From contig CAWFGE010000023.1 in assembly GCA_963815195.1 (NCBI GenBank), positions 224,001 to 288,000 of the forward strand: DNA of 64,000 nucleotides, in the 5' to 3' direction. Positions 1 through 64,000 of this stretch are shown one piece after another; the first letter of the stretch is position 1; every line of letters begins with the position of its first letter. This DNA comes from an uncultured Planctomycetaceae bacterium. GTDB lineage: Bacteria; Planctomycetota; Planctomycetia; Planctomycetales; Planctomycetaceae. The translations under genes and the position numbers were made by a program. The notes beneath the pieces were generated by a model, which saw only the letters and a program-made list of their open reading frames with translations, was not told where the DNA came from and ran no database searches.

Positions 1-29
1 ATGTGAACGTGCGGGTCGATGATCTTCAT
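1..29 (-). CDS. 5' end of amidohydrolase-family protein (runs off window)
   Basis: Reverse strand reads MKIIDPHVH, the DxHxH metal-binding start typical of amidohydrolases. Confidence 0.6.
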
Positions 30-100
30 GAGGTTCTGTCCCTTTAAAGTCAAATAGGTTACGCTGCCAACGGGCGGAAAGTTTTGGAAGAAGGCGGGCG

Positions 101-135
101 CCACGCCCTTCGCTGCGCTCAGGGACGTGCCACCC
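101..135. repeat. REP-like palindrome family A (half copy)
   Basis: CCACGCCCTTCGCTGCGCTCAGGGACGTGCCACCC matches elements at 34318, 51896 and 59586. Confidence 0.75.
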
Positions 136-221
136 GATTCTCCTATAGAATACAGCCATGAAACGCGGTCCGAAACCGTTAGAATGATGGTTTTGAATCC
201 TCCCCAATTTGAATCGGTCCC

Positions 222-1841
222 ATGAAGAACGACCTCCGCGAAGATTGGCAAGCTCTCTTACAGACATTTCGGCACGAACGCGACGAGATCGCGCTCGGCG
301 GCGGCGAGAAGGCGATTCGCCGGCAGCACGAAAAGCACCGCATGACCGCCCGCGAACGGATCGCCGCTTTGCTCGACCTGGGCAGCGAGTTTTTTGAATT
401 GGGGCGGTTCGCGGCGCGGGGGATGTACGCCGACTGGGGCGGGGCACCGTCCGCGAGCGTGGTCTGCGGGATCGGGCGGATTGCGGGTCGGCAGTGCATG
501 GTGATCGCCAACGATGCCACCGTCAAAGCCGGGGCGTTCTTTCCGATGACCGCCAAAAAAGTCCTCAGGGCCCAGCGGATCGCGCTCGTCAATCGCCTGC
601 CTTTGGTGTATCTGGTGGACTCGGCCGGCGTGATGCTGCCGCTTCAGGATGAGGTCTTCCCCGACGAGGACGACTTCGGCCGCATCTTCCGCAACAACGC
701 GGTGCTCTCGGCGATGGGCGTGCCGCAACTCGCGGCGATTATGGGCAACTGCGTCGCGGGCGGCGGGTATTTGCCCGTGCTTTGCGACAAGCTGGTGATG
801 ACCGAAGGCTCGGGGCTGTATCTCGCCGGTCCCGCGCTGGTCAAAAGCTCCATCGGGCAGACCGTCTCACATGAGGAACTCGGCGGGGCGAAAATGCACG
901 CTTCGATCAGCGGCACGATCGATTTCCGCGAACCCGACGAACCCGCGTGCATTGCCCGGCTCAGGTCGCTCGTGGAAACCTGGCCCACGGATCCGCAGGC
1001 GACGCAATTCCGCCGCGGCGAATCCACGCCGCCCGCTCGGCCTATCGAAGATCTCTATGATCTCTTTCCGCTCAACCCGCAGATGACTTACGAGGTGCGC
1101 GATGTTCTCGATTGCCTCGTGGATGCGGGGAGCTTTCAGGAGTACAAGGCCGAGTACGGCGGCACGCTCGTGTGCGGCTATGCGAAGCTCGGCGGGTTTT
1201 CGGTGGGCGTGGTCGCTTGCCAGCATCACCCGGTGCATCCGCCGAAGTCGGGACTCCAGTTCGGCGGGGTGATCTATCACGACTCCGCCGACAAAGCCGC
1301 GCGCTTCGTGATGGACTGCAACCAGACCTGGACGCCGATCGTTTTTCTGCAGGATGTGTACGGCTTCATGGTCGGGCGGGATTCGGAGCAGTCCGGCATC
1401 ATCCGCGCGGGGGCGAAGCTGGTGAGCGCCATCTCCAACAGCCGCGTGCCCAAGCTGACGGTGATCGTCGCCGGCAGCTACGGGGCGGGGAATTATGCCC
1501 TGTGCGGGAAGGCGTTCGATCCGCGGTTGATCTTCGCGTGGCCGAACGCCCGCTGCGCGGTGATGGGTTCGAGCCAGGCGGCTTCGACGCTTCTGGACAT
1601 CAACATCGCCGCGCTCAAACGCGCCGGTCAGGAGCCCGACGCCGAGGAGCTTGAGGCCCTCCGCGAAAAGACGGTCGCAAGCTACGAAGAGCAAACCGAC
1701 ATCCGCTACGCCGCCTCGCGGGGCTGGGTGGATGAACTCATCGAACCGGCCGACACGAGAAACGCCCTCATCACGGCCTTAGAAGTCGCCTGCCGCCACG
1801 CCGACGAGGAACCGTTCCGCACGGGGGTGTTTCAGGTTTGA
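222..1841 (+). CDS. Acyl-CoA carboxylase carboxyltransferase (beta) subunit, methylcrotonyl/propionyl-CoA carboxylase family
   Basis: 539 aa; motifs ANDATVKAGA, LVDSAG, GNCVAGG, GFMVG, SYGAGNY. Confidence 0.92.
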   Translation: MKNDLREDWQALLQTFRHERDEIALGGGEKAIRRQHEKHRMTARERIAALLDLGSEFFELGRFAARGMYADWGGAPSASVVCGIGRIAGRQCMVIANDATVKAGAFFPMTAKKVLRAQRIALVNRLPLVYLVDSAGVMLPLQDEVFPDEDDFGRIFRNNAVLSAMGVPQLAAIMGNCVAGGGYLPVLCDKLVMTEGSGLYLAGPALVKSSIGQTVSHEELGGAKMHASISGTIDFREPDEPACIARLRSLVETWPTDPQATQFRRGESTPPARPIEDLYDLFPLNPQMTYEVRDVLDCLVDAGSFQEYKAEYGGTLVCGYAKLGGFSVGVVACQHHPVHPPKSGLQFGGVIYHDSADKAARFVMDCNQTWTPIVFLQDVYGFMVGRDSEQSGIIRAGAKLVSAISNSRVPKLTVIVAGSYGAGNYALCGKAFDPRLIFAWPNARCAVMGSSQAASTLLDINIAALKRAGQEPDAEELEALREKTVASYEEQTDIRYAASRGWVDELIEPADTRNALITALEVACRHADEEPFRTGVFQV

Positions 1842-1876
1842 GAAGAGGGATATAATTCACGCGAGGAGAACAACCT

Positions 1877-2107
1877 ATGAACATTACAAAAGAGCAATTG
1901 GAAGCCGCCGAACGCGGCCAGCCCGTCGAGCTCTCGGAAGACGGGAAGAATTTCATTCTCATCAGCCGAGACGCGTATGATCGCGTCAGGCATACGATCG
2001 AGTATGACGACGGCGAGTGGACGGAAGAGGAAATGTCCCGGCTGGCCGCGGAGACATTTGAAGATGCCGACAACGCGGGGCCGATCACGTTAAATGCCGG
2101 ACGTTGA
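1877..2107 (+). CDS. Small acidic hypothetical protein (antitoxin-like size and composition)
   Basis: 76 aa ORF with GAGGAG Shine-Dalgarno upstream; fills the gap between convergent genes. Confidence 0.6.
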   Translation: MNITKEQLEAAERGQPVELSEDGKNFILISRDAYDRVRHTIEYDDGEWTEEEMSRLAAETFEDADNAGPITLNAGR

Positions 2108-2118
2108 GCGATTTTCCT

Positions 2119-3986
<1,868 letters not shown>

Positions 3987-4293
3987 GCTGCCATCCTTGT
4001 TCGGGGCTCTGGCGTCTTCTGGCGGTTTGGGGGAGTTGAATCCGTACCGGTCACAAAGTTCCCCTCACCTAACCCTCCCCCCAAGGGGAGAGGGAACAAA
4101 TCCTTGCGAGCGCAGACCGGTCCCCATCAACGGGCGAAAGAGCGTACCGCAAACGAAAATCCCGGTCAAGACGGCGTGGCAAATGGCCGACCGCCTATGA
4201 CCGCCTATTGGACCCTATAAACAACAGCCGGCATTTATGTTACAATGAGGATGATATGGGGGCCTAAAGAGTTCATAGGAGAGAGTGTGCGAC

Positions 4294-5607
4294 ATGGCGA
4301 AATCTTCCTCTGCGGTGAGCCGGCGGTTTTTTCTCAAAGGGGCTGGGGCGACGATGTGCTTGCCCTGGCTGGAATCTCTGCCCGTCTGGGGAAAAGAAGC
4401 CGGCGCTCCGCCGCCCAAGCGGTTTGCGGTGCTGTTCATGGCGAACGGCGTCCATCAATCCGAATGGTACGCCCAAGGGGCCGGGAAGGAGATGCAGTTT
4501 GGGAACTGCTTGAAACCCTTGGAACCGCTCAAAGAACACGTCAACGTCATTTCCGGCCTGTTCAACAAGAACGCCACCGGCGTGGGGATTCATCCCGGTC
4601 AAACGGGCAATATCCTGTCGGGCGTGTCGCTGCAAAAAGGGGCGGTCTTGAAGGGCGGGATCTCCATCGACCAGGTCCTGGCCAAGAAGTTCGAGAACGA
4701 GACCGTCCAATCCAGCATCGTGCTGGGATGCGAGCAACCCGTCACCGGCTATCACGAAACCAACTTCTCGATGGCCTACAGCTCGCACATCTCCTGGCAA
4801 AACACCTCGGCCCCGGTGCCGATGGAAGTTTATCCCTCCCTGGCGTTCGATAGCCTGTTCGACAACCAGGGCAGCCGGCGAACGCAAAGCATCCTGGACC
4901 GGGTCAAGGATCACGCGAACTCCCTCAACCGCCAGGTCAGCCGGGCGGATCGGCTCAAGATCGAGGAATACCTGGGCAGCGTCCGCGAGGTGGAAAAACG
5001 CGTCGAACGCATGCGAGCCTTAAAAGACCGCGCCGAAGAACGTGCCAAACAGAAAGGCCCGGTCTTCACCATGCCCCGCCCAGACAACGGCATGCCCGAG
5101 GATTTTCGCGAACACATCAAGCTGATGCTGGACATCATCGCGATGGCCTTCCAGACCGATAAGACCCGCATCGCGAGCCTCCTCATGTGCCGGGATATTT
5201 CGGGGTTGGTCTATCCGTTCCTCAGCGTGCGGATTTCCCACCATTACGCCTCGCACAAAGACACCGAAAGCGAGTACGAGCGGATTTCGAAATTCTACTG
5301 CGAGCAACTCGCTTACCTGGCCCAGAAACTCGAATCCATGCCCGAAGGCGAGGGCACGGTGCTCGATCATTCCCTGCTCTATTTCGTGAACAACCTCTGG
5401 TCCGGCAAACGCCACGACAGCCGAAAGGTTCCCGTGATTACCGTCGGCAATCTGGGCGGAACCGTGGAAACCGGCCGGGTGCTCGATTACCGTAAGCGAG
5501 AAGACGAGGAACGCAAACTGTGCAGCTTGTACCTCTCGATTCTCGACCGCATGGGCGTGGAACTCGACTCCTTCGGCGATGCGACGATGCGTCTGGACGG
5601 ATTCTGA
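4294..5607 (+). CDS. DUF1552 family protein with Tat-like signal
   Basis: SRRFFLKG leader, LPWLESL, SIDQVLA, YSSHISW, AFQTDKTR, GTVLDHS. Confidence 0.85.
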   Translation: MAKSSSAVSRRFFLKGAGATMCLPWLESLPVWGKEAGAPPPKRFAVLFMANGVHQSEWYAQGAGKEMQFGNCLKPLEPLKEHVNVISGLFNKNATGVGIHPGQTGNILSGVSLQKGAVLKGGISIDQVLAKKFENETVQSSIVLGCEQPVTGYHETNFSMAYSSHISWQNTSAPVPMEVYPSLAFDSLFDNQGSRRTQSILDRVKDHANSLNRQVSRADRLKIEEYLGSVREVEKRVERMRALKDRAEERAKQKGPVFTMPRPDNGMPEDFREHIKLMLDIIAMAFQTDKTRIASLLMCRDISGLVYPFLSVRISHHYASHKDTESEYERISKFYCEQLAYLAQKLESMPEGEGTVLDHSLLYFVNNLWSGKRHDSRKVPVITVGNLGGTVETGRVLDYRKREDEERKLCSLYLSILDRMGVELDSFGDATMRLDGF

Positions 5608-5989
5608 TCGATCGAATGAATGATCGACCGGAATCCCGATCGCATGGCGCAAAAAAATCTCCCCACTCACTCGGATAGGTGAACGGGGAGGAACTGCGCG
5701 TTGTCGGGGGGAATAATGGCTGGGAATGATCTCCGGAATCAACACGCGATAACAACAGGCGTATTGTTACACATCCTGCATCAAAATTTCAAGAGAAATT
5801 CATATTCTTTTGGAAAAATTGGGATCACTCGAAGAATTTTTGTCGCATTTATTCGCCGGAATCTTGAACGGTCTCGAAACACAAGCCCTGTTCGGTTTTG
5901 CGAACGCTGGGTCATCCACAAACGCGAACGCCCCGAAGGGGGGGGAATCCTCCGGGGCGAAGAATCGACGCGTTGTCCAACGACTCGGC

Positions 5990-6643
5990 TTAACGTTTGG
6001 AGAACTGGAAGCTCTTGCGGGCTTTCTTGAAGCCGTATTTCTTCCGCTCCACCATCCGACCGTCGCGGGTGAGATAACCGCCTTCGGACAGTTTGTGGTG
6101 CAAGCCGGCGTCGCGGGCTTGCAAGGCCCGGGCGATGCCGAGCACGATGGCTCCCGTCTGGCCGGTGGTTCCGCCACCGTTGACGCGGACCCAAATATCC
6201 ACCTTGTCCAAGTTGCCGGTGGCTTTTAGAGGACCTTTGACCATTTCCTGGTCGCGTTCCGTGGTGAGGTAGTCATTCAATTCGCGGCCGTTGATTGTGA
6301 GTTGGCCGTTGCCGTCTTTGACCCGCACCCGCGCGACGGAGGTTTTCCGGCGGCCGGTGCCGAGGGCCGCCCCGAAGCGGTCGATTTTCCCGCGGATGAC
6401 GGGCTTGAAACTGGGAGTCACCGTTTCGTCCGCCGGCGCGCCTTCGCCCAGCGTCAATCCTGCCGCCAATGTGCCCGGGGTTTCCAGGGAGGGTTGCTCG
6501 GGTTCGGCGGGCGTTTCGCCTTCCGGTTCCACGGGCGTGACGCCGAGCGGATTCGGAGCCGCCGGCGAAACCGGCGTTGCCACTTGCTCAGGAGGCAAAG
6601 CATCCTGTTCTTGTTCGGGCGTGTCTTGGGATTCGTCTACCAT
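5990..6643 (-). CDS. rpsI: 30S ribosomal protein S9 with long acidic Pro-rich N-terminal extension
   Basis: GTGRRKTSVARV, GGGTTGQ, ERKKYG..ARKSFQFSKR. Confidence 0.97.
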   Translation of the reverse strand: MVDESQDTPEQEQDALPPEQVATPVSPAAPNPLGVTPVEPEGETPAEPEQPSLETPGTLAAGLTLGEGAPADETVTPSFKPVIRGKIDRFGAALGTGRRKTSVARVRVKDGNGQLTINGRELNDYLTTERDQEMVKGPLKATGNLDKVDIWVRVNGGGTTGQTGAIVLGIARALQARDAGLHHKLSEGGYLTRDGRMVERKKYGFKKARKSFQFSKR

Positions 6644-6671
6644 GAGAGAAGGTCCGCTCTTATGAAAATTC

Positions 6672-7154
6672 CTACAGATATTCGGGGAGTTCTTTGGGGG
6701 TTTGCGACTGGTGGGGATGATGCGGCCCGACGTAAAGCTTCAGCTTCTTGAGCATCTGCCGACCGAGCTTGTTCTTGGGCAACATCCGGCGGACCGCTTC
6801 GTGCAAGATGCGTTCGGGATGACGTTCCCAGACCTCGGCCGCCGTTTCGATCTTCCGGCCGCTGGGATAGCCCGAATAGCGGTCGTAGATCTTTTCTTGC
6901 ATTTTCACCGTGAACTGCGGGTGCGTGGGATGCGCAATGCCCGCCCCGCTGAACCGCACCCGTTCCGCGTTCACCACGATCACGCAGTCGCCGCAATCGA
7001 CGTGGGGCGTGTACGTGGGCTTATGTTTGCCCATCAAAATCGTGGCCAGGCGGGTCGCAAACCGCCCCACAATCTCGCCGGTTCCGTCCACCACGTACCA
7101 ATCGGGCTGGGTGGTTTCCTTTTTTGCCATGTAAGATTTGGGTAAGGCAGGCAT
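6672..7154 (-). CDS. rplM: 50S ribosomal protein L13
   Basis: WYVVDG, GKHKPTYTPHVDCGD, MLPKNKLGR; start taken at MPALPKSYMAK. Confidence 0.97.
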   Translation of the reverse strand: MPALPKSYMAKKETTQPDWYVVDGTGEIVGRFATRLATILMGKHKPTYTPHVDCGDCVIVVNAERVRFSGAGIAHPTHPQFTVKMQEKIYDRYSGYPSGRKIETAAEVWERHPERILHEAVRRMLPKNKLGRQMLKKLKLYVGPHHPHQSQTPKELPEYL

Positions 7155-7417
7155 GCCGAGCTTCACCTTGATTAGAGCGATTCGAACGGGCACAAGGCCC
7201 CCGCGGGTTTTTGTGTTTTCCAAACCGAAAAGCTTAGCGAGTTCGAGCCGGGCCATCAATGCAGCCGGCACAGAATTTTGGGATTCGCGACGCGATGGTA
7301 GTGCATCCGTCTCGGACGCATAGGCAGGTGAGCCGCGCAAAACAAATTCGCCCGAAGGGCAAGCGAGGGAGTCAGCAATTCCCAAGTTGGCGTTTCGGGC
7401 GATTCATGAATCCCCGA

Positions 7418-8599
7418 TCAGAGATCGACGACCTGGCGGTCTTTGGCGAGTTCGATGTGGGTGCCGCGGGCTTTGGATTCGCGCTGGAGCTGCTCATCGA
7501 GCGTCAAACGGTCCAGCCATTCGCGGTCGGGATCGTGATGGCCGATGTACGTGTGCTTGATCCCGCAGTCGTACGCCCGTTCCAAAACGTCTTCGATGCA
7601 GCTATGCCCCCAGTCCATGCGGCACACCCCGGGCGTGCAGCGTCCGGTGCCTTTCCGCCCGTGGTACTCCTCGAGCAAATATTGCCCGTCGAAATAAGCC
7701 ACATCCGCTCCCCTGGCCATCCGCCGAACGAGTTCCTCGGCCCTTTCGCTGCGTTTTTGCAGGGGATCTTGCGGATCGTCCCCGTGGCGAAGCTCGTGAT
7801 CCGTGCAGAAGACGAACGTCGCGCCCTGATGCTCAAACCGGTACGCCAGGCAGGGAGTCGCCGCATGATACACCGGAAACGGCGTGATCACCGTCTCCCC
7901 GAGGACGATGGGCTCGTTCAAATCGTGGATGCTGCAATTGGGCACCAGGCGTTCTTTGGGATCGGGATGTTTCAGGTCGCGGATTTGACACCCGTGGAAC
8001 GTCGCCGACATCATCCGGTAATCGAGGGGATCGTCCCGGTGGGTCGCTTCGGAAACCTGCTTGGAGAACACCGCAAACCGGTCGTCGAGCGCGGCCAGAA
8101 ACCGGTAATTCCCATACACAGAAAGGTCGAATCCGGGGCGGGCGAAACAAATGTCCGAAAACGGCAGCCCGATCCGGTGATCGAGGTGGTCGTGCGTCCC
8201 GAGGATGTACAGCGTGCGGTCGGCGTCGGGGTCCCAGTCCAGAATTCGATGGCGGGCAAAATGCCGAATGCCGCTGCCGCCGTCGAGCAGAATCACATAC
8301 CCGTCGGACGTTTCGACTTCGGTGCAGGTCGTTTCGCCGCCATAGACGGAATATCTCGCCCGGCCGATCCGCTCGAAAACTCGGGCGATCGTGTCCTGAT
8401 TCACGGGGCCGCCCAGGAGGGTTTCCAGATCGACCGGACCACCGGCGGACCGGGACTGCAAATCCCGCAAAACGCGTTCGATCATGTCGGTGGCGATTAT
8501 GTTCGTGTAATCGTCCACTTCGTCGGGGCCGGGGAAATGCTGCAAACTGCCCTGCGTTCCCCAAAAGGTAATTCGCAGCTTTTTGACGGGCGAATTCAT
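7418..8599 (-). CDS. MBL-fold metallo-hydrolase
   Basis: FWGTQGS, YGGETTC, LDGGSG, THDHLDH, TDHE, WGHS, HHDP. Confidence 0.88.
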   Translation of the reverse strand: MNSPVKKLRITFWGTQGSLQHFPGPDEVDDYTNIIATDMIERVLRDLQSRSAGGPVDLETLLGGPVNQDTIARVFERIGRARYSVYGGETTCTEVETSDGYVILLDGGSGIRHFARHRILDWDPDADRTLYILGTHDHLDHRIGLPFSDICFARPGFDLSVYGNYRFLAALDDRFAVFSKQVSEATHRDDPLDYRMMSATFHGCQIRDLKHPDPKERLVPNCSIHDLNEPIVLGETVITPFPVYHAATPCLAYRFEHQGATFVFCTDHELRHGDDPQDPLQKRSERAEELVRRMARGADVAYFDGQYLLEEYHGRKGTGRCTPGVCRMDWGHSCIEDVLERAYDCGIKHTYIGHHDPDREWLDRLTLDEQLQRESKARGTHIELAKDRQVVDL

Positions 8600-8793
8600 C
8601 CTGTCACCTGAGGGGAAGGCTAGTGGCAAAGCAGAAAGGCAGGCGAAGCTGCCCGGTTTGCAAAACGTGGGCGACGATGCGAGGCCCTTCTTTCCAAAAG
8701 TCATTGTCGGAATCGAACTTCATACAATAATAATACCGAGCCCGTCAATTTCAAAAAACCGCCGCGAAAATCGGTCCAGGATCCTGGTGTGAC

Positions 8794-9534
8794 ATGACGA
8801 GTCGTTTTCGATCGCCCTCCCAGTATTTGTCGGCCGCGGAATTTTCGGAGAACCCTCAGAATCTCGCCCGGCGGATGTTCCGACAAGCCTGTCGGTTAAA
8901 CTTTGAACAGGCGGGATTCGCGCTCGCCCAACTCGGCACCGACGGGGACTCCCGCCGGCTCCGGCAGTGGATGTTGGACATCTTGGACAGTTTGACGGAA
9001 TGCTCCCGGGAGCAATCGGGGCGAGAATTGCTCGCCCTGTCGATGAGCCGCTTCAACCAGCAGGCCACGACCAAACCGCACCGCGACGGCGGACCGGCCG
9101 AATCGCTGCTGCTTTTGGGTTATGAACCCACCCCGATCGACAGCCGACTTTCGATCGCGGACTATTCCCGCTGCGCATTCGATCTGGGTTTGACGCCGAC
9201 CGAGTTTCTGGATCGGCATAACCCGATGTTTCCCGCCGCGGGCGATTTGCTCAAGGAATACACAATTCCCGTGAGCGAGTTCGATCCGCGGCAGTATCAA
9301 ATCCTGCTGATCAACAACAGTTCCGCCGACTTCGATCCGCCCGACCCGCGCTGGCAAGGCGTGCTGCATCAAGCCACGATCCCGCACCCGCGGGAGGACG
9401 CGGTACGCGCTGTGAACTCCGTCCAACTGACCCCGGCGGGTTCGTCCGGTCTCGTTCCTATGACGGATGCCGAACGAGAACAGTTTCTGACCGACGACGC
9501 TTTGGGCCGGCAATACGGCCGGCAATCCGCGTGA
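8794..9534 (+). CDS. Hypothetical protein, possible 2OG-Fe(II) oxygenase-like fold
   Basis: 246 aa ORF with host-like codon usage; HxD (PHRD) and distal His (VLHQA). Confidence 0.6.
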   Translation: MTSRFRSPSQYLSAAEFSENPQNLARRMFRQACRLNFEQAGFALAQLGTDGDSRRLRQWMLDILDSLTECSREQSGRELLALSMSRFNQQATTKPHRDGGPAESLLLLGYEPTPIDSRLSIADYSRCAFDLGLTPTEFLDRHNPMFPAAGDLLKEYTIPVSEFDPRQYQILLINNSSADFDPPDPRWQGVLHQATIPHPREDAVRAVNSVQLTPAGSSGLVPMTDAEREQFLTDDALGRQYGRQSA

Positions 9535-9549
9535 AGAACCGATTCGGTT

Positions 9550-9846
9550 TCAAGGGACATCCGTTGAGTCTGTCAAAGCCGGTTCCTGGAGACTCCGCGC
9601 GACGCGAAAGCCAATATCTGCCACATCCTGCTCCAGGTCAAAACCACGAAACGCGGATCGGCAGTGATAACTCCCCCGAAACGATCCCCCGCGAACCACA
9701 CATAGGTTAGATGCTTTTTCGCACACCGGATCCTCGATGGGCGATCTCAGATAAAATCCGAGATCATGCCGGTCGTCATACCATTCCGAAACGTTTCCAT
9801 GCATATCGTAGAGACCAAAAGCGTTCGGCGGATAGGAACCGACGGG
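9550..9846 (-). pseudogene. C-terminal fragment of formylglycine-generating enzyme (FGE/SUMF1) domain protein
   Basis: [22 protein letters not shown]...VRGGSF...CRSAFR...IGFRV; 5' part replaced by integrase DNA. Confidence 0.85.
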
Positions 9847-10060
9847 CTCAAGAAAATCATCAAACGCGCCGGACTCAAAGTTTGGCCGAAGATTTGGCAG
9901 AACCTCAGGTCAACCCGGCAAACGGAATTCGAGAGAAGACTTCCCGGCCCACGTTGTCTGTGCTTGGATGGGGAATCGCGAACCCGTCGCCAAACCGCAT
10001 TACCTCCAAGTCACCGACCAGCACTTTGAAAAAGCTGTGTTTAACGCGCTGCAAAACCCG
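9847..10060 (+). pseudogene. C-terminal remnant of tyrosine recombinase/integrase
   Basis: [24 protein letters not shown] then (frameshift) [12 protein letters not shown]...[13 protein letters not shown]; ends near a tRNA 3' end. Confidence 0.8.
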
Positions 10061-10172
10061 GTGCAGACATTGCACGCTCGGCAGAACTCGCCAAAGGTGA
10101 ACAACGCGAATTCGCCAAGTGCCTCAAGGCGAGCGATGCCGATATTTGGCGAACATCGACAGTGTGCAAAAG

Positions 10173-10246
10173 TAGGGCCGGAGGGACTCGAACCCCCAAC
10201 CAACAAATTATGAGTTTGCTGCTCTAACCGATTGAGCTACGGCCCC
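10173..10246 (-). tRNA. tRNA with CAT anticodon (Ile2 or elongator Met; not initiator); CCA not encoded
   Basis: GGGGCCG-TAGCTCAATCGGTTAGAGC-A-GCAAA CTCATAA TTTGT-...GGGGG TTCGAGT CCCTC-CGGCCCT-A folds into a cloverleaf. Confidence 0.95.
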
Positions 10247-10260
10247 AATCTTTTTGGTAA

Positions 10261-10294
10261 CGGCTTGCGTCACATGGATTTGTGATGCAAGCCG
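10261..10294. other. 14-bp stem-loop between tRNA and RT gene (terminator or msd-like hairpin)
   Basis: CGGCTTGCGTCACA-TGGATT-TGTGATGCAAGCCG with one G-T pair. Confidence 0.7.
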
Positions 10295-10473
10295 GTTTTG
10301 TCTGTGTCTGTCCCGGGTGCGTGTTTAATTCCTATTTGCAGCCTGTGGAACCTAGCTCTCCAAATCGGCCCGAGGTCCGCGGGCAGGAAATGGGTTAACT
10401 CTATCGGCGGATTGGGGCCGGGTCCAGTCCGCGCGCGGCGGCCACTGGCAACTTGTTGTCACTGCTTCCCACG

Positions 10474-11782
10474 TTATCGCGACGCCGCTTGCGACAGGCC
10501 GGCAAGTTGTTCGAGCAGGCTCTCGCCAAGTTCTGGCTCGCTCATCGCGATATACGCCGCATAGCCGGCGAGGGTTTGCGGCGTTTCGCCGTCGCGGAGC
10601 GGTTTGCCCTTTGTCAGATTATGGATCGCCGCGCGGATTTGCCGTTTGAGCGTTCGGGAAACGCGGGGCGGGCGGTCGCCGTTGGTGACGAGGCCCGTCA
10701 CCTGCTGCCGGCTGCCTTGGCGGTTGATGCGGGTTTTTTCGGGATGAATCTGAAACCCCTCATCGGCCACCGTCCGCTTGACGAGGCCCATCAGCCGGCC
10801 CAAACTCGGCGGCCCCTTATGCTCCGCCGGCAGGCTGAACGTCAAATCGTCCGCATACCGCGTGTACCGCCAACCGTGCTTTTTCGCGAGCCCCGACAGC
10901 CTGCGGTCCATCCGCAAGCAGAGCGTGTTCGTCAAGCCGGGGCTCGTCGGCGCGCCTTGCGGCAAACACCTCGGGCCCAAGGCGATAAAGTAAGTCTTGC
11001 CGTTGTGCTCGACGATCTCGCGGGGCGACTCGGTGCACAGGAGCGCGAGCAGCGTGGCGATCTGCTCGCGGTAGCCGGCCTTGCGGAACACGCCCTTCAC
11101 CCGCGGCAGCGTGACCGTGGGGAAGAAATTCTGGATGTCCATCTTCAAGAGGATCTGCGAATCGGTGTGCATCTTCGCGTTGGACAAAATCGACCGGCCC
11201 GGCAGGAAACCGTGGGCCGCCCCGTGGACGATCAGCTTTTCCACGATGTTCCGCAGAATCCAGCGTTGGGCGGCTTTGAGTTTCGGCAGCGGCGCCCAGA
11301 TCGCCCGCTCGCTGCCGTCGCGCTTGGGGATCGTAAACCGCCGATAGTGGATCAAAGTCGCCGCTTCGCGGTGATAGGCCAGCCAGCGAAGTTCCGCCAC
11401 GGAAAGATCCAGACTCTCGGCGAGCTCTTTCGGCGAATCCAGCGGCGGGCAGCTCGTTCTCGGCCGCGCGTTCCTCGGCGTGCTCCAGGTCCCACTTGTC
11501 CCAATCCAGGCCATCGTTCCAGAACACGTGCTCGCCCAGATGCACGATATAGTTGGCCCGGTACGCCTGCCAGGCTTCCGCCTTCAGCTTTTTCTTCTCC
11601 GCCGCCTCGCCCTTCAGTTGTTTTTTGTATGCCGCGAGTTCGCGTTTGGACATGCGGCCGGTTTCCCGGCGTTCGACGAGAAACCCGCGTTCGCGAAGCT
11701 GCTGCTCGATGTAAGCCTGCACGCTCCCCGCCTGCTCAATCGCCCGCCAAACCGCCGCCGCGTCCGACCGCCTTGCTGCCAT
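10474..11782 (-). CDS. Retron-type reverse transcriptase, Mx162-like, ~435 aa; one frameshift near 11450
   Basis: IPKRDG, AAHGF..GRSILSNA..H, D..NFFP, LPQGAPTSP, YTRYADDLTFS, QVTGL (retron VTG); N-terminal extension (AIEQAG..QL..RG...HLG..VFW) resembles the myxobacterial Mx162 RT as recalled. Confidence 0.92.
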
Positions 11783-11983
11783 GTCGTGTGGTCCTAAAGC
11801 CTTTATGTTTTGAAAAATCGAATCCGATGAGACAAGGTGTGTCACGATACGTCAGATCACAAGTGGACGCATCATTATTTTTTAGAAATCTGTTTCGGAA
11901 CATAAGCCCTATTTAACAAAATAGTTACCAAAAGTGCCAATCGTCGTCTGTCCAAAAAATCGCTCTGCAAGAAAATTTAGTCG

Positions 11984-12011
11984 TTGACATCCCTCCATAG
12001 CCGCATATAAA
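11984..12011 (+). promoter_or_regulatory. Sigma70-like promoter pointing away from the RT
   Basis: TTGACA-16 nt-TATAAA in an AT-rich intergenic region. Confidence 0.5.
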
Positions 12012-12139
12012 CGGGAAAATCACCTCAATCGGGTTTTCACTTCTTACCCGTTCCACTCAAAACGCCGTTGGATTCCGATCACTTCCCCATTTCGGAAAGG
12101 GCTGCACGATGTTGTTAAGGGATTGGCTCGATCCGCACT

Positions 12140-12228
12140 GGTGCCACTGGCAACTTGTTGCCAGTGTTTGCTTGATATTCGATCAATCACGCGTCAAAAG
12201 CACTGGCAGATAAGCCACCAGTGCCACC
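12140..12228. repeat. REP-like doublet, family C; partial copy at 10441-10465
   Basis: GTGCCACTGGCAACTTGTTGCCAGTG ... CACTGGCAGATAAGCCACCAGTGCCACC; GCCACTGGCAACTTGTTG also lies just past the RT stop. Confidence 0.7.
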
Positions 12229-12285
12229 ATTGCCACCCCGGCGCCGGCTTTACTTGCCTATTGAGATGTGTTTGTGCCAGTTTGA

Positions 12286-12690
12286 TCAATTGGCTGGCCG
12301 GATAATCTTGTGGTTTGCATTCAATTTCGGAACGCGTTGGCAAGAGGCCAATCCTTGAAACTGAATCGATTTGGACTCATGCCATTCCTTCAGCCAATCT
12401 TTGAGATCGTGCTCCCAAACCATTGGAAACCGTAACGCCATCGACCACAACGCGTTGTAATCAACTGTTCGTTTTGTGATGATTTCATTCCAAACGGCTT
12501 GACGGGCCTTATCGAGGTATCGTTCTCTCAACTGCACGTAATGAGACGAGGGTTCACCTTCCTCATCGAAGAACAGTTCACCCTGTCCCGTTTTTTTAAC
12601 CCGACGATTCTGTTGTGATTTCGCCCTGGCCGATTCCATATCTTTCATGGCCTTTTTCTCGGCCTTTTTGAATTCCTCAATCCCTTTCAA
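12286..12690 (-). pseudogene. 5'-truncated gene; resembles the C-terminus of three-Cys-motif partner (TcmP-like) proteins
   Basis: Starts abruptly at KGIEEFKKAEKKAM..RA..QQ.RR; lower GC; family assignment from memory only. Confidence 0.5.
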
Positions 12691-13645
12691 ATGCCCTCAA
12701 CTCCGACACGCTTTATCTTCTCGGCACCAACGTTGATAATGGATTTTATGAAGCGATGGTCAAGGTGGAAAACTCCTTGGGGGCCTCTGTGGAATCCTGC
12801 TTCCAAATCGATGTCGGCAACACGCCGCCGACGATTACGGTCGATGGAACGAGCGAGTCGATGGCCGGGGACGAGTATTCCATCGACATCTCCACGTCCG
12901 ACCTCGGGCCGGACACCGTCAGCTCCTTGAGCATCGACTGGGGCGATGGGACGGTTGACACCGCGGCAGCGGCAGGCGGGACTTTCACCCATGCTTATGA
13001 CACCGCCGATGGATACACCGTAACTGTCACCGCAACGGACGAGGACGGCAGCTATGACGCCGATCCGCATTACGTCATCGTTCACGGCACGGATCCCGTA
13101 ATCTTCTATGCCTTCGCAACGCTCATTGATTCGTCGACCGCCGAGGTTTCTGTTGAGGTGGACGATTATACCCAGACCTCCTTGGCACTCGATTGGGATC
13201 TCGACGCCGACGGGGTCTTTGACGACGCCACCGGCGACGCCGTGACAATCACCGCTGGCCAAGGGGTGTTTCCGGGAACCAACGGCGAGCCATTCCAGGC
13301 GAAATTAAGGGCCACGAACGGACTTGGCGGCGCGGCAAGTCAAGTTTTTGCATTCCAGCAGGGGGGCCAATTAAAGCCTGAACTTCAAGACATATTGACT
13401 TCTCTCACCAAAGTTGAGAATCGGTTCCAAATAACAGGAGCCAACCCGAAGGGTATTCCAACAACACTTAAATTTCCACCGAATTCAGATACGGTAGTAG
13501 TTACGGTAGTAGTTACGAATGCTCAATTGAAGTCATTGTTTAACAACATGATGGTGCTAGTAACTATGCACAACGGAGCATTTCTTGATGCCGGTTATTT
13601 AACTCAACAACCACCTACTCCAGTTGCTTTGATGGAGTATTTCAT

Positions 13646-15424
13646 CCCGGATTATTCACCAAAAAAGCTGAAAAAAGAAGGAACCATCGCGTGACCCCCT
13701 GCGTTTAAGTGTTATATGCAATCCCAACACCATACGGAGGAATCACGCGATGGGTGAAGTTCAGCCTAACATTTTCGAGCCCGATTTCAATCGTTCCATC
13801 AAGGTCAAGGCCGTCGATGGGCGGCTCACGTCACACTCCGGTGCCGTTCTGCTGCGGGACTTCGATCATCGGCTCGGACTCACCGAATCGCTCGCGGATC
13901 AACTGATCGATCCTCGCCAGCAAGACCGCGTCCGCTATCAAGGCGTCGAACTGCTGCGGGAAAGAATTTATGCCATGGCTCTGGGAGAGTCCGATCAGGA
14001 TGATCTCGACCGGCTCGCCCATGATCCCGCCATGAAGATGGCCGCCTGGGACCGGCCCGGCGAAGAAGTGCTCAACCAACGCCTGGCCAGCCAACCCACT
14101 CAGTCCCGGCTCATCGATTGGCTGGCCGACTGCAAGACGAATCTCGAGGCCGTGCGGAGCGCCTTGTTCGACTGGATCCATCGGCACATCAAAAGCACCG
14201 GCGACAGCGACCGCCGCGTCCGCTACGCCACCATCGACATCGACAGTTTCCCGATGCAGGTTTATGGCCAGCAGCCGGGGGCCCGCTATAACGGTTACTA
14301 TAAAGAGACGGTCTATCATCCGCTGGTCGCGAGTTTCTCGGTGGGCGGCGACTACGACGGCACGCGGGAAGGCCAGCGGCTGGGCAACGGCTTCATTCAT
14401 GCCATCCTGCGGCAAGGCAGCGTGCATACGGCCAATGGCATCCGGCGGTTTATTCGCAACGTGGTCGGCAAGGCCCGGCAACTGGCGTGGAGCTTCGACC
14501 TCCGGATCGATGCGGGTTTCATCGCCGGCCCGGTGTTGGATGAGTTGACCGACGAAAACATCCGTTTTTGCGGGAGAATCAAGAAGAACAACGTGCTGGA
14601 AGAGATGGCCGCGCCCTATCTGACACGTCCCGTAGGCCGGCCGCCCAAAGGGGGATATGAGGACGTGATCGAACTCGGAAAGTACCAAGCCGAGGGCTGG
14701 CGTCATCCGCAGCGGGTGATTCTGGTCATCGTCGACAAGCCGGAGGCGAAGACGGGCCAACTGGCTCTGTTTCCGCGTTACTTCTTCCTGATCACAAACT
14801 GGACCGAGGAGCAACGCTCGGCGGATGAGGTGTTGTCGCACTACCGCAAGCGCGGCACGTTCGAGGACCGGCTGGGCGAATTCAACGCGGTGATTGGCTG
14901 CCGTCTTTCGTCATCGGTGTTTGCGGAGAACGAAGTGACGTTGCTGTTGGGCCTGCTGGCGTTCAACCTGGCGTCGATGCTGCGGATCGAGTTCGAGGAC
15001 GAGTTGGGCGGTTGCTGGGACTTGCATCGTTTCCAGCAGTCGGTGCTGCGGACAGGAGCGCGGGTCGTGAAGCACTCCCGCCGCCTCGTGATTTACATTG
15101 AGGAAAGCGTGAGCGCGTTTTGGGCCGCGATGTCTTCCCGCATCCGATCGCTGCGTCTGGCCAACCTCTGGCCACGTCCGCGCGGAGCTCGCCCGCGGCC
15201 CTACACACCTCTCCCACGTCACGCCCATGAGCAACTGGTTCTTCGGGACTGAGCAGTTCGCCATCGTGGCATCCGCCTTTCTGTTTCTTTCCTTCACTCA
15301 CCCAACGATCGCCAGGCCCCAGGGGGGAAAGGGGGCGGTCCGCCCATCCTCCGCTCCCCAACCACCCGGTGCACTTTCCGCCACGGAAATACTCACCACG
15401 CACGGACCTGATGAATAATCCGGG
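13646..15424 (+). mobile_element. IS1380-family insertion sequence (1779 bp)
   Basis: Terminal IRs CCCGGATTATTCA / TGAATAATCCGGG; 5-bp TSD TTCAT at 13641-13645 and 15425-15429. Confidence 0.93.
13750..15252 (+). CDS. IS1380-family DDE transposase
   Basis: LTSHSGAVLL, LASQPTQSR, IDIDS, YNGYY..YHPL, RIDAGF, YRKRGTFE. Confidence 0.93.
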   Translation: MGEVQPNIFEPDFNRSIKVKAVDGRLTSHSGAVLLRDFDHRLGLTESLADQLIDPRQQDRVRYQGVELLRERIYAMALGESDQDDLDRLAHDPAMKMAAWDRPGEEVLNQRLASQPTQSRLIDWLADCKTNLEAVRSALFDWIHRHIKSTGDSDRRVRYATIDIDSFPMQVYGQQPGARYNGYYKETVYHPLVASFSVGGDYDGTREGQRLGNGFIHAILRQGSVHTANGIRRFIRNVVGKARQLAWSFDLRIDAGFIAGPVLDELTDENIRFCGRIKKNNVLEEMAAPYLTRPVGRPPKGGYEDVIELGKYQAEGWRHPQRVILVIVDKPEAKTGQLALFPRYFFLITNWTEEQRSADEVLSHYRKRGTFEDRLGEFNAVIGCRLSSSVFAENEVTLLLGLLAFNLASMLRIEFEDELGGCWDLHRFQQSVLRTGARVVKHSRRLVIYIEESVSAFWAAMSSRIRSLRLANLWPRPRGARPRPYTPLPRHAHEQLVLRD

Positions 15425-15752
15425 TTCATTCAATATCAGACAGAATGGGTAACAGAAGTTAAGAACGGTCAGAGACAAGACGTGGGGAGGACACCGTGGG
15501 CACCCGACGGCCCCGACCTTGCTGCGAACTCGACCCATCCTTTTGGATATATAAATCAGGAACTTATCCTCGGTGGTGCGTTAATGGATGACACTCCAGG
15601 TACGAGCTTAGTGTTAAAACGCGGCATCCATTTCAAAGGTGTCACCGGGCAGTGAAAACCGGCCACTTGTGGGCAGTTCAAAACCGGCCATTTGAGAGGA
15701 AAGGGATTCGTCATTCTGTTCTCCTGGGAGTTTTCTCAGAGGAGAACAAGCG

Positions 15753-17365
15753 ATGTCGAATCAGCTCCCGATGGACACGGTTCAAGCCATTCATGCCTTA
15801 CACGCCCAAGACTGGTCTCAGCGCAAGATTGCCCGCGAATTGGGCATTCACCGTTCGACGGTGGCGGCCCATCTCGCTTCAAAACCGGCCAAAGTGCCCA
15901 CCGGGTCCGAGGATTCAAAACCGGCCAAAGTGCCCACCGGGTCCGAGGCCCAACTGCCCACCGGGTCGGAGGGCCAACCGCCCGTCGAATTCGAGGATCT
16001 TCCTGAGGCCCTTGGAGAAGATTCTGAGAAGGAAGAGGCGGAACCTTCGCGGAGTCGCTGCGAGCCTTGGCGGGATGTGATTTTGGAGAAACTCGGCCAG
16101 GGTCTTTCCGCGCAGCGGATTTTCCAAGACCTGTCGAATGACCATGATTATGTGCATGGCTACGACAGCGTGAAACGCTTCGTGCGGCATTTGCGATCTT
16201 CGAAAGAGTTGCCGTTTCGGCGATTGGAATGCCAACCCGGCGCGGAAGCTCAAGTGGACTTTGGCCAAGCAGCGGCCGTCGTGGATGAGAACGGCCGTCG
16301 CCGCCGACCTCACGTGTTGCGCGTGGTGCTGAGCCACAGCCGCAAGGGTTACACGGAAGCGATCGAGAAACAGACCACCGATGGCTTCATCCGTTGTTTG
16401 GAGAGCGCGTTCTGGCATTTTGGGGGCGTGCCCAAGACGCTAATCATCGATAACTTGCGAGCCGCGGTGAGCAAGGCCGATTGGTTCGACCCGGAACTCA
16501 ATCCCAAGATTCAATCGTTCGCCGAGCATTACGGCACGGTGTTTTTGCCCACGCGGGTTCGCACGCCGAGGCACAAGGGCAAGGTGGAACGCGGCGTGGA
16601 CTACGCCCAAGAAAACGCACTCAAAGGGCGGACGTTTCAAAGCCTGCGCGAACAGAACGAACATCTTTGGAATTGGGAATCCACGGTGGCCGATACGCGG
16701 ATTCATGGAACGACCAGAGAGCAAGTGGGCCAGGCGTTTCGCGAGCGAGAACAGTCGGCGCTGTTGCCGTTGCCGCTCGAACGCTTTCCGTTTTTCCATG
16801 AAGCCGAACGGAGCGTGCATCGCGATGGGCACATCTCCGTGGAGAAGGCGTATTACTCCGTGCCGCCGGAATTCTTGGAAGGAAAGTTTGGGTTCGCTGG
16901 GATGCGCGGCTGGTGCGAATCTTCAATACCAAGCTGGAACAGATCGCCTTGCATCCCCGTCAAGAACCGGGAAAGTTCAGCACGCAGAACACCCATTTGC
17001 ACGCACAAAAAATCTCGGGTGTGGAACGCGGAGCCACTTGGTGGTTGGCGAAAGTCAGCGAAATCGGCCCGGAAACCAGGGATTGGGCCGCGGCCATGCT
17101 GGGAGCACGGGGCATTGAAGGCGTGCGGGTGTTGATGGGTCTGAAGCAACTCGCCGACAAGCATTCGCGTGAGGACATCGAACGCGCGTGTTGCACGGCC
17201 CACTCGTATGGAGCCTACCGTCTTCGCACCGTTCGCAAGCTGATCGATCGCAACGCCCCCGTGCAAGGACAGTTCGAGTTTTTGGACGAACACCCGGTCA
17301 TTCGGCCGTTGGTGAGTTATTCCGAGTTTGTGCAATCCGCTTTACGAAAGGAACAGAATCGATGA
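15753..17365 (+). CDS. istA: IS21 transposase IstA (frameshift near 16880)
   Basis: N-terminal HTH (SQRKIARELGIHRSTV), PGAEAQVDFG, FGGVP, DNLR, KGKVE, YSVP. Confidence 0.92.
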
Positions 17366-18337
17366 ATGGGAACTTAATGCAGATGCTGAAGCAACTCCGC
17401 TTGAGCGGTCTGATCGAATCGTTGGAAGTCAGGCTTCAAGAGGCCGTCGGCAACGGATTGTCGCATGCCGAATTTGGAGTTGGTGTTGAGCGATGAGTTG
17501 GCGATCCGTCGTCAACGGGCGATCGATCGGCGATTGAAGCAAGCCCAGTTCCGCGAGATGAAAACTCTCGATCAACTCGATTTTTCCTTCAACCCCACTC
17601 TCCCCAAACGCCGAATTATGGACCTGGCCACGGGACAGTTTATTCGCGAAGCGGCCGACATTTTACTGCTCGGTCCGCCGGGCACGGGAAAAAGCCACTG
17701 CTGCCAGGCAGTGGGTCGCAGTGCAATCAAAGCCGGCTTCACGGTGCTCTACCGTTCGATCTTCGATGTGGTCCGCGACTTCCTGCACGAGGCCGCGTTC
17801 GAGGGTGATGACAAAACGCTGATGCGCTACCTCAAGCCCGACCTGTTGATCATTGACGACATGGGCATGAAGCAACTCCCGAAGAGAAGCGGGGAATGCT
17901 TGTTCGAGATCATCCTTCGCCGGCACGAAGTCCGCAGCACGATGATGACCTCGAATCGACCGTTACAAGATTGGGGCAAGCTCATCGGCGATGTGCCCGC
18001 CGCGACCGCGATCTTGGATCGCTTCTTGGAGCATGCCGAGATCATCCAGATCACCGGCCAAAGCTACCGCCTTCGCAACCGAACGAAAGAGAAACTGGAC
18101 CAAGAGGACAAGGCTCAACAGGACGCCAAAACCGGCCAAGACGAGAAGCCCAGACGGGACGCCAAAACCGGCCAAAAGGAGACGGGGAATCAAAGCCCCA
18201 AAACCGGCCAAAGTGCCCACCGGGTCGAGCCCGAAGAATCCTCTGAGAAAAACTGCCCAGAAAATAAGCAAGCCAAACGGCAAAGGATCAGAAAAACCCA
18301 CCTGAGACTTGAGCCACCGAGGTCAAGCATCCGATAG
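17362..18337 (+). CDS. istB: IS21 helper ATPase IstB (frameshift near 17470)
   Basis: LKQLRLSG, Walker A GPPGTGKS, Walker B LLIIDD, TSNRP..DWG, AILDR, GQSYR. Confidence 0.92.
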
Positions 18338-18768
18338 CAAAACTGCCACCGACAGAAAGATTGTGCGACCAAGTCGCGTTACTAATCATTCACACCCCTG
18401 TCGGTTTTGAAGTGCCCACCCCTGGCCGGTTTTGAAGTGCCCGGTGACACAAAGGGGACCGAGTTGCCAACGGCATTAAGATCACTCTCATCAAAACCCC
18501 AAAACAAATCTACGATGGCAGCGCGTCTTACCAGGCTTTTGTTGCCAATCAACGAGAAGCTGGCCAAGACTTTCAAACATACATCGCACAAGCACGACGG
18601 CCGGGGTTCGGGGCGGCCTTTAGTATTCATCCTTATAGATACGTTGAATGGGGTTTCAAGCTGACTGGGACAGCGAACGGCTGGGACGTTACACTTACCG
18701 TTACACTTACCCAACCATCTGAACATGTGGGCAACGATCAGAATGTTTGGAACTTGTGAGGTAGTTCA

Positions 18769-19503
18769 ATGGTAGGTCTTTCAACATTAATTACTGCATT
18801 AGGTATTTGTTTTGGAACCATCTACTACACATGCCTGATTACGATGAATACAGACCGTGCGGTAACGCGGTGTGGGGGTTTAGCGATCGGTGGATCAATA
18901 TTACCGGACTGGATTTCAAGCCGTCTCGGTGCCATTAATGTTGTAAGGGAGATTCACTGTGCAAATGCCGACGCTATCCAGTTTCCGGAATCTAAAGCTA
19001 TTCTCCATGATCGTTGGATGTTTGGTGGGTCCGCCAGGATTTCCACGGAATTAGTCCAAGTCCTAGCGAAAAACGACCATCTGGATTACGTGCATCTGGA
19101 TTTCACGGAATTCAATGACTCACACCTGCAAATGCTGAGTGCTTCCGACAACATCACGCTGCTGGGCATCTGCGGGACGAAGTGCACGGATGACGGGATG
19201 AAGCATTTGCGGAAATATCGGCATTTGGAGAGCGTCTATCTCTGCGAATTGCCGATACGCGATGCCGGGGCGGCGGAGATTGCGAAGTGCAAGACGCTGA
19301 AATACGTCAACATCTACGAAACCTCGATCGGCCCCAAGGGGTTGGAGAAGCTGTTCGAGCTCCCCAAGTTGGAAACCCTCGTGGTCAGCGACAACGCCCC
19401 CTTCAAGGAGGAACTGTCCTGGTTGAAAAAGAAGCGGCCGAAAGTCAAGGTGGTGGAATTTAAAACCCAATATGACGCCGAAGGCAACAAGCGAGTGGAT
19501 TAG
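18769..19503 (+). CDS. Leucine-rich-repeat protein with N-terminal hydrophobic anchor (copy 1; candidate immunity protein)
   Basis: LxxLxLxxTxxTDxGxxxL-type repeats; starts 9 nt after the exoprotein stop with a GAGGT SD. Confidence 0.82.
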   Translation: MVGLSTLITALGICFGTIYYTCLITMNTDRAVTRCGGLAIGGSILPDWISSRLGAINVVREIHCANADAIQFPESKAILHDRWMFGGSARISTELVQVLAKNDHLDYVHLDFTEFNDSHLQMLSASDNITLLGICGTKCTDDGMKHLRKYRHLESVYLCELPIRDAGAAEIAKCKTLKYVNIYETSIGPKGLEKLFELPKLETLVVSDNAPFKEELSWLKKKRPKVKVVEFKTQYDAEGNKRVD

Positions 19504-19735
19504 GACTCGGACAGGCTTCATCGATCGGAGTGAGCCTGCCGCGAAGCTCACCCCGCGGTGGCGTCCAGGTAGCCTTTGGCGGCGAGGTTTTCCAGGCGGC
19601 TCAAGTACTCGGTTCTGGCTTCATCCGTCGAGTTGAAGCGGAGGTTTTGGGAACGCAACTCGTCCCCGGCCCGGCCCCAGCGGAGGCGGAGCTTGTGGCG
19701 GTCGAGGGTGATTTGAAAGACATCTTCGCCCGCGG
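19180..19735 (+). repeat. Direct repeat copy 1; near-identical to 20684-21239 (offset 1504 bp)
   Basis: Manual alignment shows about nine substitutions; covers LRR 3' half, intergenic hairpin and SWIM-gene 3' end. Confidence 0.95.
19548..19735 (-). pseudogene. Duplicated 3' fragment (WGR-like tail) of the SWIM gene
   Basis: AGEDVFQITLDRHKLRLRWGRAG...YLDATAG*; matches the end of 21052-22929 except for one residue. Confidence 0.92.
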
Positions 19736-20154
19736 CGGCCCAGAACCGAGCCGCCTGGGATGCCATCCTAAGAAATACGGCGGCCAGACGATTGGTGATG
19801 GGCTGGTAACTATGAGCGATGCGCTTGGGCAATATAAAACGCTTACAAAAGGTGTCGATTATTCGGAAACACGAGTGCCTGGAACAAACATAGTGCAATT
19901 CATGCTGATTAAGACTCCTCAGCAAATTTTTGCTGCCGACGATACCCACCAGTCTTACGCTAGTAATCAATTCGAGGTAAAACAGGACTTCCAGACCTAT
20001 TTGGTGAAACATATTGCCCCAGCGACGTTCATTCCGATCAAATACGTCGAATGGAGCTTTAAAGCCAGCGACAACGACGACTGGCTATAACATTACGATT
20101 CTTACGCAGCCTATGCAGCATAACGGCGCGGATAACAACGTTTGGAATCTATAA
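19736..20154 (+). pseudogene. Orphan diverged C-terminal cassette of the exoprotein (no start codon; frameshift near 20080)
   Basis: LIKTPQQIF..QDFQTY..YVEWSFK..LTQP..NVWNL* aligns with LIKTPKQIY..QDFQTY..YVEWGFK..LTQP..NVWNL* of 18456-18759. Confidence 0.88.
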
Positions 20155-20171
20155 TGCAGCGAGGTCGTGTC

Positions 20172-21007
20172 ATGACATCGAAAACATCCATTGCCACAAT
20201 CGGAATCTATTTAGGAGCGTTATTCTGTTTTACAATTCAGAATAACCAGGATATTGAGGATAAGGTTTACGAGTGCGGGGGCACCACGATTTCTGAACTT
20301 ATTATGCCCGCTCGGATCGTAAGCAGAGTTCCCGCTGCCCGTCTTTTGAACCCAATCAGGGAAATCCACTGTATAAATTCTGACGCAATCAGATTTCCGA
20401 TGCAGTCAAAGGTTGTTCTCCACGATCGTGATATAATTACGTTCCGCAAGGAAAAGAATGCGTATCTTTCCAAGGAACGACTCATAGCCTTGGAGGGGTT
20501 ATTCCACCAGCTTAATCCCTCACCCCAATGCGCAGCCCGTGTTTCCACGGAATTAATCAAAGTACTAGCGCGGAACGACCATCTGGATCATGTGCATGTG
20601 GATTTCACGGGTTCAACGACTCGCACCTGAAAACTCTGAGTGCGCTCCGATAATATCACCTGCAATTGGGCATCAGCGGGACAAAGTGCACGGATGACGG
20701 GATGAAGCATTTGCGGAAGTATCGGCATTTGGAGAGCGTCTATCTCTGCGAATTGCCGATACGCGATGCCGGGGCGGCGGAGATTGCGAAGTGCAAGACG
20801 CTGAAATACGTCAACATCTACGAAACCTCGATCGGCCCCAAGGGGTTGGAGAAGCTGTTCGAACTCCCCAAGTTGGAAACCCTCGTGGTCAGCGACAACG
20901 CCCCCTTCAAGGAGGCACTGTCCTGGTTGAAAAAGAAGCGGCCGAAAGTCAAGGTGGTGGAATTTAAAACCCAATATGACGCCGAAGGCAACAAGCGAGT
21001 GGATTAG
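20172..21007 (+). CDS. LRR protein copy 2 (frameshifted around 20610-20665)
   Basis: Paralog of 18769-19503 (REIHC.N.DAI.FP, STEL..VLA.NDHLD); diverged N-half with an insertion, near-identical C-half. Confidence 0.8.
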
Positions 21008-21239
21008 GACTCGGACAGGCTTCATCGATCGGAGTGAGCCTGCCGCGAAGCTCACCCCGCGGTGGCGTCCAGGTAGCCTTTGGCGGCGAGGGTTTCCAGG
21101 CGGCTCAAGTACTCGGTTCTGGCTTCATCCGTCGAGTTGAAGCGGAGGTTTTGGGAGCGGAGTTCGTCCCCGGCCCGGCCCCAGCGGAGGCGGAGTTTGT
21201 GGCGGTCGAGGGTGATTTGAAAGACATCTTCGCCCGCGG
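20684..21239 (+). repeat. Direct repeat copy 2
   Basis: See 19180-19735. Confidence 0.95.
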
Positions 21240-22929
21240 GATGCCGGCGGCTGAAGGTGCGGGTTTCGACGGTGATCGCCGCCCGCGACCGGCCGCCAGC
21301 GGCGCGTTCTTTTTCGCGGACCGCATAAGCCAGGCGGAGGGCGATCAGATGCGGGCAGGGGCCGTGCTGCAGGCCTTGCTTCCTAAAGAAGGTGCACGTG
21401 CACTCGGCTTTGCTCACGCCGCCGTCGTCGTTGACCAACAACTGCGGGCGGTACTCGCGCTTGTCCTCGGCCACGTTGACCTTGCCCGTCAGTTCCAAGC
21501 CGGTGCCGTAGATGCGGTTTTCGGTGGCGATGCTCACGGCGTTTTTGCGAGCGAGCAAATCGTGGGCGAGCCGTTCCCGCTGGTTGCGGTATTCCAGCCG
21601 ATCCAGATGCAGGGGGACATCGGTCAATGGCCGCAGGCGATAGACGTTCCGGGCCAGGTCGAACATCAACTGCCCCTGCTGGCAGCCCAATTGCAAGGCT
21701 TCGTGAAGCGCCTCGCCGGTGAGCTTGGTCGCTTTGGACAAGCCGGCTTCCTCATCGAACCAGACCTGGGAAAGGTGCTTGATGACCGCTTTGAGTTCCT
21801 TGGACTCCTGCGTTTTTCGCGGCAGAAGCAAATCGAAGCTCGCGGCCTCTGACCAGTTCGCGGATGTGAAGCCCGTCATGCCGAGCGTGATCGTCAGGTC
21901 CTCCGACCGGAGCACCCAAAAGCTCGGCAGGCCGCTGCCCAGGATGTGCACCTCGACCCCATCCACAAAAGGCAGCAGCCGCTGCAGAAGCATCAGCCGC
22001 CGCCGGCCCCAGATGCGAACGACTTTCGCCTGCCGGCCTTGATAGATCCCCGCCGACGCGGGCAGCACCTTTTCCCAAGGCTCCAACACGACGACGGGCT
22101 TTTCGCCGGGGATGAGTTCCACCCGCAGGCCGCGGCGTTTGCCTTTTTCGTCCGCGTGCATCCGCAAATGGCGGAGCACGTTGTACAGATCGAGCGGCGA
22201 CAGCGAGAACCGCTCCCGCGGCAAGGTCGCGGCGGACTGCACCTGCAGGAACCCGCGAATCCACGAGTCCGGCACGCGGATGTTTTTTTCGAGGACTTCG
22301 GGCTTCGATTCCGCGGGGGCTTCGGCCGCGTCCTGGGCGATCGTCAGGCTGGTCTCGCGGTAGCTCCGCATTTGCAACAGGCCGTCGAACAGCGTTTGGC
22401 TGAAGTCGATGTTCGTGGTGCCGAAGGCCGGCTCGTTTTTCTGTTCGGTGACCGATTCGAAAGCGTCGCGGGCGATGTTCAAGGAGGCATAGCTGCCTTC
22501 ATCCTTGCTGAAGACTTCCACCAGCACGGCGTCGGGATGCACGGTGATGACCGGATCGAGAATCAGCCACGCCAGCGGATCGTTGCGGGACAGCCATTCG
22601 AAGTAGGCCTGCTGGGCTTCCCACGCGGCGAGGTTCGAGGATTGCTGCTTCATCCGCCGATAGGCCTGGTACGCGGTGCGGTCTTTGGGGACGTAGCGGT
22701 AATCGCTGCCGACGATGGCGTAGATCGCCGCGAGCGCTTCGCGAAACTTGAGCGGATCGCGAATCCGCCCGTCAAAGCGCACCGGATCGCGATGCCGGTT
22801 CCCGAACAACCGGAGTTGCGATTTTCCCTCCGCCGAGACGACCCGGCTCTCGCCCTCGTACGCGAGCGAAACATCCGTCTGATCCGGCGCGGCCGGCTCA
22901 TCCGCTTCGGTGGATTTTTCATCGGTCAT
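21052..22929 (-). CDS. SWIM zinc-finger protein with C-terminal WGR-like domain (retron type XIII-associated family)
   Basis: CTC-x-C-x-H (ECTCTFFRKQGLQHGPCPHL), RLRWGRAG tail, LDPVITVHPD, EVFSKDE, SWIRGFLQVQSA, WGRRRL. Confidence 0.85.
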   Translation of the reverse strand: MTDEKSTEADEPAAPDQTDVSLAYEGESRVVSAEGKSQLRLFGNRHRDPVRFDGRIRDPLKFREALAAIYAIVGSDYRYVPKDRTAYQAYRRMKQQSSNLAAWEAQQAYFEWLSRNDPLAWLILDPVITVHPDAVLVEVFSKDEGSYASLNIARDAFESVTEQKNEPAFGTTNIDFSQTLFDGLLQMRSYRETSLTIAQDAAEAPAESKPEVLEKNIRVPDSWIRGFLQVQSAATLPRERFSLSPLDLYNVLRHLRMHADEKGKRRGLRVELIPGEKPVVVLEPWEKVLPASAGIYQGRQAKVVRIWGRRRLMLLQRLLPFVDGVEVHILGSGLPSFWVLRSEDLTITLGMTGFTSANWSEAASFDLLLPRKTQESKELKAVIKHLSQVWFDEEAGLSKATKLTGEALHEALQLGCQQGQLMFDLARNVYRLRPLTDVPLHLDRLEYRNQRERLAHDLLARKNAVSIATENRIYGTGLELTGKVNVAEDKREYRPQLLVNDDGGVSKAECTCTFFRKQGLQHGPCPHLIALRLAYAVREKERAAGGRSRAAITVETRTFSRRHPAGEDVFQITLDRHKLRLRWGRAGDELRSQNLRFNSTDEARTEYLSRLETLAAKGYLDATAG

Positions 22930-23028
22930 GCGTCGGTTCCTCATTCGTGTGCTGTTCAAATCGCTCCCAGTCTGAGCAATCCCAGAAGCCGGGTCAAGCG
23001 GTTGCCGTGATCGATTTCGAGGCGATGA

Positions 23029-23126
23029 CCGCTTACTTCGTGCGCGGCTCTCTTTGCAAAAAAGATGACCGCTTACTTCGTGCGCGGCTCTCTTCGCAAA
23101 AAAGAGCCGCGCACGAAGTAAGCGGT
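23029..23126. repeat. REP-like family B: two direct copies and one inverted copy
   Basis: CCGCTTACTTCGTGCGCGGCTCT x2, then AGAGCCGCGCACGAAGTAAGCGG. Confidence 0.85.
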
Positions 23127-23286
23127 CCTTTGCCGGAAAAGGTCGGGGCACCCATCGTGATGACGGTTCCCGATGGACTGGCTCTCTGGAGTTCGCCGTT
23201 GTACGCTGTCGGAATTGTTTGCACCGATTAAGGTCTCAGTCAAAGGCTCAACACCAAAGCTGCCTCACCCCTTGGAAAGATTGCCC

Positions 23287-24447
23287 ATGCCTGGCCCGCG
23301 ATTTGGTTGTTTTCCTCTTGGTTTGGTTCTCGTCCTGGGGAATGGAATCTTCTCCAGCCTCTCCGCGGCAGAGCGGGAATATACGGGGGACGTTCGCGAT
23401 GTGGTCACGATCGACACGCTCGATCCCGAAGGGCCTTACAACAAGATCTGGGAACCCTACATCGCCCAGTGGACGAGCCAGCATTATGTCGCGGCGTATG
23501 GCCTCCAGGTGCGCGGGAAAGGCGACATGGGCGACATCGTGTGCTCGATCACGCGAGACGCCGGCAAGACCTGGAGCCCGCGGATCATGGTGTTCGACCA
23601 CAACCAGCGCAACGGCACGGTGCAGTATGCTTATAACAATTCGATCCTGTTCCGGCCGCCGGGGCAGGATGTGATCTGGCTGTTCGTGATGCGGGCCCCC
23701 ATGCATTACCGCGACAGCGAAAACGCCGACCTCGTCGCGGCCTACACCGCCGACGGCGGCTATTCCTGGCATCCCGTCGAGTTGGCGATGGACTACCAGG
23801 GCTCGCTGGTCACGGTGGCGGGGATCGAAACCGTGGTTCGGGACGGGGTGCCGCATTATTTGTTGCCGGCCCATCGCAACTCCCGCCGGCACGATCCGCA
23901 CGGCGACCGCCGGCAGTTCGTTTTGGAGAGCACGAGCCTCCTGCATTGGAAACTCGCGGGCTATGTGCCTTATGAGGAGAGCCGGCCCGTCTTTCTGCAC
24001 GAAGGCGGCATTGCTCAAGGCGAGAAGCCGGGCGAACTGAAAATCGTCATGCGAACCGCCGACATGGAGCGCGAGCGGCCGCTCGATCCGCCGCTCGCGT
24101 ATTCGTCCGTGAGCCACGACGGCGGCAAAACCTGGTCCACCGCGAAGCCCGAGCCCGACCTGCCCAACTACCGCGCGAAAAGCTTTTATGGGAAAAGCCG
24201 AGATGGCGATTTCATCTATGTCTATAGCAATCAAACCGAGCGACGGGGCCTGTTTTACCAAACCCGCACTGCAAACGGCGACTGGTCGGAGGCCAAGACG
24301 TTCTACGAAGCCGGCAACCGCAACAGCTATCCCACGCTGATCGAAGACCGCCCCGGCCGCTGGCTTACTGTGTGGGACAGCTCCAACGAACCGGGCCAAC
24401 CCCGCACCGCCATCCGCTTCGGCCGCCTCATCACCGGCTCCAAGTGA
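23287..24447 (+). CDS. Secreted sialidase-like (BNR/Asp-box) beta-propeller
   Basis: Signal peptide; Asp-boxes TRDAGKTW, TADGGYSW, SHDGGKTW; SYPTL. Confidence 0.8.
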   Translation: MPGPRFGCFPLGLVLVLGNGIFSSLSAAEREYTGDVRDVVTIDTLDPEGPYNKIWEPYIAQWTSQHYVAAYGLQVRGKGDMGDIVCSITRDAGKTWSPRIMVFDHNQRNGTVQYAYNNSILFRPPGQDVIWLFVMRAPMHYRDSENADLVAAYTADGGYSWHPVELAMDYQGSLVTVAGIETVVRDGVPHYLLPAHRNSRRHDPHGDRRQFVLESTSLLHWKLAGYVPYEESRPVFLHEGGIAQGEKPGELKIVMRTADMERERPLDPPLAYSSVSHDGGKTWSTAKPEPDLPNYRAKSFYGKSRDGDFIYVYSNQTERRGLFYQTRTANGDWSEAKTFYEAGNRNSYPTLIEDRPGRWLTVWDSSNEPGQPRTAIRFGRLITGSK

Positions 24448-24491
24448 CCAAAAACCCCCAAATCAGGCGGGCATCATGGATGTGGTGGATC

Positions 24492-24531
24492 TTCACAGAA
24501 TCTTAACATTCCGTTCATTGAATGATTCACC
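24492..24531 (+). promoter_or_regulatory. Candidate PHO box
   Basis: TTCACA, TTAACA, TTCATT at exact 11-bp spacing (24492, 24503, 24514) and TTCACC at 24526, upstream of pstS. Confidence 0.6.
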
Positions 24532-24610
24532 AAACCGGCTATCTTGAACTTCGGCACCTGAAAACGATGGCCCAAAACCCTCTTAGGAAATAACCCTTTA
24601 AGGAATTCTG

Positions 24611-25672
24611 ATGAAACCTCTTCTGCGAAAAGCCTCCGGTTTGACGCTGGCGCATTGTTTCGCCCTGTTCACCCTCCTCGGTTGCGGGAGTGGTTGCAGC
24701 AACAGCAATCAAAGCGACGACGAGAACCCGGAAGTCAATACGCAACTCGCCGGCGACATCAAGATCAATGGCTCCAGCACTGTGGCGCCGATCAGCATTG
24801 CGGCGTCTTCCGAATTCAAGAAGACGTTTCCCAAGGTCAAAGTCACCGTGGGCAACAAAGGCACGGGCGACGGGTTCAAAATGTTCATCGCGGGCGAGAC
24901 CGACATCTCCGACGCCTCCCGGCCGATCAAGCCCGGCGAATTGGCCGACTTGCGAAAGAACAAGATCGACTTTATCGAACTGCCGGTGGCTTATGACGGC
25001 TTGACCGTAGTCGTGCATCCCGATCTGGCCATCGATCAGGTGACGGTGGAGGAACTCCGAGAGATCTTCGGCAACCAGACCAAGCCCCAAAAATACAGTG
25101 ACGTGAATCCCAACTGGCCCACGGTCGAGATCAAGATCTATGCTCCCGGAGACGAATCCGGGACTTACGACTACTTCAAGGAAGCGATTCTCAAGGGCGG
25201 CGAGATGCGCGGGGATTATTCGCCCAATGCGGACGACAATGCTTTGGTCACGTCCATCGCCGGAACGAAGGGCGCGATCGGGTTCTTCGGGGCGTCCTAT
25301 TACTTCGGGAACAAGGACAAGCTGAAAGCCCTCAAAGTCGTCAATCCGGAAACGAAACAGGCCGTGCTGCCGTCGCCCGAGACCGTGGAGAGCGGCGAGT
25401 ATTCCCCGCTGAGCCGGCCGCTGTTTATCTATGTGAACACCGAAAGCTACAAGAAAGCCCAAGTCCGCGAATTCGTGAAGGAGTACATCAACCACGCGGG
25501 CGAACTGGCGACGAGCGTGAATTACGTGGCCTTGCCCCAGGAAGTCTACGACCGGGCGAAAGAGCACCTCAAGGAAAAGAAAACCGGCACGCACTACGTC
25601 GATGCCGAAGGCAACAGCCGCTCGGGTTCGCTGAAGGAAATCTACAAAGCCGAGAATTTGACTGGGAAATAA
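24611..25672 (+). CDS. pstS: Phosphate ABC transporter substrate-binding lipoprotein
   Basis: Lipobox LLGC, NGSSTVAP, GTGDG, DISDASR, SGTYDYF, YSPLSRPLF. Confidence 0.93.
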   Translation: MKPLLRKASGLTLAHCFALFTLLGCGSGCSNSNQSDDENPEVNTQLAGDIKINGSSTVAPISIAASSEFKKTFPKVKVTVGNKGTGDGFKMFIAGETDISDASRPIKPGELADLRKNKIDFIELPVAYDGLTVVVHPDLAIDQVTVEELREIFGNQTKPQKYSDVNPNWPTVEIKIYAPGDESGTYDYFKEAILKGGEMRGDYSPNADDNALVTSIAGTKGAIGFFGASYYFGNKDKLKALKVVNPETKQAVLPSPETVESGEYSPLSRPLFIYVNTESYKKAQVREFVKEYINHAGELATSVNYVALPQEVYDRAKEHLKEKKTGTHYVDAEGNSRSGSLKEIYKAENLTGK

Positions 25673-25766
25673 GCAGGGCCGGACGTTTTAGGTGATCGGG
25701 TTTTGACGCAAAGCTCGCAAAGAGAAGACGCAAAGGCCGCTCAGGACCACGGACAAGAGGCATAAG

Positions 25767-25876
25767 GAGCCGCGCACGAAGTCAGCGGATGTGTGATGCC
25801 GGAATGCAAAACCGCTTACTTCGTGCGCGGCTCTAGGACGACAGCATGCAAAACCGCTTACTTCGTGCGCGGCTCT
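25767..25876. repeat. REP-like family B cluster between pstS and pstC
   Basis: One inverted and two direct copies of CCGCTTACTTCGTGCGCGGCTCT. Confidence 0.85.
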
Positions 25877-25955
25877 AGGACGACAGTCGTTCCTGTCCGT
25901 GCCGAGAATCCCGAACCTTGCGGACGGCCGGCATCTGAGGATTTGACATTGGCAG

Positions 25956-26913
25956 ATGAGTCATTCTGAGCCTACGAAGACTTCTCCATTGGAGAGGCTG
26001 AGCCATCGCTCCGCCTCCGCCCGGCGTTGGGTGCGGATTCGAGAACGCGGCATCGGCGCTGCTGCTCGGATCGGCGGCGTTTTTTTCGGTGCTGACGACC
26101 GCCGCCATCATCGGGATTCTGGCGTTCAATACGGCGAAATTCTTCGGCGTCGAAGGCGTGACGCTTCAGAAGTTTTTTCTGACGACGGAATGGTCGCCTC
26201 GCGAAGCCCACCATTTCGGCGTCTGGCCTTTGATCTGCGGGACGTTGCTTGTGACTGCCGTCGCGATGATGGTCGCCTTGCCTTTGGGGTTGATCACGGC
26301 GATCTTCCTGAGCGAATACGCCCCGCGGAAGTTGCGAGCCATCTTAAAACCCACGCTGGAAATCCTCGCGGGGATTCCCACGGTGGTTTACGGCTTCTTC
26401 GCGCTGACGTTTATCACGCCGCACATTTTGCAGGCGATCGATCCGCGGTTTGACTTGTTCAACGCTTGCGGGGCGGGGATCGCGGTGGGGATTTTGTGTT
26501 TGCCGATCGTCACATCGCTGACGGAAGATGCGCTCCAAGCCGTGCCCCGAAGTTTGCGGGACGCGGGCTACGGCTTGGGGGCGACGCGGTTTGAGGTGTC
26601 GTTGAAGATCGTGGTGCCGGCGGCGCTTTCCGGGATCATTTCCGCTTTTCTCCTGGCGGTGGCCCGCGCGGTGGGGGAAACGATGATCGTCACGCTCGCC
26701 GCGGGTTCCTTGCCTCATTTGACCTGGGACATCCGCGATCAGGTGGAGACGATCACCGGTTACATGGTGCGGATTTCCGGGGGCGACATCGAGCACACGG
26801 GCGCGGTGTATTACTCCTTGTACGCGGTGGCGGCGACTTTGTTTGTAATGACGTTCGGGCTGACTGTCCTGGGCCAAATCGTCCGCCGGCGCTACCAGGA
26901 GGTTTACCGATGA
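25956..26913 (+). CDS. pstC: Phosphate ABC transporter permease PstC (frameshift near 26060)
   Basis: FGVWPLICGT, LAGIPTVVYG, RAVGETM. Confidence 0.92.
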
Positions 26914-28140
26914 CGACGAAGCCCGCCCTCCTCACCGATCCCAAGTTGCGGGAACAATCGCGGCGGCCCAACGCCGGCCGGCGGCTGAAGAATCAGATCT
27001 TCGTGGTGTTCTGCGCGATGACGGCGTTTTTTTCGATTCTGGTGTTGGCCGTCTTGCTCATCACGATTTTTCAGCAAGGCCTGCCGCATCTGAGTTGGGA
27101 TTTTCTGCAAAAGCGGAGCAGCGAAAACCCGGAAGACACCGGGATCATATCGTCCCTCGTCGGCACGCTGATCGTCTGCGGCTTGTGCGCTCTGATGACG
27201 CTGCCTCTGGGCGTGGCGACGGCGATTTTCCTCACCGAATTCCAGCCCCGCCGCCAATGGGCCAAGCGGGTGCGGGGGTTTATCGAACTCAATATCCATA
27301 ACCTCGCCGGCGTGCCTTCGGTCGTGTATGGGATTCTGGCGCTGACGGCGTTCGTGCGGATGTTCGGCGTGGCGGGCACGCCCGACAGCCCCACCTTCGA
27401 ATTCGGGGCCGACTACTATTACCAATACTTCAACGAAAGCCGATTCGGGATTTGGGTGCCCGTCGAGTCCTATGATTCCCCGCCGCCGAAGATGCGAAAC
27501 CGGGATGGAGGCCCGCACGCCTTCGGGGAAGTCCATCGAACTCAATGTGATTTCCTCGAACGCCCCCTGGCCGGAGGAGGACAAATCTCTCGCCCGGCGG
27601 ACGGTGCGGGAAGACGACGTGGGCGGGCCGCTCCGGGTGCCGAGCTGGTATTATTTCCGCGTGCCCTTCGGCCGGAGCATTCTCGCGATGAGCCTGGCGT
27701 TGATGCTCGTGATCTTGCCGATTTTGATCACGGCGTCGCAAGAGGCGTTGAAAGCCGTGCCCCAATCGCTGCGGGACGGGGCGCTCGGATTGGGGGCGAC
27801 CCGCTGGCAGACGATTCGCCGGGTCACCTTGCCCGCGGCCATTCCGGGGATCATGACGGGCTCGATCATTTCCATGAGCCGGGCCATCGGCGAAGCGGCC
27901 CCGATTGTGATCATCTCCGGGACGATTTTCATGTCGTTCCTGCCGGACAGCCTGATGAGCGATTCCAGCGTGATGCCCCTCCAGATTTTCTATTGGGCCA
28001 AGCAGCCCGAGTCGGAGCAATACACTGTGCAGTTCCGCGACATCGCCGCGACGGGGATCATCGTGCTCTTGGGCGTCTTGCTGCTGTTCAACGCGGCCGC
28101 GGTCTTTTTGCGTCACAAATTGGAAAAACCCCTGTCGTAG
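26910..28140 (+). CDS. pstA: Phosphate ABC transporter permease PstA (frameshift near 27495; internal soluble insertion)
   Basis: NLAGVPSVVYG, LGATRWQ, RAIGEAAP. Confidence 0.92.
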
Positions 28141-28322
28141 ATGGTAGGCTGTGTAGTCGGATGTGAGTAGATGAATCGACATATCGCAACGGAAACGCCC
28201 TCGGCGGCGACGTCTCGCAAGAGTTTCCTTGAGTTCAACATGACTTCTCCCAGTTCCAAGCCGGCTTCCGATCAGACACGAAAACGGACAACGGCCAAAC
28301 GCCCGCGGCGCCGGCACCGCCG

Positions 28323-29141
28323 ATGTCCTCCGTGAGCCAGGCCCTCAAAAGCAATACGCAGGCTCCCTTCGACTTCGAGGGGGAACTGGGGATCGCGGTG
28401 CACGTGCGGGACTTCAACGCCTGGTACGGCGATTTTCACGTGCTCAAAAACGTCAGCCTCGATCTGCCGGAAAAACGCGTCACGGCGTTCATCGGTCCCA
28501 GCGGCTGCGGGAAGAGCACGTTTCTCCGCTGGATCAACCGCATGAACGACACGATCGACGTGGCCCACGCCCGGGGCACGCTCAGGATGCACGATGTCGA
28601 TGTGCTCGATTCGCGGATGGACGTGGTCGATCTCCGCCGGCGGGTGGGGATGGTGTTTCAAAAGCCGAACCCCTTCCCCAAATCGATCTACGAAAACGTC
28701 GCCTTCGGGCCGCGGCTGCACATGAAAATCTCCGCTGCCGACATGAACGAGTTGGTGGAATGGTCGCTCAAGAAAGCCGCCTTATGGGATGAAGTCAAGA
28801 ACCGCCTGAAATCCTCGGCTCTGGGACTCAGTGGCGGACAGCAGCAGCGGCTGTGCATCGCCCGCGCGATCGCCGTGGGACCGGAGGTGCTGTTGATGGA
28901 CGAGCCGGCGTCTTCGCTCGATCCCAAATCCGCCGCGGCGATCGAAGACCTCATCGCGGAGTTGCGGGAGGATTACACGATCGCCATCGTGACCCACAGC
29001 ATGCAGCAGGCCGCCCGCACGAGCGACTACACCGCGTTTCTCTACGAAGGCGACCTGATCGAGTTCGGCCCCACGCAAAAAATCTTCCACAAGCCGAAGA
29101 AGAAAGAGACGGAAAACTACATCACGGGCCGCTTCGGTTAA
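28323..29141 (+). CDS. pstB: Phosphate ABC transporter ATPase
   Basis: [38 protein letters not shown]. Confidence 0.96.
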
Positions 29142-29343
29142 GTCTTCTCGTTCCCAAGCAGAGCTTGGGAACGAGGGGGCCGCTGCGGTTGCAAAGCATG
29201 ATTCTGTGCCCCATGATTCTGTTGTTTCCCCGGGAGTGACCACGCGGCTGTTCTCTGTCTTTCTCGGTGATCACCGCGACCTCCGTGGGAGAACCTTTTC
29301 AGAGTCCTCCATGTGTTGATAGACCGAGTAAAGATTCGAGTGC

Positions 29344-30402
29344 ATGACGGCATTTTTTAAGAAGCGTTGGTTTCTGGTCGCTTTGGCGGTGTTGATTCCT
29401 CTGGGGCTCTCTGGCGGATCGCAGCTTTCCCCGGACGCCGACGCCGCGTGGTGGAATCAGTTGGGGCCGTTCTGGCAGGTCGTGTTCTCGCGATTGCCGC
29501 AGTTGGTGACGCCCGTGGTGCTCTTGCTCATGGCGTTCAGCCTGGACACGCACCATCTGAAGGCGGCGGTGCGGTCGCCGGGGCCGGTGCTGTGGGCGTC
29601 GCTCGTCAACTACGGGGGCATCCCTTTGATGGCCTGGGGCTTAGCGAGCCTCCAGCAAATCCCCGATTTTCAAATGGGATTGATGGTCGCGGGCACGGTG
29701 CCTTGCACGCTGGCGGCGGCGTCGGTGTGGACCCGCAAAGCCCGGGGCAATGATGCCGTCTCGTTGATGGTCACCTTGCTCACAAATACGCTGTGCTTCG
29801 TGCTCACGCCGATGTGGTTGAACCTGACCACCGGCCAAGGCGTGACGCTCGACAGCCAGCAGATGGTGATGCGGCTGTTGGTCATCGTGCTCTTGCCCAC
29901 GCTCGCCGGGCAGGGGATGCGGCAGATTCCCCGCCTGGGCGACTTCGCCACCCGCCGAAAAACGCCCATCGGCGTCGTGGCCCAATCGCTGATTCTGGTG
30001 CTCGTGTTCCTGGCGGCGTTCCGGGCGGGCCGGCAACTTGGGGGCGAGGGACCGAATCCCAGCGCCTTCTCGGTGTTCTTCGTCTGGGGAAGTTGCATCC
30101 TGGTGCATTTGACCGCGATGCTCGTTGCCTGGCTCGGCAGCGGGATGCTCGGTTTCGCCCGCGAAAACCGTGCGGCCATCGTGTTCGCCGGCAGCCAAAA
30201 GACCCTGCCCATCGGCGTGCTGATTGCCACCGATCCCACGATGCTCGGAAATCCCAACCTGCTGGGGGATGGGCTGGGCATTCCGTTCGCGGTGTTTCCG
30301 ATGCTGATGTATCACGCCTCGCAGCTTTTCATCGACACCGTCGTCGCCGACCAGCTCGCCGCCCGCGCGGAAGCCGCCGCGGCGCAAGAACACGCCGCTT
30401 GA
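29344..30402 (+). CDS. Bile acid:sodium symporter family transporter
   Basis: Multiple TM segments; VPCTLA..VWT, GSQKTL, YHASQL. Confidence 0.85.
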   Translation: MTAFFKKRWFLVALAVLIPLGLSGGSQLSPDADAAWWNQLGPFWQVVFSRLPQLVTPVVLLLMAFSLDTHHLKAAVRSPGPVLWASLVNYGGIPLMAWGLASLQQIPDFQMGLMVAGTVPCTLAAASVWTRKARGNDAVSLMVTLLTNTLCFVLTPMWLNLTTGQGVTLDSQQMVMRLLVIVLLPTLAGQGMRQIPRLGDFATRRKTPIGVVAQSLILVLVFLAAFRAGRQLGGEGPNPSAFSVFFVWGSCILVHLTAMLVAWLGSGMLGFARENRAAIVFAGSQKTLPIGVLIATDPTMLGNPNLLGDGLGIPFAVFPMLMYHASQLFIDTVVADQLAARAEAAAAQEHAA

Positions 30403-30456
30403 TGAGAGCTTTCCCATCAAGCAGCGGATGTGTTTTTTGAGACGGTCGCGGGTGAT

Positions 30457-30735
30457 TTATTCGTCGGGAACGTAAGGCAAGAGCCCGATAAAGCGTGCCC
30501 GGAGCACGGCTTTGCGGACGGCCCGTTGATACAGGGCCGACGTTCCGGTGCGGCGGCGGGGCAGAATCCGGCCTTCGCGGTCGATCAGCGACCGGAGCGT
30601 TTTCAAATCTTTATAGTCCACATACACGGGACGCGGGATCGTGCCGTCCGGGCAGAATCGGCATTTGAGCTTTTTTTTGAGCCGAGCCCGCTTTTTGCGG
30701 CGTTTGCGAATTTCCGAGCGATTCATCAAAGCCAT
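30457..30735 (-). CDS. rpsR: 30S ribosomal protein S18
   Basis: [28 protein letters not shown]. Confidence 0.95.
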
Positions 30736-30889
30736 CAGACAATGTTCCTGCTGGTTGACCGAATTTCGTGGGGAAAAGTGAATTTCGTTATCATAGCAGC
30801 CGATTTCCGTTTTGCAATTCAACCGATTTCGGAAAACCCGGCCCGACCAAATTTTCCGATCTTCTGTCAGATTCTGGACTTACGCAGGC

Positions 30890-31691
30890 CTAGAATCTTT
30901 CCATGAATGAGAGAACGCGGTTTTTGTCCACGGGATTGGCGGATCGGCCTTCGTGTTTGAAAGCGGTCCCGACGATGAACCCCGCTGCCGCGGGCAGAAA
31001 ACTCGCGAGATTGTCCTCCGAAACGCCGCTGCCCGCGAACACCGGCACGTTTCCCGCAAGGGCTTTGACCTCTTGGACTTCCGCCGCGGAGGTTTCCCGG
31101 CCGGTGCCCTGGCCGGAGACGATCAGCCCATCCGCGCCGCCCCGCTCGATGAGGTCGGCTACTTCCTGCTCGAGAGGCTGCCGGGCCAGTGGCGCGGAAT
31201 GTTTGACATCCACATCGGCGAGGATCGCGATCTTCTCGGCCCCCAATCGGACCCGATCCCGAAGCAGATCGTGGGCGATGCCCTGGATCAACCCCTGATC
31301 GGTCACCCGCGCCCCACAGAGGATATTCACCCGCATAAAATTCGCCCCCACCGCCTGGGCAATCGCCAGAGCCGACCGCCCATCATTTCGTAACACATTG
31401 ATCCCCAAAGGCAAATCCGTTTGCGACCGGACCAACCCGGCGAGGGCCGTCATCTGGGCCACCGTCTCGGCCGGAACTCGCTGAGGGTAAAACGGCGCAT
31501 CGCCGAAGTTTTCGAGCATCAAGGCGTGGACGCCGCCGGCGAGAAGCGTCTGGGCATCCGCCAGCACCGCATTTTTCACCGCAGACCGGGTCCCCGCCAT
31601 ACCCGGGACTGCCCGCCAGCGGGGGAAGGTGCACCATTCCAATCACCGCCGGCCGGTTTTCTGCGAGCCATCCCAATCGACTTTCGGACAT
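30890..31691 (-). CDS. BtpA/SgcQ family protein (frameshift near 31590)
   Basis: IGMVHLPPL.GSP, ENFGDAPF, GINVLRND, ADVDVKH, GSGV, IVGT. Confidence 0.9.
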
Positions 31692-31780
31692 AAAGGATGT
31701 TTCTGGGAACGGGGACGATCAAGAAAACTTCGGGCCAAACTCCCTCAATGCCTGCGACACGCGAGGGCTTTCCGCTCACG

Positions 31781-34210
31781 TCAATCCGCGACGCTTTCTT
31801 TGAGGATCCCTCCATAAATCTCGCGGGCCTGGTCGTAGGCCTTGTTCGCGGCGGGGCGTTCGGATTCGCGGATTTGCGGACGCTTGGCGTTCCAGCACAC
31901 ATCGACCGCCTTTCGGCACCACTCCGCACTTTTGCGGCTCGCGCGGATCGGCTTTCCCTCGACCTCCACGAAGATTGGATTGGTGTGCACCGAAGGCAAA
32001 ATCCGCACGGCGAGCCAGCTCGAATGTTTTAAGTCCACATCGAATTCTAAGGACTGAGTGGAACCGTCCGCCACGATTTCCCGCTTGGCGACCGGCTGGC
32101 CGTTGACGATCAACTCGACCGGGACCTTGCGGCTATCGCCGATCCGGCAGCGCTCGATGTGCCAATAGGGTTTTTGATCGAGCCGGGCGTTTTTGATCCG
32201 CCGGGTTTCATCGGTGGGTTCGGGTTCCAATCGGGCGGCCACGTCGAATTTGACTTTGACTTTTCCGGGTTTCTCGAGACTCAACTGGCTGAGTTTTTTC
32301 TCGCTGCCCGGTTCGCCGAGGGCGACGGTGGTTTGGGTTTTGGGATCGGTCACGCTGAGATCCAGAATATGGCTGCGGCCGTCGCCGCAATAACTCCGCC
32401 CATCTTTGACGCCCAGAATCCAGGTATCAAAGTCGAGCTTCTCGCCTTCGGGGACCTTGACATAAATCCGGCCGAGGCCAACTTTGTCGCCGTAGATGCA
32501 GGGGAAATCGGTCTCGCCGCTGATCTTCGCCCGGAAGCCGCAGTTCAGCGTGTGATACCAGATGTTGAGTTCCCAGATGCTCGGCGTATCGACGGCGGAG
32601 ATGAAGTCACACACATCATGGGCCACCGTGACGATGTACTCGTTCGCCCCGATGCCGTCGAACTTGGGCATTGCGTAATCGGGCAGTTTGTCCGCGGCCT
32701 TGCCGTTCCCACCCTCCGGCGGTCGGCGATAGTTCACGAACTGCCGGGACCCGTTCGGCATGATGTCCGGCAGTTGCAGGCCCCAACCGCTGTGGCTATA
32801 GCCCACAACCCCGCCTTGCTTTTTGCCCCAAGCCAAGACGGGCAGCGTCCAACTCGGCCACTGCTCGATATATTCGGTGCCGGGGTAGTCATCTTCCTTG
32901 AGGCGGAGCAAACACAAATGCCCGGCGTGCGACGAGGGGAAGCCGCTGACTTCGACATCGTAGCGCATCAGATAATTCGGCCGGGACAGGGCTGAGGTCT
33001 GGCCTTCGAAATACTGCTTCTGCGTGTACCAGCACGGCCCCCACGAGAGCACGCAGCCCACGTTGAGATCCTCGCCCAGAATGTGCCGGAGCATGTCCGA
33101 GGGCGTGACGCCTTCGGTGGGGCTGTCGTAGTGGGCACAACCCGCGGCGTGCACGTGATGGTCCCCGGAATACCAGCCGCGAGTCGCGGGATGCGTCCAC
33201 CTTTTCAACTGGAAGTCGGCCTTGATGCTCGCCACCTTTTCGGGCACCCTCAGCGTGCGGGTTTGTTCGAGATATTCCGGCCCACGGGCGATCGTGACTT
33301 GATATTCGCCCGGCGGCAGGTAAACCGTTTCTCCGTCCGCGCGGTAGATTTGATTGTGGAAGAAAAAGTCCGGAGCCAGCCGGCGGGCGGGGTTCGGATA
33401 AACCCGGCCCAGCTTATCGCGAATGACAAACGCCGCCGTCGTCGGTGATCCATCTTCATCCTTCACCCCTAAAGCGACCGTGACCGCCGGGACGCAGTCG
33501 AACAACAGCGCCACGGAATTGCGAAAGCCGATGTCCTGCGTGCCCTGGCCCACGTTGAAGGACAACTCCGCTTCGCGCCGGCCCGCGTCCCGGCTGTAAA
33601 GCTGAATGATGCGGTATTCGAGCTCCAATCCCGACAGCGTTGGCTTCTGCGGCTGCTTGTCGAACATCGCGATGTCCAAAAACCGCTGCGAGACTTCGCC
33701 CGGCGGAACGAGCTTTTGCTCGGTGAGCGGCCGCTGCCTCGGTCCCTGGCCGCGCATGTAAAGCGGAGCCGCGTTGGGGCTTTCCGCGACGAGTTTGGGA
33801 TTGATGCCCGCTTCGTTGTGCACCTTCACGAGAAACGTCCGCCAGCCTTGCTGCACGAGTTCCTTCTTCGCTGGGCCCTCGGCGACTTTCACCCGGCTCT
33901 CCGCGTTGATGTGCACGCCGGCGAGGCAGTATTTGTCGAGGATGTCCTGAATCTGCCGAATCGCCTTGGGATGATCGGTGCTTTGGATGGCCTCTTTGAG
34001 AGCCTGCGCGTCTCCATCGCTTAAGGGAGCACCGACATATTTGAGCGCTTCGAGCAAGCGTTCGCAGGCTGCGGCGAGTGGCTGGTGTTCGACGTTCTGC
34101 ACCAGATCGAGTTTCGCCGCCCGAGCGGCCGAGGCTCCGCAGTGTCCAAACCCCGCAAAGAGAACCAGCAAGCACAGACATCGGCGAGGGAAGAGAGTGG
34201 AAGTAAACAT
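31781..34210 (-). CDS. Secreted CehA/McbA-family (PHP-like) metallohydrolase
   Basis: Signal peptide; GWYSGDHHVH, HAGH, YSH, WYHTLNCG, GETDF, HTNP. Confidence 0.8.
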   Translation of the reverse strand: MFTSTLFPRRCLCLLVLFAGFGHCGASAARAAKLDLVQNVEHQPLAAACERLLEALKYVGAPLSDGDAQALKEAIQSTDHPKAIRQIQDILDKYCLAGVHINAESRVKVAEGPAKKELVQQGWRTFLVKVHNEAGINPKLVAESPNAAPLYMRGQGPRQRPLTEQKLVPPGEVSQRFLDIAMFDKQPQKPTLSGLELEYRIIQLYSRDAGRREAELSFNVGQGTQDIGFRNSVALLFDCVPAVTVALGVKDEDGSPTTAAFVIRDKLGRVYPNPARRLAPDFFFHNQIYRADGETVYLPPGEYQVTIARGPEYLEQTRTLRVPEKVASIKADFQLKRWTHPATRGWYSGDHHVHAAGCAHYDSPTEGVTPSDMLRHILGEDLNVGCVLSWGPCWYTQKQYFEGQTSALSRPNYLMRYDVEVSGFPSSHAGHLCLLRLKEDDYPGTEYIEQWPSWTLPVLAWGKKQGGVVGYSHSGWGLQLPDIMPNGSRQFVNYRRPPEGGNGKAADKLPDYAMPKFDGIGANEYIVTVAHDVCDFISAVDTPSIWELNIWYHTLNCGFRAKISGETDFPCIYGDKVGLGRIYVKVPEGEKLDFDTWILGVKDGRSYCGDGRSHILDLSVTDPKTQTTVALGEPGSEKKLSQLSLEKPGKVKVKFDVAARLEPEPTDETRRIKNARLDQKPYWHIERCRIGDSRKVPVELIVNGQPVAKREIVADGSTQSLEFDVDLKHSSWLAVRILPSVHTNPIFVEVEGKPIRASRKSAEWCRKAVDVCWNAKRPQIRESERPAANKAYDQAREIYGGILKESVAD

Positions 34211-34317
34211 GCTGCGGACCTCCGAGTGAGAGTGGACCCAAATCACACCTCATAGCCTACCGTGAACCGGCCCGGTTTTCAAAATCACCGGCCGCTTTCT
34301 GTTTTGTCAAGCGGCTT

Positions 34318-34405
34318 GGGTGGCACGCTCTGAGCGCAGCGAAGGGCGTGGCGATCGCAAAGTCCACGCCCTTCGTTCCTCAGGGCGTGCCACCCGTGCC
34401 ACCCG
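34318..34405. repeat. REP-like family A doublet
   Basis: GGGTGGCACG..CGAAGGGCGTGG-spacer-CCACGCCCTTCG..CGTGCCACCC. Confidence 0.85.
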
Positions 34406-34762
34406 TGCGAAACCAACAAGCCATCCCGTTCACGACGATCGCTATTTGCGGTCGAATGAGGCTTGTGTTTCTGTTGCGCGATTGCGGGATTCTTGAATTT
34501 TTTTTGCGAAACCCGAGACAGCGGTGTGACATCGACGCAGTTTGATTCAAGAACGCAGGTTGCGCGGAAAAATCCAAAACCCGATTCCGCGGAACTTGGC
34601 CGGGTTCGTGGAAACCCCGTGGATTCCCTCATGCCGGCGGAACTGGCTTGCCGAAATTACCAGAAGAACCCAGCGTGCGGAGGCATGCCGGTTTCACGAC
34701 GGTTTTCTTAGCGGGAAAACCATTTTTTTCCCTTCTGCCGACAAGATGTTGTCAGGACTGCG

Positions 34763-35704
34763 ATGGCCACCCAAGCGAACACGCCGGGTCCCCCGGAGTT
34801 GTCGGTCGTCTCAAACGGTGCGGACGCTCCGACGGCACCCCCGCCCACGCCATTTCTCTATCTGGAGATCAGGCGGGGACAGACCGAATTTCCCGAACGC
34901 CCCGTTTACTCGCGAAATTTTTTGATCGGCAGCGGTTGCGATTGCGATTTGCGTTTGGGTGGCGCAGGCATCCCCGAAGCCCATTGTGTGTTGGTCGCCC
35001 GCGCCAGCGAAGTTTGCATCCAATGGCTGGCCGAGGCCCCGCCGCTTTACATCAACGGAGAACTCACCCACGAATGCAGCCTCTGTGAAGGCGACGAAAT
35101 CGCGATCGGGCGGTTTGAATTTATTGTCCATCGACTCATGGGACACGCCGCGGTCGCCAAGGAACAAAAACACGCAAAACCCGATGCCCAACCCAACCCG
35201 CCGCTCGAAACCGGGGCCTTGCTGAATCTCCTTTCGGAAGCCAAACAACAGGAAGAATCGGCCGATCTCGCGGAAACGCCTGCGAGCGAACTGGCCGCGA
35301 AATGGGAAACCGACCAGGAATTGATCGAAGAATTTGAGGCCGCGGTCAGGCAGGGCGAAGCGGCTCTTTTGTATGCCGCCGCCCAGCGGGCCGCGGACTT
35401 GATGGATGATCCCTCTCTGTCGAAAACATCCGAACCGCCTGTTCCCCGATCGGCCGGCGATCCGATTGAAGAGGAAGTCCTGGAAGAATTGGAGCAGGTC
35501 ATCGAGCAGTTGAGCGGGTTTTCCGCCGAGTTGGAACAACGGGCCAAACGCCTCGCCGAGCAGGAAGCCACGCAAACGGAAGCGGCGGAACTTTTGCTGG
35601 ACGCTCAAAAAGAATTGGCCGCCCAACTGGACCGCTTCCAACAACAAGTCGCCGACACGCATATACCGCAGGAAACAGAACCCAAGCTGCGAAAAGCCGC
35701 CTAG
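34763..35704 (+). CDS. FHA-domain protein with acidic coiled-coil C-terminus
   Basis: FLIGSG..CDLRL......HC, ING, L.EGD.I.IG. Confidence 0.8.
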   Translation: MATQANTPGPPELSVVSNGADAPTAPPPTPFLYLEIRRGQTEFPERPVYSRNFLIGSGCDCDLRLGGAGIPEAHCVLVARASEVCIQWLAEAPPLYINGELTHECSLCEGDEIAIGRFEFIVHRLMGHAAVAKEQKHAKPDAQPNPPLETGALLNLLSEAKQQEESADLAETPASELAAKWETDQELIEEFEAAVRQGEAALLYAAAQRAADLMDDPSLSKTSEPPVPRSAGDPIEEEVLEELEQVIEQLSGFSAELEQRAKRLAEQEATQTEAAELLLDAQKELAAQLDRFQQQVADTHIPQETEPKLRKAA

Positions 35705-35780
35705 ACCAGCCCAGCGGCGTTGAAACCGCGCTTTGAAGGAAATGCTGTTTAGCAACGAAGAACTGGATTGGGGGAACGAC

Positions 35781-35820
35781 GAAGCCCGGCCACCTTAGGG
35801 TGCCGGGCTTCTGTCTATTT
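35781..35820 (+). terminator. Intrinsic terminator-like hairpin
   Basis: GAAGCCCGGC-CACCTTAGGGT-GCCGGGCTTC followed by a T-rich tract. Confidence 0.6.
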
Positions 35821-35965
35821 CCGCGCGGTCCGCTTTTGAGATTGATCCTGCGGTTGAGAAATCACAGACTTATACCACAATCAACCAACAGGCGAGCGTG
35901 GGGCGGCAGCCCCAGGCGGATGTTGAATCAAGAGGCATAAAAAAAATATTGGAGCATCAATCACC

Positions 35966-36658
35966 ATGGCAACGCAACTGACGTTTCTGGGACACGGCTC
36001 CTTTCAAATCGAAACGGGCGGCCAGACGATTTTGATCGACCCCTTTCTCACCGATAACCCCGCGGCTTCCACGACGGCCGATGCCGTCTCTCCCGATGTG
36101 ATCCTCGTCTCGCACGGCCACGGCGATCACATGGGCGACACCGTCGCCATCGCCAAACGCACCGGGGCCTTGGTGATCGCCAACTTTGAAATCTGCAACT
36201 GGCTCGGGGAGCAGGGCGTCTCAAACACGCACCCGCAGCACATCGGCGGCGCGCACCGGCACGCCTTCGGCACGCTCAAGCTCACCATCGCCCATCACGG
36301 CTCCATGCTGCCCGACGGCTCCAACGGCGGCAACCCCTGCGGATTGTTGTTGAAGCTGGCCGACGGCAATATCTATCATGCCTGCGACACGGGCTTGTTT
36401 CTGGACATGCAGCTCATCGGCGAAGTCGGCCTGGACGTGGCGATCCTGCCCATCGGCGACAATTTCACCATGGGCCCCGACGACGCCCTGAAAGCGGTCA
36501 AGTTTCTAAAGCCCAAACGCGTCATCCCCGACCATTACAACACCTGGCCCCTCATCGCCCAAGACGCCGAAGCCTGGGCCAAGCGCGTCAAAGCCGAAAC
36601 CGAGAGTGAACCCGTCGTCCTCGAACCCGGGGGCACGTTGACGCTCGGGTCATCCTAG
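35966..36658 (+). CDS. Metal-dependent hydrolase, UPF0173/MBL fold
   Basis: LGHGS, IDPFL, SHGHGDH, HACDT, LPIGDNFTMG, HYNTW. Confidence 0.9.
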   Translation: MATQLTFLGHGSFQIETGGQTILIDPFLTDNPAASTTADAVSPDVILVSHGHGDHMGDTVAIAKRTGALVIANFEICNWLGEQGVSNTHPQHIGGAHRHAFGTLKLTIAHHGSMLPDGSNGGNPCGLLLKLADGNIYHACDTGLFLDMQLIGEVGLDVAILPIGDNFTMGPDDALKAVKFLKPKRVIPDHYNTWPLIAQDAEAWAKRVKAETESEPVVLEPGGTLTLGSS

Positions 36659-36763
36659 ACGCTCCCACAACGAACCGCGGTATGCCGGGTCACCGCGCGG
36701 CTCGTCTCAAGCTTTTTTCGTTCTTGTTGAAACGCCACCAGAATCCCCTTCCCGTTTGATTTG

Positions 36764-37394
36764 ATGATGGCACCTTCGCCCACACTGATTCTCGCCAGCC
36801 GGAACGAAAAGAAGATCGGCGAGATCCAGGCTCTGTTAAAACCTCATGGGATTTTCGTCACGGGGATCTCCGAATATCCCGACCTCCGCGACGTCGAGGA
36901 AGATCAAGACACATTCCAAGGCAACGCCGAAAAAAAAGCCCGCGAGATCGCCCGGAAAGTCAAGCAGTGGACGCTCGCCGAGGACAGCGGCCTCTGCGTC
37001 GATGCCCTGGGCGGCGAGCCGGGGGTGTTTTCCGCCCGCTACGCCGGCGAGACCGGCAGCCGCGAAGAGCGCGACCGCCGCAACAACGAAAAACTGATCC
37101 AGGCCCTGGCCAACGTTCCTCTTGAGAAGCGAAGCGCCCATTACGTTTGCCACGTCGCGGTGGCGGACCCGGCGGGCGACATCCGGCTCAACCAGGAAGC
37201 CACCTGCAACGGCCGCATCATCGATGAGCCGCGCGGCACCAACGGGTTCGGCTACGATCCGCATTTCCTCATCCTGGAATATCACCGCACCTTCGGCGAA
37301 TTGAGCCCGCTCGTCAAAAACAAACTCAGCCACCGCGCGGGCTTTCCAGAGATTGATCCCGAAACTTGTCGCTCAATTGCCTGGGACGATTTGA
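36764..37394 (+). CDS. rdgB: dITP/XTP pyrophosphatase (frameshift just after SHR)
   Basis: ASRNEKK, EDSGL.VDALGG.PGV.SARY, GFGYDP, SHR. Confidence 0.92.
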
Positions 37395-38552
37395 GATTCC
37401 GATTCGTCGTCGTTCTCGAATCGTCGCATTCCTCAACCGGCGGCATGTCTTGGCATCGTGGTGCAACCACATAAGTTGTTTTGAGAAAACCGGTTACGAG
37501 AAAAATCGCCCCATTTTGGCCGGCGGATTCTAACCTGAACAAAAACCGACTTCTTGAAAACTTCTGAAAAAATGGCAGAATTCGGTGAACCAATCTGAAA
37601 GTTTTGGCGTCCCCATCCGTAGATGTAGAGAGTGTCGGCGCCCCATCAGCGCCTTCATCGTCAACCATTTTCTCTTACCCCTTGTTGGAGAGGTTTCTCC
37701 AATTTCTTTTGGCTCAAACGCTGAGCCACTTCTTTTTCAGGAAACGGATCAGTTTCCTTGGTGCTGCGGGTCAACCGCAGGAGGTGATGTGATGTTGCGG
37801 AATATCGAAAATCAGAATTCGGTCGCTTTGATCCTCTCCGATCTGAACATCGGTTTGGTGGTCGCCGCCGGTTCCGCCATCGCGCATGACCTCCGTCTAC
37901 GGGAACGTCTCCTCGAAATGCCGAGGGAGGAATTTCCGGGACGCCCCATGCTCGGGAAACGGCCCTCCGATCCCCAGCCGGATACGAAACGCACGTATCC
38001 AGGCGGCGGATTGACGGAAACCGCGGCCACAACCGCGGCGTCCGCCTCCGCCAGTTCCAGCCGATGCGCGGAAAGTCCGCTGTATTCCTTAGGAATAGGG
38101 CATCGCTTTCCCCAGACCTTAGACCAGCGTCATTGGCGCCGCTCGCAGGTCTCGGTCGCATCAGGCCGGTGTGGAGAGGGGATGGCCCAACCGGTGTGTT
38201 GTCCGGCAGTCGTATCCGGCTAATTGCTCGGGTTACGAATTGCCTCAACAAATCGGTTCGGTCGTGGGCGGCTTTGCCGGGGATCACAAGTCCTCTTGAA
38301 TTGTGATTCCCTACGGCGTGTCCCGGTCCCAGCTTCAGGGCTTTGTTGCCCCAGGCGGATTCTTCCGCACCTCGGCAACAAAACTCCGCTGAGATTTGGC
38401 CGGAAGCCTCGCGTGTGTTGCTGACTTATTTTCTTTCGCAGCCGCCCGAGTGCCGTCGCAAAGTCCTGCTTTGGGAATTTCCGAGTTTGCACGCGGTTTG
38501 AGTTTGATGAACGAACTTCTCAAACCGTTCCCAAGAAGGGAGCTGATCCATT

Positions 38553-39104
38553 ATGAACGAAACTGAAATGATCCAGTGGGTGACGTTGGCCCAGGCGGGC
38601 GACCGCGAGGCGTTCGGCCGGCTCGCGGAGCAGTTCGAGCAGACGGTGTTCGCGACGGTCTTCCGCCGGCTGCGGAACCACGCGGAAGCCGGGGAAGTCA
38701 CGCAGGACGTGCTCATCCAGGCGATGCGGAAGCTGCCGCAATTGCGGGATCCAGCCCGGTTTGCGGGTTGGCTCAAGCGGATCGCCGTGCGGATGTCGAT
38801 CAACCGTGCGGTCCGCCGGCCCCATGAGACAGCGCGCAGCCCGGAAATGTTCGGTTCGCTGACAGACAACACGGAAACGCCGCTGGCCGACTTGATGCGG
38901 ACCGAAGCCGCCGCCGAGGTCCGGGGCGGCTTGGAAAAGCTCCGCGAGCTGGATCGGCAGACGCTGATCGCGTTCTACTTCGAGGGCCAGTCCCTCAAAG
39001 AGATGAGCGACCAGATGGGCAGCCCGATCGGCACGATCAAGCGGCGACTGCACACGGCCCGCAACCGGCTGAAGGAAATGCTGGTCGAAATGCAATCGGC
39101 CTGA
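38553..39104 (+). CDS. ECF sigma-70 factor
   Basis: AQAGDREAF, EVTQDV, F.GWL..I, IGTIKRRLHTAR. Confidence 0.9.
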   Translation: MNETEMIQWVTLAQAGDREAFGRLAEQFEQTVFATVFRRLRNHAEAGEVTQDVLIQAMRKLPQLRDPARFAGWLKRIAVRMSINRAVRRPHETARSPEMFGSLTDNTETPLADLMRTEAAAEVRGGLEKLRELDRQTLIAFYFEGQSLKEMSDQMGSPIGTIKRRLHTARNRLKEMLVEMQSA

Positions 39105-39134
39105 ACACGGTGCTAACCACCGGCAAATGAAACC

Positions 39135-39174
39135 CAAGAGCCTGGGGAGTCACTGCGATTCTTCAGGCTCTTGG
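39135..39174 (+). terminator. Terminator-like hairpin after ECF gene
   Basis: CCAAGAGCCTG...CAGGCTCTTGG. Confidence 0.55.
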
Positions 39175-39385
39175 TGTTGGTCGGGTCGATCGAGCGTGCG
39201 TCGACTTTGCTTTGCTCTCTTACGAGATCCAAGATAGCCAAGTAATCTGCAAACCCTTCAGCAAACCATCGACGAAGTGCTGTCATAAACCCGCCCGATG
39301 GGTTATGCTCAGAAAGTCGGCGATCGCTCCACGAACGTAGTGGCTCGTTGATCGTCGCATCATAAACGGGTTGAGTTGTGGATAC

Positions 39386-39685
39386 ATGAGCAGTGTAGTA
39401 ATGCTTGCCCTTTTTATTCAGTTTCTCATCATTTCTTACTTGGTGATCGTGAATGCTACACCCGAGACGAAATTTTCGCGCATCAATCGCACATTGATTC
39501 GCGTCGTTCTCGCCGCATTGATTCCCGGTCTGATCCTTGGAGCCAGCGGAGCCGTGCCGGGCATCATGGCCCCCTTTGGCCCTGAGCGATTCGCTTATTT
39601 TGCGCCGCTGTTTTGTGTGGGATTATTCGTTGGAGTTGTGGCCCAAATCGTCCGGTATGCTTGTCGATATTACGATCGTTCCTGA
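39386..39685 (+). CDS. Small three-TM hypothetical membrane protein
   Basis: Three hydrophobic segments; lower GC. Confidence 0.5.
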   Translation: MSSVVMLALFIQFLIISYLVIVNATPETKFSRINRTLIRVVLAALIPGLILGASGAVPGIMAPFGPERFAYFAPLFCVGLFVGVVAQIVRYACRYYDRS

Positions 39686-39720
39686 GACTTACGTTCCGAT
39701 TTCATCACGAGATTGCCCCA

Positions 39721-41154
39721 ATGATTGACCGCTGTTTGCTGCTCCTCGCCTGTTTGTTTCCCGTCGCGAATGTTGTCCGGGCTGAAGCTCCGAAATACAA
39801 CGTGCTGTTTATCATTTCGGACGATCTGACGAAAACGGCTCTTTCGTGCTACGGAAACAAAGTCTGCCAGACGCCGAACATCGACCGCCTCGCCGCGCGG
39901 GGCGTCCGATTTACTCGCGCGTATTGCCAGGGCACGTATTGCGGACCGTCGCGGGCTTCGTTTATGTCGGGGTATTATCCGCACGCCACGGGCGTGCTGG
40001 GCTACATCAGCCCCCGCAAAGCCATCGGCGACCGGGAAACCTGGGCGCAGCATTTCAAGAACGCCGGCTACTACACCGCCCGCGTAAGCAAAATCTTCCA
40101 CATGGGCGTGCCCGGCGGGATCGAACAAGGCACCGACGGCGCGGACGATCCCATCTCCTGGACCGATCGCTTCAACAGCCAAGGCCCCGAATGGAAAGCC
40201 CCCGGCACCGGCGAGACCCTGGAAGGCAACCCCGACGGCAAAAAGCCCGTGGTCGGCGGGAACACGTTTGTCGTGGTGGCCGCCGACGGTGACGACCTTG
40301 TCCACTCCGACGGCAAGACCGCCGCCAAAGCCTGCGAACTCATCGCGGAGCATAAGGACGAACCGTTCTTTTTGGGCGTGGGGTTCGTTCGGCCGCATGT
40401 GCCGTTCGTTTCGCCCCAGCCCGACCACGAGCCGTTCCCCTTCGAGCAAATGCAGCTTCCGCCCAAAGTCCCGGGCGATTGGGACGACATCCCCAAAGCC
40501 GGCATCAACTACAAAACCAGCAAAAACATGCAGATGAACGTCACCCGGCAAAAGAAAGCCGTGGGCGGATATTACGCGGCGGTGCGGTTTATGGATCGGC
40601 AAGTCGGCAAGGTCTTGGATGCCCTGAAAGACGCCGGCTTGGACGAGAAGACAATCGTGATTTTTACCTCAGATCACGGCTACCACCTGGGCCAGCACGA
40701 TTTCTGGGCGAAGGTCAGCCTGCACGAAGAATCTGCGACCGTGCCTTTGATCATCAGCGTCCCCGGCAAGAAACCCGCCGTCTGCCGTTCCTTCGTGGAG
40801 TTGTTGGATCTTTATCCCACCGTCTCGGCTCTGTGCGGACTCGATGTTCCCGACCGGCTCCAGGGAAAAGACATCTCAAAGATGCTTGACGATCCAAGCC
40901 ACCAGGTCCGGGGCGCCGCTTTCAGCGTGAATGGCAAGGGCTTTCTCTTGCGGGAAGACCAATGGGCCTACATTCAATATGCCGAGAACGCTTCCAACGG
41001 AATCGAACTGTTCGACATGAACGCCGACGCCGAGCAATACACCAACCTCGCCGACAGCCCCGAACATCGGCAAGTCGTGGAACGCTTCAAACAAAAGCTC
41101 GCCGACAAACTCAAAAGCGTCCGCGACAACGATCTGAAACAGCCGCAAAAATGA
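39721..41154 (+). CDS. Secreted Cys-type sulfatase
   Basis: NVLFIISDD, TPNIDRL, CGPSR, RPHVP, TSDHG. Confidence 0.93.
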   Translation: MIDRCLLLLACLFPVANVVRAEAPKYNVLFIISDDLTKTALSCYGNKVCQTPNIDRLAARGVRFTRAYCQGTYCGPSRASFMSGYYPHATGVLGYISPRKAIGDRETWAQHFKNAGYYTARVSKIFHMGVPGGIEQGTDGADDPISWTDRFNSQGPEWKAPGTGETLEGNPDGKKPVVGGNTFVVVAADGDDLVHSDGKTAAKACELIAEHKDEPFFLGVGFVRPHVPFVSPQPDHEPFPFEQMQLPPKVPGDWDDIPKAGINYKTSKNMQMNVTRQKKAVGGYYAAVRFMDRQVGKVLDALKDAGLDEKTIVIFTSDHGYHLGQHDFWAKVSLHEESATVPLIISVPGKKPAVCRSFVELLDLYPTVSALCGLDVPDRLQGKDISKMLDDPSHQVRGAAFSVNGKGFLLREDQWAYIQYAENASNGIELFDMNADAEQYTNLADSPEHRQVVERFKQKLADKLKSVRDNDLKQPQK

Positions 41155-41539
41155 CCGGCTGCTGACAGTTCGAGGGACAAAGGCCACAAAGCGGCAAAGG
41201 CGGCAAAGTGGCTGAGCGCAGAACTGTTCAAAAGCCGGAATTCTGGCGGAATGGAGTCGGCGATTGTATCTTCGGGCCGCCGATCTGGTATGATAAAGAG
41301 GGAGCCAAAACGCCCCTCTTGTCCCAGATTGCGGAATTTCTCTTGGCGGATTTTCGCCATAAGTCATTCCAATTTCAGGACTTGCAGCCGAAAAGCTTCC
41401 GGGCCACCAAAAAAACCTGAAAAACCGACGAAGGTTTTCCCGATTCGGTGGGTGTTCTTATGGGTGGCAAATGGGCCGGCCGCTCTGGTCCCCGCCCAAT
41501 CGTCCACCACGCCAGAAAAAATGACTGGAGGAACTGAAC

Positions 41540-43189
41540 ATGAAATGGTCTTGGCGAGCAGCAGTGTTTTTGACGGCTTGCTCCGTCGTGTCGATCGCCT
41601 CTCTCAGCCAGGCCGCGGAAGAGGGCGGGGTCCGCTCGGCGGCGGGCTCTTCGTCAGCGATCGTGGATTACATCAACGAGCGGATCCGCCAGGGCTGGAC
41701 GGACAACGAAATCAAACCGTCCGACGTGGCCGAGGACGAAGAATGGCTCCGCCGGGCCTATCTCGACATCGCGGGGCATATTCCGCCCGCCGACGTGGTC
41801 GAGAAGTTCCTGGCCGAAAAGGACAAAAACAAACGCTCCAAGCTGATCGAGCAACTGCTCGATGATCCGAGCTACGAGCGGAACTTCGCCACGATTTGGA
41901 CGAACCTGTCCGTCGGGCGGCTGGCGCCGCGCCGCGGGAACCGCATGCCCTACAGCCGGGAAGACATGTACCGCTTCTATCTGCGGGCCTTCCACGACAA
42001 CCGGCCCTGGGACCAAATTGTGTTTGATGTGGTCTCCGCCGAAGGCCGGCATGACCGCGAAGGAGCCGTCAATTATCTCCTCGCCCAGATGCAAATGCCG
42101 GACGAAGGCGTGCAGGCGACCGCCAAGACCACGCGGCTGTTCATGGGCATTCAGGTCCAATGCACCCAATGCCACGACCACCCCTTCAACAAGTGGGAGC
42201 AAGACCAGTTCTGGCAATTCAACAGTTTCTTCCGCCAGGTCGCCAAGGACGTGGAGCGGGAATACAACCCCAAATCCGGGCGGATGGAAGACAAATATGT
42301 AAGCCTCGTCCGCAAGGATTTTTCGGGTCCGGTGTTCTTCGAGCGCCGCAGCGGGGAAATGAAAGTCGCCTATCCCACGTTTTTCGATCAGAAGGTTCCC
42401 GAAGGTCCGGGCGTCAATCGCCGGGAAGCGTTGGCCAAGCTGATGACCCAAGGCGAAGAGCCCTGGATCGCCAAGGCGATGGTCAACCGCATGTGGAGCC
42501 ATTTCATGGGCTACGGGTTCACGAAGCCCGTCGATGACATGGGCCCGCACAACGCCGCGTCCCACCCGGAGCTGTTGGACCGGCTCGCGGTCGAGTTTGT
42601 CAAAAGCCGGTACGACGTGAAGCAACTTGTCCGCTGGATCACCAACAGCGAAGCCTACAACCTCACGAGCCGGATGGGCCGGAACAACGAAATGGACAAC
42701 CCCGCCGCCGGGGAAGTCCCGCTGTTCAGCCACATGTACGTCAAGACCATGTCGCCCGAGCAGTTGTACGATTCGCTGATTATCGCGACCGAAGCCCACA
42801 AGGCCGGCCGTTCGAGTTGGACGGAAGCCGACAAGAAAAAACAGCAGTGGATGCAACAGTTCGTCGTCGCCTTCGACACCGACGAAGCGGACGAAGCAAC
42901 CACGTTCAACGGCACGATCCCGCAGGCTTTGATGATGATGAACAGCGAACTGGTGAAAAACGCGATCAGCACCGACAAGGGCACGTACCTGAGCACCGTG
43001 CTCGCGAACCGGGGCAACGACATGGCGAAGATCAATCAACTCTATCAATCGGTCCTGGGCCGCAAACCGACCCATACCGAACTCAAGAAATTCGATGAAA
43101 TCGTCCGCCGGTATCCCAACAAACTCTGGGCCTACCAGGACATGTTCTGGGCCCTGTTGAACGCGAACGAGTTTATCTTGAACCACTAA
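41540..43189 (+). CDS. DUF1549/DUF1553 planctomycete protein with CxxCH
   Basis: WLRRAYLDIAGHIP, CTQCHDHP, VNRMW, SHPELLD.LA, WALLN.NEF. Confidence 0.9.
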   Translation: MKWSWRAAVFLTACSVVSIASLSQAAEEGGVRSAAGSSSAIVDYINERIRQGWTDNEIKPSDVAEDEEWLRRAYLDIAGHIPPADVVEKFLAEKDKNKRSKLIEQLLDDPSYERNFATIWTNLSVGRLAPRRGNRMPYSREDMYRFYLRAFHDNRPWDQIVFDVVSAEGRHDREGAVNYLLAQMQMPDEGVQATAKTTRLFMGIQVQCTQCHDHPFNKWEQDQFWQFNSFFRQVAKDVEREYNPKSGRMEDKYVSLVRKDFSGPVFFERRSGEMKVAYPTFFDQKVPEGPGVNRREALAKLMTQGEEPWIAKAMVNRMWSHFMGYGFTKPVDDMGPHNAASHPELLDRLAVEFVKSRYDVKQLVRWITNSEAYNLTSRMGRNNEMDNPAAGEVPLFSHMYVKTMSPEQLYDSLIIATEAHKAGRSSWTEADKKKQQWMQQFVVAFDTDEADEATTFNGTIPQALMMMNSELVKNAISTDKGTYLSTVLANRGNDMAKINQLYQSVLGRKPTHTELKKFDEIVRRYPNKLWAYQDMFWALLNANEFILNH

Positions 43190-43229
43190 GCTCAGGGATC
43201 GGAGGCCAGAGGTCGGAGGCCAGGGAAGA

Positions 43230-43607
43230 ATGGCGGGATTCCGCGGGTATCAAGATTTAGCCGTTTGGCGGAAGTCCCTGGAATTGGTTGTCACCTGCTA
43301 CGAAATCGCGAAAGGTTTTCCCGCCTCCGAAAAGTTTGGTCTCTGTTCTCAACTTCAACGAGCAGCCGTTTCCGTGCCCGCCAACATCGCCGAAGGACAC
43401 GGACGCGGCTCAACAAAAGAGTTTCTGCATTTCCTTCACATTGCCTACGGCTCCTTGATGGAATTGGAAACTCATTTGCAGATCGGATTTCAACTGCAAT
43501 ATCTGACCTCCGATCAATTGGAGAACTTATTACTGCAATCCGGTGAAATCGGCCGCATGCTCAATGGATTGAAATCCTCCTTACAACGCAGGCTGCCATC
43601 AACTTAA
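43230..43607 (+). CDS. Four-helix-bundle protein (23S rRNA intervening-sequence family)
   Basis: DLAVW, FP..EKFGL.SQLQRAAVSVPANIAEG.GR, IA.GSL.ELET. Confidence 0.92.
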   Translation: MAGFRGYQDLAVWRKSLELVVTCYEIAKGFPASEKFGLCSQLQRAAVSVPANIAEGHGRGSTKEFLHFLHIAYGSLMELETHLQIGFQLQYLTSDQLENLLLQSGEIGRMLNGLKSSLQRRLPST

Positions 43608-43622
43608 AACCCTACCTTTTCC

Positions 43623-43662
43623 TAACCTCTGACCTCTGACCTCTGACCTCTGACCTCTGATC
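43623..43662 (+). repeat. Heptamer tandem repeat (CTGACCT)n, complementary to degenerate heptamers at 43197-43223
   Basis: AACCTCTGACCTCTGACCTCTGACCTCTGACCTCTGATCT versus GATCGGAGGCCAGAGGTCGGAGGCCAG. Confidence 0.85.
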
Positions 43663-43673
43663 TGGAGATCACC

Positions 43674-44945
43674 ATGAATTTGAGCATTCCCAACGACATG
43701 TCCCGCCGGCACTTCATGCGGCATATGGCGACGGCGGCGGCGACGGTGCCGGCCCTGAACTTCCTGTCGCATCTGCAAACGCACGCGGCGGAAGTCAAGA
43801 AGAATCAGAAGGCCTGCATCCTGATGTGGATGGGCGGCGGGCCTCCCACGATCGACATTTGGGACTTAAAGCCCGGCAGCAAGAACGGCGGCGAGTTCAA
43901 GCCGATCGACACCAAGGCTCCCGGCGTCCAGATCAGCGAGCACATGCCCAAGACAGCGATGCAGTTTCAGGACCTGTCGATCGTGCGGTCCATGAGCACC
44001 CGCGAAGCCGACCACGGCCGCGGCCGGTATTTTATGCACACCTCGTTCGTCCCGAACCCCACCGTCGTGCACCCGACGTTCGGTTCGGTCGTCAGCTACG
44101 AAGTCGGCAAAAAGCGGCCCCAACTGGAAATCCCGGCGTTCGTGTCCATCGGCGGCGGAGCCGGCAGCCCGGGCTATATGGGCATGACCCATGCTCCGTT
44201 CGACGTGGATTCCAACGGCAACATCAAAAACGCCAGCATGGGCGATGTGAGCAAAGGCCGGCTCAACCAGCGGCTGGCGATGCTTGATGTCGTGGAGTCG
44301 AACTTCATCGGCTCGAAGCGAGGCGAAGCCCCCAAAGCCCACCGCGAAGTCTACGAGAAAGCCGTCAACCTGATGACCTCGGATCAGATGGCCGCCTTCA
44401 AAGTCGCCGACGAAAAGCCCGAAGTCCTCGAAGCCTACGGCAACAACAACTTCGGCAAAGGCCTCTTGATGGCCCGCCGGCTCGTCGAGACCGGCGTGCC
44501 CTTCGTGGAAGTCAACCTGGGCGGCTGGGACCTGCACAACGATGTGTTTAACAACCTCCGCACGCAGAAGTTGCCGACGCTCGATCAAGGCATCGCCGCC
44601 TTGGTGCAGGACCTCCGCTCGCGGGGCCTGCTCGAACACACGACGCTCGTGTGGATGGGCGAGTTCGCCCGCACCCCGCGGATCAACCAGAACGTCGGCC
44701 GCGACCACTGGGCCGCCAGTTGGAGCGTGATGATCGGCGGCGGCGGACTGCGGAACGGCCAGGCGATCGGCGAAACCGATGCCGACGGCACCTCGGTCGT
44801 CGGTAAGAGCTACCTGCCCGGCGACATCTGGGCCACGGTCGCTTATGCCTTGGGCATTCCCATCGACACCGTGCACACCTCGAAAAACGGCCGCCCGATG
44901 CGCCTCGCCAACGGCGGCACGCCGATCAAAGAACTCATCGGCTGA
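43674..44945 (+). CDS. DUF1501 family protein with Tat signal
   Basis: SRRHF, WMGGGP..D.WDLKP, ARRLVE.GV.FV, GWD.H, GEF.RTP, GRDHW. Confidence 0.92.
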
Positions 44946-45145
44946 TAAAGAGCCAAGAGCTCTAATTAGCCCGAAGCGCAAGCGAGGGAATTTCAACAGC
45001 CTTGCGCTGCGGGCTGGTCTTCGGAGAGCCTTGAAAAAAGACGGAAAATATCCTGGCCCGAACCCGAGCACGCGGAATGGGAACGTGCCGCTTTGGTGCT
45101 TGAATCAATCGGACCTGACTACCGTTCCCTGACGGTGCGGGCCAG

Positions 45146-45181
45146 GAGGCGGGGAATCACGCGTGATTCCCCGCCTCTTTG
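45146..45181 (+). terminator. Perfect palindrome / terminator
   Basis: GAGGCGGGGAATCAC-GC-GTGATTCCCCGCCTC then TTT. Confidence 0.6.
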
Positions 45182-45320
45182 TGTACAACCTGACGAGCGT
45201 GGGGCGTGAGTCCCATGAGAATCAAACCGTTTCAATCGTCGAAAATAATCAGCCGGCTGACGCCGGCCGCTCGCCTCGTTTTTTTGGTCATTGGTGCTTG
45301 GTCATTAGGACTTCTCCAAG

Positions 45321-45868
45321 ATGGCGTCGAACTCCAACCCCACCACCTTCTCTCCCCCCGACGAGGAGTTCGTGCGGTTGTTTACGCGCTATCAGCGGCC
45401 GTTGTTTTTGTACCTGCTCACGCGGGTGCCCAATCCGGTGGAAGCCGAGGAGATCCTGCAGGAGACGAACATCGTCATCTGGCGGAAGTTCTCGCAGTTC
45501 ACGCCGGGCACGAATTTCCTGGCCTGGGCTTCGCAGATCGCCAAGTACGAGATTCTGAAATACCGGCAGCGAAACCACAAAGACAAGCTGCACTTCAGTG
45601 ATCGCTTTGTGGAACATCTCGCCGACGAAGACGCGGACGACGGCGAGCATTGGGACGCCCGGCGGGAGGCGCTGATGAAATGCCTCGGCAAGCTGCGGAC
45701 AAAGGACCGCGAACTCATCGAACGCCGCTACCAGCCCGGCGAAACGGGCACGAGTCTCGCCGAGGTTTTGGAGCGGCCGGTCAATTCGGTTTATCAGTCG
45801 CTGGGCGCATCCGCCGGACGTTGCTCGAGTGCATCCATCGCGAACTGAGCGCGGAGGCCGGGCCATGA
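45321..45868 (+). CDS. ECF sigma-70 factor, Rhodopirellula/Verrucomicrobia type (frameshift near 45805)
   Basis: AEEILQETN..IWRK, NFLAWA..IA, LMKCL.KL, VY..L.RIR..L.EC. Confidence 0.88.
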
Positions 45869-48048
45869 TCTCCCCCAACAGCCAGTTTTCCGATCCCCGC
45901 CACGAATTGTGGACACTCCTGGAAGCTCTCTGCGAAGACCGCCTCGCCGCGGAAGAAGCCGAGCGGCTGGAAGAGTGGGTCCTGGGCGACCACGGTGCCC
46001 GGCGGATTTACCGGGACTACATCGAACTCCACGGTTCCTTATATTGGGACACCGCGATCGCGGGAGAATCGCCCGATCCAATCCCGGCGGCATCCTCGAT
46101 CCAAGGCAACGGAAAGCCGGGTCCGTCTTCCAAACCGACTTCCCGTCGGCGCTTCTTTCAGGCGAAACAGAGTCTGCTCGCGCTCGCGGTCTTGCTGTTC
46201 GCGGGCTTGGGGCTTTGGTCGGGGGGAGTGTTCCGAGACGAATCGGCAAATCCCCGCGTGGTGAACCGGCCGCACGACGCCAAACCCGCGACTTCGCCAA
46301 AGAATCCCCCGGACCGGAACCGACTGCCAAAGAACCCGTCGCCGTTGATTGCGGTGCAGCCGTCCAAAGGGTCTCCCAGGAAGGACGACCCCTGGCCCGC
46401 GATTGCCCAGCATGCACCGCGGGGGGCTTCGCATCCAAAATCTCCCATCGACGGGCCGAATCGACTCGGCACGAAAGAGCCCAAGGAAAAACCCGAGCCC
46501 CGGCACGGATCGGAAGCCGCGATCGTGGCCGCCATCAATCAAGGCATCAAGGACGGTTGGAAGGCGGCGGAACTCGCGCCTTCGCCGATCGCCGGCGATG
46601 CCGAGTGGCTCCGCCGCGTGCATCTCGATCTGGTGGGGCATATCCCGCCGCCGGATGCGGTCGAGGAGTTTCTTGCAGACGCCCGGTCGGACAAGCGGGT
46701 CCTCAAAATCAACGAGCTTCTGGACGACCCCGCCTACGTTCGCAATTTTGCGACGGTGTGGACGAACCTGCTGGTGGGGCGGTCCACCGAGCGGGAAGTG
46801 GACCGGTTCGCGGTGCACCGCTTCCTCCGCGAAAGCTTCGCCCGCAACCGCCCGTGGAGCGAAGTCGTTTACGATCTGGTCTCCGCGGAAGGACCGGCCG
46901 AAGAAAACGGAGCGTCGGGGTTTCTTCTGGCCCATCTCAACAACGAAGCCGTGCCCGCGACGGCGATCACGGCCCGGCTGTTTCTCTGCAGGCAGGTCCA
47001 ATGCACGCAGTGCCACAAGCACCCCTGGAACGAATCGCAGCAAAGCGAGTTCTGGGAACTCAACAGCTTCTTTCAGCAAACAGGCATCGAACGCCGGCGG
47101 CTGGAATTGCCCGGCGGGAAGTCGCGGATGACGCGGGCCCTCGTCTCCAGACCGGAGGGCGGGCCGACGTTTTACGAAGACCGCAAGGGCGTGATGCAGG
47201 CGGCTTATCCCCGGTTTGCCGGCGTCGAAGTCAGCCCGAAACCGCACACCAACCGCCGGCGGGAACTCGCGGAGTTGATGACGACCGGCGAAAGGGATCA
47301 ACTGGCGAAAGCGATGGTCAACCGCACGTGGGCTCACTTTTTCGGCTACGGATTTACGCAGCCGCTGGACGACATGGGGCCACACAAAATCCCCTCGCAT
47401 CCCGAGCTTTTGGACCGGCTGGCGGAGGAATTCATCCAAAGCGGCTACGATGTGAAACAACTCATCCGCTGGATTTGCCTGTCCGATCCCTATCAGCGGA
47501 CCAGCCGGTTTTCCCCCGGCAACGACCGCGACAACCCGTCCATCGGCGAGACGCCGATGTTCAGTCGAATGTATGTCCGCTCGATGACGGCCGAGCAGCT
47601 TTACGATTCGCTGCTGGTCGCAACCCGGGCCCAGATGGCCGCCGGTTCGAGTTGGGACGACATCCAAAGGCAGCGGCAGGAATGGCTCCAGCAATTCGTC
47701 ACGGCCTTCGAGACCGAAGAAAACGACGAGGAAACGCAGTTCGAGGGCACGGTGCCTCAGGCGCTGCTGTTAATGAACAGCGAACTCGTGGAGCAAGCGG
47801 TCCGGCCTAAACAGGGGACCTATTTCGCGGCCGTGCTTTATAGTCCCGGCAGCGAAACGGATAAGATCCGCCGGCTGTGCCTCGCGGCGTTGTCCCGGCA
47901 ACCGACTCCGCATGAACTCGCCGCGGCCCGCAAACTCATCAAGCTCCGCCGAGCCGCCGCCAACAACGACCCCCGCGCCGGCGTCGAAGCCCTGCAAGAC
48001 GTGTTCTGGGCTTTTTTGAACTCGAATGAATTCATTCTGGTCCATTGA
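45865..48048 (+). CDS. Anti-sigma-like N-terminus + TM + DUF1549/DUF1553 domains
   Basis: Overlaps ECF stop (ATGA); RLEE.V.....AR.IY.DY..LH.SL, hydrophobic TM, CTQCHKHP. Confidence 0.85.
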   Translation: MISPNSQFSDPRHELWTLLEALCEDRLAAEEAERLEEWVLGDHGARRIYRDYIELHGSLYWDTAIAGESPDPIPAASSIQGNGKPGPSSKPTSRRRFFQAKQSLLALAVLLFAGLGLWSGGVFRDESANPRVVNRPHDAKPATSPKNPPDRNRLPKNPSPLIAVQPSKGSPRKDDPWPAIAQHAPRGASHPKSPIDGPNRLGTKEPKEKPEPRHGSEAAIVAAINQGIKDGWKAAELAPSPIAGDAEWLRRVHLDLVGHIPPPDAVEEFLADARSDKRVLKINELLDDPAYVRNFATVWTNLLVGRSTEREVDRFAVHRFLRESFARNRPWSEVVYDLVSAEGPAEENGASGFLLAHLNNEAVPATAITARLFLCRQVQCTQCHKHPWNESQQSEFWELNSFFQQTGIERRRLELPGGKSRMTRALVSRPEGGPTFYEDRKGVMQAAYPRFAGVEVSPKPHTNRRRELAELMTTGERDQLAKAMVNRTWAHFFGYGFTQPLDDMGPHKIPSHPELLDRLAEEFIQSGYDVKQLIRWICLSDPYQRTSRFSPGNDRDNPSIGETPMFSRMYVRSMTAEQLYDSLLVATRAQMAAGSSWDDIQRQRQEWLQQFVTAFETEENDEETQFEGTVPQALLLMNSELVEQAVRPKQGTYFAAVLYSPGSETDKIRRLCLAALSRQPTPHELAAARKLIKLRRAAANNDPRAGVEALQDVFWAFLNSNEFILVH

Positions 48049-48072
48049 ACCGGGAACAGAACCGCTCGCGGC

Positions 48073-49383
48073 TTACAAGTTTTTCTGGGACGTGTCGTTC
48101 TCGACGCGGCTTTCCGCGAACCACAGGCAGAGTTTGCGGATGTCGCCCAGTTGCGAAAGCTGGCGGACGCGGCGGCGGGCGGTGCCCGTGCCGAGGGCGG
48201 GCGAGTAGCCGTGATGATGGTCCGCGATCGCGAGGGCCTGCGAAACGTCTTCCAGCGTCACACCGTCGCGGCGATTTGTGACCGCCAGCCAGCGGGCGAG
48301 CCAGGTCGTCACCGGATACATCAGCGCCAGACTTTGAAATCCTTCGACCAGCGGAACGTCGTAATACGCCCGGCCGCAGAAATGCAGGCCCTGGACTTTG
48401 ACCCGGAAATACCGCGTGAACATCTCCTCGGCCCCGGCGGGCAGATCCCGTGAGACGTTCTCCACCTCCGCAAACGGCACCTCGCCGACCGCGGTCTGGA
48501 GCGCGGGCAGATTCCCCTTCCCCCGGGCGAACTTGAGCGCGGCTTTCAATAGCCGCAGCCGGCCTTTCCAGCCCGAAGCCACGTCCGCCGCGGTGTCTTT
48601 GCGGGCGTATTGCGCGAGCAGCATCCGAAAGTGCAGCCGCCCCGTGCGGCTGGGTTCCTTGGGCTCCGTGTTCGCGAGCGAAGCGTCCACCTCGGCCGCG
48701 GTCGCTCCGATAATGAGTTCCAAAAACTCCGCCAGCCGGCCGCCCTGGATCTTCTCGAACCGCGCCGCTTCCACCAACTGCAGCCAACCGAGCGTTCGGC
48801 ACAGCTTGATTCCGATCCCCGCATCGTCCGCCGCGAGGCCTTGGTCGATCGCCGTGATGAACTGGTGAAAGTCGGCCCAGCCGAGTTTTTCGCGGCGGTT
48901 GATGGGGGGCGGCGGAATCTCGCGGGCCTCGATCGGCACCACGAGCGACGCGAGCTTTTTGAGTTCGCGGGCGTTTTCGGCCAAGGGCTTTCCCAGGTTC
49001 GAGACGACCGAAGGGCAACTGAACCGGAGGCTCACCGCGACCTTCTTGCCGTCGGGGTGAAACGCATACGGATAGACCCGGCAGGCGAGCGGTTTGGCGG
49101 CTTCGCCGAACTTGGCGTGAATCCGGCACAGGCCGTCTTCGTTCAAAAACACGCAGGCCCCGTCCGGCTGATGGGCGAGCGCCGACCGCTTGTTCCACCG
49201 CGGCCCCAGGGATTGAAACAACGGCTGCCCCGGCGGGATGCCGTCGTCGGCGGTCCAATTTTGCCGTTCGATCCGCTCGCGTTCTTCCGCGGTGATTTCA
49301 ATCTGATGCTGCCGGCAACACCCGCTGCAATTGTGGCAACTCCAATTCTGCAAAACGGGCAATTCCAAATCGTGTCGGGCCAT
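48073..49383 (-). CDS. YkgJ-family cysteine-cluster (Zn/Fe chelating) protein
   Basis: CHNCSGCC, CVFL....LCRIH, KP.AC..YP. Confidence 0.85.
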   Translation of the reverse strand: MARHDLELPVLQNWSCHNCSGCCRQHQIEITAEERERIERQNWTADDGIPPGQPLFQSLGPRWNKRSALAHQPDGACVFLNEDGLCRIHAKFGEAAKPLACRVYPYAFHPDGKKVAVSLRFSCPSVVSNLGKPLAENARELKKLASLVVPIEAREIPPPPINRREKLGWADFHQFITAIDQGLAADDAGIGIKLCRTLGWLQLVEAARFEKIQGGRLAEFLELIIGATAAEVDASLANTEPKEPSRTGRLHFRMLLAQYARKDTAADVASGWKGRLRLLKAALKFARGKGNLPALQTAVGEVPFAEVENVSRDLPAGAEEMFTRYFRVKVQGLHFCGRAYYDVPLVEGFQSLALMYPVTTWLARWLAVTNRRDGVTLEDVSQALAIADHHHGYSPALGTGTARRRVRQLSQLGDIRKLCLWFAESRVENDTSQKNL

Positions 49384-49557
49384 GAGATTGATCGATGAAG
49401 ATGGGAAAGGAGCAAAGCGGACTGAGCTTTCTTCAATCTTAGGCAGTTCGGCCCCCAAAGGCGACAACACGCGGATTGCACTGGTTTCCGATTTCGCCGT
49501 CTGCGAAACTGAAAACAGGGCGAGGGGCAACGCGAAAAAAGCCGAGAGGAGGATTCC

Positions 49558-50958
49558 ATGCACATGACGACATATCGAATAACGACGGCCGCGAACGTTC
49601 CGATGCGCAAAATCCGTCCGCGTTCCCTCGTGTCTTTGTGGTTCCTATTTCTGCCTTTCGCGGGATGCTTGGTCTTACCGAGTTTTGGCGACGCGGAAGA
49701 TGCCCCGGCGAAAACCATGCAAAAGAAGGAATGGGTCGCGGAGCAAATCGCGAGGTTGGATGCCGACACTTTGAAGGAGCGCTCGGCGGCGGAAAAAGAA
49801 CTGCTCGAAGCCGGCCCGGAGATCCTGCCGATGCTGCCGCCGCCGGAATTGCTCCCGAGCGCTTCGGTCAAACAGGCCGTGCGGCGGGTGCGGGTCCGGC
49901 TCGAAGAAGCCCAGGCGCGGGAGTCCGTCAAACCCGCCCGGATCACTTTGAAAGAAACCGCGCCGCTCGAAAACATTCTGAAAGCCGTTGCCGAACGGAC
50001 CGGCAATGCGATTGACGCCTCCGCGCTCCCCCCGGCGATGCGCGAACGCTCCGTGTCGCTCGATGTTTCCAATGAGCCATTTTGGGACGTGATGGAACAT
50101 CTCGCCAAAGACGCGGGCTTCGTGATCGATGGCTCCGCGAAAGGGAACATCAACCGCTCCGAACTGGTTTTAGAACCGGATTCGAAAACGGCCATTAAGC
50201 CCAGCGCCTCGACGAACGTGGGGGCGTTTCGCGTGGAGGTCGATCCGCTCAAGCTCCGCACGCGGTTCGGGAAAGACGATCAGCAATTGTTGCGGGTGCC
50301 GTTCCGGTTGTCCGCCGAGCCTCGGCTGCGGCCGCTGTTTTTGAAGCTCGCCGGCAAAGACTTTTCCGCCCGCACAAAAAAGGGCCGATCGCTCGATCCC
50401 TTCAATCCCGCCCAGAAGCTGGAACTGCCCTTGGGCGAAGGCGGCACCGAGGCGACATTCCACATGGACTACCAGGTGCAAAAGCCTTTCCAGGCGGACG
50501 CCGTCGAACTGACCGGCCAGGCGACCTTGACCGTGGCGGCGGATTCGGAGGACATCACTTTCAGCGATTTGGCGAAATCGACCGGAGCCGCCCGCCGGCG
50601 GGGAGGCGTGACGGTGACGCTCAACGAGGTCGAGTTTGAGCCCGACAAGAAGCACGCGGATCGGCAATCGGCCGTCGTCCGCGTCACGGTGCATTACGAC
50701 ACCGGCGGCCCCGCGTTTGAATCGCATCGCACGTGGATCTTCCATAACCGCGTGTTTTTGGAAGATGCCCAAGGACGGCGGATCGAACGCGGCCAGCAAT
50801 ACCGCACCGACCTCCAGACCGACGGCGGCGTGATGGTGGAATACAACTTCGACAACCTCCCCGGGGGCAAGGACGATTACCGCTTCACCTACGTCGCCCC
50901 CACACTGATCATCGACGTGCCGATCCGCTTCGAGTTCAAATCGCTGTCCGTTCCGTAG
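49558..50958 (+). CDS. Exported hypothetical protein (start may be 49603)
   Basis: Long ORF with host codon usage and signal-like segment. Confidence 0.7.
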   Translation: MHMTTYRITTAANVPMRKIRPRSLVSLWFLFLPFAGCLVLPSFGDAEDAPAKTMQKKEWVAEQIARLDADTLKERSAAEKELLEAGPEILPMLPPPELLPSASVKQAVRRVRVRLEEAQARESVKPARITLKETAPLENILKAVAERTGNAIDASALPPAMRERSVSLDVSNEPFWDVMEHLAKDAGFVIDGSAKGNINRSELVLEPDSKTAIKPSASTNVGAFRVEVDPLKLRTRFGKDDQQLLRVPFRLSAEPRLRPLFLKLAGKDFSARTKKGRSLDPFNPAQKLELPLGEGGTEATFHMDYQVQKPFQADAVELTGQATLTVAADSEDITFSDLAKSTGAARRRGGVTVTLNEVEFEPDKKHADRQSAVVRVTVHYDTGGPAFESHRTWIFHNRVFLEDAQGRRIERGQQYRTDLQTDGGVMVEYNFDNLPGGKDDYRFTYVAPTLIIDVPIRFEFKSLSVP

Positions 50959-51031
50959 CGGCGGCTTCCAGCCGCCGAGGTCGAACCACGGCCGCAAGAT
51001 GCCGCCGCGACTTGTCGAGAATCCGCGCCGG

Positions 51032-51866
51032 TCAGGGGGCTCGATCCTGAAGCGCGTGCCGGACCGAGCTGGCGATTTCCAGGACTTCCTGCGTGGTCGC
51101 CTCCCGGCGGAGCGAAAGCAGGCTGCGGTGCGTGGCTTTTACTTTGGAGGACAGCCATTCCTCGGCGGATTGCGTGGCCACCAGCCGAGCCCCGTGTTCC
51201 GAGGCGAGGGAATCGAGCAGCGTCTGAAACAGCCGAATGTAAAGGTATTCGCGGATCGTCACCGCTGCGAGATGGCTTTCGCTGACATAAGGCGAAGGGA
51301 TCAGCCGGGACTTTTTGCGCGGGCTCGATGGGCAGGACGGAGGTGACGACCGGCGTAAATTCGCCGACGCCCGCGAACCGGGCGGAGATGAACTCCAATC
51401 GATCGAACCGGCCGTCGAGATAGTCCTCCAGTAAATCCTGCGCGAGTTCCAACAGCAGTTCGGTCAGCCCGGCGATGCTGCTCGGGGCCCGGTATTGCCG
51501 GGAGATCGTCAAACCCGCTTGGGTCAGTCCGTTGGCCGGGCGGTGCCCGACGCAATAGAGCCTTTGAGCCCCCGTTTGGCGAACATGCTGAATGGCCGAC
51601 TGCGTGAGGCGGGTGTTGTAGCCGTCGCAGAGTCCCAGGTCGCTGGCAATCAGCAGGGTTGCGGATGCTGACGTTGTGCTCACGGGCGGCGCGAAATTCA
51701 TCGCGGCGACGACTTCCTCGATGCCTTCGCGGTAGGCATGGGCGGCGGCCAGCCCTTCGCGGGACTTGCGAAAGTGATGGGCCGCCAGCGACTTCATCGC
51801 CGATACGGCTTCGGAGAGCGTCTCCAACGTATGCAGGCGGCGCTTCAAATCCTGGCCATGCTTCAT
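51032..51866 (-). CDS. atpG: N-ATPase gamma subunit (frameshift near 51310)
   Basis: VSAMK.LA, SDLGLCDGYN, SEHGARL, LRREATTQEVLEI. Confidence 0.9.
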
Positions 51867-51895
51867 TTCAAACTCCTCGATTCGCGCTCGGCTCG

Positions 51896-51974
51896 GGTGG
51901 CACGCCCTGAGGAACGAAGGGCGTGGTTCTTGCGTTCGCCACGCCCTTCGCTTCACTCAGGGGCGTGCCACCCA
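51896..51974. repeat. REP-like family A doublet between atpA and atpG
   Basis: GGGTGGCACGCCCTGAGGAACGAAGGGCGTGG...CCACGCCCTTCG...CGTGCCACCC. Confidence 0.85.
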
Positions 51975-51994
51975 AATTCTCTCCAGGTTTTATT

Positions 51995-53494
51995 TCAATG
52001 TCGTGCCGATTCGCGCTCGGCAATCTGGCGGAGTTGCTCTTGCCAGCCGTCCGGAAGTTTGCCGGCGTCGAGGTCGGCGATGATGTTAGGAATCTCTCGG
52101 CGGGCGGTTGCGAGGATATTTGCGATTCGGCGTCTCGCGTTGTCCAGGGTGACATCCTTCAGCCAGCCTTCATGGACGGCGGTCAAAGTCAGCACTTGCT
52201 CGGCGGGCGAGCGCGGGGCGAACCGCGGTTGTCTCAACAGATCCCGCATCAGCCGGCCCCGGCCAATCGTGGCTTGGGTTGCTTCATCCACATCCAGCCC
52301 CACGCGGGTCAGGGCTTCGAGGGCTTCGAAGCGGGACATGAGAATCCGCAGGTTCCGCGAGGCGGCCCGAATGGAAGCCGGCTGCGCGGCCGAGCCGATC
52401 CGCGACACGCTCCGCCCGATGTCGATCGCCGGCCGCTGGTTCCGCTCGAAGCGGGTGGTGTCGAGATAGATTTGGCCGTCGGTGATGGAGATCAAATTCG
52501 TCGGGATGTAGGCGGAAATATCGCTCTCGGTGGTTTCGATAATGGGCAGCGCCGTCACCGAGCCGCCGCCGGATTCCGCCCGCAGAGCCGTGGCTCGCTC
52601 CAAGAGCTCGGCATGGATATAAAAAATGTCGCCGGGAAACGCCTCGCGGCCGGGGGGACGCTCCAAAAGCAGCGCGAGTTCGCGGTAGGCGTCGGCGTGC
52701 TTCGTCAGATCATCATAGACCACCAGCGAATGCCCGCCGCGATTGCGGAAGGACTCGGCCACCGAAGCCCCCGCGTAAGGAGCCAGGTATTGGAGGCCCG
52801 GTGCCATCGAAGCATCCGCGGCGATGATCGCGGTGTTGTCGTAACAGCCGGCATCGATCAGCGTTTCCCGCAATGCCAGCACGCGGGACATGGGCTGGCC
52901 GATCGACACATAAACGCAGCACACGTCGCCCGGCTTCTGGTTGGCGACAATGTCCAGGCACAGGGCCGATTTGCCGGTGTTCCGATCGCCGATGATAAGT
53001 TCCCGCTGCCCGCGCCCGACGGGGATGGCGGAATCGACGATCGTCACGCCGGAGAGCAGCGGCTCATCGACGCTCTTACGGTCGATGAACTCGGGTGCCG
53101 GCCGGAACAGCGGCAGCCTTTCGTCGGAATTGAGGGTCGGGCCATCGTCGAGCGGATTGCCCAAGGGATCGAGAATCCGCCCGAGCGTGCCCGGCCCCAC
53201 GGGAATCGAAGGCAAGCGGGCCAGCGAAACCACGCCTTCCCCGGCACCGACCCGCTCGGCTCCGGCGAGCAGCACCGCGCCCACGCTGCCCTGGCGGATG
53301 TCGTAGGCCATCCCGTAGGCCCCGGAATCGAAGAGCAACAGTTCCTCGTAGCCGACGTTCTCCAACCCGACGATAAACGCCACGCCGTCGCCCACGCGGC
53401 GGATCACGCCCCGCGGCTTGAAGCCTTCCGACAACGCCAAACCGCGCCCGGCCTTTTGGACCGAGTTTTCCAAAATGTCAATGGGATCCGGCAT
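51995..53494 (-). CDS. atpA: N-ATPase alpha subunit
   Basis: GRGQRELIIGDRNTGKS, PPGREAFPGD, PTNLISITDGQI, SVSRIG. Confidence 0.95.
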   Translation of the reverse strand: MPDPIDILENSVQKAGRGLALSEGFKPRGVIRRVGDGVAFIVGLENVGYEELLLFDSGAYGMAYDIRQGSVGAVLLAGAERVGAGEGVVSLARLPSIPVGPGTLGRILDPLGNPLDDGPTLNSDERLPLFRPAPEFIDRKSVDEPLLSGVTIVDSAIPVGRGQRELIIGDRNTGKSALCLDIVANQKPGDVCCVYVSIGQPMSRVLALRETLIDAGCYDNTAIIAADASMAPGLQYLAPYAGASVAESFRNRGGHSLVVYDDLTKHADAYRELALLLERPPGREAFPGDIFYIHAELLERATALRAESGGGSVTALPIIETTESDISAYIPTNLISITDGQIYLDTTRFERNQRPAIDIGRSVSRIGSAAQPASIRAASRNLRILMSRFEALEALTRVGLDVDEATQATIGRGRLMRDLLRQPRFAPRSPAEQVLTLTAVHEGWLKDVTLDNARRRIANILATARREIPNIIADLDAGKLPDGWQEQLRQIAERESARH

Positions 53495-53641
53495 AAGCGA
53501 GCGGCGAGCGAAGTGCAAAGAGCGGAGAGCCAGAAGTTGGTCCTCAAAAAACGCGTGGTGAAACAGAGAATAACCCCATCGATGCGGCGGAGGCAACTGC
53601 GAATCCCATTAAGAGACTCTCCCATAAGTGGCATTGATGTA

Positions 53642-53707
53642 AGCGGCACGGCGCTAGCCGCCGGTCGAGTATAGAGGACGCACGCCGGCGGCTAGCGCCA
53701 TGCCGCT
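53642..53707. repeat. Palindromic element between atpF and atpA
   Basis: AGCGGCACGGCGCTAGCCGCCGG ... CCGGCGGCTAGCGCCATGCCGCT. Confidence 0.8.
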
Positions 53708-53735
53708 CGTTTTTCAGGCTTATGTGGGAAAGACT

Positions 53736-54482
53736 CTAAGTCGATCCATCTCGTTCCGGCTCTTCGCCGAACTGTTTGAGCTGCGCGGACAGGCTGCGTT
53801 CGGCGAACTCGGCGAGACCCGCGCCGGAGAGATCGATCAACCCCTGGTTGGTCGAGATCCGCAGGCCAACTTTCAACTCCTCCGCGACGCGAAACTCGAT
53901 CGTTTGACCGGCCTCTTTGAGGGCGTTTTGCAGGTTGATGCGTTCTTCGTCGGTGAGCTTGCGGGCCGACTCGACGATGACGGGGGCGATCTTTTTGCCG
54001 TTGAAGGAGGCGAGCCGGCTTCGGCCCTCTTTAAGCAACGCCTCGTCGAGATCGGAATCCGCGATGTCCTGGAGCAATCGCCCGACCGCCTGCCCGGTCG
54101 TGGCCGCGATGATGTTTGACAGCCGTTCCACGCGGGCATGTTCCAGGTAAGCCATCTGCCGTTTGAGTGCGGCCCGTTCGCGCTCGGCCGCCTCGCGCGT
54201 CTCCGCGACGATCCGCTCGGCCTCTTCTCCGGCTTCCTTCTTGGCCGTTTCCCGCTGGGCGCGGAGTTCCTCATCCAATTGATTGAGCCGCTCGGCGATT
54301 TCCGCCCGCATGCGGTCGGCGTCCGCGAGTTTTTCCGCGGCCTGTTGGTGCTCGCGAGCGATGGATTCCCGCCGCTTTTCAATGGCGCTGCGCACGGGCC
54401 GAAACAAGAGCCAGGTCAACACGCCCGCCAGGACCAGGAAGTTAGCGGCTTCGAACAGAAATGTCGTCAGCGGCGGAGACAC
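53736..54482 (-). CDS. atpF: N-ATPase b subunit with fused delta-like C-terminus
   Basis: ANFLVL...L..LLFRP, coiled coil, C-terminal EEL..GLRI; 248 aa. Confidence 0.9.
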   Translation of the reverse strand: MSPPLTTFLFEAANFLVLAGVLTWLLFRPVRSAIEKRRESIAREHQQAAEKLADADRMRAEIAERLNQLDEELRAQRETAKKEAGEEAERIVAETREAAERERAALKRQMAYLEHARVERLSNIIAATTGQAVGRLLQDIADSDLDEALLKEGRSRLASFNGKKIAPVIVESARKLTDEERINLQNALKEAGQTIEFRVAEELKVGLRISTNQGLIDLSGAGLAEFAERSLSAQLKQFGEEPERDGST

Positions 54483-54489
54483 GCGGTTC

Positions 54490-54762
54490 CTATCCTCCCG
54501 CGGGCATCAGCGGATTGGCGAACAACAGAATCAGTCCGATGACCAAACAGAAAATCGCGGTCGATTCCACCATCGCCAGGCTCACAAACAGGTTCCGCGT
54601 GATCGAGGCCGACTCGTCCGGCTGGCGGGCGATGGCGTCCATGCCCGCGGCTCCGATGCGGCTTTCCCCCATCGCGGCCCCAATCGCCCCGAGGGCCGTC
54701 GTGAGCCCGCACGTCCCAATCGAAACGGCCACCAGAATCGTCCGCGCAGTTTCCGCATCCAT
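54490..54762 (-). CDS. atpE: N-ATPase c subunit
   Basis: Glycine-rich helix with MGE, loop ARQP, ESTAIF, LLFANP. Confidence 0.95.
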   Translation of the reverse strand: MDAETARTILVAVSIGTCGLTTALGAIGAAMGESRIGAAGMDAIARQPDESASITRNLFVSLAMVESTAIFCLVIGLILLFANPLMPAGG

Positions 54763-54857
54763 CGAGCATTCCCTTGAAGTTGAGTCTATCCCGTGCTGCC
54801 ATTCAAAGCGGTTTCATTCCTGGCTCTCCGCCCTCGGCTCTTGGCTCTGCGCTGTCT

Positions 54858-55532
54858 TCACTCTTCCGCACTGCGGAGGGCGGCTCCAATATACACGGTG
54901 CTGAGCAGCGTGAAAATGTACGCTTGCAGCAATCCGATCAAAAGATCGAGGGCCATCAAGGGCATGGGGACAAGAAACCCCACGAGCGACACCAACAGCA
55001 AAACGATCAAATGCCCCGACATCATATTCCCGAACAACCGCACGGCGAGCGCCAGCGTGCGGGAGAGTTCCGAGATCAAATGCAGCGGAAACAAAATCGG
55101 ATTCGGCGAAAGGTAATGCCTAAGATAACCCCGCACGCCGCGGCTGGCGACGCCCGTCATCGGGACGGCGAAGAACACAATGATCGCGAGCGCCGAGGTC
55201 GTGGCGAGATTGGCCGTCGGCGGGGCAACGCCCGGAAGCTGCCCCGACAAATTGCACGCCGCGATGAACAGGAACAGACTTCCCGAAAACGAAGCGAGCC
55301 AAGGCTGGGGCCGGCCCACGACGTCGCGGACAAGATCATCGAGCCAGGTGACGACGATTTCCGCCACCGCCGCCAGGGAACCGCGCGGCCGGCTGTTTAA
55401 GGTCCAAAACAGAACCGCCGCTGCGATCGTCAGACTCGCGGAGACGCCCAGCGTCGTCACAATCGTCCGCGTGACGGGCACCGAGCCGAGTTCAAACACA
55501 ATCGGGTCGTCGAAGATGTGAAATTCGGTCAT
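54858..55532 (-). CDS. atpB: N-ATPase a subunit
   Basis: PPTA.L.T, ELSRTLALAVRLFGNM, LQAYIF. Confidence 0.95.
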   Translation of the reverse strand: MTEFHIFDDPIVFELGSVPVTRTIVTTLGVSASLTIAAAVLFWTLNSRPRGSLAAVAEIVVTWLDDLVRDVVGRPQPWLASFSGSLFLFIAACNLSGQLPGVAPPTANLATTSALAIIVFFAVPMTGVASRGVRGYLRHYLSPNPILFPLHLISELSRTLALAVRLFGNMMSGHLIVLLLVSLVGFLVPMPLMALDLLIGLLQAYIFTLLSTVYIGAALRSAEE

Positions 55533-55774
55533 GTCGAGCCCTTGAATGCAATCGCGGCGACGCTGACGGGAAACCCGACGGCCCACCCGATCGCGACTGG
55601 AATGATCCCTCCGAGAAAAGCCGCGATGATAAACACGGCCGCCACCGGTAAGATCCGAAGGAGCGCGCCGCCCGCCCAGCGGAACGGGGGCTGCGAGGCT
55701 TTCCACAGCACCCACGCATGGCCGATGCCCAAAGCCAGGCCGACGCCCGCACCGATCCCGAACGCCGCCGTCAT
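55529..55774 (-). CDS. AtpR/AtpI-like small membrane protein
   Basis: 81 aa hydrophobic ORF at the atpR position, overlapping both neighbours by ATGA. Confidence 0.7.
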   Translation of the reverse strand: MTAAFGIGAGVGLALGIGHAWVLWKASQPPFRWAGGALLRILPVAAVFIIAAFLGGIIPVAIGWAVGFPVSVAAIAFKGST

Positions 55775-56063
55775 GGTTTGCGGGTTCCTTGCACGAGATG
55801 CCACGCCGCCGTGCTTCCCAGGATCACGCCCAGAAACAGGAGCATCAACGTCATGCGAATCCCGGTGTCCCACCGCCGATCGAGCCAATGCCCCAACACC
55901 GCCCCGCCCACGGTCAAAAACACGATCGGCCAGCCGATGCCTCCCAGGACGGCCATCGACCGCCAGAACGCGGCGTGCCCGGGTTCCCGCGCGCGGAAGC
56001 GTTCGATCCCGCGGCGGCACGCCTGGCGAATGTCGCGCCGGGGGGCTTTGTCCGAGGGCAATT

Positions 56064-56067
<4 letters not shown>
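55771..56067 (-). CDS. AtpQ/AtpZ family protein
   Basis: LGGIGW.IV...GGA.LG.WLD. Confidence 0.85.
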
Positions 56068-59178
<3,111 letters not shown>

Positions 59179-59207
59179 GTCGTTTGGTTCAAAAAAATCG
59201 GAAAGGG

Positions 59208-59234
59208 TGTCGATTGGGAGCCGGACCGTTCGAC
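59208..59234 (+). promoter_or_regulatory. Candidate ECF42 promoter 1
   Basis: TGTCGATTGG-N8-CCGTTCGAC. Confidence 0.7.
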
Positions 59235-59287
59235 TGTTTGATGTAAGGCGAAAAACTTCCCCAAACCATCTTACCGGAGACCCAACG

Positions 59288-59503
59288 ATGAACAACACCC
59301 CGCCCTTAACCCATCAAGCGACCTTAATCGATGTGGACCGCGTGATCGAACCGCTCGCGAGCTACCTCTGTGCCACCGAGCAGCCGGAACGAGTCCTAAA
59401 GCTCGCTTTGGATGCACTTTACAGCCGCATCGAGCAGACCAACCGCACGGCGGACGAACATCTCGCGGCGTTTCGGGAAAGCCGGCTCGCCGTCTCCGCC
59501 TGA
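59288..59503 (+). CDS. Small hypothetical protein (71 aa)
   Basis: GGAG SD; ORF directly after promoter 1. Confidence 0.6.
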
Positions 59504-59539
59504 CGCCGGCGAACAATTTCAGAAAAAATTCGCAAATCG

Positions 59540-59566
59540 TGTCTATTGGAGGGCCCGCCGTTCGAC
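59540..59566 (+). promoter_or_regulatory. Candidate ECF42 promoter 2
   Basis: TGTCTATTGG-N8-CCGTTCGAC, same spacing as promoter 1. Confidence 0.7.
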
Positions 59567-59585
59567 ATACTATCAGACGCCCAAA

Positions 59586-59672
59586 GTGGCACGTCCCTGG
59601 CGCAGCGAAGGGCGTGCCTCTATCAAAACGACCACGCCCTTCGTTCCTCAGGGCGTGCCACCCGTGCCACCC
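59586..59672. repeat. REP-like family A doublet
   Basis: GTGGCACG..CGAAGGGCGTG-spacer-CACGCCCTTCG..CGTGCCACCC. Confidence 0.85.
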
Positions 59673-59729
59673 AACGCCCAAGCTTCCGTTCTCGAGAACA
59701 CACCCATTTCGCCAACGAAAGGCCCCGCG

Positions 59730-60086
59730 ATGAAATACATGCTGTTGATTTATATGGCCGAGGATGCCATGAACGACGACGAAAGGCAATCGTGCTACGT
59801 CAATTCCACCCAACTCGCCCAGGACCTCCACGCGAACGGGCAGTACGTGTCGGCGAATCCGCTGCATCCGGTGGCGACGGCGACGAGCGTGCGGATCCGC
59901 GAAGGCAAACCGCTCGTCACCGACGGCCCCTACGCCGAGACGCGGGAGCACCTGGGCGGTTATTTTCTCGTCGATGTCCCCCATCTCGACGAAGCGATCC
60001 GCATCGCCCAGCGAATCCCCGGAGCCAAAAAAGGCACCGTGGAAATCCGCCCGGTGCTCGAAATCCCCGACCTGCCGAACAACTAA
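59730..60086 (+). CDS. YCII/DGPF-domain protein
   Basis: MKYMLLIY, TDGPYAETREHLGGY, VEIRP. Confidence 0.92.
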   Translation: MKYMLLIYMAEDAMNDDERQSCYVNSTQLAQDLHANGQYVSANPLHPVATATSVRIREGKPLVTDGPYAETREHLGGYFLVDVPHLDEAIRIAQRIPGAKKGTVEIRPVLEIPDLPNN

Positions 60087-60128
60087 GAACCGTCCTTTAA
60101 ACATTCCCAATTGCGGAGAGATTTTCCA

Positions 60129-60554
60129 ATGAAGGTCATGGTATTCGTCAAAGCCACCCAAGATTCCGAAGCCGGCGTCATGCCCAGCCAGGAACTCCTG
60201 ACGGAGATGGGCAAGTTCAACGAGGAACTCGTGAAAGCCGGGATCATGTTGGACGGCAACGGCCTCAAGCCGAGTTCCCAATCGGCCCGCGTGGGGTTTT
60301 CGGGAAAGGATCGCACCGTGATCGACGGCCCGTTCGCCGAGACGAAGGAACTCGTCGCCGGCTATTGGATGTGGCAGGTCCAATCGCTCGCCGAAGCGAT
60401 CGAATGGGTCAAGCGCTGCCCCAATCCGCACAGCGAAGACTGCGAAATCGAAATCCGCCCCGTGTTTGAGCCGGAAGATTTCGGCGAAGCCTTCACCTCC
60501 GAACTCCAAGAACAGGAACAGCGGCTGAAAGCCGAAATCAATAAGCGGAAATAG
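60129..60554 (+). CDS. YCII/DGPF-domain protein
   Basis: [20 protein letters not shown]. Confidence 0.92.
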   Translation: MKVMVFVKATQDSEAGVMPSQELLTEMGKFNEELVKAGIMLDGNGLKPSSQSARVGFSGKDRTVIDGPFAETKELVAGYWMWQVQSLAEAIEWVKRCPNPHSEDCEIEIRPVFEPEDFGEAFTSELQEQEQRLKAEINKRK

Positions 60555-60777
60555 TTTTTCTTAGACTTACTCCAACTGTAAGTGGTTGGGCGGCTGGGCG
60601 CAGGTTCCTCTATGAATAACGTTTGAAACGAACACTGGGGCTGTGGACGCGGGAGAAATAACTCCCATGGCCCCAGGTTTCGAGGCGTGTTTTTCGCTTG
60701 ATCCATTCCATTGCGCCCAGGCACCCTCCCGGAAATAGTTTTCCTCGCAAATCACCTCATTCCAGGAGCGAGTTCGC

Positions 60778-61266
60778 ATGCGACCGATCACACCCTGTCT
60801 GTGGTTCGACGACCAGGCCGAAGAGGCGGCGAATTTCTATTTATCGATCTTTCCCGACTCGAAGATCGTCGGCATTTCGCGCTACAGCGAAGCCGGGAAG
60901 GAAATTCACGGCAAGCCGGCGGGCAGCGTGATGACGGTGTCGTTCGAATTGGACGGCCAGAAATTCACGGCCCTCAACGGCGGCCCGATGTTCCAGTTCA
61001 ACGAAGCCGTTTCCTTCCAGGTCCACTGCGAAACGCAGGACGAAGTGGACCACTACTGGGACAAACTCTCCGAAGGCGGCGACCCCAAGACCCAGCAATG
61101 CGGCTGGCTCAAAGACAAGTTCGGCGTCTCCTGGCAAATCGTCCCGAAGATTCTCGAAGAATTGATGCAGGGCAAAGACCCGGCCAAACCGCAGCGCGTG
61201 ATGCAGGCGCTTCTCCAAATGAAAAAACTCGACATCGATGCCTTGAAACAAGCCGCGGAATCCTGA
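60778..61266 (+). CDS. VOC/PhnB-like (3-demethylubiquinone-9 methyltransferase family) protein
   Basis: ITPCLWF..QAEEA, ALNGGP, CGWLKDKFGVSWQ. Confidence 0.92.
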   Translation: MRPITPCLWFDDQAEEAANFYLSIFPDSKIVGISRYSEAGKEIHGKPAGSVMTVSFELDGQKFTALNGGPMFQFNEAVSFQVHCETQDEVDHYWDKLSEGGDPKTQQCGWLKDKFGVSWQIVPKILEELMQGKDPAKPQRVMQALLQMKKLDIDALKQAAES

Positions 61267-61318
61267 TCGCAGCGGCGATTCCTGTCATCACCATACATAT
61301 TATTGAAAGGAATGTACC

Positions 61319-62116
61319 GTGAGATTTGTATGCCTTGGTTATCTGAACGAGTTGATATGGAGCCAGATGTCCCAAAGCGAGCGGGACACGATGGTGGCCG
61401 AGTGCTTTGCCTATGACGACCTGCTCAGGGAAAACGGCCACTGGTTGGACTCGGGCGAGGCTCTCAAAAGCGCGAGCACAGCCAAGACGGTCCGCTGGGA
61501 ACATGGAAAGGTCGTCGTCACCGACGGCCCCTTTGCCGAGACCAAAGAGGTCCTGGGCGGGATCGGCTTCCTGGAAGCCCGGGACATGGACCAGGCCGTG
61601 GAACTCATGAGGAACCATCCGGGACCTCGGTACGGCCATCCGTTCGAGATCCGCCCCGCAGACGAAGAATTCAAGAAGACCATCGAGGCGCAGATCAATC
61701 GGCCACCGACCCGAAACATTTTCGTCAACCTGCCGGTTAAAGATCTCAAGCGGTCGATGGATTTTTTTGCGAAGCTCGGCTTCGGGTTCAACCCGCAATT
61801 CACGGACGAAACCGCCGCGTGCATGGTGGTGAGTCCGGACATTTACGTTATGCTATTGACCGAGAAAAAATTCGCCGCCTTCACCCCGAAAACCATCGCC
61901 GATGCCAAGAACACGTCCGAGGTTCTGGTGGCCTTGTCCTCTGAAAGCCGCGACGAAGTTGATGAGATGGTGCAGAAAGCCGTCGCGGGGGGCGGCAGCA
62001 TTTATGCCGATCCCAAAGACTATGGATTCATGTATCAACACGGCTTCCAGGATCCCGACGGCCACATCTGGGAACTGATCTACATGGACCCAAATGCCGT
62101 GCAACAAACATCGTAA
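61319..62116 (+). CDS. YCII/DGPF + VOC (glyoxalase-like) fusion protein
   Basis: [10 protein letters not shown]...FEIRP then [10 protein letters not shown]...DPDGHIWE in one frame. Confidence 0.88.
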
Positions 62117-62177
62117 AATCGTCCCCCTTAACCAATCGCATGTTCTTTACACCCAATCCACAGAAAGGATCCTGCAC

Positions 62178-63350
62178 ATGAGCGGCGTTCGCGTCCTCGT
62201 CGGCACCCGCAAGGGGGCGTTTATTCTCACTTCCGACGGCAAGCGGCAGAACTGGGAGGTCAACGGGCCGCTGTTCGGCGGATGGGAAGTCTATCACATG
62301 AACGGATCGCAAACCGATCCCAATCGAATTTACGCCTCTCAAAGCAGCGGCTGGTTCGGGCAGATTATCCAGCGTTCGGACGACGGCGGGAAAACCTGGT
62401 CGCCGCCCGGGGGCGAAAAGGTGCCCGCCCCCGCCGGTCCGCCCGCCGCGGCGAGCAACAAGTTCGTGTACGACACCAGCCCCGACACGGGCAAGCCGCT
62501 CACGACGCATCAGTGGTACGACGGCACGCCGCACCCGTGGGAATTCAAAAGGGTCTGGCATCTGGAACCGCTGCCGGAAAATCCCGACGTCGTTTACGCC
62601 GGCGTGGAAGACGCCGCGATCTTCCGCTCGGACGACGGCGGGAAGAACTGGCATGAACTCGCCGGCCTCCGCGAAGTGCACGGCTCGAAGTGGTGTCCGG
62701 GAGCGGGCGGGCTCTGCCTGCATACGATCCTTTTAGACCCCGCGGATTCGAACCGCATCTACATCGCCATCTCCGCCGCGGGCGCGTTCCGCACGGACGA
62801 CGGCGGCGAGACCTGGAAGCCGATCAACCGGGGACTCAAATCGCAGTACATCCCCGACCCCGAAGCCGAGGTCGGCCACTGCGTGCACTCGATGACGCTG
62901 CATCCTTCAAAACCCGACGTGCTCTACATGCAGAAGCACTGGGATGTGATGCGGAGCGACAACGCCGGCGACCAGTGGAACGAAGTCAGCGGCAACCTGC
63001 CGACCGATTTCGGGTTCCCCATCAAAGTCCACGCCCACGAACCCGAGACCGTTTACGTGGTGCCCATCAAGAGCGATTCCGAGCACTATCCGCCCGAAGG
63101 CAAGCTGCGGGTGTATCGCAGCCGGACGGGAGGAAACGATTGGGAACCGCTGTCCGAGGGACTGCCGCAGAAGGACTGCTTCGTCAACATCCTGCGGGAC
63201 GCGATGGCGGTGGACGGGCTCGATTCATGCGGGGTGTACGTCGGCACGACCGGCGGCCAGATTTATGCGTCCTCCGACTCGGGCGACCATTGGAACGCGA
63301 TCGTCAATCATCTGCCGCCGGTGCTGTCGGTGGAAGTCCAGACGCTGTAA
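62178..63350 (+). CDS. BNR/Asp-box beta-propeller protein
   Basis: VGTRKGAF, repeated RSDDGG.TW, LPTDFGF, GTTGG. Confidence 0.88.
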
Positions 63351-63444
63351 CCCAACCCGCTGGCATAAAAACCTGACGACCAAGAACGGTATTTCTCGAT
63401 CACTTCGAAACCGCGGCTCGGGCTCTTCGCAGAGATCCCGATCT

Positions 63445-64000
63445 CTACCGGCTCAACAAAATGGCGATCAGTTCGCGGAGGGCCTGGTCGCGGGCGCGGT
63501 CGCCGGTGAGGGCGATGTGGCTGGGGGCGTCGGGGCGGTTGTACTCCTCCGCGTTGAGCCGATCGAGCACCTTTTGATAGGCCCGGCGTTCGGCGGGCCA
63601 GTCGCCGCTGGAATGCCCCGGCGGGCTTCGCGGAGTTCCCTCTGCCAGGCGGTCGGTTCTTCGCCGGGCGCGCCGTAGAACTGGGTGATTTCCTGCCGAG
63701 CCCGCCCGCGTTCGCTTTCCGTGGTTCGTCCGCTGTCCGCCGGCACCAACAAGAGCACGACCGTCAACAACAGGCTCACGCCCACCGCCACGTACGCCCA
63801 GGGAAAGGACGGCTCGGCGGCGGATTTGTCCCGCACGACTTTTTTCGCGGGGGAATCGGACAGGCTCAACTCCGGCAAATGCCCGTCTTCCCCCAGCCGC
63901 ACGAGCGCATCGCCGCCTTGGTCGGTGATGAATCGAGCGACCTTGCGATCGGCGGGGGCGGCTTTTCCGGTTTTCCCGCGGCGCGGCTTCGCCGACGGGA
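63445..64000 (-). CDS. 3' part of single-TM hypothetical protein (starts outside window; frameshifted near 63600)
   Basis: TM segment WAYVAVGVSLLLTVVLLLV; frame resumes to ..LRELIAILLSR*. Confidence 0.55.
   Translation of the reverse strand, partial: PVGEAAPRENRKSRPRRSQGRSIHHRPRRRCARAAGGRRAFAGVEPVRFPREKSRAGQIRRRAVLSLGVRGGGREPVVDGRALVGAGGQRTNHGKRTRAGSAGNHPVLRRARRRTDRLAEGTPRSPPGHSSGDWPAERRAYQKVLDRLNAEEYNRPDAPSHIALTGDRARDQALRELIAILLSR

Follow-up and report, generated by a model that had tools for sequence, protein, structure and literature searches.

A type XIII retron operon in four pieces, with all of its parts retained, in a Planctomycetaceae genome

The stretch of DNA analyzed here (the window) comprises 64,000 nucleotides from an uncultured Planctomycetaceae bacterium (assembly GCA_963815195.1, contig CAWFGE010000023.1, positions 224,001 to 288,000; the genome is called G000 below). 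It contains a retron reverse transcriptase (RT) gene and a SWIM-WGR gene, both on the minus strand and separated by 9,269 bp (Table 1). A first-pass annotation made from the sequence alone had described the two genes as co-oriented and had listed what lies between them, and that description is accurate, except that it missed a frameshift in the RT gene.

Table 1. Features of the retron locus in the window and the msr-msd RNA on contig C4
Feature	Position	Strand	Details
REP-like hairpin	10441..10467		3' of RT stop; genome-wide repeat; family has 45 exact 20-mer genomic copies
Type XIII retron RT with N-terminal extension	10474..11782	-	One frameshift near 11450; PADLOC RT_XIII, frames, tree
REP-like hairpin	12140..12169		Upstream of RT; same repeat family as 10441..10467
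5'-truncated low-GC ORF	12286..12690	-	134 aa; GC 0.46
PKD-domain exoprotein, first piece	12691..13645	+	5'-truncated; PKD_4 E 4e-9
IS1380-family element	13646..15424	+	Within exoprotein gene; DDE_Tnp_1_4; TTCAT target duplication; many genomic copies
Exoprotein, middle piece	15430..15638	+	Between both IS
IS21-family element (istA/istB)	15639..18448	+	rve and IstB_IS21; CAAAGG target duplication
Exoprotein variable C-terminal tail, allele 1	18455..18760	+	41-46% identity to allele 2
LRR gene, allele 1	18769..19503	+	5' half variable and low-GC3; 3' half conserved
Duplicated SWIM-WGR 3' end	19548..19742	-	Joined to cassette 2 at CCCGCGG microhomology
Exoprotein tail, allele 2	19743..20151	+	Fragment, frameshifted
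LRR gene, allele 2	20142..21007	+	Frameshifted
SWIM-WGR partner	21052..22929	-	625 aa, intact; PADLOC, Pfam, motif and predicted structure
REP-like repeats, second family	23024..23127		Upstream of SWIM
msr-msd RNA	C4:80972-81211	-	240 nt; a1/a2 stem, priming G, msr hairpins, long msd stem

The best PADLOC match of the RT is RT_XIII (E 2.8e-146, 486 bits versus 316 for the next profile). The protein also matches Pfam RVT_1, the YADD, LPQG, and VTG motifs are all present, and in a tree built without Mx162 it nests in a 100/100 clade of 24 operon RTs, on a short end branch of 0.14. The frameshift places the N-terminal extension and the core in different frames. A contig from run X1, which may be the source sample, covers this break in 715 nt where the reference has 716, with one gap and no substitutions, and the frameshift is probably an assembly error. 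The hairpins that flank the RT gene were ruled out as msr-msd since they are members of a genome-wide repeat. Just past the RT gene, the window holds a tRNA and an integrase-like remnant.

The SWIM-WGR protein has PADLOC SWIM_XIII as its best match (E 2e-193, 642 bits), which together with the RT results agrees with the type XIII assignment in the first-pass annotation. Pfam detects SWIM and WGR, the latter scored on the duplicated 3' piece, and the C-terminal end of the protein is a WGR-like domain. Its SWIM finger, C510-C512-C525-H527, fits the CxCx12CxH pattern of the Cluster-114 partner. The strict acidic pattern Dx7[D]x4Ex30-32Dx37E is unmatched, but D125-D133-E138-D175-E214 is there with spacings of 7, 4, 36, and 38, and is kept in at least 90% of 110 sequences. 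A search of the sequence against the PDB gave zero matches. Foldseek found a clamp fold and no nuclease, matching the N-terminal region to PCNA at an E value of about 1e-7 with a TM score of 0.56-0.68 over the PCNA chain, at 7-14% identity and an rmsd of 6-9 A. This region is thus predicted to have a PCNA/sliding-clamp-like fold.

In relatives, the operon order is ncRNA (msr-msd), ARM/BRCT, giant WD40-HEAT, SWIM-WGR, and RT. The RT gene is right behind the SWIM gene in 24 of 26 loci, the other 2 being cut by contig ends, and the spacing is -4 to 195 nt in loci with a placeable start. These adjoining positions bear out the earlier proposal that RT and SWIM are parts of one system. Class-wide, the ARM and SWIM genes are 6.3-9 kb apart on one contig in 46 of the 52 genomes that have both. 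Of the remaining 6, 5 are consistent with breaks between contigs, and one, G599, is another true split. The window ORFs scanned include no ARM/HEAT gene, as the first reading had stated, and the genome-wide search that it suggested found both HEAT/ARM orthologues of G000 away from SWIM. The ncRNA and the ARM gene are at C4:77.5-81.2 kb, the giant HEAT gene is at C8:535.6-542.1 kb, and SWIM and RT are in the window, so that the system is dispersed, one of the two arrangements that had been envisaged. In trees (FastTree for SWIM), all four G000 proteins cluster with G127/L088/L068, showing a shared ancestry. If RT and SWIM had been placed randomly, the chance of their ending up at most 9.3 kb apart and still in ancestral order would be about 0.0005; therefore, their proximity is most likely residual linkage.

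The earlier reading also missed the msr-msd RNA, which is on contig C4 and not beside the RT gene. The ncRNA model has zero matches in the window, and in the G000 genome only the C4 RNA and the C13 system match it; Rfam retron families have zero matches in window positions 9000-24500. The RNA keeps the priming TAGC, with the G at position 16 of 240 nt, and folds with a z score of -8.75. Across 7 sequences, 41 of 73 pairs are changed on both sides, versus 0 of 500 shuffles. The ncRNA occurs in 47/51 operon-positive and 0/19 operon-negative genomes, and the model also picks up RNAs that immediately precede the RT gene in other type XIII retrons. Even where the operon is intact, 11-13 kb separate the ncRNA from the RT gene downstream. 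The G000 system is not a textbook retron cassette, in which ncRNA and RT are contiguous. G000 has one RNA copy of the family, whose arm has one unpaired base, and a comparison of the RNA arms with the G000 genome gave only 16-20 nt chance-level matches.

Between RT and SWIM, the two exoprotein-tail/LRR cassettes, each with a variable tail and then an LRR gene, have a layout and a divergence gradient that would suit a polymorphic toxin-immunity cassette, and the LRR gene has a putative immunity-like role. Neither exoprotein tail matches the NCBIfam toxin families, the 134-aa ORF has zero family matches in Pfam, PADLOC, and NCBIfam, and among metagenome contigs no LRR relative with gene context was confirmed, while 9 LRR proteins were found without context. 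Both cassettes are followed by the SWIM 3' end (700 bp, 95%), which upholds the claim that the LRR-SWIM linkage predates the duplication. The two SWIM 3' alleles have 5 codon differences, 4 synonymous and 1 nonsynonymous. Foreign exoprotein/LRR DNA would have arrived between SWIM and RT, and the insert would have been enlarged later by the two IS and by strain-to-strain duplication of the cassette. The other arrangement offered in the first-pass annotation was a hotspot in which conflict genes accumulate, and the low-GC cassettes in two alleles, the two IS, and the tRNA and integrase-like remnant would suit such a site. However, the LRR, exoprotein, and truncated ORFs have matches above 60 bits in 0/26 orthologous loci, where the SWIM-RT gap is short as described above. 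Moreover, the cargo is itself broken, and other operon junctions are also broken in G000 without exoprotein/LRR-type cargo. We therefore consider a hotspot very improbable and this claim largely refuted.

It is barely credible that long-read metagenome assembly produced the scattering and the cassette duplication as artefacts. The indel rate is high, no contig aligned to the stretch spans it, and the tandem cassette is unbridged, but every piece sits among other genes on long contigs, there are target duplications at both IS, all 30 bins are covered by run X1, and the sequences on either side of the C4 block agree exactly with those of a congener. The tandem cassette, taken by itself, might nonetheless be a chimera of two strains.

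That congener, G001, has an empty site where the C4 block sits, and three congeners are without the retron system; for these reasons, the dispersal looks recent. Synteny between G000 and G001 consists of 85 blocks over 400 kb, with a median of 2 kb and 83% identity. A control genus is also scattered in look, but is more divergent and fragmented. Among congeners, 18 of 108 co-oriented junctions are broken, a rate at which three breaks have a p value of about 0.005 (0.12 at the family rate), and thus background shuffling accounts for the dispersal only loosely. Shuffling driven by REP sequences was rejected: repeats are found at 35 of 168 synteny block ends, and the corresponding counts are 56 of 112 for internal gaps and 107 of 1,761 for random sites, so that breakpoints are not enriched.

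A recent dispersal means that intact sequences may reflect only too little time for decay, and this leads to the reading in which the system died when the operon broke, leaving young relics due for deletion. The assembly has three frameshifts in two of the four retron genes (one in RT, two in giant HEAT), the gap holds broken neighbors and IS, and the conserved-column retention of the G000 ARM protein is the 4th lowest of 21. The absence of the system from three congeners agrees with such a fate. Against this, 19 of 116 conserved genes in G000 have frameshifts (0.15 per kb), from which 1.9 would be expected in the retron genes, and the 3 seen fit the assembly background; where the X1 contig crosses the RT break, it has one base fewer. 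The four proteins keep 95-99% of conserved columns (medians, 96-98%) and, judged by their sequences, show no decay. The short RT end branch, the mostly synonymous differences between the SWIM 3' alleles, and the intact RNA fold also speak against a relic, as do the 83%-identical SWIM-WGR proteins in other samples, which were found as proteins only, without gene order. In the metagenome contigs, a search for close relatives of the SWIM locus found only 2 loci, both distant and both with intact operons. On balance, we regard death of the system as unlikely.

We favor, with moderate confidence and on sequence evidence, the reading that a five-part type XIII operon has been broken into four pieces, that all of its parts have been kept, and that the system is likely still working in trans. 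Function at a distance is suggested by relatives in which a single genome can have as many as 35 template RNA genes standing alone. Since the RNA of this subtype is already its own gene, far from RT, linkage would be dispensable. In the mechanism we envisage, reverse transcription of the distant 240-nt RNA would begin at the TAGC G and yield msDNA carrying a duplex arm of 29 bp. This arm would be held as bait by SWIM-WGR, with its predicted clamp fold, together with the HEAT scaffolds. Binding, methylation, or cleavage of the arm by a phage protein would then unleash a toxic activity, for which the best candidate is the acidic cluster D125/D133/E138/D175/E214 of the SWIM protein.

In genus g38, the ncRNA occurs as 7-35 stand-alone genes per genome (35 in G494, 21 in G452, and 13 in G060), each with a different palindrome-rich duplex of 29-30 bp. 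In G060, 12 of 13 copies are at least 0.5 Mb from any of the four RT matches of that genome, and TAGC is kept in 30/30 G494 copies examined. We put forward tentatively, as one possibility, that a single RT and clamp/HEAT complex serves an unlinked, expandable msr-msd library in trans, in which each 29-bp palindromic duplex baits a different phage DNA-binding or DNA-modifying protein. This would be a programmable repertoire of up to 35 genes, for which the scattered but complete G000 system would be natural proof that linkage is needless. The argument for a bait repertoire is drawn from other genomes, since G000 has its one copy with an unpaired arm base and the arms of single or tandem copies are not enriched in palindromes. 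The system might instead work in trans outside phage defense, with arms that are host decoys for DNA-binding proteins or RNA copies that are selfish, RT-spread repeats. Type XIII is described as vertically inherited (PMC7736814), repeated Ne160 msr-msd copies occur without RT nearby (PMC6868368), RNA copies are found only in operon-bearing genomes, and palindromic arms could also come from RT template switching. However, the copies hold msr as well as msd, their end stems covary, sequences resembling promoters and terminators flank them (read by eye), and the arm has a fixed length of 29-30 bp in 86 of 106 rows, all of which suggests that a product is under selection. Different genomes also have some arms in common, and we consider a role outside defense quite improbable.

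Should the RT act on RNA genes at a distance, tools that rely on gene neighborhood would miss such systems: a recent survey searched 10 kb either side of RT (PMC13712802), and the RNA is 11-13 kb off or on another contig. The larger lead is in the relatives, where the RNA is remote even in intact operons and one genus has 7-35 stand-alone RNA genes. The multicopy genomes are a ready panel for asking what each arm detects, and the arm of fixed length and free sequence is a natural cargo slot of use in retron engineering. Our literature search found no paper giving type XIII a mechanism and no test of type XIII defense.

Mx162, a type XIII retron, was the first retron found. The type XIII retrons of RT clade 10 (Retron-Mxa1/Mx162, Mxa2/Mx65, Sau1/Sa163, and Nex2/Ne144; Mestre et al. 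2020, PMC7736814) are the closest known systems, in particular the variant with two HEAT/ARM genes. Common to these and G000 are the RT N-terminal extension, a SWIM protein with CxCx12CxH and a putative acidic motif, two HEAT/ARM genes (PADLOC PDLC02921 and PDLC02919), and an msr-msd of about 240 nt with TAGC; the Mx162 transcript is 241 nt (PMC6868368). The main text of PMC7736814 defines retrons as contiguous ncRNA-RT cassettes, whereas intact operons of the kind described here have a remote RNA and G000 has it on a different contig, with WGR and SWIM joined in one protein and the operon split into four. The likeness to PCNA and other sliding clamps concerns only the predicted fold of the SWIM-protein N-terminal region. 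For Ec86 (Eco1), a preprint (bioRxiv 2023.08.16.553469) shows methylation of the msDNA stem as the trigger, which offers a model of how a DNA stem can bait a DNA-modifying enzyme of a phage, although Ec86 is of another retron type and has a compact operon and a known nucleotide-depleting effector. Finally, Retron-Nex1 (Ne160) of Nannocystis exedens has msr-msd copies without RT close by, for which service or spreading by an RT elsewhere has been proposed (PMC6868368). Those copies are described as duplicated repeats, whereas the genes in g38 are full-length, with individually different arms of fixed length.

The first-pass annotation had taken an RT gene and a SWIM-WGR gene in the window to be co-oriented parts of a type XIII retron. 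Both lie on the minus strand, separated by 9,269 bp in the window sequence, and PADLOC assigns both to type XIII (see the table). The RT is split over two frames, with a 110-residue extension in one and the core in the other, and the frame switches near 11450. This frameshift is probably an assembly error, because 19 of 116 conserved genes of the source genome, G000, are frameshifted (0.15 per kb, ~16% of genes) when probed with the proteins encoded in 400 kb of G031, a complete family-level genome, and because a contig from sequencing run X1 covering 11017-11732 has 0 substitutions and one gap, making it one base shorter than the window; the gap is recorded without its position, and run X1 may represent the source sample itself. 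With ~16% of conserved genes frameshifted, findings in G000 that rest on broken genes need care. Hairpins flanking the RT were rejected as an msr-msd because they belong to a genome-wide repeat (45 exact copies). A near-consensus sigma-70-like promoter, seen by eye at 11985-12015 on the plus strand and absent from the promoter scan output, faces the inserted block, away from the RT.

Locations of type XIII retron parts in G000 (C, contig)
Feature	Location	Strand	Remarks
RT	window 11782->10474	minus	PADLOC RT_XIII, E 2.8e-146
SWIM-WGR gene	window 22929->21052	minus	PADLOC SWIM_XIII, E 2e-193
ARM gene	C4 77.5-80.8 kb		intact
msr-msd RNA	C4 80972-81211	minus	conserved element, with ARM
Giant HEAT gene	C8 535.6-542.1 kb		two frameshifts
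Second system, ARM + SWIM	C12:1097002-1100451		L009, L010 (both parts)
Second system, ncRNA + RT	C13:1180378-1182220		L009, L010 (both parts)

At SWIM-WGR orthologues, the gene order is ARM (a BRCT-domain protein), giant HEAT (WD40 and HEAT repeats), SWIM-WGR, and RT. The RT directly follows SWIM-WGR in 24 of 26 loci, a set that includes close kin and loci from one genome, and the other 2 stop at contig edges; for loci with a placeable start, the gap ranges from -4 to 195 nt. In a set of 400 further genomes from the class, the ARM gene is present in 53 and the SWIM-WGR gene in 52, counts that depend on the thresholds used; by our count, the two lie on one contig, 6.3 to 9 kb apart, in 46. Of the remainder, 5 are consistent with contig breaks, the operon of G637 includes a frameshifted SWIM, and in G599 ncRNA and ARM lie on one contig and giant HEAT-SWIM-RT on another (L098, L099), with neither piece at a contig end. 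The G599 split is independent of the one in G000. Within the family, 1 of 397 other genomes has a SWIM orthologue (G127), and its operon is whole.

In the 9.3-kb block between SWIM-WGR and RT, IS1380 and IS21 account for 4,589 bp, each with a target duplication, and both sit within a single 5'-truncated PKD exoprotein gene. At the end of this gene is a low-GC tail, and an LRR gene and the final 195 bp of SWIM follow it; next come second alleles of tail and LRR, joined at a 7-bp microhomology, with the complete SWIM gene after them. Identity between the cassette alleles climbs from ~40% (protein, tail) to 98% (LRR 3' half), a gradient that may reflect one-sided homologous recombination between alleles of two strains. 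Based on this layout, including the SWIM 3' end, and the gradient, LRR adjoined SWIM before the duplication, as had been claimed. The tail and LRR layout is one that we take to resemble polymorphic toxin-immunity cassettes; NCBIfam gave no toxin family match for the tails. The cargo genes have no match above 60 bits in any of the 26 orthologous loci, and we therefore abandon the suggestion of a hotspot that collects conflict genes. At 9690-10246, a minus-strand tRNA (CAT anticodon) lies beside a frameshifted remnant that resembles a tyrosine-integrase C-terminus but has no family match; the two may mark an old island boundary, on the side facing away from the RT.

The rest of the genome supplies the missing parts, with the ARM gene on C4 and the giant HEAT gene on C8. 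All four G000 proteins group with the same relatives, G127, L088, and L068 (IQ-TREE for RT; FastTree). We favor, with moderate confidence, a system that works in trans, and consider it unlikely that the system is a young relic. The giant gene carries two frameshifts in this frameshift-prone assembly; the four proteins keep 95 to 99% of conserved columns (medians, 96 to 98%), and their root-to-tip lengths are all below the median. The dispersal looks recent from genome comparisons, since the congener G001 has an empty site at the C4 block position and three congeners (85 to 94% complete) gave no orthologous match. G000 and G001 share 85 synteny blocks over 400 kb (median, 2 kb; 83% identity), and of co-oriented neighbour pairs G000 retains 90 of 108 relative to G001 and 28 of 55 relative to G031; the three breaks of the operon exceed the congener-rate prediction (p about 0.005). 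Along G001:C15:1-400000, breaks in gene order recur at intervals of about 2-3 kb at 83% identity. REP repeats are not enriched at G000/G001 breakpoints, and a control genus gave no clear comparison. The second type XIII system of G000 is also split in three congeners and is contiguous in G054 and G060, with two RNA copies there. A third retron-like RT (C20:330437-331867, L011; PADLOC RT_other/outgroup) has counterparts in most family genomes. Elsewhere in the window (50892-57910), ATP synthase genes are arranged (beta first, b, gamma) in a way reminiscent of the alternative N-ATPase operon.

In most intact operons, the gap upstream of the RT is too small for an msr-msd, and a conserved element lies ahead of the ARM gene, 11.4 to 13.2 kb from the RT. 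The C4 copy (fold z, -8.75) forms an end stem in which the G of TAGC is bulged, together with a pair of msr hairpins and a long msd stem. In 7 sequences, the same ones from which the structure was derived, 41 of 73 pairs are changed on both sides, more than in any of the 500 shuffles or the slid controls. The RNA model matches in 47 of the 51 genomes with the operon and in 0 of the 19 without it; in 3 of the 4 misses, at most 300 nt separate ARM from a contig start. It has no match in the window, nor at L081 and L083 despite >400 nt upstream of ARM, and it matches, more weakly, RNAs that immediately precede other type XIII RTs.

In genus g38, the 12 operon-positive genomes have 7 to at least 32 RNA matches each, with 32 candidates scored per genome, and two genomes without the operon have none. 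Full model runs give 35 loci in G494, 21 in G452, and 13 each in G060 and G530 (L110-L182), so that g38 genomes carry 7 to 35 stand-alone msr-msd genes, each with a differing, palindrome-rich 29-30 bp duplex. Genus g117 has 1 to 6 RNA genes per genome, and several f4 genomes have tandem pairs ahead of ARM. In G060, 12 of 13 RNA loci are at least 0.5 Mb from any of four RT matches; across 73 of these RNA loci, ARM adjoins 4 and an RT lies within 1.5 kb of 0. All 30 of the G494 copies that were checked retain TAGC, and mean identity among 20 arms is 28%. In 86 of 106 rows (76 of the 95 that are distinct), the msd arm forms a perfect duplex of 29-30 bp; that of G000 has 29 bp plus one extra unpaired base. 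Excluding duplicates and arms <18 bp, and with kin not independent, 46 of 47 distinct arms from multi-copy genomes contain an internal inverted repeat (half-site at least 4), compared with 22 or 31 in shuffles, and 0 of 300 shuffles reach 46. The 34 single or tandem arms show no clear inverted-repeat enrichment. The RNA that precedes the G530 operon has lost the msd stem (L122 on G530:C263; L121), and with the other G530 copies intact, the system would have to draw on remote ones.

All steps past the operon anatomy are ones that we infer. The best structural matches of the SWIM-WGR model (pLDDT 84) are to PCNA clamps, at E about 1e-7 and TM 0.56-0.68 on the target, and the predicted clamp, with the WGR, BRCT, and HEAT modules, would suit holding a fixed-length duplex. 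It is this fit that leads us to propose that the RT would copy remote RNA, that these partners would hold the arm as bait, and that a phage protein that acts on this arm would set off an effector; Dcm and Ec86 provide the analogy. A conserved acidic cluster in the SWIM-WGR protein is a candidate effector.

PMC7736814 already describes type XIII as well as a two-ARM variant of it, Ne160 is known to have msr-msd repeats that lack an RT (PMC6868368), and planctomycete type XIII RTs are listed in a survey that searched 10 kb around them (PMC13712802). We found no naturally scattered retron or such RNA repertoire in the searchable literature, mostly outside subscription journals. On its own, the window's split is a modest finding; the surprise is the remote, expanded RNA genes it led to. 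PMC10849725 places ncRNAs frequently immediately upstream. Mx162 is given in PMC6868368 as 241 nt with 16 residues removed, compared with 240 nt and a G at position 16 in the C4 RNA.

Follow-up and report, generated by a model that had tools for sequence, protein, structure and literature searches.

The question raised by this locus is whether an exoprotein with an orphan C-terminal domain (CT) and the LRR gene behind it, with the CT and the LRR gene each present twice, form a polymorphic toxin-immunity system, as a sequence-only reading had proposed, or came together in some other way. The genes lie in the window, the whole stretch of 64,000 nucleotides that was analysed. Our best explanation, in which we place middling confidence as a whole, history and function included, is that the array of two-gene cassettes is genuine but no longer alive and sits within a retron operon. 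The gene pair was probably imported, and a toxin-immunity function of the array is unsupported.

The retron operon and the interrupted exoprotein frame

On one side of the array lies a type XIII retron gene for a SWIM zinc-finger protein (21052..23151, minus strand; 699 aa, ending in a WGR-like tail), matched by PADLOC SWIM_XIII (E 2.8e-193) and by Pfam SWIM and WGR, with a 66% identical orthologue in genome G082. On the other side lies the type XIII retron reverse transcriptase (RT; 10474..11781, minus strand, likely start ATG 11781), which is frameshifted near 11440-11480 and recognised by PADLOC RT_XIII once in each frame (E 2.8e-146 and 1.2e-12) and by NCBIfam retron RT models; the G082 copy is a single frame. 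A type XIII retron (Mx162/Mx65 type) consists of an RT and a SWIM protein linked to it, as described in the sections of Mestre et al. 2020 (PMC7736814) on which we draw, and the shared strand and order of the two genes in the window are the usual ones. However, the RT starts about 40 nt past the SWIM stop in G082 and follows SWIM within the 1.5-kb flank in 9 of the 11 SWIM loci of relatives, whereas here the two genes are not adjacent but 9.27 kb apart. The stretch between them (11782..21051) holds the whole array and an ORF on the minus strand (12286-12690); a type XIII retron ncRNA was looked for here and none was identified. That the region is IS-rich, strain-specific and missing from the same-genus genome G256 would suit an alternative that we find rather doubtful, in which there is no functional pairing and about 3.2 kb of random foreign or rearranged DNA was caught between SWIM and RT, bringing an adhesin-type PKD tail with a structural or binding end next to an unrelated secreted LRR protein.

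The exoprotein frame is broken into three pieces on the plus strand by two insertion sequences, both of them within the first CT copy (CT1). Piece 1 (12672..13645) carries a PKD domain and is split in its GC3, the low-GC3 orphan C-terminal region beginning at about 13329. It is followed by an IS1380-family insertion on the plus strand (13646..15424; transposase 13750-15252, 272.5 bits against NF033539, cutoff 180) with the inverted ends CCCGGATTATTCA and the TSD TTCAT (13641-13645 / 15425-15429). Elsewhere in the same genome this element recurs in 11 full-length copies that are 97-99% identical, in one at 98% that is nearly complete and in a further full copy at 91%. Piece 2 (15430..15639), 70 codons read from the sequence with the motifs WAPDGP, HP and MDDTPG, had no family match in Pfam, NCBIfam, PADLOC or PDB sequences. 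The IS21 insertion behind it (15640..18449, plus strand; TSD CAAAGG 15634-15639 / 18450-18455) has istA split across two frames (15753-17135 and 16913-17365; 264 bits for IstA against NF033546, cutoff 160) and istB at 17465-18337 (210.6 bits for IstB against NF038214, cutoff 200), and shares only 81-89% identity with its other genomic copies. Piece 3 (18456..18759) is the end of CT1 with QDFQTY, YVEWGF and NVWNL, followed by the stop.

Scripted excision of both elements with one TSD each joined 12756-13645, 15430-15639 and 18456-18759 into one open frame of 467 aa plus the stop. The borders, the TSDs and the 468-codon frame of the sequence-only reading were all confirmed in this way, together with the C-terminal motifs it had listed and its PKD-like domains, for which PKD_4 (E 4.3e-09) and PKD (E 1.6e-05) are both over the Pfam cutoffs. 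Judged by its sequence, such a frame is far beyond chance, because 70 + 101 codons stay open over two exact excisions at about 48% GC and a second copy of the CT is conserved as a protein. The proposed start at ATG 12756 could not be upheld, since the frame is open upstream to 12672, directly behind a stop at 12669, and begins within an Ig-like repeat, so that the 5' end is cut; no signal peptide or start context was seen in the sequence. Cut in this manner, the gene was perhaps never expressed at this site, and a fragment that ends mid-domain against an unrelated small ORF is also what a chance assembly of unpaired genes would be expected to leave.

The orphan C-terminal domain

The CT makes up the last ~270 codons of the PKD-repeat exoprotein gene, and the earlier statement that it belongs to no assignable family has held, as searches of Pfam, NCBIfam, PADLOC, PHROGs and PDB sequences yielded neither a toxin family nor a pre-toxin motif. 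The homologue search that had been suggested returned none in 1.84 billion representative proteins beyond the copy of a near-identical strain and no credible one in related genomes, including the 224 that carry the LRR family described below. No catalytic motif was recognisable in the CT, and modelling, likewise suggested, gave no usable fold (mean pLDDT 44.6). The PKD part has its nearest relatives, at no more than 39% identity, among giant PKD/cadherin/RTX-type surface proteins, none of which covers the CT, and the CT end shows a weak match to a GYRFVGW-type strand motif that recurs in a giant surface protein. Both observations are in keeping with an adhesin-type tail that has no functional partner, the second by hinting at a structural beta domain.

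The same searches bear on the proposal of a polymorphic toxin system, working now or until recently, in which the PKD-stalk exoprotein would deliver a novel CT toxin acting extracytoplasmically, the anchored LRR protein would confer immunity and the second unit would be a displaced orphan pair. The layout does resemble that of Rhs and CdiA-CT/CdiI systems with orphan CT/immunity modules, as presented in the portions of Zhang et al. 2012 (PMC3482391) used here, in that an exoprotein with repeats ends in a variable CT, that the gene behind it is closely coupled and varies along with the CT, that a start-less second pair follows and that a module of foreign composition is enclosed by conserved flanks. 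To this extent the earlier claim stands. The exoprotein fragment, from a gene that is 5'-cut, has no secretion or trafficking domain, and unlike the Rhs and CdiA-CT systems the array is without an RHS or FilH stalk, a pre-toxin motif or a known toxin fold. Known toxin domains span many phyla according to the same portions of Zhang et al. 2012, unlike a CT confined to two near-identical strains among the representatives searched, and PKD has 0 mentions in those portions and is not among the stalk repeats they give. We regard a toxin system as distinctly unlikely.

The LRR partners and the joint between the units

LRR1 (18769..19503, plus strand) is the one gene in the array that is still intact. 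It is translationally coupled to the exoprotein gene, beginning 9 nt behind its stop, as had been noted, and is indeed anchored: a TM helix (aa 2-34) is followed by an orphan N-domain of ~60 aa that contains Cys (about aa 35-92) and by an RI-like LRR part (aa 93-235). Its model has pLDDT 86-97 across the LRR part and below 50 at aa 29-90, and resembles the NLRP1 LRR and ribonuclease inhibitor (Foldseek, E 2e-07 to 1e-05). The predicted alpha/beta horseshoe beside a candidate secreted domain would suit immunity, in that ribonuclease inhibitor blocks enzymes by binding, although this is a resemblance only; the survival of LRR1 as the one intact gene points the same way. LRR proteins had been said to be among the proposed immunity families, and an Imm-LRR class is indeed proposed in the portions of Zhang et al. 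2012 (PMC3482391) used here, but these place it beside T5SS toxins in other phyla and do not give it for planctomycetes. Unlike Imm-LRR and ribonuclease inhibitor, LRR1 is membrane-anchored, has the extra orphan N-domain and a conserved rather than a variable LRR part. A partner of which only half varies also sets the array apart from Rhs and CdiA-CT systems.

Small secreted proteins with this LRR domain form a widespread family, present in 224 of 300 related genomes (225 of 301 with the own genome). With members from the window's order (alignment A4), LRR1 aa 93-235 shares 28-32% identity, a GG motif and the repeat pattern. These stand-alone proteins pass directly from a signal peptide into the LRR part, unlike LRR1 and LRR2, which have a TM helix and an insert of ~55 aa containing Cys and lie downstream of a CT domain. 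Because the partner has a TM helix and family members have signal peptides, its LRR domain should be extracytoplasmic. Stand-alone relatives speak against an immunity gene, and a family so ubiquitous on its own means that the CT/LRR pairing could be a local accident, as it would be if the two genes were unrelated.

The second unit consists of CT2 (19737..20154, plus strand), which repeats the last ~140 CT codons without a start, is 42-44% identical to CT1 and is frameshifted near 20087, and of the pseudogene LRR2 (20154..21007, plus strand), whose ATG overlaps the TAA stop of CT2 (20152-20154) as TAATG. The N-half of LRR2 is 39-44% identical to LRR1 and has an insertion of ~30 aa, whereas its C-half is 92-98% identical. 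At about 20611-20661 the pseudogene has lost 1 nt, has gained insertions of 1 nt and of 2 nt and contains an in-frame stop. A second start-less copy with a diverged N-half and a near-identical C-half is thus real, as had been described, but both of its genes are broken. With the exoprotein gene 5'-cut and CT1 split by IS elements as well, the locus works no longer, neither as toxin and immunity nor as ligand and anchor or receptor.

The units are joined by a 188-nt copy (19548..19735, minus strand) of the last 62 codons of the SWIM gene, encoding its WGR-like tail and 97% identical to SWIM aa 638-699; the 3' 188 nt of the SWIM gene are the source or twin of this copy. The segment 19040-19735 matches 20542-21239 at 95%, beyond the LRR genes and into the SWIM 3'-end copy, and the homology stops sharply at 19735|19736. 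The border of unit 2 is accordingly an illegitimate junction with a neighbour gene's tail and no conserved pre-toxin border, which argues against the orphan CT/immunity pair that had been suggested and departs from the Rhs and CdiA-CT pattern. The near-identical strain's copy (P0001, the protein of a 91%-identical relative) shares the SWIM-tail/CT2 junction and carries another CT2 frameshift than the one seen here.

Joined in this way, the units suggest that the array arose through recombination at this very site. In bacterial DNA uptake, homology-facilitated illegitimate recombination combines one homologous anchor with one illegitimate joint, and it would give a displaced and 5'-cut resident copy plus duplicated shared flanks. 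The simplest route, read here from a single junction, would be such an event with a divergent allele of another strain, its left end anchored via homology and its right end joined illegitimately within the resident CT. One event would then account for the start-less CT2, for LRR C-halves and SWIM tails that are 95-98% identical and for CT and partner N-parts that are merely 39-44% identical. A tandem duplication in place, with gene conversion or replacement of an allele afterwards, would be an equally good history. No donor strain and no IS-free allele turned up.

Composition, divergence and possible pairing of the cassettes

The CT had been called low in GC, and its GC3 is indeed 0.37-0.52 against 0.74-0.82 in flanking and native genes. 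Within piece 1 the PKD part has a GC3 of 0.69 and 13329-13643 one of 0.37; the LRR N-halves are at 0.41-0.50, the LRR C-halves at 0.74-0.78 and the SWIM, RT and BNR genes at 0.77-0.82, the composition flipping sharply to native-like within the LRR gene. The CT and the N-part of its partner form a low-GC3 module with 39-44% amino-acid identity between the copies, set between conserved and native-like flanks, an arrangement that would fit exchangeable cognate cassettes. Amino-acid identity between the CT copies is 44%, their synonymous sites being saturated, and the LRR N-halves have a dN/dS of 0.34 at a dS of 1.7; by these measures of sequence divergence both alleles appear to have a long functional history.

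If the genes were unpaired, local duplication with patchy gene conversion would have made both units and the low GC would mark donor origin only. Such an account is at odds with the stop/start coupling kept in both units, with the like divergence and odd composition of CT and partner N-part up to the sharp switch inside the LRR gene, and with the dN/dS of the partner N-half, which points to long selection on both. Under the dead-array explanation that we prefer, the CT and the TM helix and N-domain of the partner would vary jointly as one module of foreign composition, and this joint variation suggests that they were probably a cognate pair meeting outside the cytoplasm with allele-specific recognition, either as a toxin with its immunity protein or as a ligand with its anchor or receptor. 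With only two alleles at hand, the co-variation of CT and partner could also mark no more than the ends of recombination tracts.

The small ORF (12286..12690, minus strand; 134 aa) that borders on the cut exoprotein end and points away from it had no match in Pfam, NCBIfam or PADLOC and may encode a small winged-helix protein; an Atlas feature search led to GMT-like wHTH clusters (0.94, 206 shared features), which we take as a lead only.

An interrupted and truncated exoprotein gene

Two insertion sequences, each with a family transposase, terminal inverted repeats and a target site duplication, interrupt the exoprotein gene. The IS1380-family element (13646-15424) has inverted ends and a 5-bp TTCAT duplication (13641-13645/15425-15429), and the IS21 element (15640-18449) has inverted repeats and a 6-bp CAAAGG duplication (15634-15639/18450-18455), all read from the sequence. 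In a family-model search NF033539, NF033546 and NF038214 all exceeded the curated cutoffs for IS1380-family/IS21 proteins, and DDE_Tnp_1_4, rve and IstB_IS21 were also matched in the elements in Pfam. The IS1380-family insertion looks recent; elsewhere in the genome there are 11 full-length copies of 97-99% identity, one nearly full copy of 98% and one full copy of 91%. The istA gene of the IS21 copy is split over two frames (15753-17365), and the relatives of this copy in the genome are merely 81-89% identical. The element also carries internal 36-nt tandem repeats in the 5' coding part of istA (15878-15972) and the 3' coding part of istB (18100-18207), which are similar to its terminal repeats.

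The sequence-only reading had proposed that removal of both elements restores one frame, and this was borne out when the coordinates were joined by script: 12756-13645, 15430-15639 and 18456-18759 give 467 amino acids and a stop, with the motifs named in that reading present. The open frame thus holds, but the ATG at 12756 that had been taken as its start is internal, since the frame is open upstream to 12672, begins with the second half of an Ig-like repeat and has no signal peptide from 12672 onward. The exoprotein gene is truncated at its 5' end, and the cut end abuts a divergent 134-aa ORF (12286-12690, minus strand). This ORF had no family match; in an atlas feature search it came out closest to a small protein of the 'GMT-like wHTH' kind (score 0.94, with 206 features shared), which is no more than a lead. 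PKD-like domains had been claimed for the exoprotein, and PKD is indeed its sole Pfam match. Proteins similar to the PKD part are giant PKD/cadherin/RTX-type surface proteins with no more than 39% identity, some of them labelled Planctomycetota or Pirellulales by their sources, and none extends over the C-terminal domain. A search of the genome itself with the PKD part did not turn up the missing N-terminus. The contigs of four sequencing runs, with no RNA run listed as containing the sequence, mostly contained the two IS elements, and one run gave short, identical, low-depth pieces; no contig bridged an IS-free joint, a result that carries no weight either way.

The low-GC C-terminal domain (CT1) appears to be an orphan domain. 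It had been described as not assignable to any known family, and it had no match in NCBIfam, PADLOC, PHROGs, PDB sequences or Pfam, in the last even at E 10. The own genome contains CT as two copies only. Among 300 other genomes of the order, the end of the domain had two marginal matches (E about 0.01), both with internal stops, and its N-terminal part had none. A profile search of 1.84 billion representative proteins returned only P0001, which is the second copy (CT2) of a near-identical strain, and P0002, a weak lead (E 1.4e-04) built from seven stretches of a 28-aa repeated motif. None of 172 candidates from a word-based search of longer proteins scored, and pattern scans gave 150 matches in genome contigs, 595 in metagenome contigs and 61 in viral contigs, with 0 confirmed in each. 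In the atlas feature search the best score for the CT1 end was 0.80 (recognition 1412), under the useful range, and an AF2 run on CT2 aligned with the CT1 end (two sequences) gave an unusable model with a mean pLDDT of 44.6. A Q-x-E is conserved in both copies; reading it as an ADP-ribosyltransferase motif was considered and dropped, its spacing to any R or S-T-S-like motif appearing unsuitable. Within CT1, MAFFT aligned an STHPFGY stretch (15527-15637) with a later SIHPYRY stretch (18620-18720), a similarity that may come from a strand-hairpin unit duplicated within the domain or may have arisen by chance. The second exoprotein piece was misplaced against CT2 by MAFFT, and its identity to CT2 is 27% in pairwise alignment.

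Two diverged units and their junction

The partner gene of CT1, LRR1 (18769-19503), starts 9 nt past the exoprotein stop, as had been noted, and in the second unit the coupling takes the form of a TAATG overlap. The second CT copy announced in the sequence-only reading exists, with 42-44% identity to the CT1 end, as does the second LRR gene (LRR2, 20154-21007), whose N-half is 39-44% and C-half 92-98% identical to LRR1. Both members of this second unit are pseudogenes. The CT2 frame ends at 20090 and the conserved domain end goes on in the +1 frame to a TAA at 20152-20154, and relative to LRR1, LRR2 has one deletion (1 nt), two insertions (1 nt and 2 nt) and an in-frame stop, all within about 50 nt. 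The array is dead.

LRR1 is predicted to consist of alternating strand-helix repeats forming a ribonuclease inhibitor-like LRR solenoid. Its AF2 model, made from 13 sequences, reached pLDDT 86-97 over aa 93-235 and was not confident over aa 29-90, and in Foldseek it matched the LRR of NLRP1 (E 2e-07) and ribonuclease inhibitor (E 3e-06); the Pfam LRR matches were below their cutoffs. LRR-domain family members were found in 225 of 301 genomes including the own one (E up to 1e-10), with matches restricted to aa ~85-238 of LRR1, and at the 19 best loci that were inspected each small member stands alone as a gene and has a signal peptide of its own. The N-domain (aa 1-95) had no homologue among proteins of 134-427 aa. 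In the family alignment, a TM helix and a Cys-containing insert of ~55 aa, absent in other family members, make up the variable part of LRR1. A complex prediction of LRR1 aa 26-244 with the CT1 end scored 0.00, a 'no answer' that is evidence neither for nor against binding. The idea that the LRR genes represent the HEAT/ARM accessory known from type XIII retrons was dropped because neither their strand nor their fold agrees with it: the strand is the opposite one and the fold differs.

Composition sets the variable module apart. GC3 is 0.37-0.48 in the three CT1 pieces, 0.52 in CT2 and 0.41-0.50 in the LRR N-halves, with values of 0.69 in the PKD part, 0.74-0.78 in the LRR C-halves and 0.77-0.82 in the SWIM zinc-finger, reverse transcriptase (RT) and BNR genes; on its right the low-GC3 module ends within the two LRR genes, at around 19040 in one and 20540 in the other. 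Synonymous sites are saturated between CT1 and CT2, the partner N-halves have dN/dS 0.34 at dS 1.7, and dS between the LRR C-halves is 0.04. These divergence values indicate that both alleles evolved as working genes over a long time and that their right flanks separated recently.

The nucleotide repeat 19040-19735 = 20542-21239 (95% identity) comprises the LRR C-half, a 45-nt spacer and 188 nt of the 3' end of the convergent SWIM gene. Its homology ends sharply at 19735|19736, the exact start of CT2, which thus begins immediately behind the copy of the SWIM tail. The start-less CT2, the duplicated LRR C-half and SWIM tail, and the deeply diverged left parts would together fit one recombination event, in which a divergent allele of the locus may have entered by a homology anchor on the left and an illegitimate joint inside the resident CT on the right. 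Alternatively, about 1504 bp could have been duplicated in tandem at the site, with allele replacement or gene conversion afterwards. Either route presupposes that the population or a donor contained another CT/partner allele of strongly different sequence. The joint predates the divergence from a strain with 91% identity, as P0001 from that strain spans the same SWIM-tail/CT2 joint, with a different frameshift in CT2. Compared with window positions 19530-20087, P0001 differs at 7 of ~67 residues in the CT2 part and at 1 of 69 in the adjoining antisense SWIM-tail copy; either the CT2 remnant changes faster or conversion keeps the tail copy uniform.

Comparison with polymorphic toxin loci

The layout is similar to that of Rhs/CDI arrays with orphan modules, and the locus had been proposed to be a polymorphic toxin system. 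The layout and the coupled partner uphold one part of that proposal: on two alleles, 44% identical in CT, the downstream partner gene appears to vary together with the domain. Four other defining features were looked for and not found. The exoprotein frame contains no domain for secretion or trafficking, be it a signal peptide, TPS, PAAR, LXG or similar, Pfam giving PKD only; its stalk is PKD/Ig-like and not one of the RHS, filamentous haemagglutinin, ALF or tail-fibre stalks of polymorphic toxins; CT shows no recognisable toxin family or catalytic motif in Pfam, NCBIfam, PADLOC, PHROGs or PDB sequences; and no pre-toxin border motif shared with the main gene occurs at the start of the orphan CT2. 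The locus was therefore not filed as a polymorphic toxin system, and it may still have worked like one. Imm-LRR is a proposed immunity class, and PKD is absent, in the first 300,000 of the 357,715 characters of Zhang et al. 2012 (PMC3482391).

The feature itself is real and interesting as anatomy. We read CT and the N-part of its partner as a former cognate extracytoplasmic pair. A toxin/immunity function is unlikely, the layout being the one point in its favour, and with a dead array and an apparently orphan domain the functional claim finds no support. A more novel and rather improbable proposal is that the units are alleles of a previously unseen polymorphic exoprotein/partner system, in which a new-fold CT on a PKD stalk would be recognised allele-specifically by the orphan N-domain of a membrane-anchored LRR protein, as a toxin/immunity or kin-recognition pair. 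Strains would exchange the cassettes through one-sided homologous recombination, and the present copy would be a dead one inside a retron operon. If CT and the N-domain of the partner were truly cognate, the known exoprotein/partner systems would gain an unknown fold and an unusual LRR partner of which only half varies, within a phylum little surveyed for such systems. For now the locus is chiefly a well-documented case of strain-specific island decay. Its practical use is as a warning: local recombination can build a toxin-immunity-like layout, and layout alone does not justify naming an orphan domain a toxin.

The retron operon around the array

According to Mestre et al. 2020 (PMC7736814), a type XIII retron consists of an RT to which a SWIM protein is linked. 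The window contains both, the SWIM zinc-finger gene (21052-23151, minus strand; PADLOC SWIM_XIII, E 2.8e-193) as convergent neighbour of the array and the RT gene (10474-11781, minus strand; PADLOC RT_XIII, E 2.8e-146) with a frameshift near 11440-11480, and they lie 9.27 kb apart. At the closest orthologous locus, in the relative G082 (SWIM 66% identical), an RT in one frame starts ~40 nt after the SWIM stop. An RT follows SWIM on the same strand within the 1.5-kb flank at 9 of 11 SWIM loci of other relatives, and none was seen within that flank at loci L054 and L061. As SWIM and RT are adjacent in relatives, 11782-21051 (9.27 kb) is an insertion into the retron operon. Without the two IS elements, together 4.6 kb, and the repeat unit of ~1.5 kb, the original insert comes to about 3.2 kb; it held the small ORF, the tail of the exoprotein gene and one LRR gene. 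The island would represent a type XIII retron defence operon split by captured DNA and then altered by one recombination event and two IS insertions. The same-genus genome G256 is without the region. A contiguous ncRNA belongs to such a retron as well, and none was found with Rfam (E up to 0.1), where tRNA alone reached threshold.

This tRNA-Met (10172-10246, minus strand) lies just beyond the RT, and a tRNA right behind a retron RT is typical of an island border; with its flank (9853-10251) it has two copies of 75-77% identity in G256. A stretch of ~300 nt immediately upstream of where the RT starts (11836-12170) has a 72% identical copy in G256 contig C26, with no RT nearby, and is followed by an exact 27-33-nt repeat (12136-12169) that occurs at least 10 times in that genome. 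A second SWIM_XIII-like gene, 35% identical, is located elsewhere in the window's own genome (contig C12:1097050-1098393), with no RT within 6 kb when the window's RT was used as query. Rfam miRNA-like matches at 23062-23130 were far below gathering scores and were rejected as reflecting a palindromic repeat. The latter (23024-23130) consists of two 40-nt direct repeats forming a near-perfect palindrome with arms of 28-29 nt, and dozens of matches of 25-110 nt in G256 point to a REP-like intergenic repeat family.
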